Shown here one piece after another: positions 1-64,000 of a stretch of DNA of 64,000 nucleotides. Position numbers and translations under genes: made by a program. Source of the DNA: an uncultured Candidatus Saccharibacteria bacterium (GTDB lineage: Bacteria > Patescibacteriota > Minisyncoccia > Phycocordibacterales > UBA12088). The notes below the pieces were generated by a model. It was not told where the DNA came from, did not search any database, and saw only the letters and a program-made list of their open reading frames with translations. Position 1 is the stretch's first letter, and every line of letters starts with the position of its first letter. The DNA lies in contig CAZLUD010000002.1 of assembly GCA_964562615.1 (NCBI GenBank), positions 153,300 through 217,299 on the forward strand, written 5' to 3'.

Positions 1-1
1 A

Positions 2-2656
2 ACCCGCCATGATGAATTTGCTGGGCATGCATCACGCATGAATGAATTACGCGAGCTTGCTAAGCAATGTGCGGTACGGTGTGTTGCCGCACACGATGTC
101 TATTACCTATCGCCAAGCGATAGAAGGGCGCGCGAGGTAATGGTAAAAATCCAAACTGGTGGAATGGTAGAAGAAAATACCGCTAACGATGAAGATGAGG
201 ACTTTTCTTTTATCTCAAAAGAAACTGCGAATGAGTATTTTAGAGATCACCAAGAGGAGCTTGATGCCACTATAGAGATAGCTAATAAATGTACGCTCAC
301 TATCCCGCTTAAAGAGTGGAAATTCCCCCACTTTATTATTGAAAGTGGACGTACTCCAGATGAAGAGTTGAAAGAGCAAGCCTATAGAGGCGCACAGTGG
401 CGAGGATTGTCACTTGATGATGAGGTGATAAAACAACGCCTCGACTATGAGCTTGCCGTTATCAGCATGAAAAAGTACAGCGCGTACTTTCTTGTGGTGG
501 GAGACTTGGTGCGCGAAGCACGAAGCAGAGGCATACTCTCAACTATTAGAGGGTCAGTAGCCGGCTCACTTACGACCTATGTACTTGGTATTACCACGGT
601 AAACCCTCTTGAATTTGAAATTCCCTTTGAGCGCTTTTTAAATCCCGACAGACCAAGCGCCCCTGATATCGACATGGATTTTGCTGATAACAGAAGAGAC
701 GAGATTATCGAGTACGCAAGGAAAAAATACGGCGAAGACAAGGTGGCACAAATTGGTACCTTTGGAACCATGATGGCACGAGCCGCAGTACGTGACGTTG
801 CGCGAGCACTTGGTCACCCGTACGCCCTTGGCGATACTATCGCTAAGCTTATCCCCATGGGTAGCCAAGGCTTTCCTATGACGATAACGCACGCCTTTGA
901 AATTGAACCCGAGCTTGCCAAGCTATACAAAGACAATAGCGCGGCTAAAGAGGTTATTGACCTAGCCAAAAAAATTGAAGGTAAGGTGCGTCACATCTCG
1001 GTACACGCCGCCGGAGTGGTGATATCACCAGAACCACTTACTAACCATGTGCCACTCCAGCGCGACCCCAAGGGAGGTGATAAGCTCATCACACAGTACG
1101 ACATGTACTCGGTAGGAGAAGACGGTATTGGACTTTTAAAATTTGACTTTCTTGGTATTCGCAACTTATCCATACTCTCTGATGCAGTACGCCGAGTTAA
1201 AAAAATTCGTGGTATCGATGTGGATGTAGAGCACATTCCCTCTGATGATAAAAAAACATTTGACATGCTCGCTCGCGGCGAAACACTTGGACTCTTCCAG
1301 CTAAACGGCGCAGGGATGACCAAATTTTTGAAAGACCTCAAACCAACCACCATTCACGATGTAAACGCGATGGTTGCCCTCTATCGCCCGGGGCCGATGC
1401 AGTTTATCCCCCTCTATATTGAGAGAAAGTCTAATCCCCATCTCATTCGATATCCTGATCCTCTCATGGAACCTATCTTGAGAAAGACGTACGGTATTCT
1501 TGTGTACCAAGATGACCTACTACTCCTCGCACACAAGCTTGCAGGCTACACATGGCTTGAGCTTGATAAATTTAGAAAGGCAGTCGGAAAAAAAATACCA
1601 GAAGAGATGGCAGCGCAAAAAGAGCGTTTCGTCACTGGCTGTATGGAAACAAGCGGATGGGACAGAAAAAAGGCAGAGGGAATTTGGCTATGGATAGAGC
1701 CATTTGCTGCGTACGGCTTTAACAAGGCGCACTCGGTAAGTTATGGGCGAGTTGCCTACCAAACCGCCTACATGAAGGCAAATTATCCTGTCGAATACAT
1801 GAGCGCGGTGCTTACCGCAGAAAGCGGTGACGTAGAAGAGGTTGCAGAAATTATTGCCGAGTGTAAACGAATGAACATTCCAGTTTTGCCACCTGATGTT
1901 AATGAATCCTTTGAAGATTTCTCTGTAGTACCTCAATCACAAACTATCCGCTTTGGACTTACCAGTATTAAAAACTTTGGAGAAGGAATAGCACACACCA
2001 TCGTTGAAGAACGTAAAGCACATGGCACCTACGCTTCCTTGGAAGATTTTCTCACTCGCATTCACTCACAAAACTTAAATAAGCGATCTCTTGAATCTCT
2101 TGTTAAAGCTGGCGCGCTTGATTGTTTTGGCGTATCTCGCAACCGTCTCTTAGAAAATATCGAGTTGGTACTTTCCTACAGCAAATTCGCAAGTGAAGAC
2201 ACCGGGCAATCGTCATTATTTAGCTCGATACACACAGGACCAGAGCCACTCGTCCTTCCTGACGCTCCTGAGCTTGATGCCCGCACGCGTCTTGCGTTTG
2301 AAAAAGAGCTCCTTGGTCTTTATGTCTCAGGACACCCTCTCGATAGCCACAAAGAAAAACTCGAGTCGCGCGCTAAACATATTGGACAAATAAAAACAGA
2401 TGCACCAATTGGGATAGAGGTAATCATTACAGGTATTGTAGAAGAAGCGAAGGTGGTCATCACCAAAAAGGGTGACAAAATGGCATTTGTAAGAATCGCT
2501 GACTTTAATGACACAATTGAAGTAGTTGTATTTCCAAGTATATATACAGAATTTCAACAATTCCTCGTACCTGATACCTGCATTGCGATAAAGGGCAAAA
2601 TGTCGGGCAGAAATGGCGAAAAAAGCGTCGTCGCCGATAAGGTAAAGCTGCTCTAG
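2..2656 (+). CDS. dnaE: DNA polymerase III alpha subunit, C-terminal ~880 aa. The 5' end is truncated by the window edge: the reading frame is open back to nt 2.
   Basis: GLLKFDFLGIRNLS motif; polymerase palm/fingers and OB-fold region typical of DnaE. Frame open upstream of the ATG at 38. Confidence 0.85.
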   Translation, partial: TRHDEFAGHASRMNELRELAKQCAVRCVAAHDVYYLSPSDRRAREVMVKIQTGGMVEENTANDEDEDFSFISKETANEYFRDHQEELDATIEIANKCTLTIPLKEWKFPHFIIESGRTPDEELKEQAYRGAQWRGLSLDDEVIKQRLDYELAVISMKKYSAYFLVVGDLVREARSRGILSTIRGSVAGSLTTYVLGITTVNPLEFEIPFERFLNPDRPSAPDIDMDFADNRRDEIIEYARKKYGEDKVAQIGTFGTMMARAAVRDVARALGHPYALGDTIAKLIPMGSQGFPMTITHAFEIEPELAKLYKDNSAAKEVIDLAKKIEGKVRHISVHAAGVVISPEPLTNHVPLQRDPKGGDKLITQYDMYSVGEDGIGLLKFDFLGIRNLSILSDAVRRVKKIRGIDVDVEHIPSDDKKTFDMLARGETLGLFQLNGAGMTKFLKDLKPTTIHDVNAMVALYRPGPMQFIPLYIERKSNPHLIRYPDPLMEPILRKTYGILVYQDDLLLLAHKLAGYTWLELDKFRKAVGKKIPEEMAAQKERFVTGCMETSGWDRKKAEGIWLWIEPFAAYGFNKAHSVSYGRVAYQTAYMKANYPVEYMSAVLTAESGDVEEVAEIIAECKRMNIPVLPPDVNESFEDFSVVPQSQTIRFGLTSIKNFGEGIAHTIVEERKAHGTYASLEDFLTRIHSQNLNKRSLESLVKAGALDCFGVSRNRLLENIELVLSYSKFASEDTGQSSLFSSIHTGPEPLVLPDAPELDARTRLAFEKELLGLYVSGHPLDSHKEKLESRAKHIGQIKTDAPIGIEVIITGIVEEAKVVITKKGDKMAFVRIADFNDTIEVVVFPSIYTEFQQFLVPDTCIAIKGKMSGRNGEKSVVADKVKLL

Positions 2657-2670
2657 CACACATCCAATCA

Positions 2671-2708
2671 TTGTTGGTTTCCCTAACGCAAAAACTATGC
2701 GTATAATG
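2671..2708 (+). promoter_or_regulatory. Possible -10 box (TATAAT at 2703-2708) only ~8 nt upstream of the thrS ATG, with a weak TTGTTG upstream. Suggests a leaderless or very short-leader thrS mRNA.
   Basis: Seen in sequence: gcgTATAATggcggtatatggcATG. The -35 spacing is poor. Confidence 0.25.
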
Positions 2709-2715
2709 GCGGTAT

Positions 2716-4449
2716 ATGGCATCAATTGAACATGTACGACACACTCTTGCCCACCTTTTAGCACAGGCAGTACTAGAGCACTATCCTCACGCAAAGCCAA
2801 CCATTGGCCCAGCCATAGATACAGGCTTTTATTATGATTTTGATTTTGGCACTGACGGCAAGCCCGGAGACACGGAGTTAAAGGCAATCGAAAAAACAAT
2901 GAAGAAACGCCTTAATACGTGGACGGCATTTACCCATGAGGAGGTTACCCCACAAAAGGCAAAGGAGATTTTTAGTGGTAACCCCTACAAGCTCGAACTC
3001 ATTAATGAGCTCGAGGAGAAAGGCGAAACCATCACCCTCTACACCTGCGGAGGCTTTACTGATCTATGCCGTGGTGGACACACTGATGCGCCTAATAAAG
3101 AAATAGACACTGACGCATTTACACTTGAGCGTGTTGCGGGAGCCTACTGGAGAGGCGATGAACGAAACACCATGCTTACCCGCATCTATGGACTTGCCTT
3201 TTCTAACAAGACAGACCTTGATACCTACCTCCGAGATCGTGAAGAAGCAAAAAAGCGTGATCACAGAAAGATAATAAAAGACCAAGACCTTGTTACCTTT
3301 TCTGAATTAGTTGGCGCCGGACTCCCCTTGTGGACACCCAAAGGCACGCTCATTAGGCACCTCCTTGATACATTTGTATGGCGACTACGTGAGGAGCATG
3401 GATACCAGCGTGTCACTATTCCTCACATCACCAAAAAGGACCTCTATGTCACCTCTGGTCACTGGGAAAAATTTGCTGATGAGCTCTTCCGTATTACTAC
3501 TCGTGAGGGTAAAGAATACGCGCTAAAACCAATGAACTGTCCTCACCACACGCAGATATTTGCACGGCATCCTCACTCCTATAAAGACATGCCTCAGCGG
3601 TATGCAGAGACCACCATGGTCTACAGAGACGAGCAATCAGGAGAGCTTGGTGGCCTTACCCGGGTACTTTCTATTACACAAGATGACAGTCATGTATTTT
3701 GCCGTCATTCTCAAGTAAAAGAGGAATTCTTTAGGATATGGGATATTGTGGACAGATTCTATGGGGCATTCGGATTCTCACTAAGAGTACGCCTCTCATT
3801 CCACGACAAAGACCATTTTGAAAAGTACCTAGGTACCAAAGAGATATGGGAAAAGGCAGAAACCGCACTCCGCGAGATTGCTCATGAGAGAAATGCAGAT
3901 TCATTTGAGGCGCCAGGAGAGGCTGCTATGTACGGGCCAAAACTCGATTTCATGGCAAAGGACTCACTAGGCCGAGAACACCAAGTTGCTACCATACAGC
4001 TTGATATGAATCTCCCAGAGAGATTTGACCTATTTTGCATCAATGAACAAAGCGAAAAAGAGCGTATTGTGATGATTCACTGCGCCATCATGGGCTCGAT
4101 TGAGCGATTCTCTGCAGTACTCTTTGAACACACGGGAGGCGCGTTTCCACTATGGCTTTCACCCGAACAACTTCGCATTCTTCCTATTGCAGAAGCACAT
4201 CATGAATATGCAGAGACCGTAAGAAAGACGCTTGCAGCTAAAGGCTTTAGAGTAAAAATACTTCCTGCAACTGATTCACTTGGTAAGCGAATACGTGCAA
4301 GTTCACTTGAGAAAATTCCTTACACCCTAGTGATTGGAGACGCTGAAATGAACAGCGCAAGTGTCACCCTAGAGAGCCGTGACCATGGGAAATTAGGCAC
4401 CAAAACAATTGATGAAATGTTCGAGCTTCTTCAAAAAGAAATGCAGTAG
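2716..4449 (+). CDS. thrS: Threonyl-tRNA synthetase. It lacks the N-terminal TGS domain but keeps the editing (tRNA_SAD) domain, the class II core and the anticodon-binding domain.
   Basis: HxxxH (HTLAH) and CGG..H zinc motifs of the editing domain; class II core MNCPHHTQIF; PLWLSPEQ. Confidence 0.9.
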   Translation: MASIEHVRHTLAHLLAQAVLEHYPHAKPTIGPAIDTGFYYDFDFGTDGKPGDTELKAIEKTMKKRLNTWTAFTHEEVTPQKAKEIFSGNPYKLELINELEEKGETITLYTCGGFTDLCRGGHTDAPNKEIDTDAFTLERVAGAYWRGDERNTMLTRIYGLAFSNKTDLDTYLRDREEAKKRDHRKIIKDQDLVTFSELVGAGLPLWTPKGTLIRHLLDTFVWRLREEHGYQRVTIPHITKKDLYVTSGHWEKFADELFRITTREGKEYALKPMNCPHHTQIFARHPHSYKDMPQRYAETTMVYRDEQSGELGGLTRVLSITQDDSHVFCRHSQVKEEFFRIWDIVDRFYGAFGFSLRVRLSFHDKDHFEKYLGTKEIWEKAETALREIAHERNADSFEAPGEAAMYGPKLDFMAKDSLGREHQVATIQLDMNLPERFDLFCINEQSEKERIVMIHCAIMGSIERFSAVLFEHTGGAFPLWLSPEQLRILPIAEAHHEYAETVRKTLAAKGFRVKILPATDSLGKRIRASSLEKIPYTLVIGDAEMNSASVTLESRDHGKLGTKTIDEMFELLQKEMQ

Positions 4450-4482
4450 ACTCCCCTCCCTTACCCTTCCATATCTACATAA

Positions 4483-4519
4483 AAACAAACAGAGCGACAT
4501 GTGTCGCTCTGTTTGTTTT
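4483..4519. terminator. Bidirectional intrinsic-terminator hairpin between the convergent thrS and the giant surface-protein gene.
   Basis: aaacaaacagagcgaca-tgtg-tcgctctgtttgttt gives a perfect ~16-bp stem, with T/A-rich runs on both sides. Confidence 0.7.
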
Positions 4520-4542
4520 ATACGTACTCGTACGTACCGATA

Positions 4543-7500
4543 CTACTCACCTTTTCTGAAGGTGCGTCCCTTTTGCTTTTCAATAAAGTCTACCACTTTC
4601 GCGATAGCAATTTTTGCGCCTGTTTGTGAGTGGCTGTAGGTATAGTCAACACCACCAGAGAGGATTTCAATGATGTGTTCAAGCTCACCATTGCTCCAGA
4701 TAGCCGTTACCTCAAGAAGATCACGATTTGCGCGTCTTCCGCCCTCGATTCTGTTTTTGAATACATCATCAAGCTCGGTAACTACCTGCATAAGGAAGTT
4801 TTGCGCGTCATAGCCTTGGCCTGCAAGCTTTCTCAAGAAGTTGAATGACTTCTCTTCTTTGCCCTCAGCGAGCCATGAGATAAAGGTTGCGATCGCTGAA
4901 ATAGTAGTCAATCCTTCATGTGATGATGAGACCGCTCGCTCGTGTCGTGGCTCGCTGTGCGGCGTGACATGAGCAGAGAATCGTTCACGTGGCATCTGGT
5001 TCTGTGAGGTAGAACGATTGGTACCATGATATCCATCTCTATCTCTAGAATATCGTTCAAGAGAGAATCTATCAGAAGCAACTGCTGATGCCTGTGGCGC
5101 AGCTGGTGCATACTCTTCTACTGCTTTATCAGTAATGGTGTCAGCTGGTGCTTCTACTACTGTTTCTTCTGTAGTAATAGACGCAGGTACATCATGAGCA
5201 ATTTCTGTATCTCGTCGAGTCTCTCTCGTATCTCGCGCACCGTCAATATCTCGTGTTGCAATACGAAGTGCTTGTATGCGCTCACGGTTAAGCGGTATCC
5301 ATCCATCTTCACGTGGATATAGTTTCTTTGCAGCAAGAATCATTTCTTCAAGAAGCATACGTGCCTTTTGCTCATCACTATCAGAGTACGCAACAATCTG
5401 CGCAAGACCTTCAGGAGAAACAAGAACATCTGATTCATACGCGGTCTTCTCAAGCACTCCTTCAAGATATCTATCTGCAATTGCCTCCTTGTGCCACAGA
5501 CGATCAGCTGGAACAGCTGGTGCCTGTGCTTGAGCAGCAAATTGCATAGTGCCTGTTGGAAGATTGTGAGGCGGGTTGTTTGTTCGAGTTACCGGTGCCT
5601 CAGCGCGTGGCGCATGAGTAGGCGCTGGCATGTATCGTGGCTCTTCAGGTGACACATGATGTGAGTGTGCATAGTGATTATGTATCTCTTGTTGAGGCGC
5701 TCGTGGATATTCAGTTGCTGCCTCACGTGGGCTATCTACGTATCGCATTTTTTCTACTTCTCGCTCATCGAGGTATTCTCCCGCTCGTGTAAACGCGACG
5801 CGAATAAATCGGTGGAGATACTGCCTCACGATAAGGTAGTGCGTCATGATACCGGTTACCACAAGTACAGTAAGCCAGAAGAAGAAGGTAAGCAGTGGGC
5901 CAGCTTCAAATCCTGTGTACGGCACTTGAGAAAGGTACACGAAAGCAAGCGGTTGATCAGTTGGAGGCGTAATAGAAGGTGGGGTGGTTGTTGACGCGAT
6001 AGTCACTCTTGGTGGGTTAAGCCCACCGCCGCCTCCACAATTACCGTTAGGACATAGTGGTTGTAGGTCTATTCGTGCCGTACAGGTAGTAGTACCAAAT
6101 TCACCACTAAATACTCCGGTATATAGCTTGCTACTGTTTGCCACAAACTTTGCTGATCCAGACACACTCACATCATTAAGATCAGGCGTGATAGTGGTCT
6201 TGGTTACATTAGTACCACTCCATGAAAGTGTTACTTCAGTATTTTGACCTTCTACAACACGATTAGGTGTAATAGACATCTCACAGACTGGCACCTTGTT
6301 AGGTACAGTCACCGTTGCCTGACAGGTTACCACTGCGCCCGTTGCGCCTGTTGCAGTAAGGGTGTAGGTGGTGGTTTGTGTTGGTGTTACTTGTGTTGAG
6401 TTATTAGCAGTTACTGAACCGATACCCTTATCAATAGATATAGAAGTTGCTCGTAGGGTTGTCCAGGTAAGCGTTGCAGCATCACCGGCTTTTGCAAGTG
6501 TTTGAGGCGATGCGACAAGCGTACAGAATGGTGGGTCAATTGGAGTTTCTACCGTCACTGTTACCTTACAGGTCACGGTCTTTCCCTTTTCACCAGTAAA
6601 GGTACCCGTGTACTCGGTAGTAACCTCAGGTGAGACTACCTTTGAACCATTAAGCGCGATAGCGCCAATACCAGAATCTATACTTGCACCAAAGGTGTTT
6701 TGACTTGTCCACGTTATGGTTGCGCTCTCGCCTTTCTTTATCGTTGATGGTGCTACGCTCATTGCACAGACAGGATCTTGTGGCTCAGGTAGTTTTTCAA
6801 AGGCAGCACACAACGGCACGATATCGTTAGTAGATGATGCGTCTGGGTACGCAGCATGGACAGCGACCGCAGTCTTGGTGTCTTGTGATATAACCAGTTC
6901 GCTATTTACTACTGATACATCGTAATCTTTTGTATCAGCAAGATCAGGTGATGCATTTGTAGAAACAATAGTTGATCCAACCAAGTCACGCAATTTTACA
7001 AACCACTGCTCTTTTGGCTCGGTAACGATGGTTCTGTCAGTGTGATAGTCAAATGACGCAAGCGTTACTTTGTAGGTACCTTTTGCTAGCTCTGCAGGTA
7101 CTGGAGCGGTTTCTGCCGCTGAACCAGACTGATCAGATCGTATCTTACCAGTAGAGAGGTTTACTATCGTTATTCCTTGTGATGGTGAAAGTGGACATAC
7201 CGGCAATGTGTCTTGCTTTACCACAACTGGTGCAGAACACGTGATAGTCTTTCCGTTTTCTCCAACAAAGGTTCCTGTATAGGTAACGTTGGTTGTTGGT
7301 GAAAGATTTTTAGTACCACTTGCTCCTACTGAACCTACGCCATTGTCTATGGTAACTGACGTTACGTTGGTACCATTCCATGTAAGAGTGATGCTTTCAC
7401 CAAGTTTAATAACACTCTTATCTACGCTCATAGCACAGATAGGATCAGGAATTATTCTAAGTTCTCCAAAGTTGTTTCGCTCACTATGATCTCCAGGAGC

Positions 7501-10500
7501 AAGCACGATACTTGAGAACACATCATTTACTGTGTCATTTCCTCCCTTTGTTCCTATTTGATCAAACCAATCTTCATACCCCGCTGGTTGTGACTCAATA
7601 ACGGTATAAGTTCCCTGCTCAAGATTATCAAAGAGATAACATCCATCCGCGCCGGTAGTGGTGGTCTTAGTTACTGCTGAGCCACTTACCGTGGTGCCAG
7701 TAAGAGAGATGGTAGTACCAGGAATTGGTGCATCGTTAGTGTCTTTTACTTTGTTCTTGTTAGCATCAACATATACGCATCCAGATATTTTAGCTGGTGC
7801 AAGGCTCTCTACTCGCTCAAAGAGCGCACAGATTGGAATGATGCTGTTTGGATTGCTGTTTGGATATGCTGCGTGCTTAGCAGTTACCTGTGTGATGGTC
7901 TGGGTAACTTCTAGTCGATCGTTTACCACTTGTGAAAGATAGTTCTGGTCATCAGGAAGATCTCCTATAGTACCGCTCGTACCAAGTGATATAAGTCCAC
8001 CAAATCGAGCAAATGATAGGAACCATTTCTCATCAGGCTGTACTTGTCCTGGCTTTGCTGAGTGTTCATCAAATGAGGCAAGAGTGACTTTGTAGATACC
8101 ACTTGGGATCTCGGTAGTAAATGGACCCTTCTCTGAATTTGCTTTTGTCTGATCTGATCTGATGAGTCCATCACCAAAGTCAATAAGGATTTTATCCGCA
8201 CCGCCAACAAGTGGGCATGTTGGTGTTTGTGGAGGCGGCAAGACAACTATTGGTGCTGAGCAGGTGATTACTTTTCCATTTACTCCAGTTACTGAAGCTG
8301 TGTACGTAGTACTTTGTGATGGTGTCACACTTTGTGATCCATTTACCGCCACGCTACCAACGCCATTATTTATGGTGACGCTAGATGCATTCTCAGTAGT
8401 CCATACCAATGTTGCTACTCCGCCTTGGGTGATTGTGCCTGGGTTAACGGTGAGCGTACACACTGGCTCTGGCTTAGGAGAAACGGTGATTGTAGTACTG
8501 CAAGAAATAGTCTTGCCCTCATTACCTATAAAGGTAGCGGTGTAGGTGGTTGTTTGTGTTGGAGAAACAGCGCTAGAACCATTTACCGCTATAGAGCCTA
8601 CTCCATTATCAATAGAACCACTTGAAGTGTTACTTGAAGTCCATACGAGTGTTGCAGTGCCTCCTGTTTGAATTGAAGATGGGCTTGCAGAAAGCGCACA
8701 TACTGGATTTGGTGTTGGGTTAACCACAATCGTAGTCACACACGTAACACTCTTTCCTGCTTCACCCATAAAGGTTGCCCTATAGGTGGTAGTTTCTGTT
8801 GGCGCTACTGTCTTTGATCCCTGCACCTCTATGCTGCCGATATTGTTATCAAGCGATGCAGAAAGTGCGTGTTGTGATGTCCAGCTAAGAAGTACTTCTC
8901 CACCCTTTGTGATAGTAGTTGGGAAGCCAGTGAGCGTACAAATTGGATCCTTAGGTTCTGGAAGTTTTTCAAATGCTGCACAGATAGGCACGATACTGTT
9001 TGGGTTGCTGTTTGGATATGCTGCATGAGTTACTACTCCAGTTTTTACATCACCGTCTATCTTGAGATTGCTGTTTACCAGCTCCACAAGATAATCTTGC
9101 GTATCAGGAAGGTCTGCAATCGCCGATGTAGTAACTATTGTTGATCCCGTGATAGAGCGAAGCGCAAGTTCCCATGATTCGTTAGGCTGTACTTGTCCAG
9201 GCTTATTGGTGTGATCATCGTACGAAGCAAGGTATACACGGTACGATCCTTGTGGAAGGTTGAGGGCAAATGGCCCTACGGTAGCACTTGCTTGTGATGA
9301 GTTTGCCGTGATGATGTTTGTGGTAATAGGTACCACGGTAAGTCCATCACGTGGTGCAATAGGACACGTTGGCGATGTTGGTGGAGGTGTTACCGTCACC
9401 TTAGCAGAACAGGTAATGGTCTTTCCGTTGGTACCAACAAATGTTCCGATGTAGGTAGTGGTATCACTTGGCGATACTGACTTTGAACCATTTACTGCAA
9501 CTTGTCCTACCCCATCGCTAATTGATGCTGAAGCAACATTTGATGTTGTCCATGACAGTGTCGCAAGACCACCCTTTACTATCGTGCTTGGTGTAATGGT
9601 CATCTGACAAATAGGGTCTGCAAGCGGTACCACCACAATAGTCTGTGAACAGGTAATAACTGAGTTATCTGTACCAACAAATGTACCAGTGTACGTTGTA
9701 GTCTGTGTTGGAGAAACCACCTTGGTGCCAGTCGTAGAAACTGAACCAACACCACCATCTATACTTGCGCTCTTTGTGTTAGTTGAAGACCATGAAAGCG
9801 TAGTAGAACCTCCCACAGAAATAGTGGTAGGGTTTGCCGACATCGTACAGGTAGGTGGCTTTGGAGTATCAGGCAACTTTTTAAAGGCTGCACAGATAGG
9901 GATAATACTGTTAGGTGAAGAGGTATCTGGGTACGCTGCGTGTACCGCCTTTACTGATGAAGCGCTACCTATAGTGAGTGCGGAGTTTACTTTTTGAGTA
10001 AGATAATCTTGTGAATCAGCCAAATCACTTATTGCGTTTGATTGTACTCCGTTGTTTAGCTCAACAAACCAACGTTCGTTAGGTTGCACCTGCCCCACCT
10101 TGTGGGTGTGATCGTCATACGATGCAAGAGTCACGTCGTATTGTCCTGCTGCAAGGTTTACCGCAACTGGTCCCGCAATAGCACTTGATTGGCTAAGGTC
10201 AGAACGTAGTACGGTTGTACCAAAGTTTACAATGGTAGTATCCGCAGATGGAGTGAGCGGACAAGTTGGTCCTGCTACTGGTTTTTTATCAAATGCGACA
10301 CATACAGGCACGACACTATTGTATTTAGTATTCGGCGTTGCGTGGCGCGCGGTTATTTTTGCGATTGGCTCACCAATGAGTGCATTGGTAGCAAAGTTTG
10401 CAGTTACTGATGCTTCTTTTACTCCATCAGCAAGATCTGCGGTTGGTCCATAGGTCGCGATGGTGTTTCCTACTCCATTATATATATCTAGGTACCACTG

Positions 10501-11319
10501 CTCGCTCTTTTGCTCATTTACATTAGTAGATGCTCTATTTGAGTATCCATCATAAGAATACCCAGTGATGGTGTAGTCACCAGACTCTATAGAGACAAAC
10601 TCGCTGTGGCTTGTTGGTGATCCTGCTTGTCCAGCAATAAGACGCACAAACGCGGTGCCGTCTTTAAACTCAACAATAGTTCTTCCCGCTTGTGGAGTAA
10701 GTGGACAGCTAGGAGTGTAAAACTCTGTGCTTGGAGTAGTTGGGGTAGTAGGAGTGGTTGGTGTGGTAGGAACATCAATTCGTTCAAATGATGCGCACAC
10801 AGGATACACACTGTTTGGCGAACCATTTTTATCAAAGGTGACATGCTGCGCGCGTAGCATCGCAATATCGTTTTTGAGTACAAATCCAGTTTCAACCACG
10901 GTAGTTTTGGTGTCTTGCTCTACAAAATCAGCAAGGTCTGAAGTACCCTTTGCCCATTGCCAGGTAGACTGTGCTCCACTTTCAAAACCTATCGAATATG
11001 ATTCGCTAGGTTGCTTTGCAGTTTGTGTTCTTCCGGTGTATCCATCAAATGATACTGCGGTGATTTTGTAGGTACCCTTAGGTAGATTTGTTGCGGCACG
11101 TACATACCCGTCCTCGTAGGTTCCGGTTGAAATGAGCTTCTTTGTTGGAAACGTCACTATAGTAGTGTTTGCTCCCGCAACAAGTGGACATGTTGGAACC
11201 GAAAAATCAGACGTTCCAGTCCCTGTCGCAGAAACTCGGTCAGATGAAAGGATCACGCTCACGGCGGATACGACAATCATCAAAGAAAGAAATGCTGATC
11301 CAATAAGTACTCGTTTCAT
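4543..11319 (-). CDS. Giant (2258 aa) surface protein or adhesin. Layout: signal peptide, then alternating Cys-bounded beta-sandwich modules (~110 aa, ending HAAYPNSNPNSIIPICAAFEKLPEP) and Ig-like modules (~85 aa, ..TLSWSS.N..SASID.GVGSV..), an SdrD-B/Cna-B-like domain, a Gly/Thr/Pro-rich stalk, an internal VPYTG + TM + RQYLHRFIR sorting-signal-like segment, and a ~430-aa cytoplasmic tail.
   Basis: One uninterrupted ORF. N-terminal MKRVLIGSAFLSLMIVVSAVSVILS signal. At least 9 Ig-like repeats. CVYVDANKNKVKD...GADGCYLFDNLEQGTYTV matches the SdrD B-like fold. TM helix LLTFFFWLTVLVVTGIMTHYLIV. Confidence 0.8.
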   Translation of the reverse strand: MKRVLIGSAFLSLMIVVSAVSVILSSDRVSATGTGTSDFSVPTCPLVAGANTTIVTFPTKKLISTGTYEDGYVRAATNLPKGTYKITAVSFDGYTGRTQTAKQPSESYSIGFESGAQSTWQWAKGTSDLADFVEQDTKTTVVETGFVLKNDIAMLRAQHVTFDKNGSPNSVYPVCASFERIDVPTTPTTPTTPTTPSTEFYTPSCPLTPQAGRTIVEFKDGTAFVRLIAGQAGSPTSHSEFVSIESGDYTITGYSYDGYSNRASTNVNEQKSEQWYLDIYNGVGNTIATYGPTADLADGVKEASVTANFATNALIGEPIAKITARHATPNTKYNSVVPVCVAFDKKPVAGPTCPLTPSADTTIVNFGTTVLRSDLSQSSAIAGPVAVNLAAGQYDVTLASYDDHTHKVGQVQPNERWFVELNNGVQSNAISDLADSQDYLTQKVNSALTIGSASSVKAVHAAYPDTSSPNSIIPICAAFKKLPDTPKPPTCTMSANPTTISVGGSTTLSWSSTNTKSASIDGGVGSVSTTGTKVVSPTQTTTYTGTFVGTDNSVITCSQTIVVVPLADPICQMTITPSTIVKGGLATLSWTTSNVASASISDGVGQVAVNGSKSVSPSDTTTYIGTFVGTNGKTITCSAKVTVTPPPTSPTCPIAPRDGLTVVPITTNIITANSSQASATVGPFALNLPQGSYRVYLASYDDHTNKPGQVQPNESWELALRSITGSTIVTTSAIADLPDTQDYLVELVNSNLKIDGDVKTGVVTHAAYPNSNPNSIVPICAAFEKLPEPKDPICTLTGFPTTITKGGEVLLSWTSQHALSASLDNNIGSIEVQGSKTVAPTETTTYRATFMGEAGKSVTCVTTIVVNPTPNPVCALSASPSSIQTGGTATLVWTSSNTSSGSIDNGVGSIAVNGSSAVSPTQTTTYTATFIGNEGKTISCSTTITVSPKPEPVCTLTVNPGTITQGGVATLVWTTENASSVTINNGVGSVAVNGSQSVTPSQSTTYTASVTGVNGKVITCSAPIVVLPPPQTPTCPLVGGADKILIDFGDGLIRSDQTKANSEKGPFTTEIPSGIYKVTLASFDEHSAKPGQVQPDEKWFLSFARFGGLISLGTSGTIGDLPDDQNYLSQVVNDRLEVTQTITQVTAKHAAYPNSNPNSIIPICALFERVESLAPAKISGCVYVDANKNKVKDTNDAPIPGTTISLTGTTVSGSAVTKTTTTGADGCYLFDNLEQGTYTVIESQPAGYEDWFDQIGTKGGNDTVNDVFSSIVLAPGDHSERNNFGELRIIPDPICAMSVDKSVIKLGESITLTWNGTNVTSVTIDNGVGSVGASGTKNLSPTTNVTYTGTFVGENGKTITCSAPVVVKQDTLPVCPLSPSQGITIVNLSTGKIRSDQSGSAAETAPVPAELAKGTYKVTLASFDYHTDRTIVTEPKEQWFVKLRDLVGSTIVSTNASPDLADTKDYDVSVVNSELVISQDTKTAVAVHAAYPDASSTNDIVPLCAAFEKLPEPQDPVCAMSVAPSTIKKGESATITWTSQNTFGASIDSGIGAIALNGSKVVSPEVTTEYTGTFTGEKGKTVTCKVTVTVETPIDPPFCTLVASPQTLAKAGDAATLTWTTLRATSISIDKGIGSVTANNSTQVTPTQTTTYTLTATGATGAVVTCQATVTVPNKVPVCEMSITPNRVVEGQNTEVTLSWSGTNVTKTTITPDLNDVSVSGSAKFVANSSKLYTGVFSGEFGTTTCTARIDLQPLCPNGNCGGGGGLNPPRVTIASTTTPPSITPPTDQPLAFVYLSQVPYTGFEAGPLLTFFFWLTVLVVTGIMTHYLIVRQYLHRFIRVAFTRAGEYLDEREVEKMRYVDSPREAATEYPRAPQQEIHNHYAHSHHVSPEEPRYMPAPTHAPRAEAPVTRTNNPPHNLPTGTMQFAAQAQAPAVPADRLWHKEAIADRYLEGVLEKTAYESDVLVSPEGLAQIVAYSDSDEQKARMLLEEMILAAKKLYPREDGWIPLNRERIQALRIATRDIDGARDTRETRRDTEIAHDVPASITTEETVVEAPADTITDKAVEEYAPAAPQASAVASDRFSLERYSRDRDGYHGTNRSTSQNQMPRERFSAHVTPHSEPRHERAVSSSHEGLTTISAIATFISWLAEGKEEKSFNFLRKLAGQGYDAQNFLMQVVTELDDVFKNRIEGGRRANRDLLEVTAIWSNGELEHIIEILSGGVDYTYSHSQTGAKIAIAKVVDFIEKQKGRTFRKGE

Positions 11320-11402
11320 AATATGTATCGTGTTGTCTACCTGCTAGTAATAGTATTCTACATCCCAATCACCACCAATTGCTGGCAGTTGTCCACTATC
11401 AA

Positions 11403-12167
11403 TTATCTTGAGAGCGGATAACTTCCAACAAAATCTGCCTCTACAATAAATCGGTCTTGCTTTGTACCAAACGAATTGCACGTCGCAAGGGTAAGGCGCT
11501 TTCTGTCATTCGTGAAGTCAACACGAACATCAGACGCCTGATCCATACGCACCGCCACTACCTTGTATATATTTTCCTGAGAGCCGTTCTGCACCTTTAT
11601 AAGTGCCCCCTCAGTAAGCTTGCCAATATTATTAAACGCCTTGAAATTTTGGTTTCTAATATTTGGCAATCCTGATGAATGAGCAAAAATAAACATGTTG
11701 CCATTGTCTATCATGCTTCCTGACCCAGGAAATCGAACCGCTCCATATAGGAGTGCGCTATCAAGGACTTCAATGTCTCTTGAGAGCGGATTTTTAACCG
11801 CTACATCAACACCGATATCATCGATGATGATGCGAGTTGGTTTATCAGCAACCGACACCTTTGCCTCCATTGATGCAACTGGGTCGATATATACCCCTGT
11901 TGTTTGCGCAACTCTTTCAGACGTCTGTGCTGGTGTTGGAGTTGACGCTGTAGCTGGTGGCGCTGCCTCAACAAACGTAACTGGCACAAGACGAGAGCTG
12001 AGGGTTACGGTAACTTCTTCCTCTGGTAGCTGCTCTAAAACTTCCTCAGTAGTAATTGTTGTTTCTTCAACCATTACTAGTTCAGGATAAAAATCAATTT
12101 TAAAGAGCAGTATCCCCAACAACGCAAAAATAAGTGCAAACACTCCGATATATTCAAAGATTCTCAT
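11403..12167 (-). CDS. Sortase family transpeptidase, membrane-anchored. The start is placed at the internal ATG giving MRIFEYIGVFALIF..; the ORF-track start at 12278 is an alternative.
   Basis: N-terminal TM anchor; IFAHSSG (His region); LTLATCNSFG (the TLxTC Cys motif); downstream Arg in DRFIVEA. The C-terminal half aligns by eye with S. aureus SrtA (LTLITCDDY...KRKIFVA). Confidence 0.75.
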   Translation of the reverse strand: MRIFEYIGVFALIFALLGILLFKIDFYPELVMVEETTITTEEVLEQLPEEEVTVTLSSRLVPVTFVEAAPPATASTPTPAQTSERVAQTTGVYIDPVASMEAKVSVADKPTRIIIDDIGVDVAVKNPLSRDIEVLDSALLYGAVRFPGSGSMIDNGNMFIFAHSSGLPNIRNQNFKAFNNIGKLTEGALIKVQNGSQENIYKVVAVRMDQASDVRVDFTNDRKRLTLATCNSFGTKQDRFIVEADFVGSYPLSR

Positions 12168-12372
12168 GGTTGATGAGGCGCTTCGAAGATTATCATTAGT
12201 GAGTCTATTACTCATGCAAGTGAGGAGTTCAAAGACCAAAAGCGTGTTGACGCATGGCGACAACAGACTACTAGTCACCCGTATATACTACCCCAGATTA
12301 TTGACAAAGTCAAGTTTCCGTGTCGGTCTTCCTTTGTCAGAAATATACGGGTGGTGGTACCATATATATACT

Positions 12373-13500
12373 ATGCAAACACATTCCCCGAAGCCAAAAT
12401 TACCAAACACCCTTCTTACAAGAGACACTGTAGAAAAAGTAGTACTCTACACCGCAATAACTGGAATTGTAGTACTTGCGATTGCCCTTTTTGGTGCTGC
12501 CTTCATAAAAATCCCTACATCAATTCAAACTGCTGCGGTAGAAATTAGCTCGGTGTTTTATCCTGCAGATACTCGTCTACAACTTTCGCTTGAAAGTAGA
12601 TACGTAGAGAACGGTGTCCCTCTTACCCTTTCATGGAGCGCGCCTGCCACTGATATTCCGGGATCATTTTTGTTTGCTTACAAATGCGCACAGGGGCTTA
12701 CCGTGTTTATGGAAAACAGAGATGGTGAGTACGAACCAATTAATTGCGAACAACCAACCGAACCATTAGTAAGTGGCAATCAAGTACGCATTCGCCTCAC
12801 CTCTACTGAAAACCGTTTTCTTGATGTACCCCTTGCGGTTGCCTTTTACCCTGAAGGCGATCCATCACCACTATTTTTCTCACGTGCGTTAGTAACGGTA
12901 GAAAATCCACGCATTGCATTTAGTCCTTCTTTGAGGCCAGATGGCACTGTTGCAACATCAACTACCCCAGATACACCGACACCGCCTGAGACCACCACGC
13001 CTACCCCACCTGCAAAAAAACCTACCGAGCAAACAACACCGCGACAGGGTGCTAGCACCTCAGAATCATTCCAGATTCCTCGCATCGATGGATCTGCGCA
13101 AACCGCCCCTCGTACCCTCACCGGAAAAAGTGATCTGTCAGTAAAAATAATGAATGTAGGATACATTGACGATGCAACAAAAGGATTTGTTATCACCAAT
13201 ACCGTTGAAAAAAACAATGTCAGCGCAGTTATGTTTGCCGTTGAGAACACAGGTACCAATTCATCAGGTTCGTGGGACTTTGCTGCAATACTTCCTACAA
13301 ATCCTCCTTACATATTTCAATCACCAACACAAAGAGAGCTTCTTCCTGGTGAAAGAATTGAATTCACCATGGGCTTTGACCGAGTAAAGGAAGGCGCATC
13401 TTCAGTTGAAATAAAAATCAATATCGACCCTTCACAAAAAATCTCAGAATCAAACGAGACAAACAACTCTACCATCGCTACGATTGGTATCCGTAACTAA
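12373..13500 (+). CDS. Membrane-anchored protein with an N-terminal TM, a conserved 2-Cys beta domain, a Thr/Pro-rich linker and a C-terminal CARDB-like domain (paralogue 1). Start placed at MQTHSPKPKLP; the ORF-track start at 12166 would overlap the sortase gene.
   Basis: C-terminal region DLSVKIMNVGYID...VENTGTNSSGSW...ESNETNNSTIATI fits the CARDB pattern, which ends in E.NE.NN. Paralogous to 14195..15364. Confidence 0.6.
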   Translation: MQTHSPKPKLPNTLLTRDTVEKVVLYTAITGIVVLAIALFGAAFIKIPTSIQTAAVEISSVFYPADTRLQLSLESRYVENGVPLTLSWSAPATDIPGSFLFAYKCAQGLTVFMENRDGEYEPINCEQPTEPLVSGNQVRIRLTSTENRFLDVPLAVAFYPEGDPSPLFFSRALVTVENPRIAFSPSLRPDGTVATSTTPDTPTPPETTTPTPPAKKPTEQTTPRQGASTSESFQIPRIDGSAQTAPRTLTGKSDLSVKIMNVGYIDDATKGFVITNTVEKNNVSAVMFAVENTGTNSSGSWDFAAILPTNPPYIFQSPTQRELLPGERIEFTMGFDRVKEGASSVEIKINIDPSQKISESNETNNSTIATIGIRN

Positions 13501-13514
13501 AACAAAAGCATACA

Positions 13515-13544
13515 AGCCGCTGCGGTAACCGCAGCGGCTTGTTT
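13515..13544. terminator. Hairpin between two convergent genes: CARDB paralogue 1 (+) and the Cys-rich secreted protein (-).
   Basis: aagccgctgcgg-taa-ccgcagcggctt gives a perfect 12-bp stem, followed by gttt. Confidence 0.6.
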
Positions 13545-13548
13545 AGGC

Positions 13549-13995
13549 TTATGTCTCTGGGCGCTTCTTCCAGCCACAGTAGAAAACCCCAGGGCATGGA
13601 CTTGGCCACTGTTCTAAATAGGGTTTTCGTGAGCAAATTACAGCCTCAATTCCTTCTGGCATTTTTATTTTGTCACCCGCTTCTTCCATTTTGTCCAGAA
13701 AGTCTCGAGGAACGGGACACCACGACCCATCAACAAGTACGTGTTCTTTCCCTAGGGCGTCATACTTAATGACGGTCTGTCGGCATTCACCTCCTTTACC
13801 TCCGTCGCAACATGTTCCTCCCTTCAATGTTTCGAGTTGTTCAACAATACGATCGGCATGCAGTAGGCTGTGACCGAAGCCGTAATCCCCCACGTTCTGT
13901 CCTGGTGGTTTTGGCGTCCATTTTTTCTGATCCGCACCAAAGGAAGCGTCGGGAAAAAATAATACCAATGCACAGAGCGTGACGATCTTTTTCAT
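13549..13995 (-). CDS. Small secreted Cys-rich protein (148 aa, 8 Cys) of unknown function. Start taken at MKKIVTLCALVLF, which has an AAGGAGAG RBS.
   Basis: Signal peptide MKKIVTLCALVLFFPDASFGA; GGTCCDGGKGGEC motif; RBS ggtaaaggagagtgtt upstream of the ATG at 13995. Confidence 0.6.
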   Translation of the reverse strand: MKKIVTLCALVLFFPDASFGADQKKWTPKPPGQNVGDYGFGHSLLHADRIVEQLETLKGGTCCDGGKGGECRQTVIKYDALGKEHVLVDGSWCPVPRDFLDKMEEAGDKIKMPEGIEAVICSRKPYLEQWPSPCPGVFYCGWKKRPET

Positions 13996-14101
13996 AACAC
14001 TCTCCTTTACCTCTACTAAGTGAGGCACTGTACCTTTTATGCCCTCTCATGGTGACATCGTCAAATAGACAAACGCTCTCTCGTATTGTAAAAAGGGGTT
14101 C

Positions 14102-14130
14102 TTGACATTACTAAACGAGCGTGTTACTAT
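14102..14130 (+). promoter_or_regulatory. Sigma-70-like promoter TTGACA-17 nt-TACTAT upstream of CARDB paralogue 2.
   Basis: ttgaca(14102-14107) ttactaaacgagcgtgt tactat(14125-14130). Confidence 0.45.
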
Positions 14131-14194
14131 GCTCCCGCATCAAGTAGTCGGTGCACACAGACCAATTATTCGTTTCGTATTATCAGTATTCATT

Positions 14195-15364
14195 ATGAAT
14201 CAGCAATATCAGAATCCGGGAGATGTGCAGGTAACCATCGAGCACCGCTCAAAGGTTGAAAGAGCAATAACACGCGCACTAGCAGTTATCGGCGTCATTG
14301 CCATTGTCGTTATTGTTATATGGGCAGGGCTTATGGTGGTTCGATCACTACCAACCGCAATTACCGCAGTACAAAATGCTGCCGTAGGACTTACTCAGGT
14401 GTTTTCACCAAAGAAAGAAGAGGCTATTAGCCTTTCAATGAGCACGCTTGTTGCTCGATCTGGTGCTCCATACACCATTGCGTGGGGACACACTACTACT
14501 GAGTCAACTGGCACCTATGCCCTTACCTACTCATGTAGAGATGGACTTTCAGTAGAATCACCTAATACTGATGGTACCTACCAGAGCGCATTTTGTGATA
14601 CTCCATTTAACTTTGCACGATCAAATAGCGAGATTCGCATTGTGCCTACATCAACACAAAATAGATACCTTGATGTACCAATGACCATCTCATACTTCCC
14701 TGAAGGAGCATCAACTCCAACAGTACAGAAGACATTCGTCATGACCATTGAGAATCCATCTGTATCGGTAAGTCCAAGTACTACTGGTGGAACAGTAGCA
14801 ACATCAACTGCCGCTACAAGCACACCAGTCACCACACCGACTACAACTACTCGCCCTACTACAGGCACCACACGACCAACGGGGACAACCACCGTTACCC
14901 CAGGCACTCGTACAGACAATACCTACCAAATTCCTGGTACTGGTGGCAGTACTCCTGGAAGCACTACCGCAAAACCTATCAATCCTAACGGAAAGCCTGA
15001 CCTTGCTGTCAACGTACTAGACGTTGGATACATTGACGCTGCTACCAACAAGTTTGTTGCTGCAAGCTCAGTAAACCGAAGTGAGCGAGTAGCAGTACGA
15101 TTTGAAATTGAGAACAAAGGAAACAATGTCTCAGACTCATGGATGTTCAGCGCGATACTTCCTACCTATCCTCCATTTGTATTCCAATCTCAAACGCAAC
15201 AGAAGCTAAATCCTGGTGAGAAGATTGAATACACCCTTGGATTCGATAAGGTAGCAACTGGAAACTCAGTAGATCTAAAAATATTTGCTGACCAGAGCCT
15301 CAAGATTAACGAATCTAATGAGGAGAACAACATCAAGATTGTTACTATCAACATCAGAGACTAG
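14195..15364 (+). CDS. Membrane-anchored CARDB-like domain protein, paralogue 2. Start placed at MNQQYQNPG, downstream of the predicted promoter.
   Basis: Same architecture as 12373..13500: TM; conserved block TSTQNRYLDVPMTISYFPEGASTP (vs TSTENRFLDVPLAVAFYPEGDPSP); T/P-rich linker; C-terminal ...ENKGNNVSDSW...ESNEENNIKIVTI. Confidence 0.6.
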   Translation: MNQQYQNPGDVQVTIEHRSKVERAITRALAVIGVIAIVVIVIWAGLMVVRSLPTAITAVQNAAVGLTQVFSPKKEEAISLSMSTLVARSGAPYTIAWGHTTTESTGTYALTYSCRDGLSVESPNTDGTYQSAFCDTPFNFARSNSEIRIVPTSTQNRYLDVPMTISYFPEGASTPTVQKTFVMTIENPSVSVSPSTTGGTVATSTAATSTPVTTPTTTTRPTTGTTRPTGTTTVTPGTRTDNTYQIPGTGGSTPGSTTAKPINPNGKPDLAVNVLDVGYIDAATNKFVAASSVNRSERVAVRFEIENKGNNVSDSWMFSAILPTYPPFVFQSQTQQKLNPGEKIEYTLGFDKVATGNSVDLKIFADQSLKINESNEENNIKIVTINIRD

Positions 15365-15397
15365 TAACCGGTATACCCTCCATACCGTAGCCTAGAA

Positions 15398-15429
15398 TAG
15401 CGGCAGAATTCATACGAATTCTGCCGCTA
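15398..15429 (+). terminator. Terminator-like hairpin after CARDB paralogue 2.
   Basis: tagcggcagaattc-atac-gaattctgccgcta gives a 14-bp perfect stem. Confidence 0.5.
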
Positions 15430-15465
15430 TTGACATATACCAACATTGTGTAGTATAATACTGGT

Positions 15466-16122
15466 ATGAATAGAGCAATACCAATGTATAGCGCTACCTA
15501 CATACCGTCATCAAGTGTCTCACAAAAGGAGATAGATGCGATTATTACCCGCGCCACTATCTCGTCAAAGAACGAGCTCAAACACTCTGACGCAGATGAA
15601 AAATCATTTGCAGAACACCTCAACATTGATGAGCTGTACTTGAATGAAGATGCGCTCACTGAGGCTATCCGCTCATGTGAAGAGTCTACCCTTCCCCACG
15701 AATTGGATGACGAGCTATTGATGAGTCATGATGACATGTCAGATGCGTTCGGAAATAAGGTGAGTATCTCTCAAAAAGGCAACCACATCCATCTAAGCGA
15801 TGACGCAAAGCTTGATCTACAAAAAGTCATTCCTCGCTCAAAGCTAGCAACAAAGAGTGTTGCGATGCGAAGTAACCATATCCTTAAAGACTTTGTCGAG
15901 TACTTTGGTGGTAGCGTGTACCAGGGCGCAAAAACAATAAGCACTACACTAAGCGCAGAAGGTCATGCATCAATTGCTCAGCATGCAGAGCGTGTCCAAA
16001 ATCGAAAGCGTGCAAACCTTGGAGAAGATGGCTCAGAAATACATACCTTCCTCATCGGATACCCTCTTGTATTCTTCTTCAATCTTCTTGTCCTTGTCGC
16101 ATTTGGACTCTACCCTGCTTAA
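15466..16122 (+). CDS. Hypothetical acidic protein with a C-terminal tail-anchor TM helix.
   Basis: ORF with the C-terminal hydrophobic segment LIGYPLVFFFNLLVLVAFGL; no recognisable domain. Confidence 0.4.
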   Translation: MNRAIPMYSATYIPSSSVSQKEIDAIITRATISSKNELKHSDADEKSFAEHLNIDELYLNEDALTEAIRSCEESTLPHELDDELLMSHDDMSDAFGNKVSISQKGNHIHLSDDAKLDLQKVIPRSKLATKSVAMRSNHILKDFVEYFGGSVYQGAKTISTTLSAEGHASIAQHAERVQNRKRANLGEDGSEIHTFLIGYPLVFFFNLLVLVAFGLYPA

Positions 16123-16129
16123 ACAATAC

Positions 16130-16405
16130 TTAGCTAACTAGCGATAAGAAAAATAGCGCCATACCTTCACCTAGTGGAGTAAATACAAACAAAGAAAGTG
16201 GTGTGTAGCCGAGGAGAAATCCAAAGGCACACCACTTTTTTTGATCCATGAGTAGTGAGCCAATAAACACAAGACCAATAATCGCAATAAGAAGGCGTGC
16301 AATCATCGCAGGAAAATCAACCACAGCCATAAGTCCCAAGAGTAACAAAGAGAGAAATATTGCGATAGCTGTCCAAGCAAGCGTGTCCCGGAAAAATCTG
16401 TTCAT
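16130..16405 (-). CDS. Small membrane protein (91 aa, 3 TM).
   Basis: Hydrophobic ORF packed between neighbouring genes. Confidence 0.35.
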   Translation of the reverse strand: MNRFFRDTLAWTAIAIFLSLLLLGLMAVVDFPAMIARLLIAIIGLVFIGSLLMDQKKWCAFGFLLGYTPLSLFVFTPLGEGMALFFLSLVS

Positions 16406-16437
16406 GGTAGTCGTACTGGGTTGATTACGTAATAAGA

Positions 16438-18471
16438 TTAAATATCAAGTGTTGCGTTACGTGCATTTGACTGGATAAATGATTTTCTGTTGGTAACATC
16501 GGTGCCCATAAGAATATCAAATATTTTATCAGCCTCACGAGCATCATCAATAGTCACCTGCTTAAGGACTCTTCGGGCGGGATCCATTGTAGTCTCCCAC
16601 AACTCACCGTAGTTCATTTCTCCAAGACCTTTGTATCGTTGAATAGAAACTTTAACCGCCTTTTTCTTCTCGTCAACAACATCAACCTCTTCTGCTTCTT
16701 CGTTTTCAGATTCTTCAAAATCCGCCTCAATCACCCCAAGAGAAACAAGAATCTTATTCTTTTCTTCATCATTATACGCGTAGTGAAGGTCCTTCCCCTT
16801 GGTGATTTTATACAATGGTGGCTGAGCAATGTAGACATGCCCCGCAGAAATAAGCTGCGGCAAGTATCGATAAAATAGAGTGAGGAATAGGGTGCGTATG
16901 TGCGCGCCGTCTACGTCGGCATCGGTAGCGATAATAATCTTGTGATATCGCAAACGAGAAATATCAAAGGTGTCTCCAATAGCGGTACCGAGCGCGATAA
17001 GTAACTCTTTTACCCCACGCGCGGTCACAATTTTATCAAGGCGTGCACGCTCTACATTTAATACTTTTCCCCACATCGGCAAAACCGCTTGTATTCTTCT
17101 GTCTCTACCCTGCTTTGCTGATCCTCCTGCAGAATCTCCCTCTACAATAAATAGCTCAGCTTCTTCTGCTGCCTTTGTCTGGCAATCAGCAAGCTTTCCT
17201 GGCAAGGTCATACCCTCGAGCATTCCTTTTCGAAGGACGGAATCTTTTGCTGCTTTTGCTGCCTTTCGCGCCTTGAGGGCAAGTATTGATTTACCAATAA
17301 TAAATCGCGCGTCATCAGGATTCTCTTCCAAGTATTCGTTAAACGCTTCTGAGAATACCGTCTCGACAGCTCCCCTTGCCTCAACTGATCCAAGCTTGGC
17401 CTTTGTCTGCCCCTCAAACTGAATCTCGCGTAGCTTTACCGATACCACTGCGGTAAGACCCTCAAGCACATCATCACCAGTAAAGTTTTCGTCCTTCTCT
17501 TTAATGAGATTATTTTTGCGTCCGTAGGTATTAAGCGTACGAGTAAGCGCCGTTTTAAAGCCGGTTATGTGCGTACCGCCTTCTGGGTTGTATATGTTGT
17601 TCGCAAAGCCAAGTATGCGTGGTGAAAAGTCATCAATATATTGAAGAGAAACTTCAACCGCGACATTATCGATTTCTTTCTCTACATAAAAAATATTTTT
17701 GTGTACTGGCTTTTGTGTGTGGTTATAAAACCGCACCAACGACTTAAGTCCGCCCTCAAAGTAAAACGACATTGACGGTACATCGAGTGCCAAGTCTCTA
17801 AACCAAAACACACTGTCAAGATCAATCTTGCCCTCATAGTCTCTGGCATCAAAAATAGAGATACGTAGCGCCTTTACTAAATACGCCTGCTGTCTGAGGT
17901 GGTCTACGATTTTATTCCATGAAAACGCTATCTCAGGAAATATCTCAGCGTCTGGCTCAAAGGTAACAATGGTGCCGTATGCTTTCGATGCTGAAACTTT
18001 CTTAACCGCCGCCTTTCTTTTGCCTCTGCTGTATTCTTGGAAAAACTTTCCTCCGTCGCGATGCACCTCAACACTCGCAAACACAGAGAGCGCATTTACA
18101 ACCGACACACCCACGCCGTGGAGTCCACCAGAAACTTTGTACCCCTCGCCACCAAATTTTCCTCCCGCATGGAGTGTGGTCATGATAGTTTCAAGCGCAG
18201 ACACTTTTGTCTGCTTGTGCATATCGACAGGAATACCGCGTCCATTGTCTGCGACGCGTATTCTATTGTTTGGCAACAACACTACTTCAATATCATTTGC
18301 ATACCCACCCATCGCCTCATCGCGACTGTTATCAAATACCTCCCAGATCAAGTGGTGAAGCCCATCAGGGCCAGTGGTACCAATATACATACCCGGTCGC
18401 TTGCGTACCGGCTCAAGCCCTTCTAGTACTTGAATGTCTTCTGCGCTGTAGTGATGTCCTTTTGCATTCAT
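16438..18471 (-). CDS. gyrB: DNA gyrase subunit B. Start at MNAKGHHYSAEDIQVLEGLE; the ORF-track start at 18513 is less likely.
   Basis: RPGMYIG; GHKL ATPase motifs (GLHGVGVSVVNALS); TOPRIM EGDSAGGSAKQGRDR; C-terminal ...NATLDI. Confidence 0.9.
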   Translation of the reverse strand: MNAKGHHYSAEDIQVLEGLEPVRKRPGMYIGTTGPDGLHHLIWEVFDNSRDEAMGGYANDIEVVLLPNNRIRVADNGRGIPVDMHKQTKVSALETIMTTLHAGGKFGGEGYKVSGGLHGVGVSVVNALSVFASVEVHRDGGKFFQEYSRGKRKAAVKKVSASKAYGTIVTFEPDAEIFPEIAFSWNKIVDHLRQQAYLVKALRISIFDARDYEGKIDLDSVFWFRDLALDVPSMSFYFEGGLKSLVRFYNHTQKPVHKNIFYVEKEIDNVAVEVSLQYIDDFSPRILGFANNIYNPEGGTHITGFKTALTRTLNTYGRKNNLIKEKDENFTGDDVLEGLTAVVSVKLREIQFEGQTKAKLGSVEARGAVETVFSEAFNEYLEENPDDARFIIGKSILALKARKAAKAAKDSVLRKGMLEGMTLPGKLADCQTKAAEEAELFIVEGDSAGGSAKQGRDRRIQAVLPMWGKVLNVERARLDKIVTARGVKELLIALGTAIGDTFDISRLRYHKIIIATDADVDGAHIRTLFLTLFYRYLPQLISAGHVYIAQPPLYKITKGKDLHYAYNDEEKNKILVSLGVIEADFEESENEEAEEVDVVDEKKKAVKVSIQRYKGLGEMNYGELWETTMDPARRVLKQVTIDDAREADKIFDILMGTDVTNRKSFIQSNARNATLDI

Positions 18472-18568
18472 ATACGTATAGTGACTAGAGTATACCACAA
18501 AACCACGCTTCATTATAGCGATAATTCATTGACTAACCCCCAAAAATACGACCTATTGCGGAGTGTAA

Positions 18569-19006
18569 TTAGCGCTTACTTGTCGCCCTTTCTGCAATAA
18601 TTAAGGTCATGGCACTTACAAGCGCCGTAACGAGTATGCCCCAAATGATATCCACAACCGTAACCACTATTGGCCAATCAGCAAGTATAGCCGCGTTGGT
18701 AAACCCATACGTGCCGTAGGCCACAAGCCCAAGCACGGCACCCCTAAATAATGCCCCGTAGGCAGATATCTTTTCGTTATGAGAAGGAATAACCGCAAGG
18801 GTAGCAATACCAATTGGGTATATCGCATAAAAGAGGAATGTGGGTAAAAGACCAATTTGTGGAGCAAGAAGATGAAATAGTGAATCCGCATAAAAGGTAG
18901 TCGCCACAATCCCAAGCCAAATACCATCCATAGTGGTAAGAAGAACAAAGGCAACCGCATACACCATCCAAAATGATAATGATTTTGTGAAAAAGAATCG
19001 TAACAT
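18569..19006 (-). CDS. Integral membrane protein (4 TM), unknown function.
   Basis: Hydrophobic ORF; no recognisable catalytic motif. Confidence 0.4.
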   Translation of the reverse strand: MLRFFFTKSLSFWMVYAVAFVLLTTMDGIWLGIVATTFYADSLFHLLAPQIGLLPTFLFYAIYPIGIATLAVIPSHNEKISAYGALFRGAVLGLVAYGTYGFTNAAILADWPIVVTVVDIIWGILVTALVSAMTLIIAERATSKR

Positions 19007-19009
19007 ATA

Positions 19010-19426
19010 TTATTCTTTGCGAATAACTCCTCCGTCTGCAGACATTCTATACACAGACAAACGCTCTCCTGTGGTAATCTCTACACGATACCCATCAACA
19101 GTGGCTTGGGTGCACATCTCATCTTTTCCTAGCCCCAGACAACCATCTGGCCATGTTCGCACCTCCGAAGAGGTGATGGTGATATCTTCAATTGCCGAGG
19201 AAGTGTCCTCAACTGCTTTAGTGAGTAGTGCTGCAAGTGCCTTATCAGGGATAGTCGCAAATTCTTCACGCTCTATAGAAGTCTCATGTACTTCTGGTAT
19301 AGATTGCTCCTCTTTTTGCTTTGCGATCATCACCCCATCAACCACATACGCTCCCCCTGCGCCAAATAGTGCTATGAGTACAATAATAGGTATCCATCTC
19401 ATGCACACAGCATACCATGGGTACAA
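19010..19426 (-). CDS. Hypothetical secreted or membrane-anchored small protein.
   Basis: N-terminal hydrophobic segment WIPIIVLIALFGAGGAYVV; two Cys near the C-terminus. Confidence 0.35.
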   Translation of the reverse strand: MYPWYAVCMRWIPIIVLIALFGAGGAYVVDGVMIAKQKEEQSIPEVHETSIEREEFATIPDKALAALLTKAVEDTSSAIEDITITSSEVRTWPDGCLGLGKDEMCTQATVDGYRVEITTGERLSVYRMSADGGVIRKE

Positions 19427-19429
19427 CTA

Positions 19430-19621
19430 TTACAGCGAGTACATTGTACCAATAGTGCTCATGAGCATTGGTACCGCAAAGACAAGTCCGATAAGCGGAA
19501 GCACAAAAAATACAATGGTAGCAATAAGTGAGTAAAGAAAGTATTTGCGAATCTTCTCTACCGACACACTCATCATGTCTATCTTATCTTCAAGCGCCTT
19601 GAGTCTATCGTTTTCTTCCAT
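19430..19621 (-). CDS. Small membrane protein (~63 aa). Trimmed to the internal ATG so that it does not overlap msrAB.
   Basis: MEENDRLKALEDKID... followed by a TM helix. The ORF-track start would overlap msrAB by 76 nt. Confidence 0.35.
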   Translation of the reverse strand: MEENDRLKALEDKIDMMSVSVEKIRKYFLYSLIATIVFFVLPLIGLVFAVPMLMSTIGTMYSL

Positions 19622-19634
19622 AGTAGGGTGATTA

Positions 19635-20798
19635 TTAATTAAACAGGGCAAGATACTCGCCATACCCCTCCTTTTCCATATCGCGCGTAGGAATAAATCT
19701 AAGCGCCGCACTGTTCATGCAATATCTAAGTCCCCCTCTGTCTTTTGGACCATCTGAAAACACGTGCCCAAGATGAGAATCTGCAAATCGTGAACGCACC
19801 TCGGTACGTGTACTAAAAAATGATGAATCATCTTTTGTCACAATAAAGAGAGGGTCTATTGGCTTAACAAATGATGGCCATCCCGTACCCGAGTCATACT
19901 TATCCCTCGATGAAAACAGCGGTTCCCCAGACACCACATCAACGTATATACCCTCTTCTTTGTTATCTGCATACTCATTTGCAAACGGTTTTTCTGTGCC
20001 ATCCTTTTGCGTTACTTTGTATGACTCCGGAGAGAGCATTCCTTGTAGTTCTGTATCACTTGGTTTTACAAAACTAGACCATGCGGTGGTAGTGGTAGGC
20101 ATATATTCTGGTGATATGTTATGTAATGTGTCTCCCCAGTACTTCTTTATAAAGGCATCTCTCCCTGATGCGTTTCTATAAAAACCGTATCTGAGTGCGT
20201 TTTCTTTATAGTAATTTTGGTGATACTCCTCAGCGGTATAAAAAGGTGCACGTGGCAATACCTCAACGGCAAGCGGTTTTTCATACACCTTTTGCGCATC
20301 TATATGCGCAAGCACGCGCATGGCAGTGTCTTTTTCATTTTCATCAGCATAGTATATCGCTGGTGAGTATGCCTTTCCTCTATCATGAAAGGATCCATCT
20401 TTATCAGTTGGGTCAATGTGCTTTATAAAATACTCAAGTAACCCCGCATAGGTGAGGACTTGTGGATTATAGGTAACCTCTACCACCTCTCTGTGGTCAT
20501 CTTTGCTGTACGTCTCGTAGGTAGGATTGCTACTAGTACCGCCACTATACCCCGACACCACACTCGCTACTCCATCTAGTTTTTCTAGATCTGCCTCTAC
20601 GCACCAAAAGCATCCACCCGCAACAATAGCAGTGCGCATATCAGAAGCTGAGTTAGTGGTGTGAGAAGTAGTATCCGAGAGCGGCATATCTTGTGTAGTA
20701 ATCATAGAAAAATTGTGTGTATAAAAATAAATACTGATGCCAACCACAACACACGCTACCGCCAGTATAATGCGTTTATTCATGGCTTGTCTTTTCAA
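19635..20798 (-). CDS. msrAB: Fused peptide methionine sulfoxide reductase MsrA-MsrB with an N-terminal membrane anchor, likely extracytoplasmic.
   Basis: MsrA GGCFWCVE motif; MsrB GTGWPSF and HLGHVF motifs; N-terminal [18 protein letters not shown]. Confidence 0.85.
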
Positions 20799-21513
20799 TT
20801 ATTTGCGCACTCTTCATTCTTTCTTTTCGCTCACCTTGATACAGAAAAAACGAGTATAGTACGGTAATGACTACCGTACTCATAAGCGGGTAGAAAAATA
20901 GTGCAAACGAATACTGTGGTGCAAAAAGCGCAAGCATACTTATTGCCCCCGAAAACATAAACAAATCTGACGCAAGCAAATGGGTTTTGTCCCACACCGT
21001 ATCACTTGAAAGAGTCCACGGCGTACGGACTCCCATAAACCAATTTCTCCTAGCAAACCTCAGTTCGTACCCAATGATGATAAAAAGGATACCAAGTGGC
21101 GGTACTATCGCACGTGACATAGCAAACTCATACCCCATATTCCATACCAGCACGAGCGCGTGGATGTACGTAAGAAAGGCGATGATAGCAAGGACCACCA
21201 TATTGTAGTGGGGTCGAAACTTTTCAACATTATCCTTAAATGGATCTATGCGGGGGAGCAAAAACAGCACGCCAGAGAGTATTACTGAAAGCAGCGGAAT
21301 AATAAGAAGCGCAAACAGTCGCGGAGTAAACGAATCCGCCTCCCCTGCAACAGTAAAATGAGTTGCCATCTGTTCAGGAAGCTGGTCATACAACAACACC
21401 CCAGATCCTATAGTGATAAGAATCAAGATACCGATGCATGTATAGGTAAGTGTAGTACTCACCCCACTATCATAACCCAAGTGAGTCTGTGTGTCTTTTA
21501 TGTATTCCACCAA
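20776..21513 (-). CDS. SdpI/YhfL-family membrane protein (DUF1648 + SdpI).
   Basis: [22 protein letters not shown] motif; 6 TM. Confidence 0.65.
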
Positions 21514-21516
21514 TTA

Positions 21517-22239
21517 CTATTTAACCAAAAAGGTAGCCCTTACCGTGATCATCACTTCTTTCTCTATAGTAGAAGTATCGTACATACCATAATCAGCAAC
21601 ATCAATAGAATTATTCTGGAGCACCTGCACCACACCACCCTGCGCGCTCTTCAACTTTCCTACTGATTGTCCGCTTGCGCTTGCTATTTCATTTGCGCGA
21701 GCTTCCGCATCTTTTACCGCGTCAGAAAGTAACGAGACTCTCAGTTCTGGAAGTGTCGATATATAGTACTCTGGCATCATAGGAGAAAACTGCACTGCAC
21801 GCTGCGCAAGCACCACGGTATTGCTGGCAAGTGATTCAATAAGCTCTACTGAGTCGCTCTCTACGGTAACTAGCTGCCTCACAGTCACCTTTCGTGGACC
21901 TTCATTTGTCCAATACTCATCAACTGCTATAGCGCCTTTGGTGATCGCCTCTTCTGGTACTCCCCCTTCGGTAAGAAAGGTCGCCACCTTTGCGCTATCA
22001 CGCGCTACTTCGCTATATGCATTTGCTAGTTCGTAATCATAGACAATTCTGTTTACGGCAATTGCCCACTTGGCAGTATCTGCTGTTGCAACCTGCGTTG
22101 CTGAGCCGGTAACAGAAAGCGTGTTATCAAGTGATCGCACCGCATAAAAGGTATAACTAAACACAAATGCGCACAGCACTAACGAACCCCCCACAATAAC
22201 TGCCGGCAAAGAAACTAATTTGTAGTCTGTTGTAAACAT
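21517..22239 (-). CDS. SIMPL-domain (DUF541) protein with an N-terminal anchor.
   Basis: SVTGSATQVATADTAKWAIAV..RQLVTVESDS resembles the YggE/SIMPL fold. Confidence 0.55.
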   Translation of the reverse strand: MFTTDYKLVSLPAVIVGGSLVLCAFVFSYTFYAVRSLDNTLSVTGSATQVATADTAKWAIAVNRIVYDYELANAYSEVARDSAKVATFLTEGGVPEEAITKGAIAVDEYWTNEGPRKVTVRQLVTVESDSVELIESLASNTVVLAQRAVQFSPMMPEYYISTLPELRVSLLSDAVKDAEARANEIASASGQSVGKLKSAQGGVVQVLQNNSIDVADYGMYDTSTIEKEVMITVRATFLVK

Positions 22240-22601
22240 ATACAGCTAGTATACACGCAATAATTCACCCTGCACATGCTATGCAAATCAGTACATGAGT
22301 TATAACTCTATTCATCATGTGTGACCTTGATCACAAGAGTGCTTGGATGTATCATTCCCTCAGAAGATGACTCTACACTCAGTTCTCCTAGTGCCGGAAT
22401 GAGCCGATCGAGAAGTCAGTCGCCAAAACTACCTGTCTTGATCAGTTCACTACCGACTCACTGGTTGCAGGTGAGTAGTCCGAGCCCGACGTGTATCAGC
22501 ACGTCGGGCTCTTTAACTAATATGTATTACTGACACACCTCACGATTCTACCTTCGTGTTTGATTGATAATCTAACCAAGACTTATTCTTTAGTATTCTA
22601 A

Positions 22602-24242
22602 TTACCCCGTATACGTTGCGCGGGCGAGGGAGAGAGTGTCGAAGTCGTAGACTTCTTTGAGGTGTGTATACACGGGGGTTAGTTTTTCAGTGCCGAGTTT
22701 TTTAAAGGCGCTATGGATGTGTGCCAAATCGTCCGCATCAAAAAGTGCAGAGAGCGTAGCCATGTCAGCGGCAAGCAATGCTCCTTTTTTATTGAGAGCA
22801 TCAAGGTGTCCAATAATAGTACGCACTGTCATGCCACGCGCTTTTGCTATCTCAGCAGGCGTCTTTCCGGTTCGGAGTAATTGCAGTGTTTCTTCAGTGG
22901 TAGATAGTTTTTTCTTGCTTTTTTGAGGAGAGAGTCCCACTGTGCCGCCCATGGCGGTGATTGATCGCACGTGAAGCGTGTCTATTTCTTCCTTACTCAT
23001 ACTCATAAACATACGGCGCGCTTGATGAGACTCTTCCTTTACCACCGCATCAGTATCACGCACGAGCGGATGTACCTCGAGCGCTCGTTCGTTAAATCCA
23101 ACAAGATACAGTCCCTCTATTGTCCTAATACGTGAAAGTGCGACGTATCCCTGCCCGTATTCAAATGCTTTACTCAAATCAATATACGCCGCATCAAGAC
23201 TCATACCCTGGCTTTTGTGTATAGTAATAGCCCACGCAAGGCGCAGTGGTAACTGTGTTACTTTAGCAAGTACCTTTCCCTCTTCTTCAAGCGTCCATTC
23301 CATAAATGGCACGTCAATCGTTTTGCCATCGCGGGTTTTAACCACCGGCACGCCATCACGCCTAAATGCCTCAACAACTCCAAGAGTACCGTTCGCAAAT
23401 CCTTCTTCGGGATTGTTTTTGGTAAACATCACCGCGGCACCCTTTTTTATCACAAGCTCAGCAGGTGAGAGGCATCCTTTTTTAATTGCTTCAATATGAT
23501 GTGGTGAGCCTTTCTCAGTCATGCGAAAACGCTTTGCATCTCCTGGTAGCGCGGTAAGCGTTGCATCATTCATGGAGTCTACATCAGCGTTGTGGGTAAA
23601 CAGTTTAGGAATATGTCCTGAGTCAGGTATCACTTGCCTACTCTCTAATACATTCATGATTCGTGCTGTCTTGGTACCTGTACGAATGTGTGACAGTAGC
23701 TCTGTGAGCGCCTCATCCACATGTCGGTGTTGTTCATCTAAATAGCAGACCACGGGGTTAGCCGCACTCCACGCATCAGCGGTAAAGGCAAATTCGGCAT
23801 GTTCACCAATTGGTGGTAATTGAAAAAAATCTCCAACAAATATTACCTGCACACCGCCAAAAGGAAGTGGGTTACCCCGAGCGGTAATAAGTATGGCATT
23901 TACTGCATCAAGCACACCACGCGGAAGCATGGATATTTCGTCAATAATAAGAACGGTGGCTTTTTTCAGGCGCTTCACTACCCGCTCACGTTCTAAAATA
24001 GTATCAATGTCGTATTTTGACACAGAGGACTTAGTGCCCACGCCAGACCATGCGTGTATGGTCATTCCATGAAGGTGGGTTGCCGCAATGCCCGTTGAAG
24101 CAGTAACAGAGGGCTCTATACCTCTATCACGCAAGTATCTAATATACTCCCGAATTGTGTGTGTCTTCCCTGACCCTGGCTCCCCTGTCAAAAATACATT
24201 TGAGCCGGTTTTGAGAATAGTAAGTGCTTCAGCTTGCGTCAT
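22602..24242 (-). CDS. PIF1/RecD-like superfamily-1 DNA helicase with a C-terminal HTH domain.
   Basis: Walker A GEPGSGKT; PIF1-like AWSGVGT and VIFVGDFFQLPPI motifs; C-terminal HTH LRTGKTPAEIAKARGMTVRTIIGHL. Confidence 0.8.
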   Translation of the reverse strand: MTQAEALTILKTGSNVFLTGEPGSGKTHTIREYIRYLRDRGIEPSVTASTGIAATHLHGMTIHAWSGVGTKSSVSKYDIDTILERERVVKRLKKATVLIIDEISMLPRGVLDAVNAILITARGNPLPFGGVQVIFVGDFFQLPPIGEHAEFAFTADAWSAANPVVCYLDEQHRHVDEALTELLSHIRTGTKTARIMNVLESRQVIPDSGHIPKLFTHNADVDSMNDATLTALPGDAKRFRMTEKGSPHHIEAIKKGCLSPAELVIKKGAAVMFTKNNPEEGFANGTLGVVEAFRRDGVPVVKTRDGKTIDVPFMEWTLEEEGKVLAKVTQLPLRLAWAITIHKSQGMSLDAAYIDLSKAFEYGQGYVALSRIRTIEGLYLVGFNERALEVHPLVRDTDAVVKEESHQARRMFMSMSKEEIDTLHVRSITAMGGTVGLSPQKSKKKLSTTEETLQLLRTGKTPAEIAKARGMTVRTIIGHLDALNKKGALLAADMATLSALFDADDLAHIHSAFKKLGTEKLTPVYTHLKEVYDFDTLSLARATYTG

Positions 24243-24260
24243 ACGAGTAGTCTACCATGA

Positions 24261-24767
24261 CTACATTAGACCAAGTTTTCGCCAAAACGAGAGGAGTGTC
24301 TCTGAAGACACTACCCGCCCTACTCCTTCAGCATTTGTATATTCAGGATCGTGATAGAAATAATCTTTTTTGTGTCGCCCCACTATCACCACCTGGTGAT
24401 ACTTATCACGTAGCGCTTCATCAAACCTGCGAGATACTGAAACAATAACTGGCATTCCACGTTCAAGTGCCTCATCCAAAAAATCCAATACTCGCTCATC
24501 AGAGTATTCTTTGATATCAAATCGATTGATGCTCACGTCAAATGAGTTAGCTACCTCGATAAGCTTGTCATGTACCCATCCAGATGGCCCAAATGCATTT
24601 ATGCGTAGCGCGCGAGCGAGCACTTCATCAGGAGAAATATTCTCTTTGCGATGGTAGGCAATAAGCATAGAGAGTGCCGCGATACCGCACGCACGCGGCT
24701 TCCACTCAATGTCAGTAATATGGTCATACTGTGAATAATATGGAACGATAAGTGTCGCTTCTTTCAT
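24261..24767 (-). CDS. Papain-like C39-type peptidase domain protein, last gene of the pheS-pheT operon.
   Basis: PYYSQ...CGIAALSML (Gln/Cys of C39-like peptidases); later YHQVVIVG His region. Confidence 0.55.
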   Translation of the reverse strand: MKEATLIVPYYSQYDHITDIEWKPRACGIAALSMLIAYHRKENISPDEVLARALRINAFGPSGWVHDKLIEVANSFDVSINRFDIKEYSDERVLDFLDEALERGMPVIVSVSRRFDEALRDKYHQVVIVGRHKKDYFYHDPEYTNAEGVGRVVSSETLLSFWRKLGLM

Positions 24768-24768
24768 G

Positions 24769-27114
24769 TTATCTAACGGTATGTCCTAGACTGGTGAGTG
24801 TGTTAGTGATGGCGGTCATACGCTCAAGAATTTCACTATCGGTAAGTGTTTTGGTGCGAGACAAAAACACCAATCGATACGCGTATGATACCTTGCCTTC
24901 CTTTTCAAATTGATCAAACAAATCAATGCGTGCAAGCAATGCTCCTGCCTGTGTACGAATTATGTCTTCTATCTCAAAAGATGAGACCTCATTAGGTACC
25001 CATAGGGCAATATCTCGAAGGGCAAATGGATACTGAGATATAGGCTGATATCGCACGTCATCAGTCTCTTTCAAAAAATCATACGCGACATCTTCGGGTA
25101 TAGTGACATCAGTAATGTCATACTCCACTACGTTGTCTGATTGATGTACCGCGGCGATATCACCTATCACTTCTTGTATACTCTCTGCACCTTCTTCAAG
25201 CATGGTGCGTAGTGTCGCTTCTCGCTTTTTTTGTGTTGTTTCAGCTGCGTATGCAACATGAAGCCGCTCTCCTTCTTTACTAAAGACAATACCAATTTCA
25301 AATATCATAATGTCACTACCTCCCCACAATGGCGCGTGCGGGAGATTCTTTTTTGCCGTAAGGGCGAGTGTCTCGTGTAGTGATTCTCGCAAATGTGATT
25401 TGTCTGAGGCAAGCGCGTTTTTAAGTTCTACCGCTCCTTTATCAAGTAGCGTAGAGGTGATGACTTCATTCCATCCACGTGCAACAAACGCTGCGCGAAG
25501 TCGGTGTGCAATATAGTGATGTGGGTGCGGTACAACCGGCCCATCAAATGGTGGTAACGTGGCAGATGCAATTGCTCGATATCCAGCTATTCTTCCAATC
25601 TCCTCAATAACATCTTCTCTGATACGGATGTCTCTGCGTTCAGCAGGTACAGCAATAACAAATCGCTCATCCTCAGTACCCAACCCCAACATAGAGCGGT
25701 ACCCAACAATGGTAGTAAATCGCTCACTTGTTTGTAGTGGTTCCATCACCACACCGCTACCACCTGTGGAGTGGAGCACCATACCATCTCCCATATAGAT
25801 ACCAACATGATCAACACCAACGGGGACCTTGGTACCCTTTTTGTATTCGATGCTTTCGTAATGAATGGTACCAACACCGGTGTTCGCAAACACCAAATCA
25901 CCAGGCTGAGGGTCAGTGACCTCTGTGCCAAACACATATTGATCTACCGACATACGTGGGATAGCAACCCCACTCATTGCGTACACATATGCCGTAAGTG
26001 ATGAACAATCAAATGTCTCTGGCGCATCGTACCGTATACGCGCGCCAAGCTTGTACGCCTTACCAAGGAGTGTTGGTGCATGCGCGCAGATATGCTGACG
26101 CGGCGCTATTACTTCAAAAGGAAGCTGCGCCCTTGTGAGTAAGGCAACTACTTCTTCTTTGGTGTACGACGTACCAAGGAGTGCATGTATCTCACGCAGT
26201 GAGACGCCTACTTTGTAGGGTGCAGGTAGAGGTACTTCTTGTATCGCCTCACCCACAAGCGTACCCGAAGCTATATCCATAATAAGAGAAACCACTTCAC
26301 GAAGGGCAATGGCAGTGAGTTCGATTGGTGGTTGGTTTTGAAAACGAACAGACGCATCAGTAGCAAGCTTTAATCGTTGTGAGGTTGCGCGTATTGATGC
26401 GTAGTTAAAGTGCCCCGCTTCAACCAAAATAGTTTTTGTGTTTGTATCCACCTCTGCGTGCTTGCCGCCTTTGACGCCTGCTATCCCTATTGGAGTGCTT
26501 GTCACCGCATCATAGATTAGCAGCGTGTCCTTGTTTAGCGTGTAGGTATCACCCGTAAGGGTGGTGATAGATTCGCCATCTTTTGCAGATTGAACCGCTA
26601 GGTTGTACTTCCCTTGTTCATCTTTACCAAGCTTGTCTGCATCAAATGCATGCAGTGGTTGTCCAAGCTCATACATGACATAGTTTGTCGCATCTACGAC
26701 ATTATTGATGCTTTTTTGTCCAAGACGAGTAAGATACTGCCGCAGCCACTCGGGCGATGGTTCAACAGACACCCCTTCAAGAAGCGCTATACGATATGAA
26801 TCACACAGTGAAGGCGACTCAACCGCAACACGCACTCTATCTGTAGCAGGTAGTAGTTGCGGGTGTGGTTGTCGTAGTGGATCTTTTACAAGTGGTATCG
26901 AGAGTATTACAGAGAGCTCACGAGCAATACCAAGGTGACACAGGCAATCACCTGATCTGTTTGCAAGTACATCAACATCAATTATGTCATCGCCATCAAC
27001 ATGAGCTACTCCCTCAATTTCAAATGAGTGAAAGGTGAGTAGTTCAACAAGCTTCTCGCTTGATGGAAGCGTGTCGGCAAAATAGGTCTGAAGCTGAGCG
27101 CGAGAAACTTTCAT
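24769..27114 (-). CDS. pheT: Phenylalanyl-tRNA synthetase beta subunit with a ~145-aa NlpC/P60 papain-like domain inserted inside the B5 domain.
   Basis: B3/B4 NNVVDATNYVMYELGQPLHAFD; B5 halves ..LREIHALLG..LPFEV and ERFVIAVPAERRDIRIREDVIEEIGRIAGY; C-terminal FDX-ACB. Insert: FDCSSLTAYVY...GDLVFAN...DHVGIYMGDGMVLHS (C, H, H triad). Confidence 0.85.
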   Translation of the reverse strand: MKVSRAQLQTYFADTLPSSEKLVELLTFHSFEIEGVAHVDGDDIIDVDVLANRSGDCLCHLGIARELSVILSIPLVKDPLRQPHPQLLPATDRVRVAVESPSLCDSYRIALLEGVSVEPSPEWLRQYLTRLGQKSINNVVDATNYVMYELGQPLHAFDADKLGKDEQGKYNLAVQSAKDGESITTLTGDTYTLNKDTLLIYDAVTSTPIGIAGVKGGKHAEVDTNTKTILVEAGHFNYASIRATSQRLKLATDASVRFQNQPPIELTAIALREVVSLIMDIASGTLVGEAIQEVPLPAPYKVGVSLREIHALLGTSYTKEEVVALLTRAQLPFEVIAPRQHICAHAPTLLGKAYKLGARIRYDAPETFDCSSLTAYVYAMSGVAIPRMSVDQYVFGTEVTDPQPGDLVFANTGVGTIHYESIEYKKGTKVPVGVDHVGIYMGDGMVLHSTGGSGVVMEPLQTSERFTTIVGYRSMLGLGTEDERFVIAVPAERRDIRIREDVIEEIGRIAGYRAIASATLPPFDGPVVPHPHHYIAHRLRAAFVARGWNEVITSTLLDKGAVELKNALASDKSHLRESLHETLALTAKKNLPHAPLWGGSDIMIFEIGIVFSKEGERLHVAYAAETTQKKREATLRTMLEEGAESIQEVIGDIAAVHQSDNVVEYDITDVTIPEDVAYDFLKETDDVRYQPISQYPFALRDIALWVPNEVSSFEIEDIIRTQAGALLARIDLFDQFEKEGKVSYAYRLVFLSRTKTLTDSEILERMTAITNTLTSLGHTVR

Positions 27115-27115
27115 A

Positions 27116-27826
27116 CTAAAATTGTGTCACTAGTCGCAGGTCGCCATAATGAAATAGTCGTACGTCTTCAATGCCGTACTTAACTGCAACCAGACGCTCT
27201 ATTCCTGCCCCAAAGGCAAAGCCCTGATATAGCTCTGGATCAAGTCCTGCATTTTTAAGCACGGTTGGATGCACCATCCCCGCCCCCATAACCTCAAGCC
27301 AACGTTCAGTACCGTCCTTTTTCTTTAGATACATATCCACCTCGACACCGGGCTCAACAAAAGGAAAGTACCCAGGGCGAAACCTCACCGGAACGGATGC
27401 TCCATAAAACTCACTAAAGAATTGTTCAAGGGTACCCTTAAGATGCGCAAGCGTCACCGCCCCCTTCTTATCAATAACAAGTCCTTCAACCTGAAAAAAC
27501 TGTGCTTCATGCGTTGCGTCGGTTGCTTCATTTCTGTAGACGCGCCCCGGCACAATAATCCGTATTGGTGGGGTGTGTGTTTCCATATACCTAATCTGTA
27601 CCGGTGAGGTGTGTGTGCGTAATACAGTCTCTTCTCTATCTTTAACAAAAAAGGTATCTTGCGCGTCTCTCGCGGGATGATTTTTTGGCACATTAAGGGC
27701 ATCAAAGTTATACCACTCACTTTCTATAATTGGACCCTCCGCAAGGGTAAATCCCATACCAGAAAAAATCTCCGTGATGCGAGATATTGCCATCGATATT
27801 GGATGTACGTGTCCCTTTTCCTTCAT
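27116..27826 (-). CDS. pheS: Phenylalanyl-tRNA synthetase alpha subunit, short form. Start at the ATG giving MKEKGHV; the ORF-track start is a GTG.
   Basis: Class II motifs FRPGYFPFVEPGVEVD and GAGMVHP. Confidence 0.9.
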   Translation of the reverse strand: MKEKGHVHPISMAISRITEIFSGMGFTLAEGPIIESEWYNFDALNVPKNHPARDAQDTFFVKDREETVLRTHTSPVQIRYMETHTPPIRIIVPGRVYRNEATDATHEAQFFQVEGLVIDKKGAVTLAHLKGTLEQFFSEFYGASVPVRFRPGYFPFVEPGVEVDMYLKKKDGTERWLEVMGAGMVHPTVLKNAGLDPELYQGFAFGAGIERLVAVKYGIEDVRLFHYGDLRLVTQF

Positions 27827-27974
27827 GTGTAAGAAGTATAGCAAAAATGTCACATTTGGCGACTTTACAATACATCATCATATGATAAGCGCGCAGTTTT
27901 TTACCAAGGTGACAAATCTGATTTTGTTATTACAAGCCTCGCTTTTTTGGTAGTTTCTGCTACAGTTTATAGTA

Positions 27975-29219
27975 ATGAGTGGAGTAATCGAGGCGCTCAT
28001 GTACATATTCCTCTTCACCACCCTCTATTTTGAGGTGTTTCTCCTATTGGCATTTTTAGAGCGAGGAAAGGGTACCGACAAAGGCGAGGACGCGCCCGAG
28101 CTTACCCGCTACCCGCACGTCTCAATTATCGTACCTGCCTTCAATGAAGAGCAAGCGGTTATAGATACAATTCACTCTCTTCTTAATCTTAATTACCCAA
28201 AGCATAAGCTGTCTATCATTGCCGTTGATGACGGAAGTACCGACGACACTTGGCAAAAACTGCAAGCCTTCAGTAGTCATCCGATGGTCACTCTTCTCCG
28301 AAAAGAAAACGGGGGCAAACACACCGCACTCAATCTCGGTATTAAAGACTGCAAGAGTGAGCTTATTGGATGCCTGGATTCAGATTCTACGGTCCACAAA
28401 GACGCGCTTCGCTACATAGTGAGAGAGTTCTTGCTTAACGAAAAAGTTGACGCAGTCACCCCCGCTATGCGCATACAATCACCGCGCACCATACTTGAAA
28501 GAGTACAAGCGGCAGAATACACCCTAGGTATTTTTATGCGCAGGACCTTTTCATTCATGAATACCCAGATAGTTACCCCGGGGCCATTTTCGCTATTTCG
28601 TCGCTCCACCTTTGAAAAATTGGGCCCCTACAAAAAGGCGCACAACACCGAGGATCTTGAGTACGCGCTTCGTATCCAAGCATCACAAGGCCAGATCGCT
28701 AATGCGCCACACGCGCTCGTATACACACCCGGTAAGCGCGGTCTCTCTAACCTTCTTAACCAGCGAGTACGTTGGACCTATGGTTTTTTAAGAAATGCCC
28801 GCGACTACAAGCATCTCTTTTTTAACAAAGCGTATGGTGATTTGAGCTTTTTTGTACTTCCTAGCGCACTCCTTGCTATTGGGAGCGCAATCACACTTGC
28901 CGTCCTAAGCCTTTACACCTTTGGTATGAATATCGCAGAGAGAATAGCGCAATACTACTATGGCGGATTTAATTTTTCGTTTGGCATAAACTGGTTTTTC
29001 ATCAATACGGACGCGCTCATTTTTGTCATCGTAGTAGTACTCACCCTTACCCTATCGCTTATGATTCTTGGATTTGCGTTGGCGCGTGACAAGGTAAATC
29101 CAATCAACATAGGCGCCTACTTTGCTCTCTATGGACTCATTGCCCCGTTGTGGCTAGCACAGGCAGTAATACGAGTACTGCTAAAACGAGAATCAAGTTG
29201 GCAGCAAGAGCGCTCATAA
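27975..29219 (+). CDS. Family-2 processive glycosyltransferase (NodC/PgaC/cellulose-synthase-like), membrane-integrated.
   Basis: VSIIVPAFNE, DDGSTDDT, CLDSDS and QRVRW (QxxRW); N-terminal and C-terminal TM helices. Confidence 0.8.
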   Translation: MSGVIEALMYIFLFTTLYFEVFLLLAFLERGKGTDKGEDAPELTRYPHVSIIVPAFNEEQAVIDTIHSLLNLNYPKHKLSIIAVDDGSTDDTWQKLQAFSSHPMVTLLRKENGGKHTALNLGIKDCKSELIGCLDSDSTVHKDALRYIVREFLLNEKVDAVTPAMRIQSPRTILERVQAAEYTLGIFMRRTFSFMNTQIVTPGPFSLFRRSTFEKLGPYKKAHNTEDLEYALRIQASQGQIANAPHALVYTPGKRGLSNLLNQRVRWTYGFLRNARDYKHLFFNKAYGDLSFFVLPSALLAIGSAITLAVLSLYTFGMNIAERIAQYYYGGFNFSFGINWFFINTDALIFVIVVVLTLTLSLMILGFALARDKVNPINIGAYFALYGLIAPLWLAQAVIRVLLKRESSWQQERS

Positions 29220-29231
29220 TCCCTAAACTCT

Positions 29232-29906
29232 ATGCGAGAAACTAATCTAACCAGATACATATCGGCATTCCTTATTACGGGAACAATATTTGCTACTGCC
29301 TTTTACGTGAGCAATAACCTTAATCAAAAGCGTATAGAGCAAATACGCCAAATTGAGGAGAAGATTTCCGTTGATATTCTTTCTCTTGAAACACAGTTTG
29401 ACCTGCTTGAACAACTCTCCTGCAACCAAATAAAAGAAAACCCTGTTCTCTCGCAAGAGCTTCAGGGGCTAGCCGACAGACTACAGTACGCAGAAGAAGA
29501 GCTTGGTACAGATGACGAGCGTGTTATTGAGCTAAAAAAATCTTACTCTCTGCTCCTTATAAAGGACGCCGTCTTGATGGAGCGTGTTAAAGAAAAATGT
29601 GACATCACCCCAATCGTGATGTACTACTTCTATTCAAATGAAGGTGACTGTGAGGATTGTACCAAGCAAGGCTATGTACTTACCCGCATAGGTAGAGAGT
29701 ACCCTGCTGCTCGTATTTATGCCTTTGACTACAACCTCGACCTCTCTGCGCTACGCACCCTTATCGCTATTCATGAGGTGAAAAACACCCTTCCTGCACT
29801 CATTATTGATGATGTCGTTCATTATGGATTTAATGATTTTGAAACTCTTCAAGAGCGTATACCGTCGCTAGTAGCAACCACCACCGCTACATCAACCGAG
29901 CGATAG
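29232..29906 (+). CDS. Membrane-anchored hypothetical protein with a coiled-coil and a possible thioredoxin-like CxxC (CEDC) region.
   Basis: N-terminal TM; PIVMYYFYSNEGDCEDCTKQGYVL. Confidence 0.3.
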   Translation: MRETNLTRYISAFLITGTIFATAFYVSNNLNQKRIEQIRQIEEKISVDILSLETQFDLLEQLSCNQIKENPVLSQELQGLADRLQYAEEELGTDDERVIELKKSYSLLLIKDAVLMERVKEKCDITPIVMYYFYSNEGDCEDCTKQGYVLTRIGREYPAARIYAFDYNLDLSALRTLIAIHEVKNTLPALIIDDVVHYGFNDFETLQERIPSLVATTTATSTER

Positions 29907-29911
29907 TGTGG

Positions 29912-30409
29912 CTATGCTTTAGGGGTTGCGTTTATTTCTCTCTCTGCTCGTTCTGCAAAAGCAAGAAAATCTGCTATCTCTTCTACTGTCATTGTTTTTG
30001 GTGTGTCACCCTTTATACAAAACACTCCCACTGCTTTGCCTGTTGCCTGATCATACAAAGACTTACCCGCATAAAATCGAACATACGGCTCTCCTAACAC
30101 CATAGGATTATCTTTGAAACGATCATCCAATAGCGTGTCGGGGACTACAAGCATTACTTCAGAAATAAGCGCATGTCCACAGAATGAGGTTGCTCGTGGT
30201 GCCTCCTTTTCAGTAAGGCCTTGTACGGATTTGTACCATTCTCTACCCTCATCAACTAACGTAATGGTAGATATGGGGACAGAAAATCTTGCCACCGCCT
30301 CTCTGGTTATTCGATCAAATCGCTCTTCATTTGAGGTATCAAGTAGTGATAACCCATGAAGTGCACACAAACGCTCCTTCTCATCCCTTGGTAAAGGTGC
30401 ATGTAACAT
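29912..30409 (-). CDS. Stand-alone GAF domain protein.
   Basis: GAF-like pattern ...VPISTITLVDEGREWYKS...FCGHAL...VPDTLLDDRF... Confidence 0.6.
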   Translation of the reverse strand: MLHAPLPRDEKERLCALHGLSLLDTSNEERFDRITREAVARFSVPISTITLVDEGREWYKSVQGLTEKEAPRATSFCGHALISEVMLVVPDTLLDDRFKDNPMVLGEPYVRFYAGKSLYDQATGKAVGVFCIKGDTPKTMTVEEIADFLAFAERAEREINATPKA

Positions 30410-30535
30410 ACTGTGATAAAACTAAGTAAATAAATTACTGAGTCACATGTCCGACACCTAGATGGCATCAGTACACGAACACATACCCATGAGCTTCAGG
30501 AGCTTCTATTGCTAGCAATAATACCGCAATCGTAT

Positions 30536-31045
30536 TTAGTCGACAACTATCTCTACCCCAACAAAAAACAAAACATTTTTATTAGTATCTAAAATGGGTG
30601 AAATCTGTAGCGTCACATTATAAAACTGACCATCCTTTCTCCTGTTTGCGATATTAAGGGTTATTGGGGATTTGTTCGCGATCATCACTGACCACGCCTC
30701 ATCATAAAATTCTTTTGGCATGTGCCCTCCCCAAAGCTCAGACGGTCTTTTACCGATAATCTCTTGTATGGGGTACTGAGTAGCTTCGACTACTGCATTG
30801 TTAACAAACATAATTGCTCCTGTGCTATCAGTGATGATGACTTGCTCTTTCATGGTCTCAAACACACGATTAAGCGTGCCACATCGCAGGCACTTTATCT
30901 CAGCACCATCAAGGCCATGATGCTTTGCTAACAACTTACCGCACTTCATACACCGAACATCTTTAAGTACAGATGGAAGAATGTCTGATGTGGCTACGGA
31001 TGGGTTGTTCATAGGCGAGTAACCACTATATGGTATACCAACCAC
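30536..31045 (-). CDS. Com-like zinc-ribbon + PAS domain protein.
   Basis: CMKCGKLL...KCLRCGTLNRV (CxxC-18-CxxC), followed by a PAS-like fold (IITDSTGAIMFVNNA...). Confidence 0.55.
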   Translation of the reverse strand: MVGIPYSGYSPMNNPSVATSDILPSVLKDVRCMKCGKLLAKHHGLDGAEIKCLRCGTLNRVFETMKEQVIITDSTGAIMFVNNAVVEATQYPIQEIIGKRPSELWGGHMPKEFYDEAWSVMIANKSPITLNIANRRKDGQFYNVTLQISPILDTNKNVLFFVGVEIVVD

Positions 31046-31100
31046 GGTTACTAATAAATAGAGACATACTTGCGGTATAACTCTCTACCACTCTTACTCT

Positions 31101-31176
31101 TGGAGCCAGCAGTCAGATTCGAACTGACGACCTGCCGCTTACAAGGCGGCTGCTCTACCAACTGAGCTATGCTGGC
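31101..31176 (-). tRNA. tRNA-Thr (anticodon UGU), 76 nt with an encoded CCA.
   Basis: Folded by hand: acceptor GCCAGCA/UGCUGGC; D arm GCUC-AGUUGGUA-GAGC; anticodon stem GCCGC/GCGGC with loop CUUGUAA; T arm GUCAG-UUCGAAU-CUGAC; discriminator U + CCA. Confidence 0.85.
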
Positions 31177-31189
31177 GCTTGGTACTACT

Positions 31190-31555
31190 TTACTTCCTTC
31201 CTCTCCTCCCTACTTCCTCTAAAAACTCTGACGTCTCTGTCTTGCCTCGCTTTGGTGTATATTTACCTCGTATAAACATAACCACATTGGTAAGTCTCCG
31301 TTCTAGCGCTCGCACCACTAAAAGTGATGTGTACGCCACCGTATGACTGCCATATGTTAGCATTTTTTTTACCGCATCGCGAAGGGTGTGTTCGGTAAAG
31401 CGCTTCAACGCAAGCACCGTACGAATAACTGCAGAATCCAACATACTGCGTACGTCCTTAAAAAAGACAACGTCTCTTCTAATTTCATACGACCGTACAG
31501 TAAATAGTACTGCAATACCCCAAAGCGACACCAAAAAGACCCATGTAAGTATCAT
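31190..31555 (-). CDS. Hypothetical small membrane-anchored basic protein.
   Basis: N-terminal TM; no known motif. Confidence 0.3.
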   Translation of the reverse strand: MILTWVFLVSLWGIAVLFTVRSYEIRRDVVFFKDVRSMLDSAVIRTVLALKRFTEHTLRDAVKKMLTYGSHTVAYTSLLVVRALERRLTNVVMFIRGKYTPKRGKTETSEFLEEVGRRGRK

Positions 31556-31570
31556 GGTAATAATTGCGTA

Positions 31571-32152
31571 TTAGCGCACTCCCAAACGAACACATTCGGT
31601 TACCTCAATACGCTCACCAAACTTTTGCGTTGCCTCTTCAACGAGATCACGAATAGTCTTTGATGAGTCTTTCACAAATGGTTGTTCAAGAAGAACCTTT
31701 TCTTTAAGGTAATCGTTAAGTTTACCTTCAACAATTTGTGCTCGTATATTTTCAGGCTTCTCTTCAGCCTCTCGTTCAAACACCTCTTTCGCTGCGCGGA
31801 TGTCTTCTGGCTTTACCTGCTCCTTAGACACAAACTGTGGCGCCATAGCAGCTGCATGTAGCGCTATCTCGTACGCGAGCTTTTTGAAGTCCTCGTTCTT
31901 AGAAACAAAATCTGTTTCTGAAGAAAGAAGCACCATAGCGCCAACATCACCAGAGGCGTGTATGTAGGCAGCTACCGCACCTGCACCAAGTGTTCTGTCT
32001 GCTTTTTTCTCTGCTGCTCTGCTTGATTTTTTGCGGAGCAACACGAGTGCTTTCTCGTCATCGCCACCCGCTTCTTCAAGCGCCTTTTTACACTCCATGA
32101 CAGATACTCCCGTTTTGTCACGAAGTGCCTTGATTTGATCAGTTGATACCAT
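31571..32152 (-). CDS. tsf: Elongation factor Ts (short form).
   Basis: N-terminal UBA-like IKALRDKTGVSVMECKKAL; conserved rpsB-tsf gene order. Confidence 0.9.
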   Translation of the reverse strand: MVSTDQIKALRDKTGVSVMECKKALEEAGGDDEKALVLLRKKSSRAAEKKADRTLGAGAVAAYIHASGDVGAMVLLSSETDFVSKNEDFKKLAYEIALHAAAMAPQFVSKEQVKPEDIRAAKEVFEREAEEKPENIRAQIVEGKLNDYLKEKVLLEQPFVKDSSKTIRDLVEEATQKFGERIEVTECVRLGVR

Positions 32153-32184
32153 AGAGCAATGTTAAACCTGATTATTGTACTCGC

Positions 32185-32907
32185 TTATTGTACCACAGGC
32201 GCATTCTTCATGCCGTGTTCATACGCCTCTTTTAGCTCTTCCAAAATAATAGAAATTGTTTTTTGTGAGCTGTCATTAGCAAGCACCGGAAAGGATACTG
32301 CGGTAAGGTCACAGTCTGAATTACCAATACCGAGCACAGGGATATTTCTTGCCTTTGCTTCATTGATAGCAATTTCTTCGTGTTTGGTGTCTACCACCAC
32401 AAGAAGTGCAGGCAATTGATCCTTCATAGGAAGGAGACCTGAAAACTGCAATTCAAGCTTCGCAATCTCTCTATCAATAAGTAGTCGCTCTTTCTTGGTG
32501 TACTTCTTCTGAAATTCGCCCTTTTCTCTGCTTATGCGAAGTGACTCAAGGCGAGCGATTCTTTTCTTTATTTCTGCAAAGTTAGTGAGGGTACCACCAA
32601 TCCATCTACCGGCAACAAATGGCATTGAAAGCTCACCTGCTACCGCTCGTACTGGCTTTTGTGCCTCTTGTTTGCCTCCAACAAAAAGAACCACCTTTTT
32701 GTCCTTTCCATAATTAGCAATAGCCTCCTTTGCCTTTTCGATAAGGTCAGAAGCTTTTTCAAGGTCTAATATTTCAGTGTTGTTTTTCACTCCAAAGATA
32801 AACTTTGTTGTGCTTGGATGGCGTCGTGATCGGCTATAGCCAAAGTGCGCCCCTGCTCCGAATAGGCGTTCAATAAGCTTTTCTTTATTTGGTGTCGTTT
32901 GACTCAT
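32185..32907 (-). CDS. rpsB: 30S ribosomal protein S2.
   Basis: LEAGAHFGYSRSRRHPSTTKFIFG...VVVDTKHEEIAINEA. Confidence 0.9.
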   Translation of the reverse strand: MSQTTPNKEKLIERLFGAGAHFGYSRSRRHPSTTKFIFGVKNNTEILDLEKASDLIEKAKEAIANYGKDKKVVLFVGGKQEAQKPVRAVAGELSMPFVAGRWIGGTLTNFAEIKKRIARLESLRISREKGEFQKKYTKKERLLIDREIAKLELQFSGLLPMKDQLPALLVVVDTKHEEIAINEAKARNIPVLGIGNSDCDLTAVSFPVLANDSSQKTISIILEELKEAYEHGMKNAPVVQ

Positions 32908-32936
32908 GTTGCAGTACTGTACCAAAGATGGCGACT

Positions 32937-33923
32937 TTAGGCAACCCCATCTCCTTGGTGCTGGAGGGCACTCTCGGCTGCCTCTAGGGCGGCTACCACA
33001 GCCTCAATATCCCCTAGCATAATACCCTCGATATTGTGCCATGACTCCTTTATCCGGTGATCGGTAACTCTATCCTGCAAAAAATTGTAGGTTCGTATTT
33101 TTTCAGATCTATCAGCGGTACCCACCTGCTCTTTTCGAGTTGCGGCGTACTTTTTTGCCTCTTCTTCCTCGTAATACTTTTCAAGCTTGGCAGTCAAAAT
33201 CATAAGTGCCTTTTCGCGATTGGCTAGCTGTGATCGCTCAGAGGTAGAGCGCACATCAATACCGGTAGGTTTATGGATAAGCCTCACGGCAGTTTCCACC
33301 TTGTTAACATTTTGCCCTCCCGCACCTCCCGATCGTGAAAATTCCATTTCAAGATCAGTAGGAGGAATTTCTAATTTACTTTTCTTCCTAATAGGAAGCA
33401 CCGCAACTGATGCGGTAGACGTGTGGATGCGTCCTGTCTTTTCGGTTGCAGGTATTCTTTGAACTCTATGTACTCCCGTCTCAAATCTGAGCGCCTTATA
33501 TACACCTAGTCCGTGTATCTCAAAAGACGCTTCTTTGTACCCGCCAAGCGCTGCAGGAGAGGTGGCGAGTTTCTTCATACTCCATCCTTTTGTCTCGGCA
33601 TACCGCTCATACATAACCGCTAATTCTTCAGCAAAGAGTGCCGCTTCTTCACCTCCTGCACCTGCACGCACCTCAAGTATTGCCTCATTAGGAAAGGCAT
33701 CCTCCTCCTCTTCTTGTTTAGCAATAGATTTGAGTTGATCTACCAGTGCATCAAGTTGCGCTTGGATATTATGGAGATCATCCTCAGCTAGTGCTTTCAT
33801 TTCTTCATCATGCTCCATGAGAAGCACTGTTTCTTGTTTGTTTTTTATCAAACGTTCATACTCACCTGCAAGGTATGCGGTTTTTTGATTTTCTTTAAAG
33901 GGTGATATATCAAAGTCTTCCAT
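32937..33923 (-). CDS. prfA: Peptide chain release factor 1.
   Basis: GGQ motif [11 protein letters not shown]; PAT tripeptide ([14 protein letters not shown]) indicates RF1. Confidence 0.85.
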
Positions 33924-33937
33924 GGTTTTTAGTATAC

Positions 33938-33972
33938 AAAAATGCGCCTCGCGGAGCGAGGCGCATTTTTGT
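33938..33972 (-). terminator. Intrinsic terminator after rpmE.
   Basis: aaaaatgcgcctcgc-gg-agcgaggcgcattttt stem, followed on the minus strand by TTTTTGTAT. Confidence 0.65.
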
Positions 33973-33986
33973 ATACGGGTGCATCA

Positions 33987-34256
33987 TTACGCCTTACTTT
34001 CTTTACCCTTTGCTGCAGCTGCTCGCTTCTTAAATTTATCTACGCGTCCTGCGGTGTCGATAACTGTCTCCTTTCCTGTATAAAATGGGTGTGATGCGCT
34101 TGAGATTTCAACACTTGCGTATGGGTACTCATTGCCGTCTTTTGCCTTCTTGGTACCGCTCGTTTTAAGGGTTGAGGCAATAATATACTGCTCCCCGCTT
34201 GAGATATCCTCAAAAAGGACCGGTCGATATTCTTTTGGATGTATGTCTTTCTTCAT
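33987..34256 (-). CDS. rpmE: 50S ribosomal protein L31 (non-zinc type B).
   Basis: [13 protein letters not shown]...HPFYTG. Confidence 0.85.
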
Positions 34257-34317
34257 GTCAGAAAACTATACCAGAGAAGCGATAAAAGGCAAGAATGTCT
34301 AGCCAGTGACAAGGTCA

Positions 34318-34782
34318 CTACCACAACCGTGCTGCTGGGGTATAAATCGCGCCTGTTCTTTGGCCGGTTCTTGCAGGATCCTGTAGCGGGCAAGATCCGG
34401 GGGTACATGCTTCAAGGGCTCCGTGGATAAGTATCTTGTAGTCAACTCCATTAGAGTAGTAGAGATAACAAATACCACTACTTGCCGTACTTGGGAGTGG
34501 GTCCATTGGCATACTAGAAATGTAGGTAGGTACAATACCCGGAATACCAGCGCCACCATAACAGCCAGGACTAGTTCCTTGCCACCCACCCACGACAGGA
34601 TAGTTTCCAAAATCGTTATAGTACATTTCAACTGCTCTTTCTATTTGGCGTACGTCAGCAATACGCCGAGCGTCTCTAGCTTTACCACGCGCACTATTAA
34701 GTGACGCAAACACTACTGAGGAAAGAAGTCCTATGATCGCAATGACGACAAGTAGTTCAATAAGGGTAAATCCTCTTTTCAT
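34318..34782 (-). CDS. Type IV pilin-like protein (prepilin N-terminal cleavage/methylation domain).
   Basis: MKRG|FTLIELLVVIAIIGLLSSVVFASLNSAR. Confidence 0.8.
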   Translation of the reverse strand: MKRGFTLIELLVVIAIIGLLSSVVFASLNSARGKARDARRIADVRQIERAVEMYYNDFGNYPVVGGWQGTSPGCYGGAGIPGIVPTYISSMPMDPLPSTASSGICYLYYSNGVDYKILIHGALEACTPGSCPLQDPARTGQRTGAIYTPAARLW

Positions 34783-34797
34783 AAATAAAGTAATGTA

Positions 34798-35274
34798 CTA
34801 GTAACCCCGAGCTCCGGTAGACCAATTACCATACGCCCAACAATCTCTCACTGGGTCTATAAGTCCTGGTGCTTGCGCCTTTACCCCCGCGCAATCTTGA
34901 GGATTATGCCAAATGAGTTTGTAGTCAGCTCCATTGTCTGAACGATAAATATAATTATCACTACAATTAGTAGAATTATTTGGTGACCGAGGGAGTGTAG
35001 GGATATAGTTTGGAGCAAGTCCTGGTATCCAGTTTGTCGTACTGTTGCCCCAGCAGGTATACAACCCGTCATATCTCCCCGATGTGCTTGGGTACGCATT
35101 ATTGTCGTTATAATACAATTCTAGTGCTATTTTTAGCTGCTCAAGATCTGCGATACTTCGAGCATTTCGAGCTTTTTGTCGTGCACTATTAAGTGACGCA
35201 AACACCACCGAAGAGAGTAGTCCGATAATAGCAATCACAACAAGTAGTTCAATGAGGGTGAATCCTCTTTTCAT
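34798..35274 (-). CDS. Type IV pilin-like protein.
   Basis: MKRGFTLIELLVVIAIIGLLSSVVFASLNSARQKARNAR. Confidence 0.8.
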   Translation of the reverse strand: MKRGFTLIELLVVIAIIGLLSSVVFASLNSARQKARNARSIADLEQLKIALELYYNDNNAYPSTSGRYDGLYTCWGNSTTNWIPGLAPNYIPTLPRSPNNSTNCSDNYIYRSDNGADYKLIWHNPQDCAGVKAQAPGLIDPVRDCWAYGNWSTGARGY

Positions 35275-35297
35275 ACCTTACAGCATACCAAATATAC

Positions 35298-36707
35298 CTA
35301 TTCTCGAGAAAGGATATCTAGTTGTTTTTGGAAGTATGCTGCATGCTCCATCACCCCATCACCATAAAAGGCATAGGCGGGCTTGGTGGCATTACCCCAC
35401 CCCGCAAAGTATCTAAGAGCAGCGAGTCGCTCTGCGGCATACGTGCCAGCATCTGCACCATTATCCATCATGAGTACCCCGCTTGCCATAAAGGCATCAG
35501 CGTTTTTCCATGGATCAGAGGGGCTATTTTTGCCAAGAAGTTTTCGTATTCTGTCTTTGCTTGCAGAATATTCCCATGGCCCCGCCCAAAATTCATCCCA
35601 GCTCATTGTACGCTTTGCATTATTACAATCGTTGGTTTTTGAATTGATATAACCGCCATAACACGCCCACGTTGAAGGGATAAACTGTGCCGGCCCCATA
35701 GCGCCGCCCCACCCGTACCCTGGTTGTTTTGATACTGGCATTCTGTCTGGGTTGTAGCCAAGGGTAGAGGTTATTGCCTGAAAGAGTGGCCTATCTCGAG
35801 TAGGGTGCATATCCTCCTTCCATGTACCGGTACCAAGATACTCACCAAGCCTTGTCTCTTGTTTTAATACCCCAAGGATAAGCGCGGGGCGTACCCCCGT
35901 TGCCTTACCTGCTTGCCCTGCAAAGGTAACCGCATCACCAAAAGGTATCGCCGCAGAGTCTCGTAGTGAAAATAGCTCTGAACGAATTTCTGCAGCACTC
36001 TTTTCTTTTTGGTTGATAAGTGCTTGATATGATTTTTCTTGTCCTTTTGTTACAGAAAGAATATTTTGCTTTTGCTTTTCTTGTTGTTCAATTTTCTGCT
36101 TTTCAAGTAATTGCAGATTACGAAGCTCAGTTTCGTCAGAGCGTTTTGATTCAAGGGTGCTCTTTGCCTCTTCTGTGGTTACGACGGTATTTTCTATTTC
36201 TTCAAATGAATCTTGTAGGGCAATCTTTAATTGTGTAAACGAATCTAATTCTTCAAATACATCTGAAAGTGATTGGTTGCCAATAATAATCTCAACCATC
36301 GTAAGATCATCTATCTGATCTGTTCTACGTATGAGCTGCGCAAGAGAATTTTTCTCTCGCGTGAGTTTATCAGCAAGGCTGCCAATGGTGACCAGCTTTT
36401 CGCCTATATCGCCATTGATTTGTTGGATAGCAAGATCGCGTTGTCGTATGGCTAGCTTAGCTTTTGCAATTTGTGCATCAAGAATAGCAACGTCTCTCTC
36501 AAGCGAGACTCGCTCTTTTTGTTTACCTTCTAGTAGTACTCCCTGCGCTTGTATCTCCTTTTCTATCTGCTGTAATTGCGCTTCAAGCTCAGCGCGGCGC
36601 CGTGCTACATCTTCACTAGTTACCTGTGCTTGAAGGGTAGGCGCGTACGAATACACACCCATGCACAGTGAAAGTATAGTGATTGTGATATATCCAAAAC
36701 GCTTCAT
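35298..36707 (-). CDS. Secreted lytic transglycosylase (MltB/SLT family 3-like) with a long N-terminal coiled-coil.
   Basis: Signal peptide; ~230-aa coiled coil; C-terminal ...GVLKQETRLG...GGAMGPAQFIPSTW... Confidence 0.7.
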   Translation of the reverse strand: MKRFGYITITILSLCMGVYSYAPTLQAQVTSEDVARRRAELEAQLQQIEKEIQAQGVLLEGKQKERVSLERDVAILDAQIAKAKLAIRQRDLAIQQINGDIGEKLVTIGSLADKLTREKNSLAQLIRRTDQIDDLTMVEIIIGNQSLSDVFEELDSFTQLKIALQDSFEEIENTVVTTEEAKSTLESKRSDETELRNLQLLEKQKIEQQEKQKQNILSVTKGQEKSYQALINQKEKSAAEIRSELFSLRDSAAIPFGDAVTFAGQAGKATGVRPALILGVLKQETRLGEYLGTGTWKEDMHPTRDRPLFQAITSTLGYNPDRMPVSKQPGYGWGGAMGPAQFIPSTWACYGGYINSKTNDCNNAKRTMSWDEFWAGPWEYSASKDRIRKLLGKNSPSDPWKNADAFMASGVLMMDNGADAGTYAAERLAALRYFAGWGNATKPAYAFYGDGVMEHAAYFQKQLDILSRE

Positions 36708-36726
36708 GGTAGTCGTATTCTATCAT

Positions 36727-36762
36727 AAAACAACACACCCCTTAAGGGGTGTGTTGTTTAAC
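36727..36762 (-). terminator. Intrinsic terminator after rplY.
   Basis: aacaacacacccc-ttaa-ggggtgtgttgtt stem followed by TTTTAT. Confidence 0.65.
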
Positions 36763-36780
36763 GTCACTCTTTTGTGTTCA

Positions 36781-37431
36781 TTACTCGTCTGCTTTTGCAT
36801 CTGACTCTTCATCAGTCTTGCCTTTTTTGATTACTTCTATTGTAGAAAGGTCAGGTGCCACAGCATCTTCATCTTTTTCTTCAGTTACTGCAGCAACAAG
36901 TGCTACCACTTCTTCTGCGTTAGTGATAAGCGTAACACCCGTACTTAGCTTCAAATCCTTAGCGAGAATTTGACTCTCAAATGTCTCAAGAGTAGAAATA
37001 TCAACCTCGATACTATGAGGTAGATTCTTAGGAAGTGCTTCAATTGATACTTCGTGAAGTACTTTTACAAGGTTTCCTCCAAGTAGTTTTACTGCTGGCG
37101 CTTCACCAACGTATTCAAGTGGTACCTCCACTTCTACCATTTTGTCCGCCTCAATTGCATAAAAATCAACATGCACCGGAAGTCCTGAGATGTGATCAAT
37201 TGACACCTCTTGGATGAGTACGTCAATACCCTTTCCAAGGCCATCAAGCGTAACCACCGTTGACTCTCCCGCCTCTTCCCATACCTTTTTAAAATTAATT
37301 ACTGACACCGCGATTGGTGTTGACGCCTCCTTCTTTCCATAGACAACCGCAGGAATCATCGCCTCCTTTCTGAGGGATGCTCGCGCAGACTTTGATGTCT
37401 CTCGTTTTATTGCTTCTAGTTTTACTACCAT
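36781..37431 (-). CDS. rplY: 50S ribosomal protein L25 / general stress protein Ctc.
   Basis: Typical L25 N-terminal beta-barrel (..EAMIPAVVYGKKEASTPIAV..) plus Ctc-type C-terminal extension. Confidence 0.8.
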   Translation of the reverse strand: MVVKLEAIKRETSKSARASLRKEAMIPAVVYGKKEASTPIAVSVINFKKVWEEAGESTVVTLDGLGKGIDVLIQEVSIDHISGLPVHVDFYAIEADKMVEVEVPLEYVGEAPAVKLLGGNLVKVLHEVSIEALPKNLPHSIEVDISTLETFESQILAKDLKLSTGVTLITNAEEVVALVAAVTEEKDEDAVAPDLSTIEVIKKGKTDEESDAKADE

Positions 37432-37500
37432 ACCGCAAAACTATACCTAATTATGGATATTTGGCAACCCACACGAGGTAGTATTACTAATATAATACGG

Positions 37501-38076
37501 TTACCACCCACTGCAGGTGCCTACGCCAATACAATAGTATGGGTCATTACAACCTCCGTTATTGTTATAGTAACTACCGTCCAAATCCCCTGCAAGGCTC
37601 TGATTATTAGCATTTTCAAGACGTACAGCGAGTCGATAACTCTGACCAGTACCGCATCCTGATGGCCACGCATAATAATAGGTTGGGTCCGCATCTGAAA
37701 ACCCTGATGGACTATCTTGTGGGTCTTGAGGAACCTCAGACATAAATACCGGTCGAGAAGATAGACCAAATCCACACGATGCATCACTTGCGGTTTCTAG
37801 ACATTGCGCAAAGTAATCCCAATGCTGATCCCATGTAGGTGCTCCGGGACTACTTGGATAGCGTCCATGGGTGTCATAAAACAATTCTAGTGCGGTGCGA
37901 ATCTGCTGAAAGTCTGCTATACGTTTTGCATCACGTGCTTTACTGCGCGCGCTATTAAGTGACGCAAACACCACCGAAGAGAGTAGTCCGATGATAGCAA
38001 TGACAACAAGAAGCTCGATGAGAGTAAATCCCATCGTGGAGGATTGTCTATGATTTCTCTGTAACAAATTATGCAT
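37501..38076 (-). CDS. Type IV pilin-like protein. Start is uncertain: the leader is either MHNLLQRNHRQSSTMG|F (start 38076) or M-G|F (start 38034).
   Basis: (M)GFTLIELLVVIAIIGLLSSVVFASLNSARSKARDAKR. Confidence 0.75.
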   Translation of the reverse strand: MHNLLQRNHRQSSTMGFTLIELLVVIAIIGLLSSVVFASLNSARSKARDAKRIADFQQIRTALELFYDTHGRYPSSPGAPTWDQHWDYFAQCLETASDASCGFGLSSRPVFMSEVPQDPQDSPSGFSDADPTYYYAWPSGCGTGQSYRLAVRLENANNQSLAGDLDGSYYNNNGGCNDPYYCIGVGTCSGW

Positions 38077-38132
38077 AACTGCTACACTATATATACAGCA
38101 ATAATAGTATATCAGCTTACCAGTATTTACAC

Positions 38133-39128
38133 ATGGAAAAACTTGATTTTGTAGCAATTGGCGACATCGTAAATGATGAATTCATTGAGCTCTCACCAGA
38201 GTGGACTAAAGTAGTAACAGATACTGAAAGTGGGCGCGAGCTCCTTGCTATGAATTTTGGAGACAAAATTGAGTTTAAAGACTTTGTCATTGTTCCTGCA
38301 GTAGGCAATAGTCCAAATGCTGCAGTAAGTGCGCACCGCTTGGGTCTGCGTAGCGCGCTAGTAACTGATATGGGAGATGATGACGAGGGCGATCAGATGA
38401 TGCGCCAACTTGAGCACGAGGGTGTTGATAGACAATTTATACGAAGACATCCAGGGAAAAAATCAAATCATCATTACGTACTACGCCTTGCCCCTGAACG
38501 AACCATTTTGATTAAGCACGAAGAGTACCCCTACTCACTTCCTGATCTTGGTGAGCCATCATGGATATATTTCAGCTCGGTAGGAAATAACTCCCTCCCG
38601 TATCACCAGGAAATTGCCACGTATGTAAAAAATCACCCAGCAAGCAAATTGGTATTTCAGCCTGGATCGTTCCAAATCAAATTAGGATACGAAGTACTTA
38701 AATCAATATATGAAGCATCTACATTATTCTTTTGTAACAAAGAAGAAGCGCAGAGTATTGTAGGAAAAAAGGAGCTTGATATAAAACAATTACTGACAGC
38801 AATCCATGAAAAGGGTCCAAAAATCGTAGTGATTACTGATGGCCCACGAGGTGCCTACGCAAGCGATGGTACAAACGCCTGGCACATGCCTATGTATCCT
38901 GACATTGCCCCACCTGTTGATAGAACTGGTGCTGGTGATTCATTCTCTTCAACATTTACAAGCGCGCTTGCATTAGGACATGACATACCAACGGCATTGA
39001 GTTGGGGTCCAATTAACTCAATGTCTGTAGTACAAGAGATTGGCGCACAAAAGGGACTCCTCTCTCAAGAAGCAATACAGCAATACCTCCAAAACGCACC
39101 TGCAGAGTACACTCCGACGCTCCTATAG
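38133..39128 (+). CDS. PfkB-family carbohydrate/nucleoside kinase (ribokinase-like).
   Basis: DRTGAGDSFSSTF signature; N-terminal GG-type motif AIGDIVND. Confidence 0.75.
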   Translation: MEKLDFVAIGDIVNDEFIELSPEWTKVVTDTESGRELLAMNFGDKIEFKDFVIVPAVGNSPNAAVSAHRLGLRSALVTDMGDDDEGDQMMRQLEHEGVDRQFIRRHPGKKSNHHYVLRLAPERTILIKHEEYPYSLPDLGEPSWIYFSSVGNNSLPYHQEIATYVKNHPASKLVFQPGSFQIKLGYEVLKSIYEASTLFFCNKEEAQSIVGKKELDIKQLLTAIHEKGPKIVVITDGPRGAYASDGTNAWHMPMYPDIAPPVDRTGAGDSFSSTFTSALALGHDIPTALSWGPINSMSVVQEIGAQKGLLSQEAIQQYLQNAPAEYTPTLL

Positions 39129-39135
39129 CAAAAAG

Positions 39136-39336
39136 CTATTCTTTGTAGAGATCAACATCATCAAAATCTCTGCCCTTTAAGATTTGATCATTTTGTACTC
39201 GTGTTGCTGAGATATCAGCAATGAATGCTTCGCTGTGCGATACTTTGTAAATAAGAAACATCGCACCACCCGCTAGTAATCCGAGAAATATTCCACTGAA
39301 CCAAAAATTTAATTTTATTGCGTGTAAATTTCTCAT
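39136..39336 (-). CDS. Small membrane protein (~66 aa).
   Basis: MRNLHAIKLNFWFSGIFLGLLAGGAMFLIY. Confidence 0.3.
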   Translation of the reverse strand: MRNLHAIKLNFWFSGIFLGLLAGGAMFLIYKVSHSEAFIADISATRVQNDQILKGRDFDDVDLYKE

Positions 39337-39483
39337 GGTGATTATCTTATTAATACACAAGCATTGAGTGGGATATTGTCCAAAGAAAGTAGTATGCTCC
39401 TGCGGTGACTGATGATATAAAAAACCATGCAACAATTGGTCTTACTTCGTATGCCTTCATTGCTGAGAATTTCTTTTTCATGA

Positions 39484-40476
39484 TTACGCTTGTGTTAAGG
39501 AAATAGCTTTTTGTATGATACTAGGCACATCTAGCCCATACGCAGTGTATAACTCTTGTGTGGTACCAGACTGGCCAAATCGGTTTTGTACCCCTACAAA
39601 CGCCATCTTTGTTGGTCGATTGAGTGATAGGGTTTCTGCTACCGCTCCTCCGAGCCCGGCAATCACTTGATGCTCTTCAACGGTAAGGATGGCGTTAGTT
39701 TCATTTGCAAGTGCTACTATCGCATCGGTATCAAGAGGTTTTATAGTATGTACTGAAAGTACCACCGAGCTAATACCAAGACGAGTCTCTAATTCAACCG
39801 CAGCCTGTATGGCCTGATACACCATGCTTCCCATCGCAATGATACCTACCGTTGGCGCATTTCCTTGCCACACTCTATAGGCCTTCCCTATTTCAAATGG
39901 AGTATCTTTGGTAGTAAGTAATGGGGTATTTTCTCTTGCAAATCTAAGGTACATGGGGCGCTTACTTGTTGCAGCAGCAAGGGTTGCCTTTCTTGCTTCT
40001 TCCATGTCGGATGGGACAATCACGGTCATATTAGGTATCACCCGCATAAGCGCGACATCCTCAAGTGCTTGATGTGTTGCACCATCAGGACCCACCGAGA
40101 GGCCGGCATGCATACCACAAACCACTACTGGTTGCTCATTAAGCGCAATGGTGGTGCGTATCTGTTCATTATTGCGTCCAGGATTAAAAGCGGCGTAGGA
40201 GGTGATAAACGGCACCTTTCCCATTGATGCCATACCACTTGCTACTCCTGCAAGATTTTGTTCGGCAACCCCAAGCTCAATGTACCTATCAGGAAATTTT
40301 TCTTTAAACCAATGACTGCGGGTACTCTCTGCCAAGTCCGCACACAGCACTACTACATTGTGGTCACGCTCACCCGCCTCTACTACCCCCTTACCAAAAC
40401 CATCGCGTGTAGCACCTTCTTCTCTCGCGGTGGCATCAAGTATTCCTTTATGTAATCGGGCTTCTCCTACCAGCAT
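39484..40476 (-). CDS. Transketolase, C-terminal (pyrimidine-binding) subunit of a split enzyme.
   Basis: Pyr-binding and C-terminal domains (..MASMGKVPFITSYAAF..GMHAGLSVGPDGATHQ). Confidence 0.85.
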   Translation of the reverse strand: MLVGEARLHKGILDATAREEGATRDGFGKGVVEAGERDHNVVVLCADLAESTRSHWFKEKFPDRYIELGVAEQNLAGVASGMASMGKVPFITSYAAFNPGRNNEQIRTTIALNEQPVVVCGMHAGLSVGPDGATHQALEDVALMRVIPNMTVIVPSDMEEARKATLAAATSKRPMYLRFARENTPLLTTKDTPFEIGKAYRVWQGNAPTVGIIAMGSMVYQAIQAAVELETRLGISSVVLSVHTIKPLDTDAIVALANETNAILTVEEHQVIAGLGGAVAETLSLNRPTKMAFVGVQNRFGQSGTTQELYTAYGLDVPSIIQKAISLTQA

Positions 40477-40477
40477 A

Positions 40478-41341
40478 TTAGTCGTGGTTACTTGGAGTTA
40501 TCTTTCCTCCTAATGTACGAAGTTCTTTGAGCCATCTTAGTTCTTGCTCTTTATTTGGTGGCATACCATGCCATTTATAATCGTACTCGATCTCTTTTAT
40601 TCCCTTACCGGCTATTGCGTGCGCAATAATAAGCGTGGGCTTTTCGTACACTGCTTTTGCTTGTTCTACCGCATCAACAATTGCCTCCATGTTGTGCGCG
40701 TCTATATCAATAACATTCCAATTAAATGCTTCGTACTTGTCTTTGAGTGGCTCAAGAGGCATCACATCTTCGGTCATGCCGTTTATTTGTATATTGTTTC
40801 TGTCTATTATAGCGGTGAGATTTGATAGCTTGTACTTACCCGCAAACATAACCGCCTCCCACACATTACCTGCATCCTGCTCACCATCACCCATCATGCA
40901 ATACGTGCGAAATGGTTTTTTATCCATTCGGGCGGCAAGTGCAATTCCTGCTGCTTGAGAAAGTCCAGTACCCAACGGACCAGAAGTGGTTTCCATTTCT
41001 GGTAACAAAATACGTTCAGGGTGTCCCTGCATACGTGATCCAAATTTTCTAAGTGTTTTAGCTTCTTCAACACTAAAATAACCCGCAAGCGCCATCGTTG
41101 CGTACCGTATAGGAACAATATGTCCGTTAGAGAGGATGAATCTATCCCTCTCCTCAAACATTGGTTCTTTTGGCGAATGATTTAATATATGAAAATAAAA
41201 TGCAGTAAACACATCCGCCATACCAAGCGGACCTGCGGTGTGCCCTGACCCAGCATCCTCAAGCATGTCGATAAGCAATTGCCGTACTTCGTTTGCTTTG
41301 TTTTCAAGAAAAAGTCTTTTTTCTTCTGTGAGATATGCCAT
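40478..41341 (-). CDS. Transketolase, N-terminal (TPP-binding) subunit.
   Basis: GSGHTAGPLGMADV; GDGEQDAGNVWEA (TPP-binding GDG motif). Confidence 0.85.
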   Translation of the reverse strand: MAYLTEEKRLFLENKANEVRQLLIDMLEDAGSGHTAGPLGMADVFTAFYFHILNHSPKEPMFEERDRFILSNGHIVPIRYATMALAGYFSVEEAKTLRKFGSRMQGHPERILLPEMETTSGPLGTGLSQAAGIALAARMDKKPFRTYCMMGDGEQDAGNVWEAVMFAGKYKLSNLTAIIDRNNIQINGMTEDVMPLEPLKDKYEAFNWNVIDIDAHNMEAIVDAVEQAKAVYEKPTLIIAHAIAGKGIKEIEYDYKWHGMPPNKEQELRWLKELRTLGGKITPSNHD

Positions 41342-41384
41342 TACTACTATGATACCTCAAATAGACGCTTTCGGTATCCACACA

Positions 41385-41898
41385 CTAGCGTTCAAAGCCT
41401 CCTAAGACATAATCAAATTCTCCTTGCCAGTATCGTGATGGACAACTCCATCCAGGTGAATCTGGGTGTGGGTTAGGAGATGTCTCCATGTCCCGTACCC
41501 CAAGTACAAAATATGCCCCACGAGCACTATCGCACCCTGCATAGCCCGCTGGGTACCGGTAGTAATTGTATCCTTGGCAGTCAGCAGTAAATCCCTCGTC
41601 GATGGGCACTCTCCCTCCAAAATAGGTGTCCATACCCCTTCCGTTAAGTAGTGGGTATGTACGGTTGCCATTATCCCACCCACCGCATCCATCAAAATCT
41701 GAATCTGGGTAGGCGTTATAATCTGAATAATACAACGCGAGCGCTTTTACGATTTCTTGAATCTCTGCCAATCGTGCGGCATCTCGTGCCTTTGTGCGCG
41801 CACTATTAAGCGAGGCAAATACCACCGATGAAAGTAGTCCGATGATGGCGATAACCACAAGTAGCTCAATGAGGGTAAACGCACCGCTTATGCTTCAT
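41385..41898 (-). pseudogene. Type IV pilin-like gene with a +1 frameshift between its ATG (MKHKR.., 41898..41896) and the conserved pilin body (..AFTLIELLVVIAIIG.., which starts with GTG at 41858 in the ORF track).
   Basis: ATG AAG CAT AAG CGG runs into TGA in frame. The FTLIELLVV frame is offset by one nucleotide, consistent with a single extra base near cggTgcg. Confidence 0.55.
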
Positions 41899-42583
41899 GG
41901 ATAGCGTCTTCTGCTATGGTGAGTAATGTGTGGTACGCATCTTTTGGTGACGCATCTGCAAAGATTGCTGACCCTGCGGCAAAGTGCGTGGCGCCTGCTG
42001 TGATTAGTTTTTTAATGGTGCGCTTACTAACACCAATATCCACTCCAATCACAACCTCGCTCATTGCATGTATACGCGAGATGATGTCATATACTCGCTC
42101 ATCAAGTGATGTACCCTGTCTACCTATAGTATCGCTTCCCATTACTTGGAGAAGGTCAATCTCATTGAGTAATGTCTCATAACCTTGTGACGATGGGGTA
42201 ATTGCAAGACCTACTCGTGTCCCGCGCTCGCGCGCACGACTAATACATTCACTTAGTTCACTTGCTGAGCATGAGGTAAAGTGAAATATAAGTGTTGACG
42301 ACCCGGCATCAATCCATGCATCAATATGCTCTTTTGGATTTGCTACCATAAGGTCAATTTCATACTCAACTCTATCCCATTTTGGAAGACCTGTATCTTG
42401 CGCGAGAATTTCTTGCCACTCACCATCTGCCTTAGCACCTATCGGCCACGTTGATGGTGTCGCAAACACACCATCAACAATATCAATTTGTATATGCGTT
42501 GCAGGAGGTGCAATAAGAGAGACTTTTTCGCTCAGATCTGCGTATGACGTTGGCAATATGGCGGGTAAAAGCTGGATAGTCAT
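41888..42583 (-). CDS. rpe: Ribulose-phosphate 3-epimerase.
   Basis: TIM-barrel Rpe pattern: ..ILPTSYADL..HIQIDIVDGVF..DLMVANP..GATHFAAGSAIF. Confidence 0.75.
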   Translation of the reverse strand: MTIQLLPAILPTSYADLSEKVSLIAPPATHIQIDIVDGVFATPSTWPIGAKADGEWQEILAQDTGLPKWDRVEYEIDLMVANPKEHIDAWIDAGSSTLIFHFTSCSASELSECISRARERGTRVGLAITPSSQGYETLLNEIDLLQVMGSDTIGRQGTSLDERVYDIISRIHAMSEVVIGVDIGVSKRTIKKLITAGATHFAAGSAIFADASPKDAYHTLLTIAEDAIHEA

Positions 42584-42593
42584 ATACGTACAG

Positions 42594-43100
42594 TTATCGC
42601 GAACAAACGGCGTAATTCATATTATACCCTGGGTTAACTGGTACTGTGGCAAAACGAGCAGTATCCTCAGGAGTAGGACTTTCAAGCTGTGCGTACACGC
42701 ACACACTCGTCTGTGATCCATATGGGTGATAAATCATGTAATGATTGCCAGGATCTGGATGCTTTATTTCACCTGATGTAAAACCTGCGTTCATAAGTGC
42801 TCTTGAAACAGACAATGCATAGCTTCCAGTGTCTTGATAATCAAACCAACCACATGAGCATCCCTGCCACCCTGACCCAGCAACTTGAAATGTATTATAC
42901 GTATCATAATACAATTGGAGCGCAGTCATTGCCTGCGAAAGATCTTGCTTTCGCTTTGCATCTCGCGCCTTTCCACGAGCACTATTAAGCGACGCAAATA
43001 CCACCGATGAAAGTAGCCCGATGATGGCGATAACCACGAGTAGCTCAATGAGGGTAAATCCTTTTTTGTTTTTTGCGCGCTGTTGATAATAGGTAAACAT
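42594..43100 (-). CDS. Type IV pilin-like protein.
   Basis: MFTYYQQRAKNKKG|FTLIELLVVIAIIGLLSSVVFASLNSARGKARDAKR. Confidence 0.8.
   Translation of the reverse strand: MFTYYQQRAKNKKGFTLIELLVVIAIIGLLSSVVFASLNSARGKARDAKRKQDLSQAMTALQLYYDTYNTFQVAGSGWQGCSCGWFDYQDTGSYALSVSRALMNAGFTSGEIKHPDPGNHYMIYHPYGSQTSVCVYAQLESPTPEDTARFATVPVNPGYNMNYAVCSR
42955..43061. repeat. ~107-nt segment (pilin 5' end) nearly identical to 44476..44582.
   Basis: tttgcatctcgcgcctttccacgagcactattaagcgacgcaaataccaccgatgaaagtagcccgatgatggcgataaccacgagtagctcaatgag... with 3-4 mismatches against the second copy. Confidence 0.8.
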
Positions 43101-43202
43101 TGGTATTCTCTAAGAAATAAAATAGTACATTAATAGTAACATACCCTTGCTTTTTTTTATTTTTTGTATAGTATTAATCATACAAATGGCCACTAGGCCC
43201 CC

Positions 43203-43230
43203 GAGAAACCCCGCTTAGGCGGGGTTTCGA
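43203..43230. terminator. GC-rich hairpin between the MazF-like gene and the next pilin gene.
   Basis: aaaccccgc-ttag-gcggggttt stem; weak T-run on the plus side only. Confidence 0.4.
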
Positions 43231-43233
43231 CTT

Positions 43234-43620
43234 TTATAACTTTGGAAAGAATTGCTGAACTTGAGCCAAAATTTTCTTGAACTGATTTTTCGGTAATTTA
43301 TACATAAGACGTTCTAGACGTTTGCTACTAACAAGTCTAAGTTGAGAAAGGATAACTGCCGATCCTTCTTGTCCGCCAATCGGAAAATAATACTGATTTC
43401 GCTTATCTGATGTAGTAAGTGGAAGTGCCCAAAAAACGTCCCTATTAAATTTCTTTATTACCAGAACGGGCCTTTCGAACTTTTCTCCACCATCTTGCTC
43501 ATACCCCACGTTTAGCCCAAGCGAACACCACCATATCTCTCGCTCATGAAAGAACGGAACATTCTCTCTTTCATGAATAATTTTCTTTTTCTTATTCCAG
43601 ACTTCAAAATCTTTTTTCAT
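43234..43620 (-). CDS. PemK/MazF-fold (mRNA-interferase-like) protein. It has no partner: no adjacent antitoxin ORF.
   Basis: EIWWCSLGLNVGYEQDGGEKFERPVLVIKKF...ALPLTTS fits the MazF/Kid N-terminal pattern (dl.p..G.EQ.G.RP.lvi...a.P.T). Confidence 0.5.
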   Translation of the reverse strand: MKKDFEVWNKKKKIIHERENVPFFHEREIWWCSLGLNVGYEQDGGEKFERPVLVIKKFNRDVFWALPLTTSDKRNQYYFPIGGQEGSAVILSQLRLVSSKRLERLMYKLPKNQFKKILAQVQQFFPKL

Positions 43621-43628
43621 GCTACCAC

Positions 43629-44078
43629 CTATAACGTATCAAGCTTGTGATTACGTCTACTATGTCGCTCCTCATTTGGAAAAATTGTCGTAAGAAATAT
43701 TTTAACCGCCGCCTTTGCCTCATCATGAGTCAAAAACCTTGCGCCGAGTGATAACGCATTTGCATCATTATGCTCTCTACTCAAGGTTATAAGCTCAAGG
43801 TTGTTGGTATTGTAAGATACTGCTCGTACCCCCTTAAAACGGTTTGCCATAATCGCCTCTCCATACCCTGATCCACCAAGTATGATTGCTCGAGTGTCTT
43901 CATCTGCGTGTGAGAGTTCTTTTGCAGCAAGTGCAATGTAGTCATTGTAATCATCATCCGCGACAAGAGCACTTGCTCCCATATCAACAACTTCGTGCCC
44001 TAATACATGAGCTACATACTCAACAAGCACCTCTTTTAGAGCGAAGCCTGCGTGATCTGTTGCAAATAATATTTTCAT
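43629..44078 (-). CDS. rpiB: Ribose-5-phosphate isomerase B.
   Basis: MKILFATDHAGF...GGSGYGEAIMANR...HNDANALSLGARF. Confidence 0.85.
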   Translation of the reverse strand: MKILFATDHAGFALKEVLVEYVAHVLGHEVVDMGASALVADDDYNDYIALAAKELSHADEDTRAIILGGSGYGEAIMANRFKGVRAVSYNTNNLELITLSREHNDANALSLGARFLTHDEAKAAVKIFLTTIFPNEERHSRRNHKLDTL

Positions 44079-44087
44079 AAATGAATT

Positions 44088-44621
44088 TTAGTGGTCAGCA
44101 AACATATACGGGCTATAGCCGTAGCCGCCTCCCGCATAACTGCACCAATAAGTTTCTCCTCCCCAATCATGATATCGCCAACCTCGTACCGCGCATCGCT
44201 CAGGATGACTTGTGTTTTCAAATTGTCCAACGAGGTCATATTTTTGACCTGAACCAGAGCCGTATACATACGTATAGTAGCCATTATTCCACGGACCAGC
44301 ACATGAGGTATTGATAGGATCCTTTGGCAAACTTGGCATATATGCTGTTAAAGCACTTTGTAAGTTATTCCATGACGAATCACAGCTATACCACCACCCT
44401 CCAATTGGATACGCACCATTTGCATCATAATAAAGCTCAAGCGCTATTCTTACCTGCTGTAAATCAGCCTGTCTTTTTGCATCTCGCGCCTTTGCACGAG
44501 CACTATTAAGCGACGCAAATACCACCGATGAAAGTAGCCCGATGATGGCGATAACCACGAGTAGCTCAATGAGTGTAAACCCCTTTCTTGTATTATTACT
44601 TAATGAAGAGAAAGTACCCAT
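44088..44621 (-). CDS. Type IV pilin-like protein.
   Basis: MGTFSSLSNNTRKG|FTLIELLVVIAIIGLLSSVVFASLNSARAKARDAKR. Confidence 0.8.
   Translation of the reverse strand: MGTFSSLSNNTRKGFTLIELLVVIAIIGLLSSVVFASLNSARAKARDAKRQADLQQVRIALELYYDANGAYPIGGWWYSCDSSWNNLQSALTAYMPSLPKDPINTSCAGPWNNGYYTYVYGSGSGQKYDLVGQFENTSHPERCAVRGWRYHDWGGETYWCSYAGGGYGYSPYMFADH
44476..44582. repeat. Second copy of the ~107-nt pilin 5'-end repeat (see 42955..43061).
   Basis: Near-identical sequence. Five other pilin genes share a more diverged (~80-90%) version. Confidence 0.8.
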
Positions 44622-44626
44622 TATAG

Positions 44627-45664
44627 TTATATATACTTTCCCGCTTCTTTGACGTGCTGTATAAGCGAGTGAGTGTAGCCCATTTCATTGTCGTACCACG
44701 CAAGTACCTTAACAAGGTCACCATCTACCACCTGCGTAAGGGAGAGATCCGCTATTGAGGCAAAGGGCTGTCCCAACACATCACTTGATACTATAGGTTC
44801 TTCTGTGAATGAAAACACATCTTTCCACCGAGGAGTAAGTGCCGCTTCTTTAAGTGCGGTGTTTACTTCTGCTACTGAGGTACGTCTTTTTGCAACAAAT
44901 GTAATATCAGCAATTGACCCTGCGATTACAGGCACTCGCATTGCCACCCCATCAAATTTTCCTGCAAGATCGGTAATAGCCTTGGTGGTAGCAACCGCTG
45001 CGCCGGTAGTGGTGGGTACAATGTTGTGTGCTGCAGCTCTCCCTTCTTTCCAATCTTTTGGTTTGGTACCGTCGACAATAGATTGACTTGCGGTATAAGC
45101 ATGGGTGGTGTTAAGCATTGCCTTTTCTATGCCAATAGCCTCATGCAATATTTGTATCACAGGAGACACGGCATTAGTGGTGCATGATGCATTAGAAGAT
45201 ATATCTGCGTCTTTAAGAAGCTCGGTATTAATACCCATTAGCGCGGTAACTCCAACAATTCCATTTGGTGCCTCGTCTTTTACCGGAGCGCTGATAACCA
45301 CTCGTTTAGCTCCTGCCTCAAGATGTACTCGCGCCTTTTCATAACTTGCAAATACACCGGTAGATTCAAGGACTATATCAATATCTAATTCACCCCACGG
45401 CAACATGGTGGGATCTTTTTCTGATAAAAATCTCGTATGATTACCCTCAACATCCATAAACACCGCACTCCCCTCCTTTTTTATTTTTGGGTCAAACCCG
45501 CTTCGCCCATACACCGTGTCGTATTTAAGCAGATACGCAAGATTTTCTGCGTCGCCTAAGTCATTAATGGCGATTATTTGTAATTCAGGAATATTTTTAG
45601 CAACACTAAAAAATGCCCTTCCTATTCTTCCAAATCCATTTATTGCTACTCGTATTCTTTTCAT
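44627..45664 (-). CDS. gap: Glyceraldehyde-3-phosphate dehydrogenase (type I).
   Basis: RVAINGFGRIGR; catalytic SNASCTTN; overall GAPDH layout. Confidence 0.9.
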   Translation of the reverse strand: MKRIRVAINGFGRIGRAFFSVAKNIPELQIIAINDLGDAENLAYLLKYDTVYGRSGFDPKIKKEGSAVFMDVEGNHTRFLSEKDPTMLPWGELDIDIVLESTGVFASYEKARVHLEAGAKRVVISAPVKDEAPNGIVGVTALMGINTELLKDADISSNASCTTNAVSPVIQILHEAIGIEKAMLNTTHAYTASQSIVDGTKPKDWKEGRAAAHNIVPTTTGAAVATTKAITDLAGKFDGVAMRVPVIAGSIADITFVAKRRTSVAEVNTALKEAALTPRWKDVFSFTEEPIVSSDVLGQPFASIADLSLTQVVDGDLVKVLAWYDNEMGYTHSLIQHVKEAGKYI

Positions 45665-45728
45665 TGTATCTAGTATACATTACTTTTTTTCAACATATCA
45701 CCTTTATTCCCATTCTTTTGTTCTGCCG

Positions 45729-46259
45729 TTATATACCCCCCGTCGTTACTTTATAATTTGGTCTATTAGAAGAGCCGCACGCACCCGCCCCACCTCGCAA
45801 CCAATTATCTGTACCACTTGCTGGGTTGAGATTATTTTGGGTCTGATCTTCAAGAGTGGCATACAGCGCGTACTGTGTTGCTCCTGCATTTGGCGCAGAA
45901 CAATTGTTATATACGTTGCTTATATATAAATATGAATTGTTGTAACAGCTTCCATCTTGTGGGTCCTTAGGAAAAGTAGGAAGAAACTGTAACATTTTTG
46001 ACTCCATAGCAAGACTTGTCTCAATTTGATAATCAACCGCTGGACATGCGCTAGATGGGTATCCACCATACGTGTCGTAATACAATTCGAGCCCTTTCTG
46101 AAGCTCAGCTAGATCGGCTTTTCTTCGAGCATCGCGAGCCTTTCCACGCGCGGTATTTAATGACGCAAATACTACCGACGAAAGTAGCCCGATGATGGCG
46201 ATAACCACCAGAAGCTCGATGAGGGTAAATCCATGTTTGTATCTTAAAAATTTATGCAT
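45729..46259 (-). CDS. Type IV pilin-like protein.
   Basis: MHKFLRYKHG|FTLIELLVVIAIIGLLSSVVFASLNTARGKARDARR. Confidence 0.8.
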   Translation of the reverse strand: MHKFLRYKHGFTLIELLVVIAIIGLLSSVVFASLNTARGKARDARRKADLAELQKGLELYYDTYGGYPSSACPAVDYQIETSLAMESKMLQFLPTFPKDPQDGSCYNNSYLYISNVYNNCSAPNAGATQYALYATLEDQTQNNLNPASGTDNWLRGGAGACGSSNRPNYKVTTGGI

Positions 46260-46571
46260 AGAATATTGTGCACAGTATACTATATTGATTACTCGATTGG
46301 CGCTGCAGCTGGCGCATCACCTAATATACATCCCATACACTTATAAGTGGTGGTAATGTCGAGTTTTATTACAATAGTGGAGATTACACCAACGTATCAA
46401 GCTACCTATTTAAAAGGATCAAGCGTATCTATATATTCTATTAGTAAGAGTAATTTACCACTCTCTGATTATGAAAATTTAAGTAGGAAATTGTACAAAA
46501 ATACACTCACATCTTCACGCTTAAGTTGGCATCCCTTGAAAATCTATCTCGTCTAAACGAGATACGTTGAT

Positions 46572-47195
46572 TTATAAAGATATTTCGGATGCTGATACCA
46601 CCTGGACTCCTCGGGTAAGTCCTTCTGAATCAGAGTATGAGTATGTTGCTTCAAGCCCGAAAGTAGCGATTGCAAACAGTAGTACCGCGGCAGCTGGTAG
46701 CAAAATGCCCTGCATAGTAAATCTAACACTGCGAGGAGTGTGTCGTACCTGAATTGGCGACAGTATCTCTCTTTTAACCGGCACTGTCTCTACTGGTGAG
46801 ACTAGCGACTCTGTTTTTTGTGGCAAATCCTTTGATACCATTGGATAGAGGGGTGCATCGTCATATTCAAACATTATTTGCTCCTCATTTTTAGGAATAA
46901 ATGATGATCTTTTTGATAATTCCTCAACAAGGTACTTTTGCCTCTCGGTGTAGGTGCCCTTTCTCTTAATTTCTACAGCCATACCCCTTGGAGAATTCTC
47001 AGAAATTCGCTTTTGAACCTTTCTGCCGCAAAGAGATGTCTGCTCGACGTACCAAGTACGCCCAACCAACCTACAGTCTGCTCTGTTAGCTCTACAAAGC
47101 TGACCAATGTAATCAGTAGTATATCCAGTAAGCTGTGACGCTCGTACTGAAGATACATACGCCTTACCATTAAAGACTAGTGCATTCTCCTTCAT
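46572..47195 (-). CDS. Membrane-anchored protein with an N-terminal excisionase-type (HTH_17-like) helix-turn-helix.
   Basis: SSVRASQLTGYTTDYIGQLCRANRADCRLVGRTWYV resembles the AlpA/Xis HTH; C-terminal TM ILLPAAAVLLFAIATFGL. Confidence 0.4.
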   Translation of the reverse strand: MKENALVFNGKAYVSSVRASQLTGYTTDYIGQLCRANRADCRLVGRTWYVEQTSLCGRKVQKRISENSPRGMAVEIKRKGTYTERQKYLVEELSKRSSFIPKNEEQIMFEYDDAPLYPMVSKDLPQKTESLVSPVETVPVKREILSPIQVRHTPRSVRFTMQGILLPAAAVLLFAIATFGLEATYSYSDSEGLTRGVQVVSASEISL

Positions 47196-47267
47196 GTGGT
47201 AATTATACCACCAAGCACCCTCTAGAGCACAAGGTATTTGTGCACAGGTCGGCTAGACGAGATATTT

Positions 47268-48665
47268 TTATGATTTTACAGCACTTATTATTGCCTCACG
47301 CAGCTTCTGCGGATTTGCTGAGCCTTTAGATAACTTCATTCCTTGCCCTACCAAAAACTGTAGTGAGCTATCCTTGCCTTTAGTATATTCAACAACTACA
47401 GCAGCATTCACCGCAATCACCTCTTTTGCAATAGCAATAAGTAGCGAATCATCATTTACCTGAAGCAGCCCAAGGCTAGTAGCAATAGCTTTTGCATCAT
47501 TATCTCCTGATTCATTTAATGATTTGAGCAAATCTTTAGCCCCTCTTGAAGATAGCTCGCCAGATTCAAGTAGACCAATAAGGGAACGCATACCAAGGGT
47601 GGTAAGCTGATTTCTACCCCCTAATCCATTTAGATCCGAGGTAAGATAATTGGCTGCCTTAGTAACAAATGAAGTAACTGACTCATTACCACTTATAACC
47701 TCATCAAAAAAGTGACCTAATTCAATCTGATTAGTGAGCGTATCCCGTACATCAGCAGCAATACCATACGAGTCGAGGCGCCTTCTTCTCTCTTCAGGTA
47801 ATTCTGGCATCAACGCTTTAAGTGCCTCAACAGAAAATTCTGGGATTTCTGAGATTACATATTTTGGAATGTCTGGATCTGGAAAATATCGATAGTCGTG
47901 CGCGCTTTCCTTTTTTCTTTGAGAGAATGTTTTTTCACCCATTTCGTCCCACCCTCGTGTCTCCTGAACTATCTCGTCTCCCCGAGATATCGCTTCAATA
48001 TGACGTTTTATTTCGAACTCAATCGCCCTCTCTACTGACTTAAATGAATTGAGATTTTTTACTTCTACCTTGGTGCCAAGTGCGTCGGTTGCACTTACTG
48101 ATATGTTTGCCTCAACTCGCATCTCACCTCTTTCCATATTTGCATCAGAGACACCAAGTGTTCGAAGAAGTAACTGTAGCTCCTTAGCAAAGGCACTTGC
48201 CTCCTCACCACTGTGGAGCACTGGCTCTGTCACCAACTCCATAAGAGGCACTCCTGCTCTGTTAAAATCAACGAGGCTGCCGCTTATACTCTCGTGTGAT
48301 GACTTTGCCGTATCCTCCTCAAGATGGATACGTGTTAGCAAAACGCCTTTTATGCTACCTCCAGATACTAGTGGATGCTTGTACTGGCTTATCTGGTAGC
48401 CTTTTGGAATATCTGGGTAGAAATAGTTCTTTCTATCAAATTCTGTGTAGTCAGCTAGAGTGCCGCCAACCGCAACACCAACAGTAAGCACCTTTTTAAC
48501 TGCTTCTTTGTTAACCCGAGGAAGTACCCCTGGATGCCCCATACATACTGGGCAAATATTAGTATTTGGCTCTGCTGATGGGTCATTAGCAGAGTTACAA
48601 AACATCTTTGTTTTAGTCTTTAGCTCTACGTGTATTTCAAGACCGATAGTAGGTTTAAATTCCAT
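47268..48665 (-). CDS. gatB: Asp/Glu-tRNA amidotransferase subunit B.
   Basis: MEFKPTIGLEIHVEL...CPVCMGHPGVLP; C-terminal YqeY-like domain. Confidence 0.9.
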   Translation of the reverse strand: MEFKPTIGLEIHVELKTKTKMFCNSANDPSAEPNTNICPVCMGHPGVLPRVNKEAVKKVLTVGVAVGGTLADYTEFDRKNYFYPDIPKGYQISQYKHPLVSGGSIKGVLLTRIHLEEDTAKSSHESISGSLVDFNRAGVPLMELVTEPVLHSGEEASAFAKELQLLLRTLGVSDANMERGEMRVEANISVSATDALGTKVEVKNLNSFKSVERAIEFEIKRHIEAISRGDEIVQETRGWDEMGEKTFSQRKKESAHDYRYFPDPDIPKYVISEIPEFSVEALKALMPELPEERRRRLDSYGIAADVRDTLTNQIELGHFFDEVISGNESVTSFVTKAANYLTSDLNGLGGRNQLTTLGMRSLIGLLESGELSSRGAKDLLKSLNESGDNDAKAIATSLGLLQVNDDSLLIAIAKEVIAVNAAVVVEYTKGKDSSLQFLVGQGMKLSKGSANPQKLREAIISAVKS

Positions 48666-48687
48666 ACCGACACTATAGCAGAGCGCC

Positions 48688-49659
48688 CTATTTGCTCAAA
48701 ATCGTAAGGAGAACTTCACGAAGATGCTTCATGCTAGCATCATCAATCACTGAAACTGGGATCATGTCCTTGCCGGTTTTTGATTTGAATTCTTGTATGA
48801 GTCTTGTTGCCTCCTCAAAAGAAACAGTATCAACCTGAGAAAGTAGTACAAGCTCCTCCTTCTTTAGCAAATCATCGCTAAACGCTCCGAGCTCATCTCG
48901 TATTGATTTATAGCTTAAAACTTGGTTTTCTCGGCTAGCCGAGATAAGATGGACAAGTATTTTTGTTCTGGTTACATGCTTTAAAAACTTGTGACCAAGC
49001 CCCTTACCTTCTGACGCACCCTCTATAAGTCCTGGTATGTCGGCAATGACATACTTGTCCATCACGCCTAGTGATGGCTCGAGTGTAGTAAACGGATAGT
49101 CACCAACTTTAGAGTGAGAATTAGTTAGCGCATTAAGGAGTGATGATTTTCCGGCATTTGGAAACCCTATGAGTCCTATATCAGCAATAAGCTCAAGCTC
49201 TATTAAAAAGGAGCCTTCCTCGCCACCTTCACCAGGCGTGAATTCCATTGGTGTGGTATTGCGAGAGCTTTTAAACTCGGTATTCCCAAGTCCTCCCTTT
49301 CCTCCTTTTAAAAGGAGCTCAATCTGCCCCTCGTTATCAATTCGAATCTGTCTATCGGAGTCTCGTTGTGTGATGATGCTTCCAGTGGGTACCTCTATAT
49401 ATAGGTCTTGTCCATTCTTTCCATGCTCATTATTTTTTCTCCCTGACTCACCGTGGGCTGCAGCAAAATTAGTATCTCCTTTATATCGCGCGAGTATCAT
49501 TCGATCACGTACCCCCTTGAGGTATACGTCACCACCCTTACCACCATTACCTCCTGCAGGGCCACCAAGTGGGACAAACTTCTCTCTACGCCAACGCACC
49601 ACACCGGTGCCACCGTTGCCTGCCTTTGCTTGTATGAGTAATTCGTCTACGAATGCCAT
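48688..49659 (-). CDS. obg: GTPase Obg (short form, lacking the C-terminal domain).
   Basis: FVDELLIQAKAGNGGTGVV (Obg fold); G1 GFPNAGKSS; G3 DIPG. Confidence 0.9.
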   Translation of the reverse strand: MAFVDELLIQAKAGNGGTGVVRWRREKFVPLGGPAGGNGGKGGDVYLKGVRDRMILARYKGDTNFAAAHGESGRKNNEHGKNGQDLYIEVPTGSIITQRDSDRQIRIDNEGQIELLLKGGKGGLGNTEFKSSRNTTPMEFTPGEGGEEGSFLIELELIADIGLIGFPNAGKSSLLNALTNSHSKVGDYPFTTLEPSLGVMDKYVIADIPGLIEGASEGKGLGHKFLKHVTRTKILVHLISASRENQVLSYKSIRDELGAFSDDLLKKEELVLLSQVDTVSFEEATRLIQEFKSKTGKDMIPVSVIDDASMKHLREVLLTILSK

Positions 49660-49711
49660 GTATCACACAGACTACAGTGCATAATGAACTCCTGCAAGTC
49701 ATATAAAAACA

Positions 49712-49741
49712 CTTCTCGATTGAGAAGTGTTTTTATATGAC
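49712..49741 (-). terminator. Intrinsic terminator after the DUF360 gene.
   Basis: aaaaacacttctc-gatt-gagaagtgttttt; the minus strand reads stem + TTTTTATATG. Confidence 0.65.
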
Positions 49742-49756
49742 ATACTCGTATGTGTT

Positions 49757-50095
49757 TTATGGGAGCACCTTGTTCCCTACCCATGTTACCAGCGAGATGA
49801 TGAGCGCGCCCAAGAGCGCCGGAATAAATCCATCAATGTGGAAACCTTCGACAAATGACGCAACAAACCAAAGAAGCAGTGCATTAAGGACAAACGCAAA
49901 CAATCCGAGTGTGAGAATAGTCACTGGTAGAGTGAGTACAAAGAGGATTGGCTTGAGGGTGATGTTGATGAGCCCAAGCAAGAGGGCGACAATGAGCGTA
50001 GTAGTGAGTCCATCCACGGACACACCAGGAACAAGCCGCGCAACAAGGAGGATGCTAAACACTATAAGAAGGTATCGCGTGATGAGGTGAGTCAT
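49757..50095 (-). CDS. DUF360-type 4-TM membrane protein (phage-holin-superfamily-IV-like).
   Basis: ...LLGLINITLKPILFVLTLPVTILTLGLFAFVLNALLLW.... Confidence 0.55.
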   Translation of the reverse strand: MTHLITRYLLIVFSILLVARLVPGVSVDGLTTTLIVALLLGLINITLKPILFVLTLPVTILTLGLFAFVLNALLLWFVASFVEGFHIDGFIPALLGALIISLVTWVGNKVLP

Positions 50096-50104
50096 AGAGT
50101 GAGA

Positions 50105-52606
50105 TTATTTGTTTTCAATAATCCTAAAACCTTGTGCTATTTTTGCTTCTGCCTTTTTATACTTTACCGTCTCGGTAGTCACTCCATCGGTGATAGTGAC
50201 AAGGTCATTTCTACCATACTCCGTGGTACTGTCAGTCACTGGTGAGGTGGTGCCAGTACTTGGCTGTATAGCCTGCACCTTTATCTGCCCTATCGGCATT
50301 GCGCTAGGGGCAAGGGTAGGTAATTTATTTCTGATATCCTCTTCTATATTTTCTTCTAGCTCTTTAAAGAGTCTAAGTCCTTCCTTTCTGTATTCAATAA
50401 GCGGGTCTCGTTGGCCGTACGCTCGTAGGTTAACACTTGAGCGTAGGTACTCCATGCTCTCAAGATGATCCATCCAAAGCGTATCTATAGTGCGCATAAT
50501 CAATCGACGTGCTTGTGTATACATCATCACTGCGCCAAGCTCACTCTTTTTACCCTCTAGTATACGCGTAAGTGCCTCTGTATCACGAGAACACGATATC
50601 AAAAGCTCATCGACTTCAGCGTCGCTTCCGAGTAGCGCAATCATGCGCTTTTTATATATTGCCTGTCGCTGATGATTCATTACATTGTCGTAGGCAAGTA
50701 CATGCTTTCGAGAATCAAAATTGAATCCTTCTATTCTCTTTTGAGCGGTTTCAAGTGACTTAGAAATGCGACCGTGTGTTATCGCTTCATCTTCTGGCAA
50801 TTTATCCATCACCATTCGTATGAGCTCATTGTTACCAAAGACGCGCATAAGATCATCGTCGAGCGAAACAAAGAATTGTGTCTCACCTGGATCCCCTTGC
50901 CTACCCGAGCGACCTCTGAGCTGGTTGTCGATACGACGAGCTTCGTGACGCTCTGTACCAAGCACAAAGAGACCACCAAGCGCCTTAACCTCTTCTCTGC
51001 CTTCTGGGGTTGCTGGTACACCACCTAGTTTTATATCAACACCTCTTCCTGCCATGTTGGTTGCCACGGTGACATTGCCCTTCTTTCCTGCTTGCGCGAT
51101 TATCTCTCCTTCGCGTTCATGGTTTTTAGCATTAAGCACTTCATGAGGTACTCCCTCTTTATGAAGATATGCACTGAGTAGTTCATTCTTTTCTATTGAA
51201 ACCGTACCAATGAGTACTGGCTGTCCAAGGGCATTTACTTCTTTAACCTTTTTAGCTACCGCGCTAAATTTGGCATTTTCGTTTTTATATATAAGATCAT
51301 TCTTGTCTATCCTAGAAATTGTGCGATGGGTCGGTATAACAATTGTCTCCAAGTTATATACCGTTTGAAATTCTTCTGCTGAAGTCTCTGCGGTACCGGT
51401 CATACCTGCGAGCTTTTTATACATTCTGAAATAATTCTGAAATGTTACAGACGCGTAGGTACGACTCTCTCTTTGTACCGGCATACCTTCTTTTGCTTCT
51501 ATTGCTTGGTGAAGTCCCTCACTCCAGCGTCTTCCAGGCTGTAATCTACCGGTAAACTCGTCCACAATGACTATTTGCCCATCTTTGACTACATACTGCT
51601 TATCCTTTGTATACAACGCCTTGGCGCGTATTGCCGTCTCGAGGTGATGTACATATTTGATTCCCTTTTGGGTATAAATGTCAGTTACCCCGAGCATTTT
51701 TTCAGCTTTCTCTATCCCCTTATCAGTTATTGAAATTGATCTTGATTTTTCTTCCTTTTCAAAATCTTCTCCTTCATTCAAGGAGCGAGCTATTTCAGCA
51801 AATGTCTGATAGAGATTCTCAGACTCTGCTGCGGGACTTGAAATGATAAGCGGTGTTCTTGCCTCGTCTATTAATATAGAGTCTATTTCGTCGACAATGG
51901 CATAGTGATGTCCACGCTGTCGGAGTGCCTGTGGTTCATACTCAATATTATCTCGTAGGTAGTCAAAGCCGTACTCATTATTAGTGCCGTAGGTAATGTC
52001 GGCATGATAGGCGTCCTTTTTTGATGCGGGTCGTAGATATTCATGCACCACCTTAAAAGAACCAAGCGCATCTCGTACCTCATCTTCATTTGATTCTTCA
52101 GGCTTAGCGGTCGCGTCATACAAATATGCCCCATCACCGTTGATGATACCGACGCGTAGTCCTAAAAAGGAGTATATTTGCCCCATCCATACCGCGTCGC
52201 GACGAGCAAGGTAATCATTAACAGTGATGACGTGAACGCCATCACCAACAAGCGCATTAAGGTACACAGGGAGTGTAGCTACCAAGGTCTTTCCTTCTCC
52301 TGTTTTCATTTCTGCAATGTTTCCTTCATGAAGGGCAATACCTCCCATGAGCTGGACATCATAGTGTCGCTCGCCACTTAGGCGTCTTGATACTTCTCTT
52401 ACTACCGCAAACGCCTCTGGGAGGAGCATGGCGGTAGTCTCACCTTTTGCAAGGCGTGCTTTAAACTCGGTTGTTTTTTGACGAAGCTCGTCATCACTAA
52501 GCGCCAGTAGCCCTTGTTCTAGCGCATTGATTTTAGCCACTATTGGCTTATAGCGCTTTATCGCCTTTGTAGAGGGGGTGCCGAATATAGTGTCAAATAT
52601 TTTCAT
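50105..52606 (-). CDS. secA: Preprotein translocase ATPase SecA. Start at MKIFDTIFG.
   Basis: N-terminal LxxxFG; Walker A MKTGEGKT; DEAD-like DEIDSILIDEA; long helical scaffold. Confidence 0.9.
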   Translation of the reverse strand: MKIFDTIFGTPSTKAIKRYKPIVAKINALEQGLLALSDDELRQKTTEFKARLAKGETTAMLLPEAFAVVREVSRRLSGERHYDVQLMGGIALHEGNIAEMKTGEGKTLVATLPVYLNALVGDGVHVITVNDYLARRDAVWMGQIYSFLGLRVGIINGDGAYLYDATAKPEESNEDEVRDALGSFKVVHEYLRPASKKDAYHADITYGTNNEYGFDYLRDNIEYEPQALRQRGHHYAIVDEIDSILIDEARTPLIISSPAAESENLYQTFAEIARSLNEGEDFEKEEKSRSISITDKGIEKAEKMLGVTDIYTQKGIKYVHHLETAIRAKALYTKDKQYVVKDGQIVIVDEFTGRLQPGRRWSEGLHQAIEAKEGMPVQRESRTYASVTFQNYFRMYKKLAGMTGTAETSAEEFQTVYNLETIVIPTHRTISRIDKNDLIYKNENAKFSAVAKKVKEVNALGQPVLIGTVSIEKNELLSAYLHKEGVPHEVLNAKNHEREGEIIAQAGKKGNVTVATNMAGRGVDIKLGGVPATPEGREEVKALGGLFVLGTERHEARRIDNQLRGRSGRQGDPGETQFFVSLDDDLMRVFGNNELIRMVMDKLPEDEAITHGRISKSLETAQKRIEGFNFDSRKHVLAYDNVMNHQRQAIYKKRMIALLGSDAEVDELLISCSRDTEALTRILEGKKSELGAVMMYTQARRLIMRTIDTLWMDHLESMEYLRSSVNLRAYGQRDPLIEYRKEGLRLFKELEENIEEDIRNKLPTLAPSAMPIGQIKVQAIQPSTGTTSPVTDSTTEYGRNDLVTITDGVTTETVKYKKAEAKIAQGFRIIENK

Positions 52607-52684
52607 AGGTAAAACATGTGCATGGTAGCACATTTTTTGCTGATTCGGAACCCAGTCTTAGCGGATTTTGACATTAACCACTCC

Positions 52685-53194
52685 TCAATAGAAGGGGCGT
52701 CTCATTATGATTTCATCAAGGTGCACCTTGTCTGTTACCCTATATAGTGACGTTTCTCCCGTTGGAACAAAACCGTGCGCGGTATAAAAAGCAATAGCGC
52801 GATCATTATTGGCTACTACTGATAACTCAATATCGGCTTGAGCCAGGCGAATTGACTCCTGCATCAACAACGTGCCGATACCCATCCTTAGACGAGTTGG
52901 ATCAACATAAAACTGTGACAATCTCCAGAGCGCATCCTTCTTGCTAAGAACACATACACCACAAACCACCCCATCGCTATCCTCTGCCACAAGCACAACG
53001 CGTAATGATACGTCTTGCGCTTCTATATATTGCACATAGGTGTCTACTTTTTTATCTCTAGCACCAAATGACTCAGTGATAGCTTCTATGCATACACCTA
53101 GTGGAACATACGTGGCACACCACGCTCGAAACAATACATCTACTATTGCTGAGGCATCATCTGGTTTTGCGATTCGTATATGCACCTGCGTCAT
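52685..53194 (-). CDS. GNAT-family N-acetyltransferase.
   Basis: ...RLRMGIGTLLMQESIRLA... (acetyl-CoA-binding motif A-like); size ~170 aa. Confidence 0.55.
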   Translation of the reverse strand: MTQVHIRIAKPDDASAIVDVLFRAWCATYVPLGVCIEAITESFGARDKKVDTYVQYIEAQDVSLRVVLVAEDSDGVVCGVCVLSKKDALWRLSQFYVDPTRLRMGIGTLLMQESIRLAQADIELSVVANNDRAIAFYTAHGFVPTGETSLYRVTDKVHLDEIIMRRPFY

Positions 53195-53240
53195 AGTTAT
53201 ACCCTAGCACAAACAACTACACCGAATGAATACTCCCTAC

Positions 53241-53278
53241 AAAAAAACAAAACCCCTCAAGAGGGGTTTTGTTTTCTC
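53241..53278 (-). terminator. Strong intrinsic terminator immediately downstream of the small K-rich gene (minus strand).
   Basis: The minus strand reads aaaacccctc-tt-gaggggtttt followed by GTTTTTTT. Confidence 0.75.
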
Positions 53279-53291
53279 AAAGAGAGTAGAG

Positions 53292-53408
53292 TTATCGGCG
53301 GCGGCGTGCTGCCTTCTTTGCTACCTTCTTTGTAGCCTTCTTAGCTACTCGCTTCTTTGCTACTTTCTTTGTAGCTTTCTTAGCTACTCGTTTCTTTTTT
53401 GCTGGCAT
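53292..53408 (-). CDS. 38-aa lysine-rich basic protein (histone-H1/Hc1-like, KKAxKK repeats): MPAKKKRVAKKATKKVAKKRVAKKATKKVAKKAARRRR. It is below the 60-aa cutoff of the ORF track.
   Basis: ATG at 53408..53406, TAA at 53294..53292; perfect terminator directly downstream. The 118-aa plus-strand ORF in the track is its antisense shadow. Confidence 0.6.
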   Translation of the reverse strand: MPAKKKRVAKKATKKVAKKRVAKKATKKVAKKAARRRR

Positions 53409-53614
53409 GATTTTTTTTATGCAAATTTACCAATTAAAGGCGAACGATATCCGACCAGTAACACATCATGTTACATAGTATCGCTGCTCGTTATAATTAT
53501 CATGCACAACAATGTAAGTAACAATAATATTTACTCAATTTATGTGGATAACTTTTTTAACAAATTTTTTATGTGTAGATGACATCATAAAAAATTTTGC
53601 ATACATGTGTCGCG

Positions 53615-54643
53615 TTAAAATTTTTTCTTGTGTGTTGTGGTGATGATAGTTACCTCTGGTACAACATTGATAGCAGTTGCAGCAAAAACTTTTTTGATAA
53701 CTTCATCAGCTAGTGCGAGTATCTCTTGTGTTGTTGCGCCACGCGTAGCAACCATCACTAATGGTTGTCGTTCATACAATGATGCGTGTCCGTGTGTGTA
53801 TCCCTTGAGATGTAGGACGTTATCCAATATCCACGCAAGTGGCACCTTTACCAAATCCCCTTCTATATAGCCAGGAATTAGAGGGTACCGCTCTTTAAGG
53901 CGTGCGTATGCTGCGTGGGTAATATGTGGGTTTTTAAAAAATGACCCCGCAGTACCATGGGTATCAAGTGAAGGAAACTTTTGGTTACGTATCGCTAACA
54001 CCACATCGCGCACCTCATGTACTGAAGATTCGGCAGTAAGTGTACTCTGCGCAAGGTCTTTGTATGAGAGTTGTGGTTGCCCTTTTGTAGTGAGTGCAAA
54101 GGTAACCTGAGTAATGATGAGATGTTCATTATCTTGAAACATGCTGTGACGATAGGCAAAGTCAGCATCATGTATGGTTACGGTACGTACATCATGTAGT
54201 GTGGTATCAAGCACTTGTGCAGATACAAATACATCTTTTACTTCAGCACCATATGCACCAATGTTTTGCACCAGTGATGCGCCAACGTATCCCGGTATAC
54301 CAGAAAGATTTTCTAATCCCCACAAATTGTTTTTAACCGCATACGCAACTATGTCATCCCATGACTCTCCGGCGCCAACGCATAAAGTCGAAACGTCTCT
54401 TTCACCACTGGTGAGCTGTATACCTTTTATATGTATATGTATAACTAATCCATCAAATCCATTGTCATCAAACAACACATTGGAACCACCAGAAAGAACA
54501 ATCCATGGCAACTTATTTGTGTTTGCAAATGCAATTGCTTCTTTGAGTATATCTACGCTGGTAGCAGAAATAAAAAAGCGGGCGTTGCCGCCAGTCTTAA
54601 ATGTAGAGTACTCTCTAAGTGGTATATATTCTCTGAGTTCCAT
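53615..54643 (-). CDS. murB: UDP-N-acetylenolpyruvoylglucosamine reductase.
   Basis: FAD-binding N-terminal domain (..STFKTGGNARFF..LSGGSNVLF) and MurB C-terminal domain. Confidence 0.85.
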   Translation of the reverse strand: MELREYIPLREYSTFKTGGNARFFISATSVDILKEAIAFANTNKLPWIVLSGGSNVLFDDNGFDGLVIHIHIKGIQLTSGERDVSTLCVGAGESWDDIVAYAVKNNLWGLENLSGIPGYVGASLVQNIGAYGAEVKDVFVSAQVLDTTLHDVRTVTIHDADFAYRHSMFQDNEHLIITQVTFALTTKGQPQLSYKDLAQSTLTAESSVHEVRDVVLAIRNQKFPSLDTHGTAGSFFKNPHITHAAYARLKERYPLIPGYIEGDLVKVPLAWILDNVLHLKGYTHGHASLYERQPLVMVATRGATTQEILALADEVIKKVFAATAINVVPEVTIITTTHKKKF

Positions 54644-54834
54644 AGTTCCGAAAAGATATGGGGAGCGGGAGCGAGCTCCAAGTGAAAATCTATGTGAGTG
54701 CCACCGCCCCCCGTACCTGTTAAGAACCTATCTATAGTAACGAATATGAGTAAAGTTGCAACCAAGCACCAGCATACCATCCTTTAATACAGCAAGATGC
54801 CAGAAGTAGTACGAATACTACTTCTGGCCTTAGT

Positions 54835-55071
54835 TCAAATGCCCCATGTTTCCTTTACTCTTTTCGCTTGATCATTGCAGACACCTAACAGATTAAATAT
54901 TGTTCGCCAACATTGCACGTAATACTGAATAATATATAAAGCGCTAGGTTCAATATATACCGGAGGAGTATTTGGAGGAATATTTGATATCCCACCTGCA
55001 GCCCTATTTTCATTTGCTGCAGGCGTGGCCATACCTGAACAAGTAATACTAGATGCTGTTAGTAAACTCAT
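54835..55071 (-). CDS. 78-aa hypothetical small protein with a canonical RBS. The N-terminal region ends in ..NENRAAGG, a possible leader-like double glycine.
   Basis: ttAGGAGGtttccgATG; two Cys in the C-terminal 50 aa. Confidence 0.45.
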   Translation of the reverse strand: MSLLTASSITCSGMATPAANENRAAGGISNIPPNTPPVYIEPSALYIIQYYVQCWRTIFNLLGVCNDQAKRVKETWGI

Positions 55072-55198
55072 CGGAAACCTCCTAACCTGGGGTTACGCTA
55101 CCTAAAGTGAACCACTTTTTGAAAAGGACGCAAGTCGACAATTCGCCCTTCTAAATTTCTAAAAATCATGTAGTCTGTGTTGGGTCAAATACCTGGAG

Positions 55199-55609
55199 GT
55201 GGTGATGGGTAAACAAATTGCCCGTGTGCTCTTTGAAAAACTTGTGTTAGTGAACAGCATACTCAAAAGAGAAATTATTGCTGCTAACAAAAAGGATATT
55301 AAAACAATAGTATCCAGTCTTGGAAGCAAGATAGACAGTGCCAAAGCACTAGATGATGCCTGGCGTAACTGGCTCACAATGTGTTGTGATACTCCAGAAA
55401 TTTGCGCGGCAATTAGTATGGTAATACGAATAAGAATATTCGAGCAGCTTGTAGAGTTACATCAAAACTTTAGATCGAATTATGATGCGTTGCAACAACT
55501 GTATGATGAAGGTTGCACAAGTAAAGCAGTGCGTGAATCTCTATTTTTAGTAACACCACCTCCAATAGAAGAAGCCGAGGTGATACATGTTAAGTTCGGA
55601 AAGCGTTAA
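55199..55609 (+). CDS. Hypothetical protein (~135 aa), divergent from the 78-aa gene.
   Basis: GGAGGTGgtgATGggt RBS/start; no known domain. Confidence 0.4.
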   Translation: MVMGKQIARVLFEKLVLVNSILKREIIAANKKDIKTIVSSLGSKIDSAKALDDAWRNWLTMCCDTPEICAAISMVIRIRIFEQLVELHQNFRSNYDALQQLYDEGCTSKAVRESLFLVTPPPIEEAEVIHVKFGKR

Positions 55610-56058
55610 TTCGCTTTCCGAACTCTTCCTTTTATAAGCGCATACACATAGATAATTGCTGAGTATATTGCAAGCGCATATGAGGCAATTCTTGTTCGAT
55701 GAGTTATTTCAACAGTTGCTCCAAAGGCAACATCATAATTTGGGAAGAAGTATATAAACAATATAGTTACAAGAAGTCCTATCAAAAATAGATTTCTAAA
55801 AATTCTAAATTGTCTTGAATTGAAAAAGAGTGATAGTAAAAAAGTAATGAACAGTACTAATCCTAAATTGAGTATGATTGTACGGTCTCCACTCAAAAAA
55901 CTTAATTCACACCAATAAACAGAGCCAAATAACCAATGCGTGTGATTCATTACAGCTTGGCATAACCCAAACGTCCCCGGACTCCATAACACATAGCTTG
56001 TAAATAAAAGCAAAGCCCCTACTACTATGAAAGCTATTTTTTGTATCATGTTTTCCAT
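55606..56058 (-). CDS. Integral membrane protein (4-5 TM), unknown function.
   Basis: Hydrophobic ORF. Confidence 0.4.
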   Translation of the reverse strand: MENMIQKIAFIVVGALLLFTSYVLWSPGTFGLCQAVMNHTHWLFGSVYWCELSFLSGDRTIILNLGLVLFITFLLSLFFNSRQFRIFRNLFLIGLLVTILFIYFFPNYDVAFGATVEITHRTRIASYALAIYSAIIYVYALIKGRVRKAN

Positions 56059-56062
56059 ATTG

Positions 56063-58492
56063 TTATTTTATCCTACTTCTTAAACTTTCATAAAGCTCTT
56101 TATACAGTGCTCTAAATGCATTCATCTCAGGACTTGCCCACGTACCCATGGTGCGCTTTTTCATTATCTTGTAGCCACCATTAATAACTATAGATGCGGT
56201 ATAGGGGCGGTCCATAGCAATGTACCGTCGTGCATAGTAGAGCTTGTGCAAAAATACCACCTGAAAGTAGCGTGATATAGGAAGCGTAGGTGCCATGGCG
56301 GTTATGTCTGCCATAATAGCTTCTGGATCTCGGTGTCCACTAGTAGGCGTGGGAGTATTTGCGAGTATGTCCTTTTCATAATTTCCATCACCCTCAGTAT
56401 CAACCAAGAATGACGTAAGGGTGCCATCTGGTGCAATAGTAATCTTGGCATCAGTATCAGTAGACACTGGGATATCTGGGTAATTTTTTCCTTGAGTCAC
56501 ACCCGCTTGTGTGACGGTATCAAATGATACTGAGAAAGTACCACTCCCTGTACCAGCTAACTCTAGGTGGTACTCCTCGCCAGTAGGCAAGACTACGTAC
56601 TTGGCATCCCCCACCTCTAGGTAGGCACTGTTAGGGATATCTTCTGTATACGACACCACTTGAGGAGTGTGGATCTGTTTGCCAGTATATTGGCCACTAG
56701 TATTAGTTGCGGCAATACTTATTGGTGAATGAACACCTATGAGGGTGCCTTTAGGGATAAATGATGGTGATGGCTTATTTTTTTCTATAAACATAGTTCC
56801 GAGGTTCTCCTCACGAACTAAATTTTTTATGAGTGAAGCAACTTCCTTTGCTTCGAACAACATTCCATGATCAATATTAATATTATTTAATTTGTTAAAC
56901 CCAAAAACATTAAAATAATACGTCACATTATTATTACTATCCCCCACTACCGTACCGTCCCCATCAAAGGTAAGTTGCGGGGTGTATCGTATAGCATTAT
57001 TTGATGGTGGCTCACCTTCATAGGTAATACCCTCTATCGTTGGTATACCCCACCCTACCACCGTTGTCACCTCTATATTGTTTGGTGCCGTCCATGCATC
57101 AAGGGTGTCATGGAGTAATTGCGCTCTGCTTAATAGCCCTTGATGCAAAGTTGCAGGGGTTTGAATATCATCAAACACAGGTGTATTTCGTAGGTCATGA
57201 CTATCTGTTAAAAAAGTCTCGAGTGATTCTCGTGAAGAGATGTTTTCTCCGTAGGCAAGTCCCCATGTGGAAAGTTTTTGATTATGTGGAAGTATACGCA
57301 CCGCGCTTGTGCCCGCATGCACAAAGTACTCATGTGATGGAAGAAGCACATGTGCACTAATCATATTGTGTATCGCGTCACGCGCATATGGCTCACTAAG
57401 AGCAAGCCCAAAGAAAAACCGTTGTCCATGCCCATGCAGGAGCGACCCTACCGCACTTGGCGTGCCAGTCTCTGGCGTACCTACCGTTACAAATTTATCT
57501 ACTAAGTCTTCTTTGCCTTGGCGAACAAGTTCATCGATAAGAAGCTTTCCTACCAAGCCTCCCATTGAGTGCGCGACAATGGTTACCTTTCCTGTTTGCG
57601 ATTTCTCAGCTAGGCTCTCTAATTCATGCACCATGGTGGTACCTCCGTCCTTCGTATTAATCACCCCACGCGCAATAGTCTCTATATCTAATCGCCAATC
57701 ATATGGTTGCGCATGCCATTCATTAATATCTCGGGTTTCTTTAAGAGCATCTAACGAAGCAAAAAACTGGGTATAAAAATGCGACGAACCAGCACTCGCT
57801 ATTACCTCATTGGTATAGATATCTTTTTTGCTTGTACCATCACTATTCATGGCAAGCTCTGAGGAGTCATAGTTCCCTACAAACAATTGCGGTGGCCATA
57901 GCTGATCATTGCTATCTTGCACATACAAATCACTTCCTGAAATACCAGGGATAAAAAAGACGTTCGAGCAACAATCTTCAGTACGATTTTCTGCGTAGGT
58001 GAAGGTAATAGTGTCATACGAGAGTGGCGGATTCCCTTTTGTACCTCCAGAGGTAAACCAGTCATATCCATTTTGCGGATTTCCTGGTTGTGGCTTCGTT
58101 ACTACCACAGTATACGTACCAAATGGTGCACTTTTTAGTGACAAAAATCTATTTGATAACACCACGGACCCTGCATTCCATCCCTTAAATCCAAACCCAG
58201 AGTACGCGGGATCAGTATTACCAAAGGTTCCCTTAAACACTCCTATTCCTCCATCAGGAAAAATAGCCGGTGCATCAGATGTAAATCGAAATGTCCAACT
58301 ATCCCCCATGTTAGTAAGGTCTTCAGGAACTATAACTGCCCCATCAGTAATCACCTTGCCGCCGGTGGTTACCGACGTAAAGAGCACAGAAGCAAATGCA
58401 GGTGTTGGAACAAAAAAAGCACCAACGGTGCATACAAAAACTACGTATAAAAAAATATGGTGGAGCCCCCTATAATGTGCCAAAGGCGACAT
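56063..58492 (-). CDS. Large secreted alpha/beta-hydrolase (lipase/esterase-like) with an N-terminal beta-rich region. Start at MSPLAHYRGL.., downstream of the upstream gene's terminator.
   Basis: Nucleophile elbow VTIVAHSMGGLVG (G-H-S-M-G-G); signal/TM IFLYVVFVCTVGAFFVPTPAFA. Confidence 0.65.
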   Translation of the reverse strand: MSPLAHYRGLHHIFLYVVFVCTVGAFFVPTPAFASVLFTSVTTGGKVITDGAVIVPEDLTNMGDSWTFRFTSDAPAIFPDGGIGVFKGTFGNTDPAYSGFGFKGWNAGSVVLSNRFLSLKSAPFGTYTVVVTKPQPGNPQNGYDWFTSGGTKGNPPLSYDTITFTYAENRTEDCCSNVFFIPGISGSDLYVQDSNDQLWPPQLFVGNYDSSELAMNSDGTSKKDIYTNEVIASAGSSHFYTQFFASLDALKETRDINEWHAQPYDWRLDIETIARGVINTKDGGTTMVHELESLAEKSQTGKVTIVAHSMGGLVGKLLIDELVRQGKEDLVDKFVTVGTPETGTPSAVGSLLHGHGQRFFFGLALSEPYARDAIHNMISAHVLLPSHEYFVHAGTSAVRILPHNQKLSTWGLAYGENISSRESLETFLTDSHDLRNTPVFDDIQTPATLHQGLLSRAQLLHDTLDAWTAPNNIEVTTVVGWGIPTIEGITYEGEPPSNNAIRYTPQLTFDGDGTVVGDSNNNVTYYFNVFGFNKLNNINIDHGMLFEAKEVASLIKNLVREENLGTMFIEKNKPSPSFIPKGTLIGVHSPISIAATNTSGQYTGKQIHTPQVVSYTEDIPNSAYLEVGDAKYVVLPTGEEYHLELAGTGSGTFSVSFDTVTQAGVTQGKNYPDIPVSTDTDAKITIAPDGTLTSFLVDTEGDGNYEKDILANTPTPTSGHRDPEAIMADITAMAPTLPISRYFQVVFLHKLYYARRYIAMDRPYTASIVINGGYKIMKKRTMGTWASPEMNAFRALYKELYESLRSRIK

Positions 58493-58511
58493 ACCACTAC
58501 ATACTACCACA

Positions 58512-58541
58512 AACGAAAAAGCCCCCGAAGGGGCGTTTTCG
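58512..58541 (-). terminator. Intrinsic terminator after the Wzy_C/TPR gene.
   Basis: gaaaaagcccc-cgaa-ggggcgttttc (10 bp, one mismatch); the minus strand has a TTTTTCGTTTG tail. Confidence 0.55.
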
Positions 58542-58615
58542 TAGATTTTCTTGGAAGCCTCACAACTTTCGAGGCACTCACAAAAGAAGTATAGCAGACA
58601 AATCGTAAATGTCAA

Positions 58616-60781
58616 TTACCGCATTGCATCAACCTCTTGTAGATAGGACGCAATTTCTTCTGCTCTATCAGGGAATGCCTCCTGCATTCGCACCAGTGTC
58701 TCTCGAGCCTTTTTCTTATCACCACTATTTAGATATGCCGCCGCAAGTCCTAGGAGTGATTCGTTATCAGTTGATGCTCTAAGCTCCCATATAGCAACCA
58801 CTGATGCCATATCCTTAGCATTGTAGTAGCTAGTGAGAAGTGTGTTGTTGTCTAGTATATGCGTACCTACCTGCTCGGTTAAAAATGCTTTCGCCTCAGC
58901 AAGTCTGTCATCATAGATAAGGGCTACGGCATAAAAGACAGCAGCTTGTTCATTTGAAGGAGCGAGATCGAATGCCGTCTTCATATACTCGACACCCATC
59001 TTGGTGTCGCCTCCGTTTATACTTGCAAGTCCAAGCTCATAGTAGATAGTCTGTTTTTTTGGAGAAAGCGCTAGCGCTTTTTTGAGCGACTCACTTGCTT
59101 CACCTGGCTGACCTGCGCCATTGAGGAATGTCCCGAGGAAAAGTTGTAGTCGTGCATCATCTGGGTATTGATCAATCTCTGATTGCAATATCGCCACCGC
59201 ACCCGCAGAAAACTTTTGCTTTTCTTCCTGTGTTACGGTGTCTGCATTTACCACCTGTAGCGCAGCTTGAATTACTTGCTCGGCAGTTTCTTGCCTTCCT
59301 ACGCTATTTTTTGCATACGCTTCCTGGTACATCGCAAGATTAACCAGCACCCCTCCCTCTTGTGGAGAATAGGTATCAATCAGCAATCGAGCTGTTTGAA
59401 TACCAGGAATGTTAATCGCATACACACTCACTGCAGTTATCACAAACACCGCAGGAGCCACCATTGTATAGACGGTCTGTTCACTGATTCTTTTTTCTGC
59501 AAAGAGGGTCGGTTCGTCCTTGGTAGTGCGTGTGTGTAGATAGGCAAGCAAACTCACAAAGAACACATAGCTGATCAAGTTGTCGAACACAAAGATGTTG
59601 TGCACCATATAGGCACCAAGTAGCCCGGTGAATATTGCCTTCTCAGTGGCGGTAAAGTCACCCTTTTTAGAAAGCCACAGATAATAGAGTGCGATTCCAA
59701 AAAGAGATAGATAGAGCGCAAACCCAAGGACGCCGCCCGCAATAAGCCAATCAAGGAAAATATTATGCACCCTATCAAACCACTGCTCTTGCTTGTACAT
59801 GAGCGGGTTGTAGTGCTGGTTAAAGACATAGTTAAAACTCTCTTGTCCCCACCCAAGTACAGGCCTCTCTTTAAAGCCTTCGTACGCCATGTTCCATATC
59901 ATGAATCGAGAAATGGTAGTGGTGTCAGTAAGGGATATAGAGGCAAAACGATTGAGTACCGGTGAAGACGTAACAAAGGCACTATCGCGATTCATGAAGA
60001 ATACCCCCGCACCAAGCGCAAGGAGGATAAGCAGTATGCCTGATCCGTATCTGAGTTGCTTTTTTTGTGAAAGGAATGCAGCGATAATTGCCGCAAGAGT
60101 GATGCCACCCAAAAATCCAAGTATCGCTCCGCGAGTCGCTGTGTAATAGAGCGTCACCAGCATCAAGAGAACAAAGAATGCGTACGGCAGACGGTAAAAC
60201 CATCTAAGCCCATCCCGTAGCGCATACTGAATAGCGATAAATATATGAAAGAGCGTATACACCGCAAGGTATGTTGGGTTACCAAGAGTAACATCAATAC
60301 GTGACCCCCCTACTCCATTAAATAGATACTCTCGTATCTCAAGCATGCCTTGTATACCGATTACCGTAGCTACCGCAATTGAGATATGCCAAAACCAATA
60401 CCACAAACGCTCGGTAGTAAGTACGCTTATCGTAATGACAAAATAGAGCAACAAGTGGAAGAGCGTAATCCAGCCCTCCATTCGCTCAAAGTTTGAAAAG
60501 AAACTCTTAAAGACATTTGGACTAAAGAGGTCTGCCACAAATATCCACCCCACAAACATGGCAAGCGACGCAAGAAGCCATGAAAATTTTGGACGATACG
60601 CGGGCTCCATGATGGCGAGTACCACCCATACCCCAAAGAGAACTTCTACTAATATTCTGAATGAAAATCCCTTCCCGGTAATATACGGAAAGAACATCGA
60701 CTCACTAACAATAAGTGGAATAAAAGGTACCAAAAAGGTACCAGCAATAAGCGTATAACGCAGTGCATCTTTAATAGTCAT
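58616..60781 (-). CDS. O-antigen-ligase/Wzy_C-family polytopic membrane protein fused to a C-terminal TPR-repeat domain (PglL/PilO-type O-oligosaccharyltransferase-like).
   Basis: ~12 TM with the Wzy_C loop region (..MAYEGFKERPVLGWGQESFNYVFNQHYNP..) followed by ~250 aa of TPR-like repeats. Confidence 0.6.
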   Translation of the reverse strand: MTIKDALRYTLIAGTFLVPFIPLIVSESMFFPYITGKGFSFRILVEVLFGVWVVLAIMEPAYRPKFSWLLASLAMFVGWIFVADLFSPNVFKSFFSNFERMEGWITLFHLLLYFVITISVLTTERLWYWFWHISIAVATVIGIQGMLEIREYLFNGVGGSRIDVTLGNPTYLAVYTLFHIFIAIQYALRDGLRWFYRLPYAFFVLLMLVTLYYTATRGAILGFLGGITLAAIIAAFLSQKKQLRYGSGILLILLALGAGVFFMNRDSAFVTSSPVLNRFASISLTDTTTISRFMIWNMAYEGFKERPVLGWGQESFNYVFNQHYNPLMYKQEQWFDRVHNIFLDWLIAGGVLGFALYLSLFGIALYYLWLSKKGDFTATEKAIFTGLLGAYMVHNIFVFDNLISYVFFVSLLAYLHTRTTKDEPTLFAEKRISEQTVYTMVAPAVFVITAVSVYAINIPGIQTARLLIDTYSPQEGGVLVNLAMYQEAYAKNSVGRQETAEQVIQAALQVVNADTVTQEEKQKFSAGAVAILQSEIDQYPDDARLQLFLGTFLNGAGQPGEASESLKKALALSPKKQTIYYELGLASINGGDTKMGVEYMKTAFDLAPSNEQAAVFYAVALIYDDRLAEAKAFLTEQVGTHILDNNTLLTSYYNAKDMASVVAIWELRASTDNESLLGLAAAYLNSGDKKKARETLVRMQEAFPDRAEEIASYLQEVDAMR

Positions 60782-60839
60782 TGAAAAGACTATACCACGG
60801 CAGTATCCCTATTGCGAATCGGGAGTTACAATACAGTAC

Positions 60840-62117
60840 ATGCTCACATCGCTTAAAACCCGCCTGCTGGCGATCCTCAAAAAATCAGAGCGCTACACCA
60901 AAACCGACATGAAATACCTTCTTGGTGGAGGGTTTTGGATTACCTTTGGACAACTGATTACGGGTGTCTCAGGGCTTATTTTATCCTACGCATTTGCTAA
61001 CCTTGTTTCCCCTGAAGTCTTTGGTAACTACCGATTTATTCTCTCTGTTGTTGGTGTGTTGGGCGCCCTTACCCTACCTGGTCTTGCCACATCAATAGTA
61101 CGGGCGGTTGCCCTTAACGAAAGGGGGGTATTTGCTCACAGCCTTATGGTGCGCATGCGTTGGGGTGTCCTTGCGTCAGTCATAGCTCTTGGTATCGCTA
61201 CCTACTACTATGGTGTTGAGCAAAATATTGAATTAGCACTAGCGCTTGTCGTCGCAGCGATATTTCTTCCCTTGTTTGAGCCGGTCCAGATGTACTCATC
61301 GTACCTAAGTGGAAAAAAAGATTTCAAGCGAACAAGTATGTACCTCACTCTTGCACACCTTGCTGGCACGCTAGGAGTCATCGGGACACTGTTTTACTCA
61401 ACAGAGTTACTCATTCTTGTTATTGCCTACTTTGTCTCGTATACCACCGCGCATGCAATGATGCTTGTGTTTGTCATTAACAAGTACCGCGAAGTACTTG
61501 TACACGACGCGACACATACAGAAACCATTGAATACGGCAAACACCTTAGTTATATAAATGGCTTCTATGTAATCACCACACACATAGACAAGGTCTTAGT
61601 CTTCTACTTTTTAGGACCAATTGATCTTGCGATATACACCTTTGCGACCTTATTTCCCGACTATATACGCAACATGACCCGCACCATAAGCACTGTTGCC
61701 CTGCCAAAATTTGCAGAGCGTTCAATGAAGGAAATTGGCCACACTATCTATGCCCGAATGACACTCTTTGGTGTGTTCCTTCTTGGTATCGCCGGTATCT
61801 ACGCACTACTTGCACCGTATCTATTTGAATTACTATTCCCACAATATCTTGCAAGCATTCCTTACACGCAATTGTTGTCACTCACCATACTCGGCGCGCT
61901 CATGTCTATACCAAACACCATTCTACGAGCACATAAAAAAGTAAAAGAGCTGTACACACTACAAATCTCAGGATCCGTAATTCAGATTTTTTCACTCGTT
62001 ATAGGTGTTGCGTTTTTTGGCATCATGGGTGCCATTGTTGCGCGCATAGGCGCACGACTCCTCCAAGCAGGGCTAGGATCTATATATCTCAATAAGATGT
62101 TTAGAACGGCAGATTAA
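60840..62117 (+). CDS. Wzx-like oligosaccharide flippase / polysaccharide biosynthesis protein (MOP superfamily).
   Basis: 425 aa, ~12 TM helices, typical PST-family layout. Confidence 0.6.
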   Translation: MLTSLKTRLLAILKKSERYTKTDMKYLLGGGFWITFGQLITGVSGLILSYAFANLVSPEVFGNYRFILSVVGVLGALTLPGLATSIVRAVALNERGVFAHSLMVRMRWGVLASVIALGIATYYYGVEQNIELALALVVAAIFLPLFEPVQMYSSYLSGKKDFKRTSMYLTLAHLAGTLGVIGTLFYSTELLILVIAYFVSYTTAHAMMLVFVINKYREVLVHDATHTETIEYGKHLSYINGFYVITTHIDKVLVFYFLGPIDLAIYTFATLFPDYIRNMTRTISTVALPKFAERSMKEIGHTIYARMTLFGVFLLGIAGIYALLAPYLFELLFPQYLASIPYTQLLSLTILGALMSIPNTILRAHKKVKELYTLQISGSVIQIFSLVIGVAFFGIMGAIVARIGARLLQAGLGSIYLNKMFRTAD

Positions 62118-62758
62118 CTCTTCTTTCTTGCGCTAAAGACTAAGTCAAACGCAAACCACGAAGGAAAATGTTTTGATAGTAATGCGTACTTACCAAGTCC
62201 ATATATCGTTACCTCGTCAAAGTGTTTAAGGAGTAGTGTTCGTAACTCATCGACAGAAAAATGGTTTATATGAGTAGGGTCTGAAAGAGGTGTATGTTTT
62301 TTTGAGGCAAACAAATAACGGAGTCGATGCTTGAGGGTAAATGCATTAGGAACTGAACCAACAAATACACCGTGGGGGTGTAAGTGTGCAGAAACCCTTG
62401 CACACACTTCTTGTGGAAAAAATAGATGCTCTACAACCTCTCCTGCAACTACCACATCAAACTTTTTTTCTCCTAATTCACTCCATGAACCATTAAGATC
62501 AAAGATGATGGTTTCTATACCTAATTGTTTTCGTGCCTCATTAAGTAGCTCAGCGTCTATATCCACTCCGAGCACGGAATTGTTTTTTGTGAAATAACGA
62601 GTAAGCGTCCCATCTCTACACCCAATATCAAGCACTTGCTTGCCCTCTCCCACAAGGGATGTAAATAGCTTTCCTCTATCAGCTTCAAGAATTGAAAAGC
62701 CCTTTCTTCTTCCCCCTTTATGGTGGGTAGTGTACATGTCTTCGAGTGGTGATACCAT
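62114..62758 (-). CDS. Class I SAM-dependent methyltransferase.
   Basis: Motif I VLDIGCRDGTLT; post-I acidic residue LGVDID. Confidence 0.7.
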   Translation of the reverse strand: MVSPLEDMYTTHHKGGRRKGFSILEADRGKLFTSLVGEGKQVLDIGCRDGTLTRYFTKNNSVLGVDIDAELLNEARKQLGIETIIFDLNGSWSELGEKKFDVVVAGEVVEHLFFPQEVCARVSAHLHPHGVFVGSVPNAFTLKHRLRYLFASKKHTPLSDPTHINHFSVDELRTLLLKHFDEVTIYGLGKYALLSKHFPSWFAFDLVFSARKKS

Positions 62759-62815
62759 GGAAAAACCATACCATAAAAAGTCTTTAGTGACATATTTTTG
62801 CGCTTCAACACAACC

Positions 62816-64000
62816 ATGAAATCAATACCTCACCTAGAACATATATTGAATGACGAGTGCACAGCGCTTATAGAGGCACTCCCTAACGCACATGAAAAGC
62901 TAGAAATTCTTGCCGCTCAATATCAAACACTATTTTGTAACAAAGTAGCAGCATTAGGGTGTGATATCTCTTCACCTGATGCAGCGGTGTGTGCGCACAA
63001 AAAAATGATCGCGCTCATAAAAGAAATTGAGCGATCATTAGAAATGAGATACTCAGCACTTAATTGCTCAAATAGCGATGCTCTTTTAGCATTTGGCTCT
63101 TCGCTACACACCCTACTTCCACACAACACAAACACTCACTACCTCACTGAAAGTGCGATAGTGAGATTACTTGAAACAAATCCGCCTCATGCCCTCATGA
63201 GGCTTCATCACGTAGACACCATAAAGGACTTGCAACAAAAACTCCCCTTACGAATGGCGCTTGCCGCAACGAGACATACAGAAAGTGATGTCTGGCAACA
63301 GACATACCTAACGACACTTAGCACGTGCGCTATAGAGGACTTTGAAGAGCGAACATTAACGATACAGGTTATAGACATGACGCATTACTCACAAACACTC
63401 ATTGACGCAGGCAAGACACCCAAACCCTGGCGAATGAGCCATAGTAAAGAGACCGGCGTTATCACCTTCTTTACCGCAGACAAATACGCACACCACATTG
63501 CACCTTTACTTACCCGCATAGCGGTATTCCTTCATTATTATTATGAAGTCACTAGTGTTGGCGAATTTATTGCAAATCGCTCACACCACACCAGCGAAGA
63601 ATCATTAGGTGCTACATTAGTTGCAATCATACACAATCACCGAGATTCATTTGCCCACTTTACAACTCCAAACATATACGACGAAAATTTGTACTGGAAA
63701 CACGCACTCCTCGCATTTGATGCACTGTTTGCCATACCTGCATTTGATTTTTTTAAGGATACCGCATCACTTGGCGGAAGGTGCGCCGACACCGGTGAGC
63801 TACTATCACTAAATATAATAGATGTGCTATGGGATATTAGCCTCAGCGCCACAGACATAGAGTCGTATTTTGGAAACAACCCAAAACGATTTCTTTATCA
63901 CATGCAAGAATCCCTTTGGTATGACCTCCTGCAAAACCTGCTTGCAATTACACCTGATGCTATGGAGAAATTGGTAAAAGCATCACTACACATTGGCGAT
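62816..64000 (+). CDS. Hypothetical His/Cys-rich protein, 3'-truncated by the window edge (at least 395 aa). Not in the ORF track because it has no stop inside the window.
   Basis: The frame is open from the ATG at 62816 to the window end (hand translation MKSIPHLEHILNDECTALIEAL...). Confidence 0.45.
   Translation, partial: MKSIPHLEHILNDECTALIEALPNAHEKLEILAAQYQTLFCNKVAALGCDISSPDAAVCAHKKMIALIKEIERSLEMRYSALNCSNSDALLAFGSSLHTLLPHNTNTHYLTESAIVRLLETNPPHALMRLHHVDTIKDLQQKLPLRMALAATRHTESDVWQQTYLTTLSTCAIEDFEERTLTIQVIDMTHYSQTLIDAGKTPKPWRMSHSKETGVITFFTADKYAHHIAPLLTRIAVFLHYYYEVTSVGEFIANRSHHTSEESLGATLVAIIHNHRDSFAHFTTPNIYDENLYWKHALLAFDALFAIPAFDFFKDTASLGGRCADTGELLSLNIIDVLWDISLSATDIESYFGNNPKRFLYHMQESLWYDLLQNLLAITPDAMEKLVKASLHIGD

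Follow-up and report, generated by a model that had tools for sequence, protein, structure and literature searches.

Patescibacteria live attached to other cells and account for a large part of bacterial diversity, and to our knowledge almost nothing is known of how they build their attachment surface. A sortase is present in more than half of CPR genomes (PMC6744442). In the window, a 64,000-nucleotide stretch from an uncultured Candidatus Saccharibacteria bacterium, a sortase gene lies between the gene for a giant surface protein and two paralogous genes, A and B, and the question raised by this locus is what the products of A and B do beside a sortase. The initial annotation had taken A, B and the Cys-rich gene between them, together with the giant adhesin, for a surface-attachment module. 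The features of the locus were as follows.

4543 to 11319, reverse strand: giant secreted surface protein, 2258 aa, multi-Ig, predicted sortase substrate
5911 to 5934, reverse strand: core of the predicted sorting signal, LSQVPYTG, residues 1796-1803 of the giant protein
11403 to 12167, reverse strand: sortase, 254 aa, with an N-terminal transmembrane (TM) segment, a linker of about 95 aa and a catalytic domain
12168 to 12372, no strand: divergent intergenic region between the sortase gene and A, 205 bp
12373 to 13500, forward strand: paralogue A, 375 aa, putative sortase-adjacent partner protein
12574 to 12912, forward strand: Ig-like N-domain of A, residues 68-180, with C105/C125
12922 to 13122, forward strand: Thr/Pro stalk of A, residues 184-250
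13123 to 13497, forward strand: CARDB domain of A, residues 251-375
13512 to 13542, no strand: G+C-rich hairpin with a 14 bp stem, between A and the Cys-rich gene
13549 to 13995, reverse strand: Cys-rich secreted orphan, 148 aa, 8 Cys, of which one lies in the signal peptide
14102 to 14130, forward strand: promoter-like TTGACA-17-TACTAT upstream of B
14195 to 15364, forward strand: paralogue B, 389 aa, architecture as in A, CARDB domain at about residues 262-389

The open reading frames of A, B and the Cys-rich gene were confirmed at these coordinates, and A and B were found to share one architecture, as the initial annotation had proposed, consisting of a TM helix, an Ig-like domain with two cysteines, a Thr/Pro stalk and a CARDB domain. 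The two proteins aligned over 335 residues with 41% identity (E = 2e-76), and the motifs TSTENRFLDVPLAVAFYPEG and TSTQNRYLDVPMTISYFPEG, as well as ESNE(T/E)NN, were found in their sequences. Each contains exactly two cysteines, C105 and C125 in A and C114 and C134 in B, a pair that was invariant in an alignment of 60 family members. One N-terminal hydrophobic helix was present per partner protein, with a predicted topology; in A it spans about residues 20-45 (20-43 in the structural model). The helix is followed by a juxtamembrane segment, TAAVEISSVFYPAD in A and NAAVGLTQVFSPK in B, that is conserved in the family as ...VSL[TS]S[IV]FVPA[DE]E. A cleavable signal peptide was also considered and judged unlikely, given a distance of about 15 residues or longer from the hydrophobic core to any A-x-A. 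The stalks had a Thr+Pro+Ser content of 55% and 63% in A and B, respectively, and low pLDDT.

A and B are real genes under strong purifying selection, with low dN/dS values (A, 0.06; B, 0.045) against a relative with 88% identity, whose copy of B is 94.9% identical to the one in the window. Longer open reading frames are possible for B, beginning at TTG 14102 or corresponding to a 411-aa call, and ATG 14195, the start used in the initial annotation, was favoured by the promoter-like sequence at 14102-14130, which is conserved in the relative. The duplication is old, as had been supposed, since B is about equally similar to representatives of other lineages (41% identity) and to A (39%). B was nearer than A to the family consensus, and the two grouped in one small neighbour-joining clade.

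Assignment of the C-terminal domain to CARDB, also proposed at the outset, was borne out by Pfam CARDB (PF07705), which scored 35.5 bits in A and 32.7 bits in B against a gathering score of 22.7, and by structural comparison. In the AF2 model pLDDT was above 90 in both the Ig-like and the CARDB domain, including residues 250-375, and Foldseek aligned the CARDB domain with 3idu_A at a TM-score of 0.80 and an rmsd of 1.9 Å over 123 columns, while phmmer against the PDB returned 2L0D at E = 1.8e-4. A and B have this fold in common with PF1109 of Pyrococcus furiosus (3IDU/2KL6) and with 2L0D, along with the signature residues D-L in strand 1, N-x-G, and E-x-N-E-x-N-N in the last loop. The CARDB domain of the partner is probably metal-binding. 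Most of the CARDB proteins known so far are surface proteins of archaea or bacteria without an assigned role, and the literature searched described none as the partner of a sortase or as one of its domains. DUF11, the other profile that had been suggested, had no match in A or B at E<=1. The N-terminal domain was modelled as an Ig-like beta domain, in agreement with the two-Cys beta domain first described; its profile returned nothing significant against PDB sequences and Pfam, and a weak BatD/DUF11-like match (0.01) was seen for 1 of 23 N-domains. When the N-domain was compared by hhalign with the two-Cys Ig repeats of the giant protein, only the first 24 columns aligned, at 43% probability, and an origin of the N-domain as a copied substrate repeat was rejected.

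The Cys-rich gene was not conserved together with its neighbours. Its position between A and B, and the signal-peptide-like N-terminus and upstream AGGAG that make it look like a real gene, would fit a conserved three-gene surface module with the Cys-rich protein as partner or ligand of the CARDB paralogues. Against such a module, the protein is an orphan, matched among about 15 billion proteins by seven near-identical copies only, and the gene was absent from every other locus examined and from the closest relative, the one with 88% identity, where the gap between A and B is 245 bp, corresponding to an indel of roughly 450 bp. Its G+C content also differs slightly (0.48 vs 0.44-0.45 in A and B), and the protein had no match in Pfam, NCBIfam, PHROGs or the PDB. 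We consider a conserved trio highly improbable; the gene is a recent strain- or species-specific insertion outside the conserved cassette. The hairpin at 13512-13542 is probably a terminator for the convergent genes, and a comparable hairpin follows A in the relative.

The enzyme next to A was recognised by Pfam Sortase (PF04203) with 60.7 bits against a gathering cut-off of 26.6, and a catalytic triad of His (FIFAHSSG), Cys (LTLATCNSFG) and Arg (DRFIVEA) is present in its sequence. Judged by profile scores, it lies outside the recognised classes: every NCBIfam model for sortase classes A-F/GN stayed below its cut-off (best 24.0-31.4 bits vs 39-165), and the closest PDB sortases matched at E of about 1e-4 only. 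No obvious AXA site follows the TM segment of this sortase. Its gene and A are divergent, as initially read, with a gap of 205 bp when the 254-aa start is taken from public gene calls, and weak promoter-like sites were seen on both strands of this region.

On the other side of the sortase gene, the giant protein consists of a signal peptide, repeated two-Cys Ig-like modules, an SdrD-B/SpaA-like domain (Pfam SdrD_B, 2.4e-13; SpaA, 2.2e-7), the putative sorting signal, a TM helix (FEAGPLLTFFFWLTVLVVTGIM) with basic residues and a 455-aa cytoplasmic tail; it had no NCBIfam match and a dN/dS of 0.042 against the relative. The Thr of its signal is Thr1802. A consensus of PLAFVYLSQ[IV]PYTG[FL] followed by a TM helix was obtained from 32 non-redundant sortase neighbours, including the 2258-aa protein of the window, and L(-4), P, Y, T and G were unvarying among them in a set chosen by a motif in which P, T and G were fixed and the remaining two of these positions restricted. 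A full-text literature search combining 'PYTG' and 'sortase' returned no description of a signal of this type. Most substrates continue after the TM helix into a conserved cytoplasmic tail of 240-460 residues, with two conserved modules and without a Pfam match, and these large tails suggest a possible link between sorting and events within the cell.

In Gram-positive bacteria, dedicated sortase/target cassettes combine LPXTG surface proteins with class A-F sortases, according to a passage in PMC8416519 citing Haft 2012. The window resembles these in placing a Cys-transpeptidase with a His/Cys/Arg triad beside a secreted multi-Ig protein with P-x-T-G, a hydrophobic helix and basic residues. 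It differs in a (Y)LSQ[VI]PYTG signal whose upstream half is conserved, a sortase that fails all NCBIfam class models, 240-460 residues of cytoplasmic sequence in most substrates and a CARDB-bearing third component that is nearly obligatory. Pilus-specific loci, with a class C sortase and pilins, are similar in combining a sortase with several surface-protein genes and in the SpaA/SdrD-B-like domain of the substrate, whereas A and B have neither a sorting signal nor a conserved pilin-motif Lys and nothing at the locus points to polymerisation.

The extent to which A and B belong with the sortase was followed across genomes. An exhaustive profile search recovered a partner family of about 1,360 clusters (50% identity), of which 695 had E<=1e-30, and these proteins are currently annotated as 'hypothetical' or 'CARDB domain-containing' only. 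The exhaustive search was needed, as word-indexed homologue searches were nearly blind to the family (4 and 3 matches), probably because low-complexity stalk words fill the candidate list. Two collection scans using motifs within the CARDB domain yielded 98 loci, and a sortase was adjacent or fused in 71 of the 74 that were informative and non-redundant. It was adjacent in 66, divergently in 64 of these (median gap about 110 bp) and in other orientations in 2, and in the remaining 5 sortase and CARDB were fused in one polypeptide with no separate partner gene. The sortase was likewise adjacent at 18/18 GTDB genome loci retrieved by a single CARDB motif and, in the metagenome scan, at nearly all loci with enough flank. 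Family branches lacking those motifs were sampled by three profile-search look-ups only; two of these loci had a Pfam-annotated sortase directly upstream, and the third was uninformative, with a partner gene that starts at the contig end. The three loci with no visible sortase were L053, which has 1 kb of flank only, L093, which looks chimeric, and L087, a reduced locus.

The five fusion proteins were distinct, 432-459 aa long, with the TM segment, sortase domain, linker and a family-type CARDB in one chain (for example, L015 9008-10381); all came from one clade with a common MPPENLPT N-terminus and thus represent one evolutionary event. Short forms without the N-domain occurred at 26 loci, where adjacency to the sortase was kept, and the CARDB domain is the constant element of the partner. 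The conserved unit is a '(Y)LSQ[VI]PYTG' surface protein, an unclassified sortase and a TM-CARDB protein; that is, the sorting signal, the enzyme and a near-obligatory CARDB partner family form three linked parts of a widely conserved syntenic cassette, which points to the adhesins that Patescibacteria display. No description of it was found in the literature searched on sortase and CPR sorting signals, Parcubacteria, and Patescibacteria with CARDB.

Given this gene neighbourhood and the fusions, A and B are probably non-catalytic, membrane-tethered sortase partners belonging to a Patescibacteria-wide family. They are not sortase substrates themselves, because they have no C-terminal sorting signal: both end in the last CARDB strand (...ATIGIRN and ...VTINIRD), and a motif scan was positive in the giant protein only. 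The closest precedent appears, by analogy, to be actinobacterial SafA, a small N-in/C-out membrane protein that is linked to the housekeeping sortase and binds it through an exoplasmic minimotif (Ramirez et al. 2022, PMC9282373), and which is fused to SrtA in Bifidobacterium dentium (PMC9282373). Both SafA and the A/B family are non-catalytic, are encoded next to the sortase gene and occur in some lineages as fusions with the sortase. SafA crosses the membrane once, N-in/C-out, with a conserved exoplasmic juxtamembrane minimotif; a similar topology is predicted for A and B, whose conserved juxtamembrane motif is a different one. SafA also protects its sortase from signal peptidase, and the sortase of the window, as noted, shows no obvious AXA site. 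The likeness drawn here is one of gene context and layout. SafA is small, has no ectodomain and carries the motif FPW, whereas members of the A/B family are 240-550 aa long, with an Ig-like domain, a Thr/Pro stalk, one or more CARDB domains and the motif in its fuller form, ...AAVSL[TS]S[IV]FVPA[DE]E.

A partner of this kind would be held in the membrane by its single N-terminal helix, N-in and C-out, and would expose the juxtamembrane segment, an optional disulfide-stabilised Ig-like domain, the long flexible Thr/Pro stalk and the terminal CARDB. The sortase would recognise '(Y)LSQ[VI]PYTG' ahead of the TM helix of the giant adhesin and transfer the adhesin to the cell envelope. Like SafA with SrtA in Actinobacteria, the partner would sit beside the enzyme in the membrane by way of its TM helix and juxtamembrane segment, and the tethered CARDB next to the catalytic domain may provide a module for docking or positioning the substrate or the wall. 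This partner function would be one that the sortase requires, and one clade would have built it into the sortase polypeptide. Such a role would provide the first functional context for this CARDB subfamily and would extend the idea of sortase-associated membrane factors, as with SafA, beyond Actinobacteria.

CARDB domains are widespread in surface proteins and the stalk would hold the domain far from the membrane, so that A and B could also be stand-alone surface or adhesion proteins whose stalk displays the CARDB and which share their neighbourhood, and perhaps regulation, with the sortase operon without taking a direct part in sorting. Some of the adjacency could then be inherited gene order, as the thrS-gyrB region is wholly syntenic; in several lineages the cassette is flanked by thrS/dnaE and gyrB. 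Yet the tight divergent pairing was kept across lineages with 25-40% identity while the surrounding genes vary, and in one clade CARDB was fused to the sortase and the separate gene lost, which makes a role apart from sorting unlikely. The surface module of the initial annotation stands as regards the link of A and B to the sortase and giant adhesin, a link much stronger than the sequence alone could show, with a sortase adjacent or fused at 71 of the 74 loci. A and B are better seen as sortase-associated partners than as adhesins themselves: neither has a sorting signal, and one clade carries their CARDB inside the sortase.

A second alternative would make A and B the acceptors, with the acyl-enzyme resolved on an amine of the partner and the adhesin joined covalently to the stalk protein instead of peptidoglycan. 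The partner is always alongside sortase and substrate, and another membrane anchor would make sense for substrates whose large cytoplasmic tails are often present and would be removed by cleavage. An acceptor would need a Lys, and no Lys was invariant or at least 90% conserved in 60 aligned members; A and B both have Asn at the commonest Lys position, 296 (44/60). The N-terminus lies buried as the TM anchor, and the enzyme of the fused clade would modify itself in a single turnover. With no invariant Lys, A and B are probably not acceptors, and we regard this function as very doubtful.

The partner function that we favour may also take a more specific form, which we put forward as speculative and rather unlikely, in which Patescibacteria (class Paceibacteria) use a three-component display system composed of an unclassified sortase, bitopic PYTG substrates and an obligatory CARDB partner acting as a pseudo-substrate gate. 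In such a system the juxtamembrane AAV[SY]L[STG][SQ][VI]F.P would mimic AFVYLSQ[VI]P, the upstream half of the sorting signal, and, as a pseudo-substrate that cannot be cleaved, would dock in the sortase to gate or target the enzyme; A and B would be two differently tuned gates for one sortase. The conserved cytoplasmic domains of the substrates would be released or left behind on cleavage. Peptides named for the sorting signal are VYLSQVPYTGFEAG for cleavage and PLAFVYLSQVPYTGFEAG for use with the sortase ectodomain, with AAVYLSQVFEPA as the pseudo-substrate competitor.

The region of the window from 4.5 to 16 kb encodes a giant protein predicted to be a sortase substrate, a sortase, the paralogues A and B and a Cys-rich ORF, and ends after B with two small membrane-protein ORFs followed by gyrB.

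Features of the region (window positions)
4543-11319, minus strand: giant secreted protein, 2258 aa (ORF)
11403-12167, minus strand: sortase (Pfam Sortase, 60.7 bits)
12373-13500, plus strand: paralogue A, 375 aa (ORF, Pfam CARDB)
13549-13995, minus strand: Cys-rich ORF, 148 aa (ORF)
14195-15364, plus strand: paralogue B, 389 aa (ORF, Pfam CARDB)
15484-16122, plus strand: predicted small membrane protein, 212 aa
16130-16405, minus strand: predicted small membrane protein, 91 aa

The initial annotation had described A and B as paralogues with CARDB-like domains beside a sortase gene, and this description was accurate, since the ORFs, the Pfam CARDB matches (above the gathering score in both), the cysteine counts (exactly two in each), the central stalk (55-63% Thr/Pro/Ser) and the 205-bp intergenic gap between the sortase and A all agreed with it. 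A and B share 41% identity across 335 residues (E = 2e-76), confirming their paralogy, and the CARDB assignment was borne out by superposition of the C-terminal domain on the solved CARDB domain 3IDU (TM 0.80, rmsd 1.9 A). A 14-bp hairpin lies 3′ of A, and a promoter-like TTGACA-17-TACTAT sequence, also kept in the closest relative, lies upstream of B. With the locus of that relative, L002 (public MAG GCA_964409035.1, about 88-97% protein identity), as the reference, dN/dS was 0.061 for A, 0.045 for B, 0.065 for the sortase, 0.042 for the giant protein and 0.017 for gyrB; these genes are real and under constraint. The 212- and 91-aa membrane proteins, which have no family assignment, are also kept in this relative (dN/dS about 0.09), and their position is occupied by different unknown genes in other lineages (274 and 387 aa at locus L109, for example).

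The Cys-rich gene lies outside any conserved unit. At L002 only 245 bp lie between A and B, with no gene in that interval, and a DNA alignment revealed that a clean indel, about 450 bp long, separates the stop codon of A from the conserved promoter of B. A comparable gene was absent from all of roughly 100 related loci, and the proposed conserved trio thus fails by the standard of refutation that the initial annotation had set for itself. Across 5.8 billion protein clusters the sole match was a 99%-identical copy, whose cluster groups seven near-identical sequences, all of the same population, and there were zero matches in Pfam, NCBIfam, PHROGs or PDB. The suggestion that this protein is a partner of A and B was not upheld, as it is an orphan missing from the relative.

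The main new result is a conserved cassette in Patescibacteria, consisting of a sortase, a surface-protein substrate with a PYTG signal and a membrane-anchored CARDB partner of the A/B family. The first two distant homologues (L005 and L007, the latter in a 'Sungbacteria' MAG) likewise adjoin sortases. When one genome per GTDB species was scanned, 18 loci emerged, all 18 in Patescibacteria (labelled Paceibacterota, Kaiserbacteria, Sungiibacteriota or Parcubacteria), and in 18/18 an adjacent ORF was matched by a sortase HMM that we built; a metagenome scan with a different motif gave 80 loci and the same picture. Once redundant loci and those with less than 900 bp upstream had been dropped, 74 informative loci remained. 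The sortase was divergent in 64 (median gap about 110 bp), including two first scored as downstream solely through ORF over-extension, lay in another orientation in two, was fused with the CARDB domain in five and was not visible in three, namely one locus with a 1 kb flank only, one apparently chimeric contig and one reduced locus. With a sortase adjacent or fused in 71/74 loci, the proposed link of A and B to a sortase/adhesin module was upheld. Among three representatives from a motif-free profile search, a Pfam-annotated sortase lay directly upstream in two, and the third was uninformative because the partner gene begins at a contig end. The cassette looks like an old, vertically inherited feature, since it is found repeatedly between thrS/dnaE and gyrB. 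This neighbourhood (dnaE, thrS ... gyrB, often with pheS/pheT) is shared by window positions 2716-18513 and loci L005, L015, L017, L019, L023, L109 and L110, and spans divergent Paceibacteria-type genomes.

The five distinct fusion proteins (432-459 aa) consist of an N-terminal cytoplasmic peptide, a TM helix, a sortase domain in which His/Cys/Arg are intact, about 40 aa of linker and a family-type CARDB domain (E about 1e-41), and the separate partner gene is absent from all five loci. They form one clade derived from one fusion event, since the N-terminus MPPENLPT is common to all, and give the cassette a Rosetta-stone fusion.

In a profile search run exhaustively against 1.84 billion representatives, 1,360 clusters (50% identity, E<=1e-3) fell in the partner family, 695 of them reaching E<=1e-30; most of the 1,360 are 310-400 aa long and match end to end. 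AlphaFold2 with a 60-member alignment predicted a TM helix followed by two beta-sandwich domains (residues 68-180 and 250-375, pLDDT above 90) separated by a disordered stalk. In that alignment G97, C105 and C125 are invariant in the N-domain, as are D254, G263, N292, G294, F303, P308, P325 and N364 in the CARDB domain. The N-domain, which had no sequence relatives in Pfam or PDB, is best regarded as Ig-like, uncharacterised and carrying a single disulfide. Short partners of about 210-290 aa at 26 loci lack it and retain the TM helix, linker, CARDB domain and sortase adjacency; given these short forms and the fusions, the CARDB domain is the constant element of the family and the N-domain of A and B is optional. 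Other loci carry a single copy, versus two in the window lineage. Since B is about equally near to P0009, a family representative from another lineage (41%), and to A (39%), and since A, its orthologue, B and P0009 fell in a clade of 3-5 taxa in 50/60 bootstraps of NJ trees, the duplication is old yet lineage-restricted. A (88.5% identical to its counterpart in the relative) has diverged faster than B (94.9%).

The near-universal divergent pairing across lineages of only 25-40% identity, the replacement of the separate gene by the fusion and the dedicated substrate encoded alongside all point to a joint function of CARDB protein and sortase, over and above their proximity. A role for A and B as sortase substrates was ruled out because they carry no C-terminal sorting signal, and a role as acceptors is unlikely, since no Lys is conserved in the 60-member alignment and the fused form would need to be its own target. 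SafA of Actinobacteria is the best precedent. This small membrane protein (N-in/C-out), whose gene neighbours that of the housekeeping sortase, contacts the sortase by way of an exoplasmic FPW minimotif and shields it from signal peptidase; in Bifidobacterium dentium the two are fused (PMC9282373). The partner family follows SafA in genomic logic and predicted topology and has a strongly conserved, predicted exoplasmic juxtamembrane segment (P.AFS.LASA[IA]VS[LI][TS]S[IV]FVPA[DE]E), with the difference that large ectodomains have been added. The association itself is observed; as for mechanism, we infer that A and B are membrane-tethered, non-catalytic sortase partners in which the CARDB domain would work next to the catalytic domain, as a module for docking or positioning. 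The cassette extends the known theme of a sortase plus accessory protein.

The window sortase did not reach the cut-off of any NCBIfam class model, and its best match among solved sortases reached only E about 1e-4. Its TM helix and catalytic domain are separated by about 95 residues of acidic/Thr/Pro linker, an unusual length, so that the enzyme and the CARDB domain of the partner would both sit on long flexible tethers.

At most loci the sortase neighbours a secreted protein in which a hydrophobic helix comes after a P[YFW]TG-type motif. The 32 non-redundant proteins picked by the motif search had the consensus PLAFVYLSQ[IV]PYTG[FL], with L(-4), P, Y, T and G invariant, although P, T and G were preset in the pattern used for the search, which also limited the residues allowed at the other two positions. 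The giant protein reads ...LAFVYLSQVPYTGFEAGPLLTFFFWLTVLVVTGIM... at residues 1790-1825 and also has SdrD-B/SpaA-type and many 2-Cys Ig-like modules; NCBIfam gave no match anywhere in it, including the signal region, and a full-text literature search found nothing relevant on 'PYTG' with sortase. The partner juxtamembrane segment, of the general form AAV[SY]L[STG][SQ][VI]F.P (window sites 12373-12560 and 14195-14480), is similar, as AAVYLSQVF.P, to AFVYLSQVPYTG, the sorting signal's upstream half. With a PSSM derived from the substrates, 21/85 partners outscored 95% of shuffles, making the resemblance statistically significant in only about a quarter of them, and the top-scoring site was juxtamembrane in 46/85 versus about 30% expected; B scored z = 2.8 and A scored poorly. 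This resemblance could reflect a pseudo-substrate or coincidence. The TM helix of stand-alone sortases terminates in [IL]DF[VL]PE, echoing FVPA[DE]E of the partner ('FVP.E' in common), and both details are suggestive but unproven.

The tail of classical sortase substrates is limited to a short basic stretch. Most PYTG-signal proteins extend 240-460 residues beyond the TM helix, as in the giant protein, where they are the C-terminal 455 residues (4543-5910, minus strand), and at L012, L013, L014, L016, L031, L032, L043, L068 and other loci, and their cleavage by sortase would leave a TM-plus-cytoplasmic fragment. Two conserved, predicted cytoplasmic tail modules, neither matched by Pfam, were recognized: …LISPEGL…AK..YPREDGWLLLNKE… and …F[VI]..L..GD...VF..LR.L..G…LD..YR.R…WS..LE..I.IL...D.SY...TG.KLAL.RA. 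At the reduced locus, L087, which has neither sortase nor PYTG protein within 3.3 kb upstream, a free-standing 174-aa ORF (2600-3124, minus strand) terminating in the second module (…NYLDQNLGTKIAIVRMLRLK) lies beside a short partner (3364-3990, plus strand). The PYTG proteins of the fusion clade (L015 5619-7649, L019 2612-5590, L020 3605-4723 and L023 6510-7172) stop 18-27 residues past the motif (e.g. YLSQVPYTGFLGKILNGVKFIMVTVPTFIMVNI or YLSQVPYTGLLEKEKIIQRVFFIVN), without a clear TM helix or basic tail. Several TPA-assembled MAGs carrying the cassette (L010-L012, L022-L024 and L026) bear the title 'uncultured Candidatus Saccharibacteria'; since they agree with Paceibacteria/Parcubacteria loci in gene content and synteny, the Saccharibacteria label may be generic or mistaken.

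Follow-up and report, generated by a model that had tools for sequence, protein, structure and literature searches.

The beta subunit of phenylalanyl-tRNA synthetase (PheT) encoded in the window, which is the whole 64,000-nucleotide stretch of DNA that was analysed, carries an NlpC/P60 papain-like domain inside its B5 domain. More than 240 distinct PheT sequences of Parcubacteria/Paceibacteria, from independent assemblies, carry the same insert. In relatives the module was also found as a separate gene and as part of a fusion with a second putative cysteine peptidase. Few proteins are as conserved as the aminoacyl-tRNA synthetases, and to our knowledge every catalytic domain so far found within one is an editing domain. 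Here, a whole class of ultra-small bacteria that depend on hosts has a cysteine peptidase of the cell-wall type within a synthetase subunit that is essential. No description of an NlpC/P60 domain in PheT was found in full-text searches of the literature on PheRS, its B5 and FDX-ACB domains, CPR synthetases and NlpC/P60 proteins. We tentatively propose that the module is an autonomous cytoplasmic gamma-D-Glu peptidase that is carried by PheT and works as the partner of a C39-like enzyme encoded downstream.

The pheS-pheT operon and the host protein

The coordinates of all features are listed in Table 1. The first-pass annotation had described pheT as a continuous ORF with all the expected PheT elements. 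The continuity was borne out by a single 781-aa frame. The inventory of elements was only partly right, as B3/B4, B5 and FDX-ACB were all matched in this protein by Pfam, along with NLPC_P60, but B2 is missing from the N-terminal region (no Pfam match to the tRNA_bind OB-fold, PF01588). B3_4 was matched at aa 104-282 (E = 6.9e-51), and the B5 match (aa 477-512) covered just profile positions 29-67 of 67. The protein scored 382.7 against the NCBIfam PheT equivalog TIGR00472, below the cut-off of 402.65. B2 is dispensable and often absent from the PheT proteins of CPR bacteria (PMC5370408), so neither its loss nor the score below the cut-off is an argument against orthology.

Table 1. Features of the pheS-pheT region; coordinates are positions in the window.
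Feature	Coordinates	Strand	Details
pheS	27116..27853	-	at most 245 aa, probably about 236; catalytic core only, without the N-terminal coiled coil
pheT	24769..27114	-	one uninterrupted ORF, ATG start, 781 aa; PheRS beta subunit with NlpC/P60 insert
B1 and B3/B4 editing domain	26245..27114	-	PheT aa 1-290; B2 absent
B5, first half	26107..26232	-	aa 295-336; strand, helix, helix, strand; ends ...LPFEVI
NlpC/P60 (MEROPS C40) papain-like domain	25669..26106	-	PheT aa 337-482 (A337-D482), in the B5 beta-hairpin
Cys370 codon, putative catalytic nucleophile	26005..26007	-	motif FDCSS
Family-specific beta-hairpin	25816..25884	-	aa 411-433, NTGVGTIHYESIEYKKGTKVPVG; directly precedes the catalytic His; has about 14 residues more than in classical p60
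His436 codon, putative catalytic residue	25807..25809	-	motif VDHVG
His448 codon, putative third triad residue	25771..25773	-	motif VLHS
B5, second half	25579..25668	-	aa 483-512, ERFVIAVPAERRDIRIREDVIEEIGRIAGY; Pfam B5 profile positions 29-67
Catalytic-like module (B6/7) and FDX-ACB (B8, anticodon-binding)	24772..25578	-	Pfam tRNA_synthFbeta aa 524-623, FDX-ACB aa 693-777
Peptidase_C39_2-like cysteine peptidase	24261..24767	-	168 aa; start 1 nt past the pheT stop

Judged by its sequence, the host protein appears to remain a functional PheRS beta subunit: its domains except B2 are intact, and its gene forms an operon with pheS. None of the canonical editing residues is missing: in the phmmer alignment against the PDB, H155, E232, T252 and A254 correspond to H261, E334, T354 and A356 of Thermus thermophilus PheT. 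In the family, neither H155 nor T252 varies, and the conservation of E232 is 90% or more. Along the protein, conservation is highest in the second half of B5. The AlphaFold model of the protein had a mean pLDDT of 92.8 and matched PheRS beta chains in Foldseek at an E-value of about 1e-48. The pheS stop codon and the pheT start codon are separated by 1 nt. The pheS product matched the Pfam family tRNA-synt_2d over aa 10-245 (E = 2.3e-95) and aligned to TIGR00468 at profile positions 67-322 only. B1, B3/4 with its editing residues, B5, the catalytic-like module, FDX-ACB and the operon itself are shared with the canonical enzymes (T. thermophilus 1PYS/2IY5, E. coli 3PCO and S. haemolyticus 2RHS), while B2 and the coiled coil of the alpha subunit are not.

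Site and fold of the inserted domain

When PheT was compared with PDB sequences by phmmer, residues 44-334 aligned with T. thermophilus PheT 155-436 and residues 483-621 with 440-586. These coordinates place an insert of about 146 residues where about three residues of the B5 hairpin turn would be. In solved PheRS beta subunits the hairpin is empty (T. thermophilus 436-440 are contiguous), whereas in the window PheT it holds the NlpC/P60 domain, with the junctions ...FEVI/APRQ and ...GTED/ERFV. An insert of about 145 residues between the B5 halves had been called in the first-pass annotation, and the nucleotide limits given there agreed exactly with those found here. The motifs FDCSSLTAYVY, GDLVFAN and DHVGIYMGDGMVLHS, on which that call relied, are all present in the insert.

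The insert is a complete NlpC/P60 domain with a classical p60-type fold of the gamma-D-Glu endopeptidase kind. Pfam matched NLPC_P60 (PF00877) at aa 351-463 with an E-value of 8.3e-16 and a score of 58.3 bits, the gathering threshold being 23. The domain was modelled confidently. In the full-length AlphaFold model the insert has pLDDT values of 94-98 and the B5 strands 333-336 and 484-488 lie on either side of it; the first half of B5 is made of a strand (301-305), two helices (306-313 and 319-328) and the strand 333-336. The model of the insert by itself reached a pLDDT of 95.8. Its best Foldseek match was 7cfl (TM 0.88, rmsd 1.6 A, 36% identity), which was also matched by the insert profile (E = 1.2e-27). 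Further matches to the model were the peptidoglycan DL-endopeptidases 4hpe, 4xcm, MepS, YkfC (3h41), CwlO and LytE. The HMM E-values and the structural match, together with conservation in hundreds of homologues, exclude a chance resemblance. Pfam, NCBIfam, Foldseek and the profile search returned only NlpC/P60 families and structures for the insert, and no known editing fold. No second NlpC/P60 copy was found in the 64-kb window or in 90 related loci.

The closest solved p60 relative is the catalytic domain of the Clostridioides difficile autolysin Acd24020 (7CFL), and others are LytE, CwlO, MepS and T. thermophilus 4XCM. The insert and these DL-endopeptidases have in common the fold, 35-36% identity, the Cys-His-His triad and the motifs PY.xGA...DCS, PR..DQ, GDLVF and HVGIY..G..IHA. 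The order of the triad is canonical (non-permuted), and the conserved Tyr is Y354. The p60 enzymes are exported and have SH3b or LysM domains that bind the wall, whereas the insert is nested in a cytoplasmic synthetase. A cytoplasmic location is proposed for the NlpC/P60 domain since PheT, the stand-alone and fused forms and the C39-like proteins all lack a signal peptide. The mean net charge of the module is -5.2 in the embedded form and -3.3 in the stand-alone form, which makes it acidic. Two further differences from the p60 enzymes are a loop before the Cys that is 4 residues longer and a conserved hairpin, 14 residues longer, before the His. This hairpin falls in a gap of the alignments to 7cfl and 4xcm, has its strands at 418-420 and 429-434 in the AlphaFold model and is conserved at E420, S/T421, E423, G427, T428 and G433.

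Conservation of the insert

Related loci were searched for with an alignment of 6 insert sequences. The conservation set was made of the 324 distinct sequences among the matches listed, namely 246 embedded, 62 stand-alone and 16 fused modules, with identities of 39-98%. Three matches of odd or short length (P0257, P0265 and P0246) resemble truncated gene calls and were left out of the interpretation. Among the matches listed, Cys370 was kept in 245/246 embedded, 62/62 stand-alone and 16/16 fused sequences, His436 in 244/246, 62/62 and 16/16, and His448 in 232/246, 59/62 and 16/16, respectively. We infer from these sequences that the Cys370-His436-His448 hydrolase is catalytically competent. 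The insert matches B3/4 and FDX-ACB in its degree of conservation, with a mean frequency of the top residue of 0.62, compared to 0.64 in B3/4 and 0.63 in FDX-ACB. The PheT-insert architecture is present in 80 of 80 species loci from GTDB and in dozens of contigs from metagenomes. The comparison with orthologues proposed earlier thus showed the insert to be lineage-wide in Parcubacteria/Paceibacteria and not a feature of one genome.

Stand-alone and fused forms of the module

Some relatives have a single-chain PheRS made of the catalytic core and FDX-ACB (loci L080, L088, L089, L091-L099, L119, L144 and L169). At these loci PheT is reduced to a separate B5a-NlpC-B5b gene of 200-228 aa with an intact triad. 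Both B5 halves are kept and conserved in this remnant. Of the B5 residues annotated in UniProt as sharing a Mg2+ with the alpha subunit, however, the stand-alone form retains only half, with the changes D501 to N and E504 to K. In about 15 of 16 loci the stand-alone gene adjoins the PheRS gene, and the stop and start codons usually overlap. At one locus, L090, the NlpC and C39-like genes are adjacent and no PheRS gene is present within the 4-kb flanks.

The fusion lineage consists of 16 proteins of 391-399 aa with the layout B5a-NlpC-B5b-C39_2 and 39-73% identity to the query fusion P0313. No PheRS gene is found near the fusion genes, and genes for Peptidase_S11 and Glycos_transf_4 are close by in 2 of 3 contexts. 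Since the NlpC module is kept after the loss of the rest of PheT and is fused to a C39-like peptidase, it appears to be autonomous, with PheT as its carrier. The three natural variants (embedded, stand-alone and C39-fused) reveal which parts belong together and offer ready-made constructs.

The downstream C39-like peptidase

The gene that follows pheT encodes a protein with a Pfam match to Peptidase_C39_2 (E = 2.1e-10, 41.7 bits against a threshold of 24). Q13, C27, H124 and D140 are invariant in its family. Its other matches were weak: 3erv at an E-value of 2e-6, the NCBIfam families Mplas_Cys_pep and PA2778 at about 1e-4, and DUF3335 and C70. A C39_2 gene lies on the same strand and 3' of pheT in 43/67 of the loci from GTDB and in 28/43 of those from metagenomes; the median gap between the two genes is 25-54 nt. 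It is therefore beside pheT in about 65% of loci and absent beside about 35%. The C39-like enzyme is likely to be the functional partner of the NlpC module. PADLOC gave no match to a defence system for PheT or for the C39-like, stand-alone or fusion proteins, and no Rfam family was found in the 22-30 kb region of the window.

The S1 pocket and the candidate substrate

The gamma-D-Glu S1 site of Bacillus cereus YkfC is formed by Tyr226, Trp228, Asp237, Ser239 and a small residue at 257, with an Asp237-Arg255 network (PMC2954226). Four of these five pocket residues have equivalents in the PheT insert, which are Y354, D369, S371 and S/A/T389. In the embedded sequences among the matches listed, Y354 was found in 243/246, S371 in 239/246 and S/A/T at 389 in 241/246. 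Positions 369 and 387 co-vary strictly: 100 sequences have D,R, 12 have S,S and 9 have N,R. Tyr, Asp and Ser also belong to the general NlpC/P60 catalytic scaffold and, therefore, their retention is no proof of gamma-D-Glu specificity. Position 356, the equivalent of Trp228, is variable (Y/L/R/S), so the S2 site is unlike that of the characterised enzymes. The hairpin beside the catalytic His may indicate a different leaving-group site.

YkfC is limited to free L-Ala peptides by Tyr118 of its SH3b domain and by Asp256, which binds the L-Ala amine (PMC2954226). Pfam found no SH3b domain in PheT, and no acidic residue stands at the equivalent of Asp256, where position 388 is Met, Ile or Val. The window encodes MurB, so the organism is a peptidoglycan maker. 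An unrestricted gamma-D-Glu endopeptidase in the cytoplasm could put UDP-MurNAc-peptide precursors at risk.

Proposed function and alternative explanations

The proposal that we favour, with some reserve, is as follows. An ancestor of a large Parcubacteria/Paceibacteria clade would have gained a p60-type NlpC/P60 amidase in the hairpin turn of PheT B5, and the insertion would then have become fixed in the clade. The hydrolase would be cytoplasmic, folded and autonomous, with PheT serving as its carrier, and would co-operate with the small C39-like cysteine peptidase encoded directly downstream. We infer that its most likely substrates are gamma-D-Glu (muropeptide-like) peptides, handled together with the C39-like enzyme. 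The most likely chemistry would be the one usual for the family, in which the enzyme is acylated by the gamma-D-glutamyl acyl side of the amide bond and hydrolysis follows. The C39-like enzyme may cut a second bond, a division of labour suggested by the linkage and fusion of the two. Peptidoglycan-derived stem peptides would thereby be broken down or recycled in the cytoplasm, supplying amino acids to organisms unable to synthesise them. If the module does recycle muropeptides, it would point to a way in which amino-acid-auxotrophic organisms harvest building blocks. Points that weigh against the proposal are the variable position 356, the missing YkfC determinants, the extra hairpin at the catalytic His, the lack of a C39-like gene beside about 35% of pheT genes and the continued proximity of the stand-alone module to PheRS.

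Another possible explanation, which we consider somewhat less likely, is that the NlpC/C39 pair is a cytoplasmic peptidase, amidase or acyl-transferase acting on a target other than peptidoglycan, with PheT again only a carrier. Candidate roles are oligopeptide scavenging, removal of glutamyl or isopeptide groups from proteins and the processing of small peptides. The autonomy from PheRS and the coupling to C39_2 fit such a role equally well, and the unconserved S2 position 356, the family-specific hairpin at the active site, the absence of the YkfC determinants and the weak similarity of the C39-like partner to characterised proteins all speak for it. It is harder to reconcile with the retention of the S1 residues of gamma-D-Glu-specific enzymes, including the co-varying Asp-Arg pair, with the nearest relatives in sequence and structure, all of which are peptidoglycan DL-endopeptidases, and with the cell-wall genes near the fusion genes. 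Even less probable is an action on the products of PheRS. The insert would then use its thiol to hydrolyse or transfer the acyl group of mis-acylated, D-aminoacyl- or N-blocked aminoacyl-tRNA(Phe), or it would be a regulator coupling translation to the status of the cell wall; in a milder version, it would form a physical link between the state of cell-wall peptides and the activity of PheRS. In the single-chain lineages, B5-NlpC would have assumed the editing task in trans once B3/4 was lost. Papain-like enzymes are able to hydrolyse esters, and the insert is physically part of the synthetase subunit, housed in the domain next after the editing domain. The B5-NlpC gene that adjoins a single-chain PheRS without B3/4, with both B5 halves retained, also fits a trans-acting replacement for editing. 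However, the embedded form has intact editing residues and, therefore, a replacement is unnecessary there. The fusion lineage and L090 have the module away from PheRS genes and with a second peptidase, the acidity of the module would be unfavourable for tRNA binding, the B5 residues for the Mg2+ shared with the alpha subunit are only partly retained in the stand-alone form, and we know of no editing factor with an NlpC/P60-type fold. The module is thus probably not a tRNA-editing device; should it act on tRNA after all, it would define a new class of editing enzymes. Both a moonlighting hydrolase and an editing module had been suggested in the first-pass annotation. The conserved dyad, the separate gene and the C39 fusion favour the former, while the intact B3/4 editing residues, the acidity and the occurrence of the module unlinked from PheRS disfavour the latter.

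It is very improbable that the insert is a dead structural or scaffold element, a neutral or selfish insertion, or an artefact of assembly or frameshift. CPR proteins often contain large insertions restricted to a lineage, and the TIGR00472 score lies just under its cut-off. Nevertheless, the Cys-His dyad is more than 99% kept and the module persists where the rest of PheT was lost. An assembly chimera, raised as a concern at the outset, is excluded by the continuous ORF and by the same architecture in hundreds of independent assemblies, including every GTDB species locus. The suggestion of a selfish insertion found no support either: Pfam detected no intein or homing endonuclease domains in PheT, no meaningful direct or inverted repeats flank the insert, and there is no break in GC, skew or composition at it.

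Comparison with other intracellular enzymes

YkfC/DPP VI (B. cereus 3H41 and Chlamydia YkfC) are intracellular NlpC/P60 enzymes that act, or are proposed to act, on stem peptides, and they share the S1 Tyr, Asp, Ser and small residue with the insert. In Chlamydia, a bacterium with a reduced genome, a cytoplasmic NlpC/P60 enzyme recycles peptidoglycan peptides (PMC9928106). With no SH3b domain and no Asp256 equivalent, the insert falls outside the YkfC subfamily and need not be specific for free L-Ala peptides.

A papain-like domain joined to a ligase has a precedent in the E. coli glutathionylspermidine synthetase/amidase, in which a cytoplasmic Cys amidase of the CHAP type is joined to an ATP-dependent ligase. 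There, the amidase is N-terminal and both activities are directed at the same metabolite. In the window PheT, by contrast, one domain lies within another and the evidence points to unrelated substrates.

The mitochondrial monomeric PheRS consists of a catalytic core and B8 (PMC3275996). The single-chain PheRS of the sister lineages has the same layout of catalytic module and FDX-ACB, but it is bacterial and is accompanied by the B5-NlpC peptidase remnant. It scored below the cut-offs of TIGR00469 (pheS_mito) and NF051887 (SrmL). A bacterial single-chain PheRS bears on the origin of the mitochondrial enzyme architecture. The stand-alone module still lies beside the PheRS gene nearly everywhere, which could reflect either a functional tie or an inherited gene order.

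Domain layout of the pheST locus

The pheT gene of the window is one continuous open reading frame, as the first-pass annotation had described it. Alignment with T. thermophilus PheT paired residues 44-334 with 155-436 and residues 483-621 with 440-586, which placed the NlpC/P60 insert between the two B5 halves at the coordinates first proposed. Because the T. thermophilus sequence resumes at 440 after 436, the insert replaces a three-residue beta-hairpin turn within B5. The triad Cys370, His436, and His448 was found in the insert, along with the motifs quoted earlier (FDCSSLTAYVY and GDLVFAN). The suggested Pfam and structure-prediction checks agreed: NLPC_P60 scored above its threshold, and AlphaFold put B5 strands 333-336 and 484-488 on either side of the inserted domain. 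The expectation that all PheT elements would be present held for B3/B4, the split B5, and FDX-ACB, but Pfam and family-profile searches found no B2 OB-fold domain in the N-terminal region of the window's PheT. B2 is already known to be missing from many CPR PheT proteins (PMC5370408). The PheRS of the window is minimal save for the insert, with a beta subunit lacking B2 and an alpha subunit lacking the N-terminal coiled coil, a tRNA-contacting element in T. thermophilus. An Rfam scan of window positions 22000-30000, around the pheST operon, gave no family, T-box, or pheST leader.

Coordinates of features in the window and of fusion genes in related loci (L-numbers)
Feature	Location	Strand	Remarks
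pheT	24769-27114	-	single uninterrupted ORF, 781 aa; start 1 nt past pheS stop
pheS, short	27116-27853	-	catalytic core alone, no coiled coil
168-aa ORF, Peptidase_C39_2-like	24261-24767	-	1-nt gap after pheT
PheT B3_4	aa 104-282		Pfam, 7e-51
PheT insert	A337-D482; 25669-26106		~146 residues
PheT NLPC_P60	aa 351-463		Pfam, 8e-16, 58 bits vs threshold 23
PheT B5, second half only	aa 477-512		Pfam, profile positions 29-67 of 67
PheT catalytic-like module (CLM)	aa 524-623		Pfam
PheT FDX-ACB	aa 693-777		Pfam
B5-NlpC-C39 fusion genes	L171 4001-5194; L173 6001-7200; L174 6001-7182		proteins P0313, P0381-P0394, P0346
Pilin-like paralogues	34318-34782, 34798-35274, 41385-41858, 42594-43100, 44088-44621, 45729-46259		window
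2258-aa ORF	4543-11319	-	signal-peptide-like N-terminus
850-aa protein	56063-58615	-	LCAT/lipase-like alpha/beta-hydrolase domain
721-aa protein	58616-60781	-	O-antigen-ligase-like (Wzy_C), TPR repeats

Spread of the insertion

Comparison with orthologues located PF00877 between the same PheT domains in all of the best 120 homologues (39-98% identity, 748-825 aa), whose named sources were Kaiser-, Campbell-, and Yonathbacteria and Paceibacterota or Patescibacteria MAGs. GTDB species representatives yielded 125 confirmed matches, and in the 80 retained loci the NlpC segment lay between the N- and C-terminal parts of PheT, except in L026, which is truncated by a contig end, and L080, which has a truly different layout. 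In these loci, pheS was upstream of the NlpC-bearing pheT wherever the flank was long enough. Searching 1.8 billion cluster representatives with a profile returned 198 clusters at E<=1e-30, most of them 730-840 aa long with the match at about 330-490. No composition break was seen at the insert in the window, and no repeats were found at its junctions. Pseudo-enzyme, selfish-element, and assembly-artefact readings, the last two raised by the first-pass annotation, are effectively excluded by the uninterrupted ORF, the same architecture among homologues, the lack of junction repeats, and the conserved triad.

The closest relative of the window (L008/L001; CAYPBQ010000004.1, GCA_964409035.1) has a PheT 76% and a PheS 97% identical. 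Like many other MAGs with the insert, it carries the title 'uncultured Candidatus Saccharibacteria bacterium', a label probably assigned generically by a pipeline. The specifically named carriers are all Parcubacteria lineages: Yonath-, Campbell-, Kaiser-, Lloyd-, Terry-, Vogel-, Nomura-, Wolfe-, and Azambacteria.

Fold and active site

The AlphaFold model of the whole PheT had a mean pLDDT of 92.8 (94-98 across the insert) and matched PheRS beta chains in a structure search (E about 1e-48). Modeled by itself (pLDDT 95.8), the insert superposed on peptidoglycan DL-endopeptidases. The best match was the catalytic domain of C. difficile autolysin Acd24020 (7cfl; TM 0.88, rmsd 1.6 A, 36% identity), followed by 4hpe, 4xcm, MepS, YkfC (3h41), CwlO, and LytE, and the insert-family profile matched 7cfl at 1.2e-27. 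By these comparisons, the insert is an NlpC/P60 member closest to the wall DL-endopeptidases. It differs from them in a pre-Cys loop four residues longer and in a conserved extra hairpin (aa 411-433; about 14 residues) directly before the catalytic His. The insert matches the remaining PheT in conservation; among 246 distinct embedded sequences, Cys370 was kept in 245, His436 in 244, and His448 in 232.

The gamma-D-Glu S1 pocket has been defined structurally in BcYkfC, an intracellular NlpC/P60 enzyme of B. cereus, together with an Asp237-Arg255 network (PMC2954226). Its equivalents Y354, D369, S371, and S/A/T389 are kept in the insert, and D369 and R387, which correspond to the network, strictly co-vary (D,R n=100; S,S n=12; N,R n=9). 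Position 356 (the Trp228 equivalent) is not conserved. The insert falls outside the YkfC subfamily, since the markers SH3b Tyr118 and Asp256 are both absent from the family.

Editing residues H155, E232, T252, and A254 of B3/4 correspond to T. thermophilus H261, E334, T354, and A356. H155 and T252 are invariant in the family and E232 nearly so. Because these residues are intact, the peptidase is no stand-in for a decayed editing site. The most conserved PheT segment is the second half of B5.

C39-like neighbor, stand-alone, and fused forms

The gene 3' of pheT in the window encodes a Peptidase_C39_2-like protein (Pfam, 2e-10) with invariant Gln13, Cys27, His124, and Asp140; no signal peptide was found on the C39-like proteins. 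Among loci with sufficient flank, an HMM search placed this gene downstream of pheT on the same strand in 43/67 GTDB and 28/43 metagenome loci, with median gaps of 25-54 nt. A complete 811-kb Campbellbacteria genome is among the examples.

In L080, a 384-aa gene (2903-4057) joins the PheS catalytic core to a C-terminal FDX-ACB. The next gene (218 aa) encodes B5a-NlpC/P60-B5b alone, that is, the domain between its B5 halves, and is followed by the C39-like gene and gyrB. Stand-alone proteins of this type (190-241 aa; about 85 clusters), named Minisyncoccia, Wolfebacteria, or Parcubacteria, keep the triad and conserved B5 remnants. The stand-alone gene adjoined a single-chain PheS+FDX gene in 15 of the 16 loci examined, usually with overlapping stop and start codons; L090 had the NlpC/C39 pair and no PheRS gene inside the 4-kb flanks examined.

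Among the profile matches were also fusion proteins of 391-399 aa, in which B5a-NlpC-B5b is joined to a C39-like domain (16 distinct, 39-73% identical to the query fusion P0313, dyad in 16/16). None of the three known fusion contexts has a PheRS gene. Upstream is a CAP-domain gene, and two contexts have Peptidase_S11 (DD-carboxypeptidase family) and Glycos_transf_4 genes nearby. At the Asp-Arg pair, every fusion member has the variant S369/S387.

Further single-chain PheRS genes occur in L088 and L089 (2856-4004), L091-L096, L119, L144, and L169. Their proteins (379-426 aa), encoded by some Parcubacteria, occupy the usual pheS position and score below both cut-offs: 238-240 with TIGR00469 (pheS_mito; cut-off 258) and 255 with NF051887 (cut-off 300). 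The latter, the NCBIfam 'PheS-related mystery ligase SrmL' model, shares their CAM+B8 layout. Mitochondrial PheRS has the same layout, and a 2010 review knew this monomeric form from mitochondria only (PMC3275996).

Possible roles of the peptidase module

The L080-type arrangement, a natural 'deletion', and the 'Rosetta-stone' fusion show that the peptidase module is itself under selection and can do without the B3/4, CLM, and anticodon-binding parts of PheT; they also make the C39-like peptidase its likely partner. From these stand-alone and fused forms, the peptidase is best regarded as autonomous and cytoplasmic, with PheT as its carrier. The putative NlpC enzyme would cleave the gamma-D-glutamyl amide in peptidoglycan-derived peptides and the C39-like enzyme would cut another bond, a proposal to which we give slightly less than an even chance. 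The family's own chemistry is the most likely because the S1 pocket is retained, similarity is exclusively to DL-endopeptidases, the organism makes peptidoglycan (MurB), and a cytoplasmic NlpC/P60 enzyme of another bacterium with a reduced genome recycles stem peptides (PMC9928106). Confidence is limited by the variable S2 position, the extra hairpin next to the His, the lack of the features that keep YkfC off UDP-MurNAc precursors, and the third of loci without a C39-like gene. All four leave room for the same pair acting on a different substrate, which we regard as a less likely but substantial alternative.

A tRNA-linked role, including the editing or tRNA-deacylating module suggested by the first-pass annotation, appears improbable. 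The two points in its favor are the location in PheT and the stand-alone module persistently adjoining a single-chain PheRS that itself lacks B3/4. However, PheT with the embedded module has an intact editing site, the module has an acidic net charge, and the fusion lineage exists unlinked from PheRS. Moreover, of the B5 residues that share Mg2+ according to UniProt annotation, some are replaced in the stand-alone form (D501 to N, E504 to K).

Synthetases with inserted catalytic domains are already known, as are intracellular NlpC/P60 enzymes. Full-text literature searches found no description of NlpC/P60 in PheT, of its stand-alone or fused derivatives, or of single-chain PheRS in bacteria. 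Public databases label the proteins 'phenylalanine--tRNA ligase beta subunit-related protein', 'C40 family peptidase', 'NlpC/P60 family protein', or 'lipoprotein Spr'.

Other genes around the locus

In most relatives (L003, L005, L006, and many other loci), gyrB directly follows pheT and the C39-like gene. In the window (compared over 16438-24242), other genes take up about 6 kb between the C39-like gene and gyrB: a PIF1-like helicase carrying HTH_40 at its C-terminus (22602-24242), also present in L001, a SIMPL/DUF541 protein, an SdpI-like membrane protein, and an MsrA-MsrB fusion. Next to the 5' side of pheS (27975-29906) are a family-2 glycosyltransferase (chitin/cellulose-synthase-like, 414 aa) and a conserved membrane protein of 224 aa that matches no Pfam family. 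This pair is divergent from pheS in the window, on the same strand in some loci, and syntenic upstream of pheS in many, single-chain PheRS loci included. At least six small paralogous genes, scattered among housekeeping genes in the window, share a nearly identical type-IV-pilin-like N-terminus, KRGFTLIELLVVIAIIGLLSSVVFASLNSAR.

Follow-up and report, generated by a model that had tools for sequence, protein, structure and literature searches.

Seven type IV pilin-like paralogues with similar 5' cassettes and conserved heads among housekeeping genes of a Paceibacteria genome

Seven type IV pilin-like genes lie among core housekeeping genes in a 64-kb window (the whole stretch of 64,000 nucleotides analysed here) from the genome of an uncultured, ultra-small member of the Paceibacteria (Candidate Phyla Radiation, CPR). 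We consider it likely that they are anciently duplicated type IVa/GspG-like prepilin paralogues in a stable layout, in which gene conversion has acted on the 5' cassettes only and the heads have not been moved.

A degenerate FTLIELLVVIAIIG pattern matched the window exactly seven times, always on the minus strand (0 matches were expected from shuffles), in agreement with the orientation given to all seven genes by the initial annotation. The copies also form a direct-repeat family of 191 nt with seven members in the window. The genes are listed below; the first coordinate is the gene end with the stop codon included, and a slash marks the cleavage site.

34318..34782, minus strand: pil1, prepilin; leader MKRG/FTLIEL; 154 aa; 4 Cys; Pfam N_methyl 32.8 bits; Phe+1 codon at 34770; sister orthologue 94% identical (aa)
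34798..35274, minus strand: pil2, prepilin; leader MKRG; 158 aa; N_methyl and T2SSG above cut-off; Phe+1 codon at 35262; sister orthologue 94% identical
37501..38076, minus strand: pil3, prepilin; 191 aa from ATG 38076, leader MHNLLQRNHRQSSTMG; Phe+1 codon at 38028
41385..41898, minus strand: pil4, pilin with a disrupted 5' end; head ORF intact; residue -1 is Ala; Phe+1 codon at 41879
42594..43100, minus strand: pil5, prepilin; 168 aa; leader MFTYYQQRAKNKKG; Phe+1 codon at 43058; sister orthologue 77% identical (aa)
44088..44621, minus strand: pil6, prepilin; 177 aa; Phe+1 codon at 44579
45729..46259, minus strand: pil7, prepilin; 176 aa; leader MHKFLRYKHG; Phe+1 codon at 46229; sister orthologue 97% identical

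The leaders of 4–16 aa and protein lengths of 154–177 aa agree with those first reported, except that pil3 has 191 aa when read from ATG 38076. The alternative ATG of pil3 at 38034 would leave a leader of only 2 aa, and the orthologue in the sister species also begins at the long start (191 aa). The start codons first proposed stand for the other genes with the exception of pil4, whose ATG at 41898 is out of frame. No ATG, GTG, or TTG occurs between the upstream stop and Phe+1 of pil4, because one nucleotide is inserted in its leader in comparison with the intact gene of the sister species (MRQNSA/FTL). The frameshift is present also in an independent JGI contig, and the in-frame start of pil4 is lost in this population.

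The assignment of the genes to type IV pilin-like paralogues was borne out by profile searches. Pfam N_methyl (PF07963) matched all seven and its cut-off was reached by six (pil4, scanned from Phe+1, scored 20.7 bits against a cut-off of 21.2), and NCBIfam TIGR02532 was above cut-off in all three pilins scanned. Phe+1 and Glu+5 are present in every copy and Gly-1 in six of the seven (Ala-1 in pil4), and mature residues 1–28 are identical throughout, except for one Ser-to-Thr replacement in pil7. Six pilins have four cysteines and pil3 has seven; C143 and C160 of pil6, each at least 90% conserved among 44 homologues, are predicted to form a C-terminal cysteine pair (D-region disulfide). An AlphaFold2 model of pil6, the sole pilin modelled (pLDDT 92.4, pTM 0.80), has a helix at residues 17–68 followed by a beta head. 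The top Foldseek matches of this model in the PDB were all pilins or pseudopilins (EpsG 4lw9, gonococcal pilin 1ay2, and C. difficile PilA1), and they were weak (E 0.06–1, TM 0.3–0.45; best E 0.06, probability 0.85). Each protein combines a short basic leader, an invariant polymerisation module (the cleavage site G/F, Glu+5, and a 28-residue hydrophobic alpha1-N segment), and a globular head of its own with two predicted disulfides.

The pilin genes are inserted in a backbone that includes a gene for a putative lytic transglycosylase (LT).

31571..48665, minus strand: conserved Paceibacteria backbone; gatB, gap, rpiB, rpe, tktN, tktC, (pfkB on the plus strand), rplY, LT, rpmE, prfA, rpsB, tsf
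35298..36707, minus strand: LT, coiled coil with a C-terminal SLT_2-like domain (24.4 bits, cut-off 24.3); weak EnvC match

The backbone gene order is kept in approximately 70 related Paceibacteria genomes, most of which carry no pilin or one pilin there. The one-by-one interleaving described initially holds for rpmE, rplY, pfkB, tktN/C, rpe, rpiB, and gap; it does not hold for pil1 and pil2, which are direct neighbours, or for prfA, which merely follows rpmE. As for the LT, which had been described as a coiled-coil lytic transglycosylase, the coiled coil was found again (weak, EnvC-like), and SLT_2 in the C-terminal half is at threshold only. The LT lies between rplY and rpmE in relatives without pilins as well, and is a backbone gene rather than a pilin-specific one. 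The spacing is tight: the LT, pil2, and pil1 follow one another at distances of 23 nt and 15 nt, and gap ends 5 nt before pil6 while rpiB starts 9 nt after it. Promoter-like or hairpin sites occur at few junctions only. pil3 is the first gene after the divergent pfkB and has a promoter-like site at 38115–38086, pil5 is preceded by a 133-nt spacer with a hairpin, and pil7 is the first gene past a 312-nt spacer. A consensus promoter scan gave fewer sites than were found in shuffles. The pilins are co-oriented, are separated by spacers of 5–70 nt, and lie inside or at the head of housekeeping units, so that they are probably expressed together with or in parallel to glycolysis, pentose-phosphate, and translation genes. 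Judging from the spacing and the consensus scans, the pilins are probably co-transcribed with the housekeeping genes and have no dedicated pilus operon. No pilB, pilC, pilD, pilM, pilN, pilO, or pilT gene was found in the 64-kb window or within about 5 kb past its end. In a relative (L073), the same pilin subfamily stands beside minor-pilin-like genes, and a peptidase A24 (prepilin peptidase) gene follows three members of the subfamily. The arrangement is old and stable, an unusual and conserved layout of an ordinary pilin family.

The heads had been regarded as unrelated in sequence, but they are diverged homologues, with 27–41% identity between paralogues. Identity was 27–40% by pairwise BLASTP after residue 32 (lowest E 7e-18) and 31–41% by global alignment after residue 36. 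The seven pilins recur, slot for slot, in a sister species (GCA_964409035.1). Between the window and this species, synonymous sites are close to saturation or past it (dS of about 1 or above; pS 0.6–0.8). The orthologous pilins are 77–97% identical in amino acids, and their synonymous codon identity is only about 0.5–0.6. The dN of the heads is 0.03–0.05 in six pilins and 0.21 in pil5, similar to that of the housekeeping neighbours (0–0.05, except for rpe, 0.18, and rpiB, 0.38). The paralogues are older than the split of the two lineages, since every head is matched by an orthologue of its own in the sister species. The low head dN at synonymous saturation argues against shuffling of the heads in the manner of pilE/pilS.

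The 5' ends of the genes behave differently from the heads, and three tracts stand out.

42955..43069, minus strand: pil5 5' cassette; near-identical tract in common with pil6, including a 79-nt identical run (43052–42974)
44476..44591, minus strand: pil6 5' cassette; partner of the pil5 tract, identical run 44573–44495; several public short-read contigs end inside it
35186..35226, minus strand: pil2 mosaic run; 41 nt identical to pil3 37952–37992, with diverged synonymous sites on its flanks

The near identity noticed between the pil5 and pil6 cassettes was confirmed, with three differences in the first 105 nt in addition to the 79-nt run. For all copies, the range of 80–97% proposed for the first 100 nt or so was somewhat narrow: we measured 74–97% over the first 105 nt and 75–99% over the first 84 nt. 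A null based on amino acid conservation and codon usage predicts a DNA identity of about 72%. Seven of the 21 copy pairs exceeded this null after Bonferroni correction, 14 did not, and 12 had a nominal p above 0.03. The initial annotation had named free divergence of synonymous sites as the outcome that would speak against its reading; this was the outcome for most pairs (14/21) and clearly not for pil4/5/6/7 and pil2/3. Thus, in most copy pairs the DNA identity is no more than the amino acid conservation predicts.

Codon counts in the first 28 positions separate the exceptional pairs. pil4, pil5, and pil6 have 22–27 codons in common with one another in the window (pil5–pil6, 27; pil4–pil5, 23; pil4–pil6, 22), as against 14–18 with their own orthologues, and pil5–pil7 has 19. 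Over the window pilins, identity with the own orthologue is 11–18 codons (14 for pil5 and 16 for pil6). In the sister species, it is pil1 and pil2 that are alike (26/28), and the same pair has 14/28 in the window. Simulation from codon usage gave 9.2 ± 2.4 identical codons of 28, with a maximum of 20 in 200,000 simulations, a baseline that may be understated if transmembrane-helix codons are biased; the sister species and a control genome (L087), two genomes in all, address that point. The control genome has five pilins with nearly the same N-terminal peptide, and these have 7–16 identical codons at 28–32 amino-acid-identical positions (first 35 codons). Between-copy identity falls abruptly past about codon 36. 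The cassettes of paralogues in one genome are therefore more alike than those of orthologues, and the homogenised pair differs by species in the two genomes compared, from which it follows that the cassettes have recombined. This much of the original proposal, that the 5' cassettes serve as recombination substrates, was upheld. Gene conversion, confined to the 5' cassette, is well supported by these sequence comparisons.

We regard it as very improbable that the 5' likeness of pil4, pil5, and pil6 arose during assembly, from repeats collapsed or made chimeric in a short-read metagenome, or is the trace of a recent duplication. Some public short-read contigs are interrupted within the identical runs (at 44544, 44550, 44495, and 46209), which shows that these positions are hard to assemble. 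However, the independent JGI contig spans pil6, pil5, pil4, pil3, pil2, and part of pil1 with the same cassettes in the same order, and it reproduces the 3–4 differences between pil5 and pil6. Recent duplication is excluded, as the paralogues are older than the species split and their cassettes are still closer than those of orthologues. The initial annotation compared the arrangement to pilE/pilS-type variation. In a system of that kind, recombination at the 5' cassettes would bring different heads to an expressed site or give rise to mosaic heads, and so vary the surface. We find this hardly credible, even though the cassettes have demonstrably recombined, the copies all fall within 12 kb, and pil4, having no start, could count as a silent copy. 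The heads all have orthologues at the corresponding positions of the sister species, strongly conserved across near-saturated synonymous divergence, and six copies are complete genes with their own start and leader rather than silent truncated cassettes; even the defective pil4 still has the constant region. Homology is limited to the 5' side, so that exchanging a head would take a second crossover without homology, and the copies are direct repeats around gap, rpiB, rpe, and tkt, so that a single crossover would delete those genes. Neither a G4 motif (G3+N1-7 x4, either strand, whole window) nor inverted repeats were found. The strain comparison suggested as a check for head mosaicism pointed the same way: the JGI contig, representing a second strain, is collinear over 11,170 nt with 9 SNPs and no rearrangement, and the two strains have identical architecture. 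On this timescale, head variation of the pilE/pilS type is largely refuted.

It is also unlikely, to a lesser degree, that the seven proteins are pseudopilins of a type II secretion-like or competence (Com) pseudopilus, in which major and minor subunits would form one short fibre for DNA uptake or export. The best-scoring named model is indeed GspG (TIGR01710, 41–59 bits for pil2, pil5, and pil6, with 59 for pil2), followed by weaker matches to ComGC, ComGD, ComGE, and ComGF; Pfam T2SSG is passed by pil2 only (24.3 against 21); and the pil6 profile, which matches solved pilins, aligns with the GspG structure 5wda over residues 12–103 (E 1.7e-13). Natural competence and Com components have, moreover, been reported for CPR bacteria (PMC10187176, PMC6744442). 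Yet all GspG and Com scores are below the family cut-offs (88.85 bits for TIGR01710), and the seven pilins have one and the same N-terminus (Glu+5 included) and similar sizes, unlike the differentiated GspH/I/J/K or ComGD/GE/GF. In addition, the relative L073 has separate minor-pilin-like genes with divergent N-termini, and neither an outer membrane nor a secretin is expected in CPR (PMC6744442).

Under the preferred reading of ancient paralogues with conversion limited to the cassettes, purifying selection on the protein would be the main force that keeps the N-terminal module identical. To this would be added occasional lineage-specific conversion of the RecA type in about 40–115 nt of common 5' sequence, which would homogenise neighbouring cassettes without moving the heads. 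No assembly gene lies in the window or the adjoining 5 kb or so; a prepilin peptidase encoded outside the region probably processes the products, and one type IV pilus machine probably polymerises them. The core helix common to the seven pilins makes alternative or mixed filaments possible, and the differing heads would serve separate purposes at the cell surface, for example attachment to a host or binding of DNA.

A functional role of the interleaving is a doubtful proposition. Identical 5' cassettes could act as dispersed, portable homology anchors for exchange or rearrangement of housekeeping segments; essential genes between direct repeats could lock the set of seven pilins in place, so that recombination would not delete it, and, in a genome poor in regulators, could tie its expression to core metabolism. 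Two side observations would fit such anchors, namely a xenologous segment with rpiB and mazF between pil6 and pil5, and pil6-like genes whose position in this block varies from gap to gap among related genera.

According to the literature, both type IV pilus machinery and a very large family of pilins occur widely in CPR, and cultivated Saccharibacteria bind their hosts by means of pili (PMC6744442, PMC11623550, PMC9894109). The CPR/Patescibacteria pilins (fam000005, PMC6744442; PilA1/PilA2 and minor pilins of Nanosynbacter lyticus TM7x, PMC11623550) resemble those of the window in their class III signal peptide, "lollipop" architecture, many paralogues per small genome, conserved N-termini, divergent heads, and presumed role in host contact. 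In TM7x, however, the pilins are found in four loci beside machinery genes (PMC11623550), whereas those of the window stand singly between housekeeping genes and have no machinery genes in their vicinity. Streptococcus sanguinis (PilE1/PilE2 heteropolymer, 8pfb) and Thermus thermophilus (PilA4/PilA5; 6xxd, 8qqj) each use more than one major-type pilin, with N-terminal helices that are closely similar; these solved pilins are sequence matches of the pil6 profile. These systems differ in having two pilins, in or near pil loci, and their co-assembly was shown by experiment, whereas that of the window pilins is putative. GspG/PulG/EpsG is the best-scoring named family, is alike in the N-terminus and the alpha1-C motif (KARDA..DL..I..ALE.YY.D.G.YP), and includes the top Foldseek match, 4lw9. 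The window proteins differ from it in scoring below the equivalog cut-off and in having larger heads with two predicted disulfides, and the organism presumably has no outer membrane or T2SS. Neisseria pilE/pilS likewise has several pilin copies per genome and non-reciprocal recombination among them. There, silent copies lacking the 5' constant region and promoter act as donors of variable segments, the heads are hypervariable, and the process depends on a G4 element; in the window, conversion would affect the constant 5' part only, the copies are complete, the heads are conserved, and there is no G4. In Salmonella, the dispersed paralogues tufA and tufB are homogenised by RecA-dependent conversion and evolve in concert. 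As in the window, paralogues of one genome are closer than orthologues, but the whole tuf gene is homogenised, whereas in the pilins only a tract of about 40–115 nt (the polymerisation module) would be, with the rest evolving independently. The seven genes are new members of a known pilin family in an unusual, conserved arrangement.

A back-translated FTLIELLVVIAIIG pattern matched seven sites of the window, every one on the minus strand, and had no match in any of 100 shuffles; a repeat search of the window independently recovered a seven-copy direct-repeat family. The genes concerned are numbered here by rising coordinate.

Prepilin-like genes of the window: ORF end, strand, and slot among the housekeeping genes
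34318, minus strand: pil1, sharing with pil2 the slot between rpmE and LT (35298–36707, minus strand), the gene of a coiled-coil protein with an SLT_2-like domain
34798, minus strand: pil2, in the same LT/rpmE slot
37501, minus strand: pil3, between pfkB and rplY
41385, minus strand: pil4, between rpe and tktN, its leader overlapping the end of rpe
42594, minus strand: pil5, between mazF and rpe
44088, minus strand: pil6, between gap and rpiB
45729, minus strand: pil7, before gap

All seven genes encode G|FTLIELLVVIAIIGLLSSVVFASLN(S/T)AR.KAR after a leader of 4–16 residues. The Pfam N-terminal methylation motif matched every one of them (pil4, read from the first mature residue, Phe+1, scored 20.7 against a cut-off of 21.2 bits), and pil2 additionally matched T2SSG. 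The three pilins scanned against NCBIfam passed TIGR02532; their top score was to GspG, yet below the cut-off. A profile built from pil6 together with 43 homologues matched the solved structures of Geobacter PilA, the GspG pseudopilus 5wda (E = 1.7e-13, residues 12–103), Thermus PilA4, Neisseria PilE, and S. sanguinis PilE1. In the AlphaFold2 model of pil6 (pLDDT 92.4), an N-terminal helix of 52 residues leads into a beta head; the best Foldseek matches of the model were all pilins or pseudopilins, but weak. From these motif, profile, and structure matches, we conclude that the seven genes are type IV/GspG-like prepilins. No pilus assembly genes were found within the 64-kb window or in the approximately 5 kb past its end. 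In a relative (L073), a prepilin peptidase gene and three minor-pilin-like genes come after three pilins of the same subfamily, a context that by analogy supports PilD dependence of the window pilins.

The window proteins were mapped onto approximately 75 Paceibacteria/Parcubacteria loci, in which the order gatB-gap-rpiB-rpe-tktN-tktC-pfkB (opposite strand)-rplY-LT-rpmE-prfA-rpsB-tsf is widely kept. Among 185,579 representative genomes, the GAPDH gene had its nearest relatives in Paceibacteria/Parcubacteria metagenome-assembled genomes, at identities of at most 64%. In most of the mapped genomes, the 10 kb on each side of gap hold at most one pilin. The idea that Paceibacteria in general house pilins in the block had to be tempered, as a pilin was found there in only about 10 of 70 representative genomes, roughly what chance placement might give. 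The nearest pil6 relatives nevertheless do cluster in the block.

Spacers around the pilins are mostly 5–70 nt, and promoter-like sites, a hairpin, or long spacers occur at a few junctions only (upstream of pil7, pil5, pil3, rplY, and rpmE). The stretches most conserved between the window and its sister species (GCA_964409035.1) are the upstream regions of rplY and rpmE (94–98%). On these grounds, we infer five transcription units in the block: pil7-gap-pil6-rpiB-mazF; pil5-rpe-pil4-tktN-tktC; pil3; rplY-LT-pil2-pil1; and rpmE-prfA onwards. A promoter scan of the window showed no enrichment over shuffles. The best sigma-70-like sites (TTGCCT/TTGCCA-16-TATAGT) fall in the two conserved upstream stretches (34262–34292 and 37437–37467), whose identity to the sister exceeds that of coding DNA. 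The rpmE/prfA gap holds a perfect 21-nt inverted repeat (33932–33976), and the rplY/LT gap a 16-nt palindrome (36728–36759). Both stretches and both repeats are likely to be conserved regulatory or terminator elements.

Cluster look-ups placed counterparts of six of the seven pilins, with at least 90% identity, on a 92.6-kb NCBI contig of the sister species. This contig has the same interleaved order and all seven pilins in the same slots, so the interleaved seven-paralogue arrangement is older than the species split. Nucleotide identity between the two genomes is approximately 80–86%, synonymous codon identity at identical residues is about 0.5–0.6, and pS is 0.5–0.8, hence dS is about 1 or saturated; judging from these values, the two genomes represent different species. 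The pilin orthologues share 77–97% protein identity. The dN values of their heads, the variable globular parts, are 0.03–0.05 (0.21 for pil5) and fall inside the range of the housekeeping neighbors (0–0.05, except 0.18 for rpe and 0.38 for rpiB), with dN/dS not exceeding 0.04 wherever dS is finite. Such conservation at near-saturated synonymous sites shows all seven heads to be under strong purifying selection, the opposite of the expectation for pilE/pilS-like shuffling or antigenic variation. The heads had been described as unrelated in the initial annotation, a view at odds with the pairwise BLASTP identities of 27–40% (E to 7e-18) obtained after removal of the first 32 residues and with the 31–41% identity in global alignments after residue 36. 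Six of the heads have four cysteines each, and that of pil3 has seven.

The near-identical 5' ends of the genes (the cassette) encode 28 invariant mature residues. The DNA identity of the cassette, initially given as 80–97%, is 74–97% over the first 105 nt, and about 72% is already predicted from the identical peptides and codon usage. As the measure, we used the number of identical codons among the 28 invariant residues, with the codon usage of the genome as the null (9.2 ± 2.4 identical codons, maximum 20 in 200,000 simulations). The nominal p was above 0.03 in 12 of the 21 within-window pairs, and 14 failed Bonferroni correction. Identical codons numbered 27 for pil5–pil6, 23 for pil4–pil5, 22 for pil4–pil6, 19 for pil5–pil7, and 18 for both pil2–pil3 and pil6–pil7. 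A 79-nt identical run is common to pil5 and pil6, whose identity drops sharply past codon 36, to approximately 32% of amino acids; pil2 and pil3 share a 41-nt identical run between diverged synonymous sites. The pil4, pil5, and pil6 cassettes share only 14–18 of the 28 codons with their own sister orthologues, far below the paralogue values, and pil1–pil2 share 26 codons in the sister versus 14 in the window. Because paralogous cassettes are closer than orthologous ones, and the pair concerned differs between the species, the two genomes carry the classical signature of lineage-specific concerted evolution of the cassette after speciation. Recombination of the cassettes, as proposed earlier, is thus borne out by the codon sharing within the genome versus that between orthologues. 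Recent duplication as the source of the likeness was ruled out, because every head has its own orthologue in the sister. Nor is protein-level selection alone sufficient: the five pilins embedded in the block of a more distant genome (L087) have almost identical N-terminal peptides, yet share only 7–16 identical codons per pair among 28–32 amino-acid-identical positions of the first 35 codons.

Within the cassette, a 24-nt core at codons 18–25 (TCG GTG GTA TTT GCG TCA CTT AAT) is nearly invariant in 14 copies from the two species; it keeps the rare Ser codon TCG, and synonymous sites on either side vary. A conversion hotspot and a codon-level constraint are both possibilities. RNA structure was rejected as the cause, as the seven folded 5' regions gave z values of −1.6 to +0.9 and no common fold. 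Public short-read contigs of the organism end inside identical runs (at 44544, 44550, 44495, and 46209; runs 44495–44573 and 46180–46208), and two contigs start within the 3' part of pil7 (45796), with no evident cause. How many pilins metagenome-assembled CPR genomes hold, and in which contexts, is probably underestimated, because short-read assemblies break up at the cassettes. A 237-kb NCBI contig carries proteins of the window. A 43-aa N-terminal peptide used as the query returned only short fragment proteins, many of them partial pilin pieces, and degenerate cassette patterns had no match in metagenome contigs in two scans.

Head shuffling through the cassettes, which the initial annotation had envisaged, was not supported, as homology exists on the 5' side only. 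The copies are direct repeats with gap, rpiB, rpe, and tkt between them, genes that would be lost in a single crossover. Slipped-strand phase variation was rejected because the leaders and coding regions have no long homopolymers; the one such tract, a T8, lies some 50 nt ahead of pil5. Invertase-type switching was likewise rejected, because all copies are co-oriented and relevant inverted repeats are absent. A G4 motif was also absent from the window, as were inverted repeats and slippery tracts at the pilin copies.

The start of pil4 is disrupted. The ATG at 41898, to which the start had been assigned, is shifted by one base against the frame of Phe+1 (41879); the correct frame is closed by a TGA five codons upstream and has no start codon. 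Alignment to the intact sister gene (leader MRQNSA|FTL) revealed a single inserted T in the leader, and rpe is extended across the pil4 leader in the window relative to the sister. The insertion recurs in a JGI contig assembled independently from another strain (9 SNPs in 11,170 nt), and is therefore no assembly error. An ATA in the pil4 frame overlaps the rpe stop codon (A-TAA; 41880–41898). Reinitiation there could conceivably give the leader M-S-G-A|F; otherwise, pil4 would be a pseudogene of very recent origin whose head ORF is still intact. Residue −1 of pil4 is Ala in both species.

Homologues of pil6 with 60–73% identity occur in many metagenomes. Three of the five with readable context sit in other gaps of the same housekeeping block, and two lie elsewhere. 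Pilins are found at rpiB/rpe and tktN/tktC in L095; four lie between tktN and tktC in JGI 3300048101; and in L087, fba and a gene for a 2-hydroxyacid dehydrogenase are interspersed among the five pilins of the pfkB/rplY gap. Given these pil6 relatives in other gaps of the block, the tie of this pilin clade to the block is older than both sister species, but positions have since shifted.

Several other features of the region were observed. The rpiB gene (43629–44078) is only 53% identical to the sister copy, as distant as from other genera, and its neighbors are 90–98% identical. This distance suggests xenologous replacement of the rpiB/mazF segment, bounded by pil6 and pil5. The PemK/MazF toxin gene mazF (43234–43620), between rpiB and pil5, has no obvious antitoxin and is missing in the sister; it is followed by a strong GC hairpin (43205–43228; segment 43101–44078). 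Short ORFs of 43–99 aa with no family match lie between tktC and pfkB (39136–39483); the stretch is 68–83% identical in the sister, so one or more of them are probably genuine small genes. A 2258-aa repetitive surface protein (4543–11319), rich in Ig-like repeats and with a membrane anchor at its C-terminus, adjoins a sortase-domain protein (11403–12278). In the sister (L094, 1–6156), the place of gatB/hyp207 immediately upstream of pil7 is taken by a giant surface protein of 4529 aa. Two paralogous secreted or membrane proteins of approximately 420–444 aa (12166–13500 and 14102–15364, plus strand) have Thr/Pro-rich linkers and similar C-terminal domains, with a small Cys-rich ORF between them.

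The comparisons demonstrate an invariant polymerization module, an ancient and stable arrangement, heads under purifying selection, and conversion limited to the cassette. The pilin genes would be expressed together with the housekeeping operons, and a PilD from another part of the genome would cleave the prepilins. With alpha1-N identical in all seven, a single machine would polymerize them into alternative or mixed filaments, in which the different heads may provide distinct binding functions. Conversion would be a by-product of 40–115 nt of near-identity among nearby direct repeats and would help module uniformity. Seven selected heads wired into housekeeping operons point to a constitutive, multi-specificity pilus repertoire without immune-style variation. 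Pili are thought to be the main host-contact organ of CPR bacteria, almost all of which are uncultured; here, seven distinct heads are kept on one invariant polymerization helix in a Paceibacterium, and the two genomes offer a clean example of concerted evolution limited to one module.

CPR bacteria have a very large pilin family, and type IV pilus machinery without secretin is widespread among them (PMC6744442). Paceibacteria attached to methanogens carry pilin clusters with pilBCDMT (PMC9763046), and experiments in Saccharibacteria revealed two type IV pili with about 12 pilins and a role in host binding (PMC11623550, PMC9894109). We found no description of the interleaved arrangement or of cassette-limited conversion in CPR pilins in the literature, an absence that is no proof of novelty. 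Speculatively, the threading may serve repertoire stability, expression coupling to core metabolism, or homology anchors. The seven pilins add new members to a well-known family, and their recombination follows a known pattern; what is unusual is that they are threaded one by one through essential operons.
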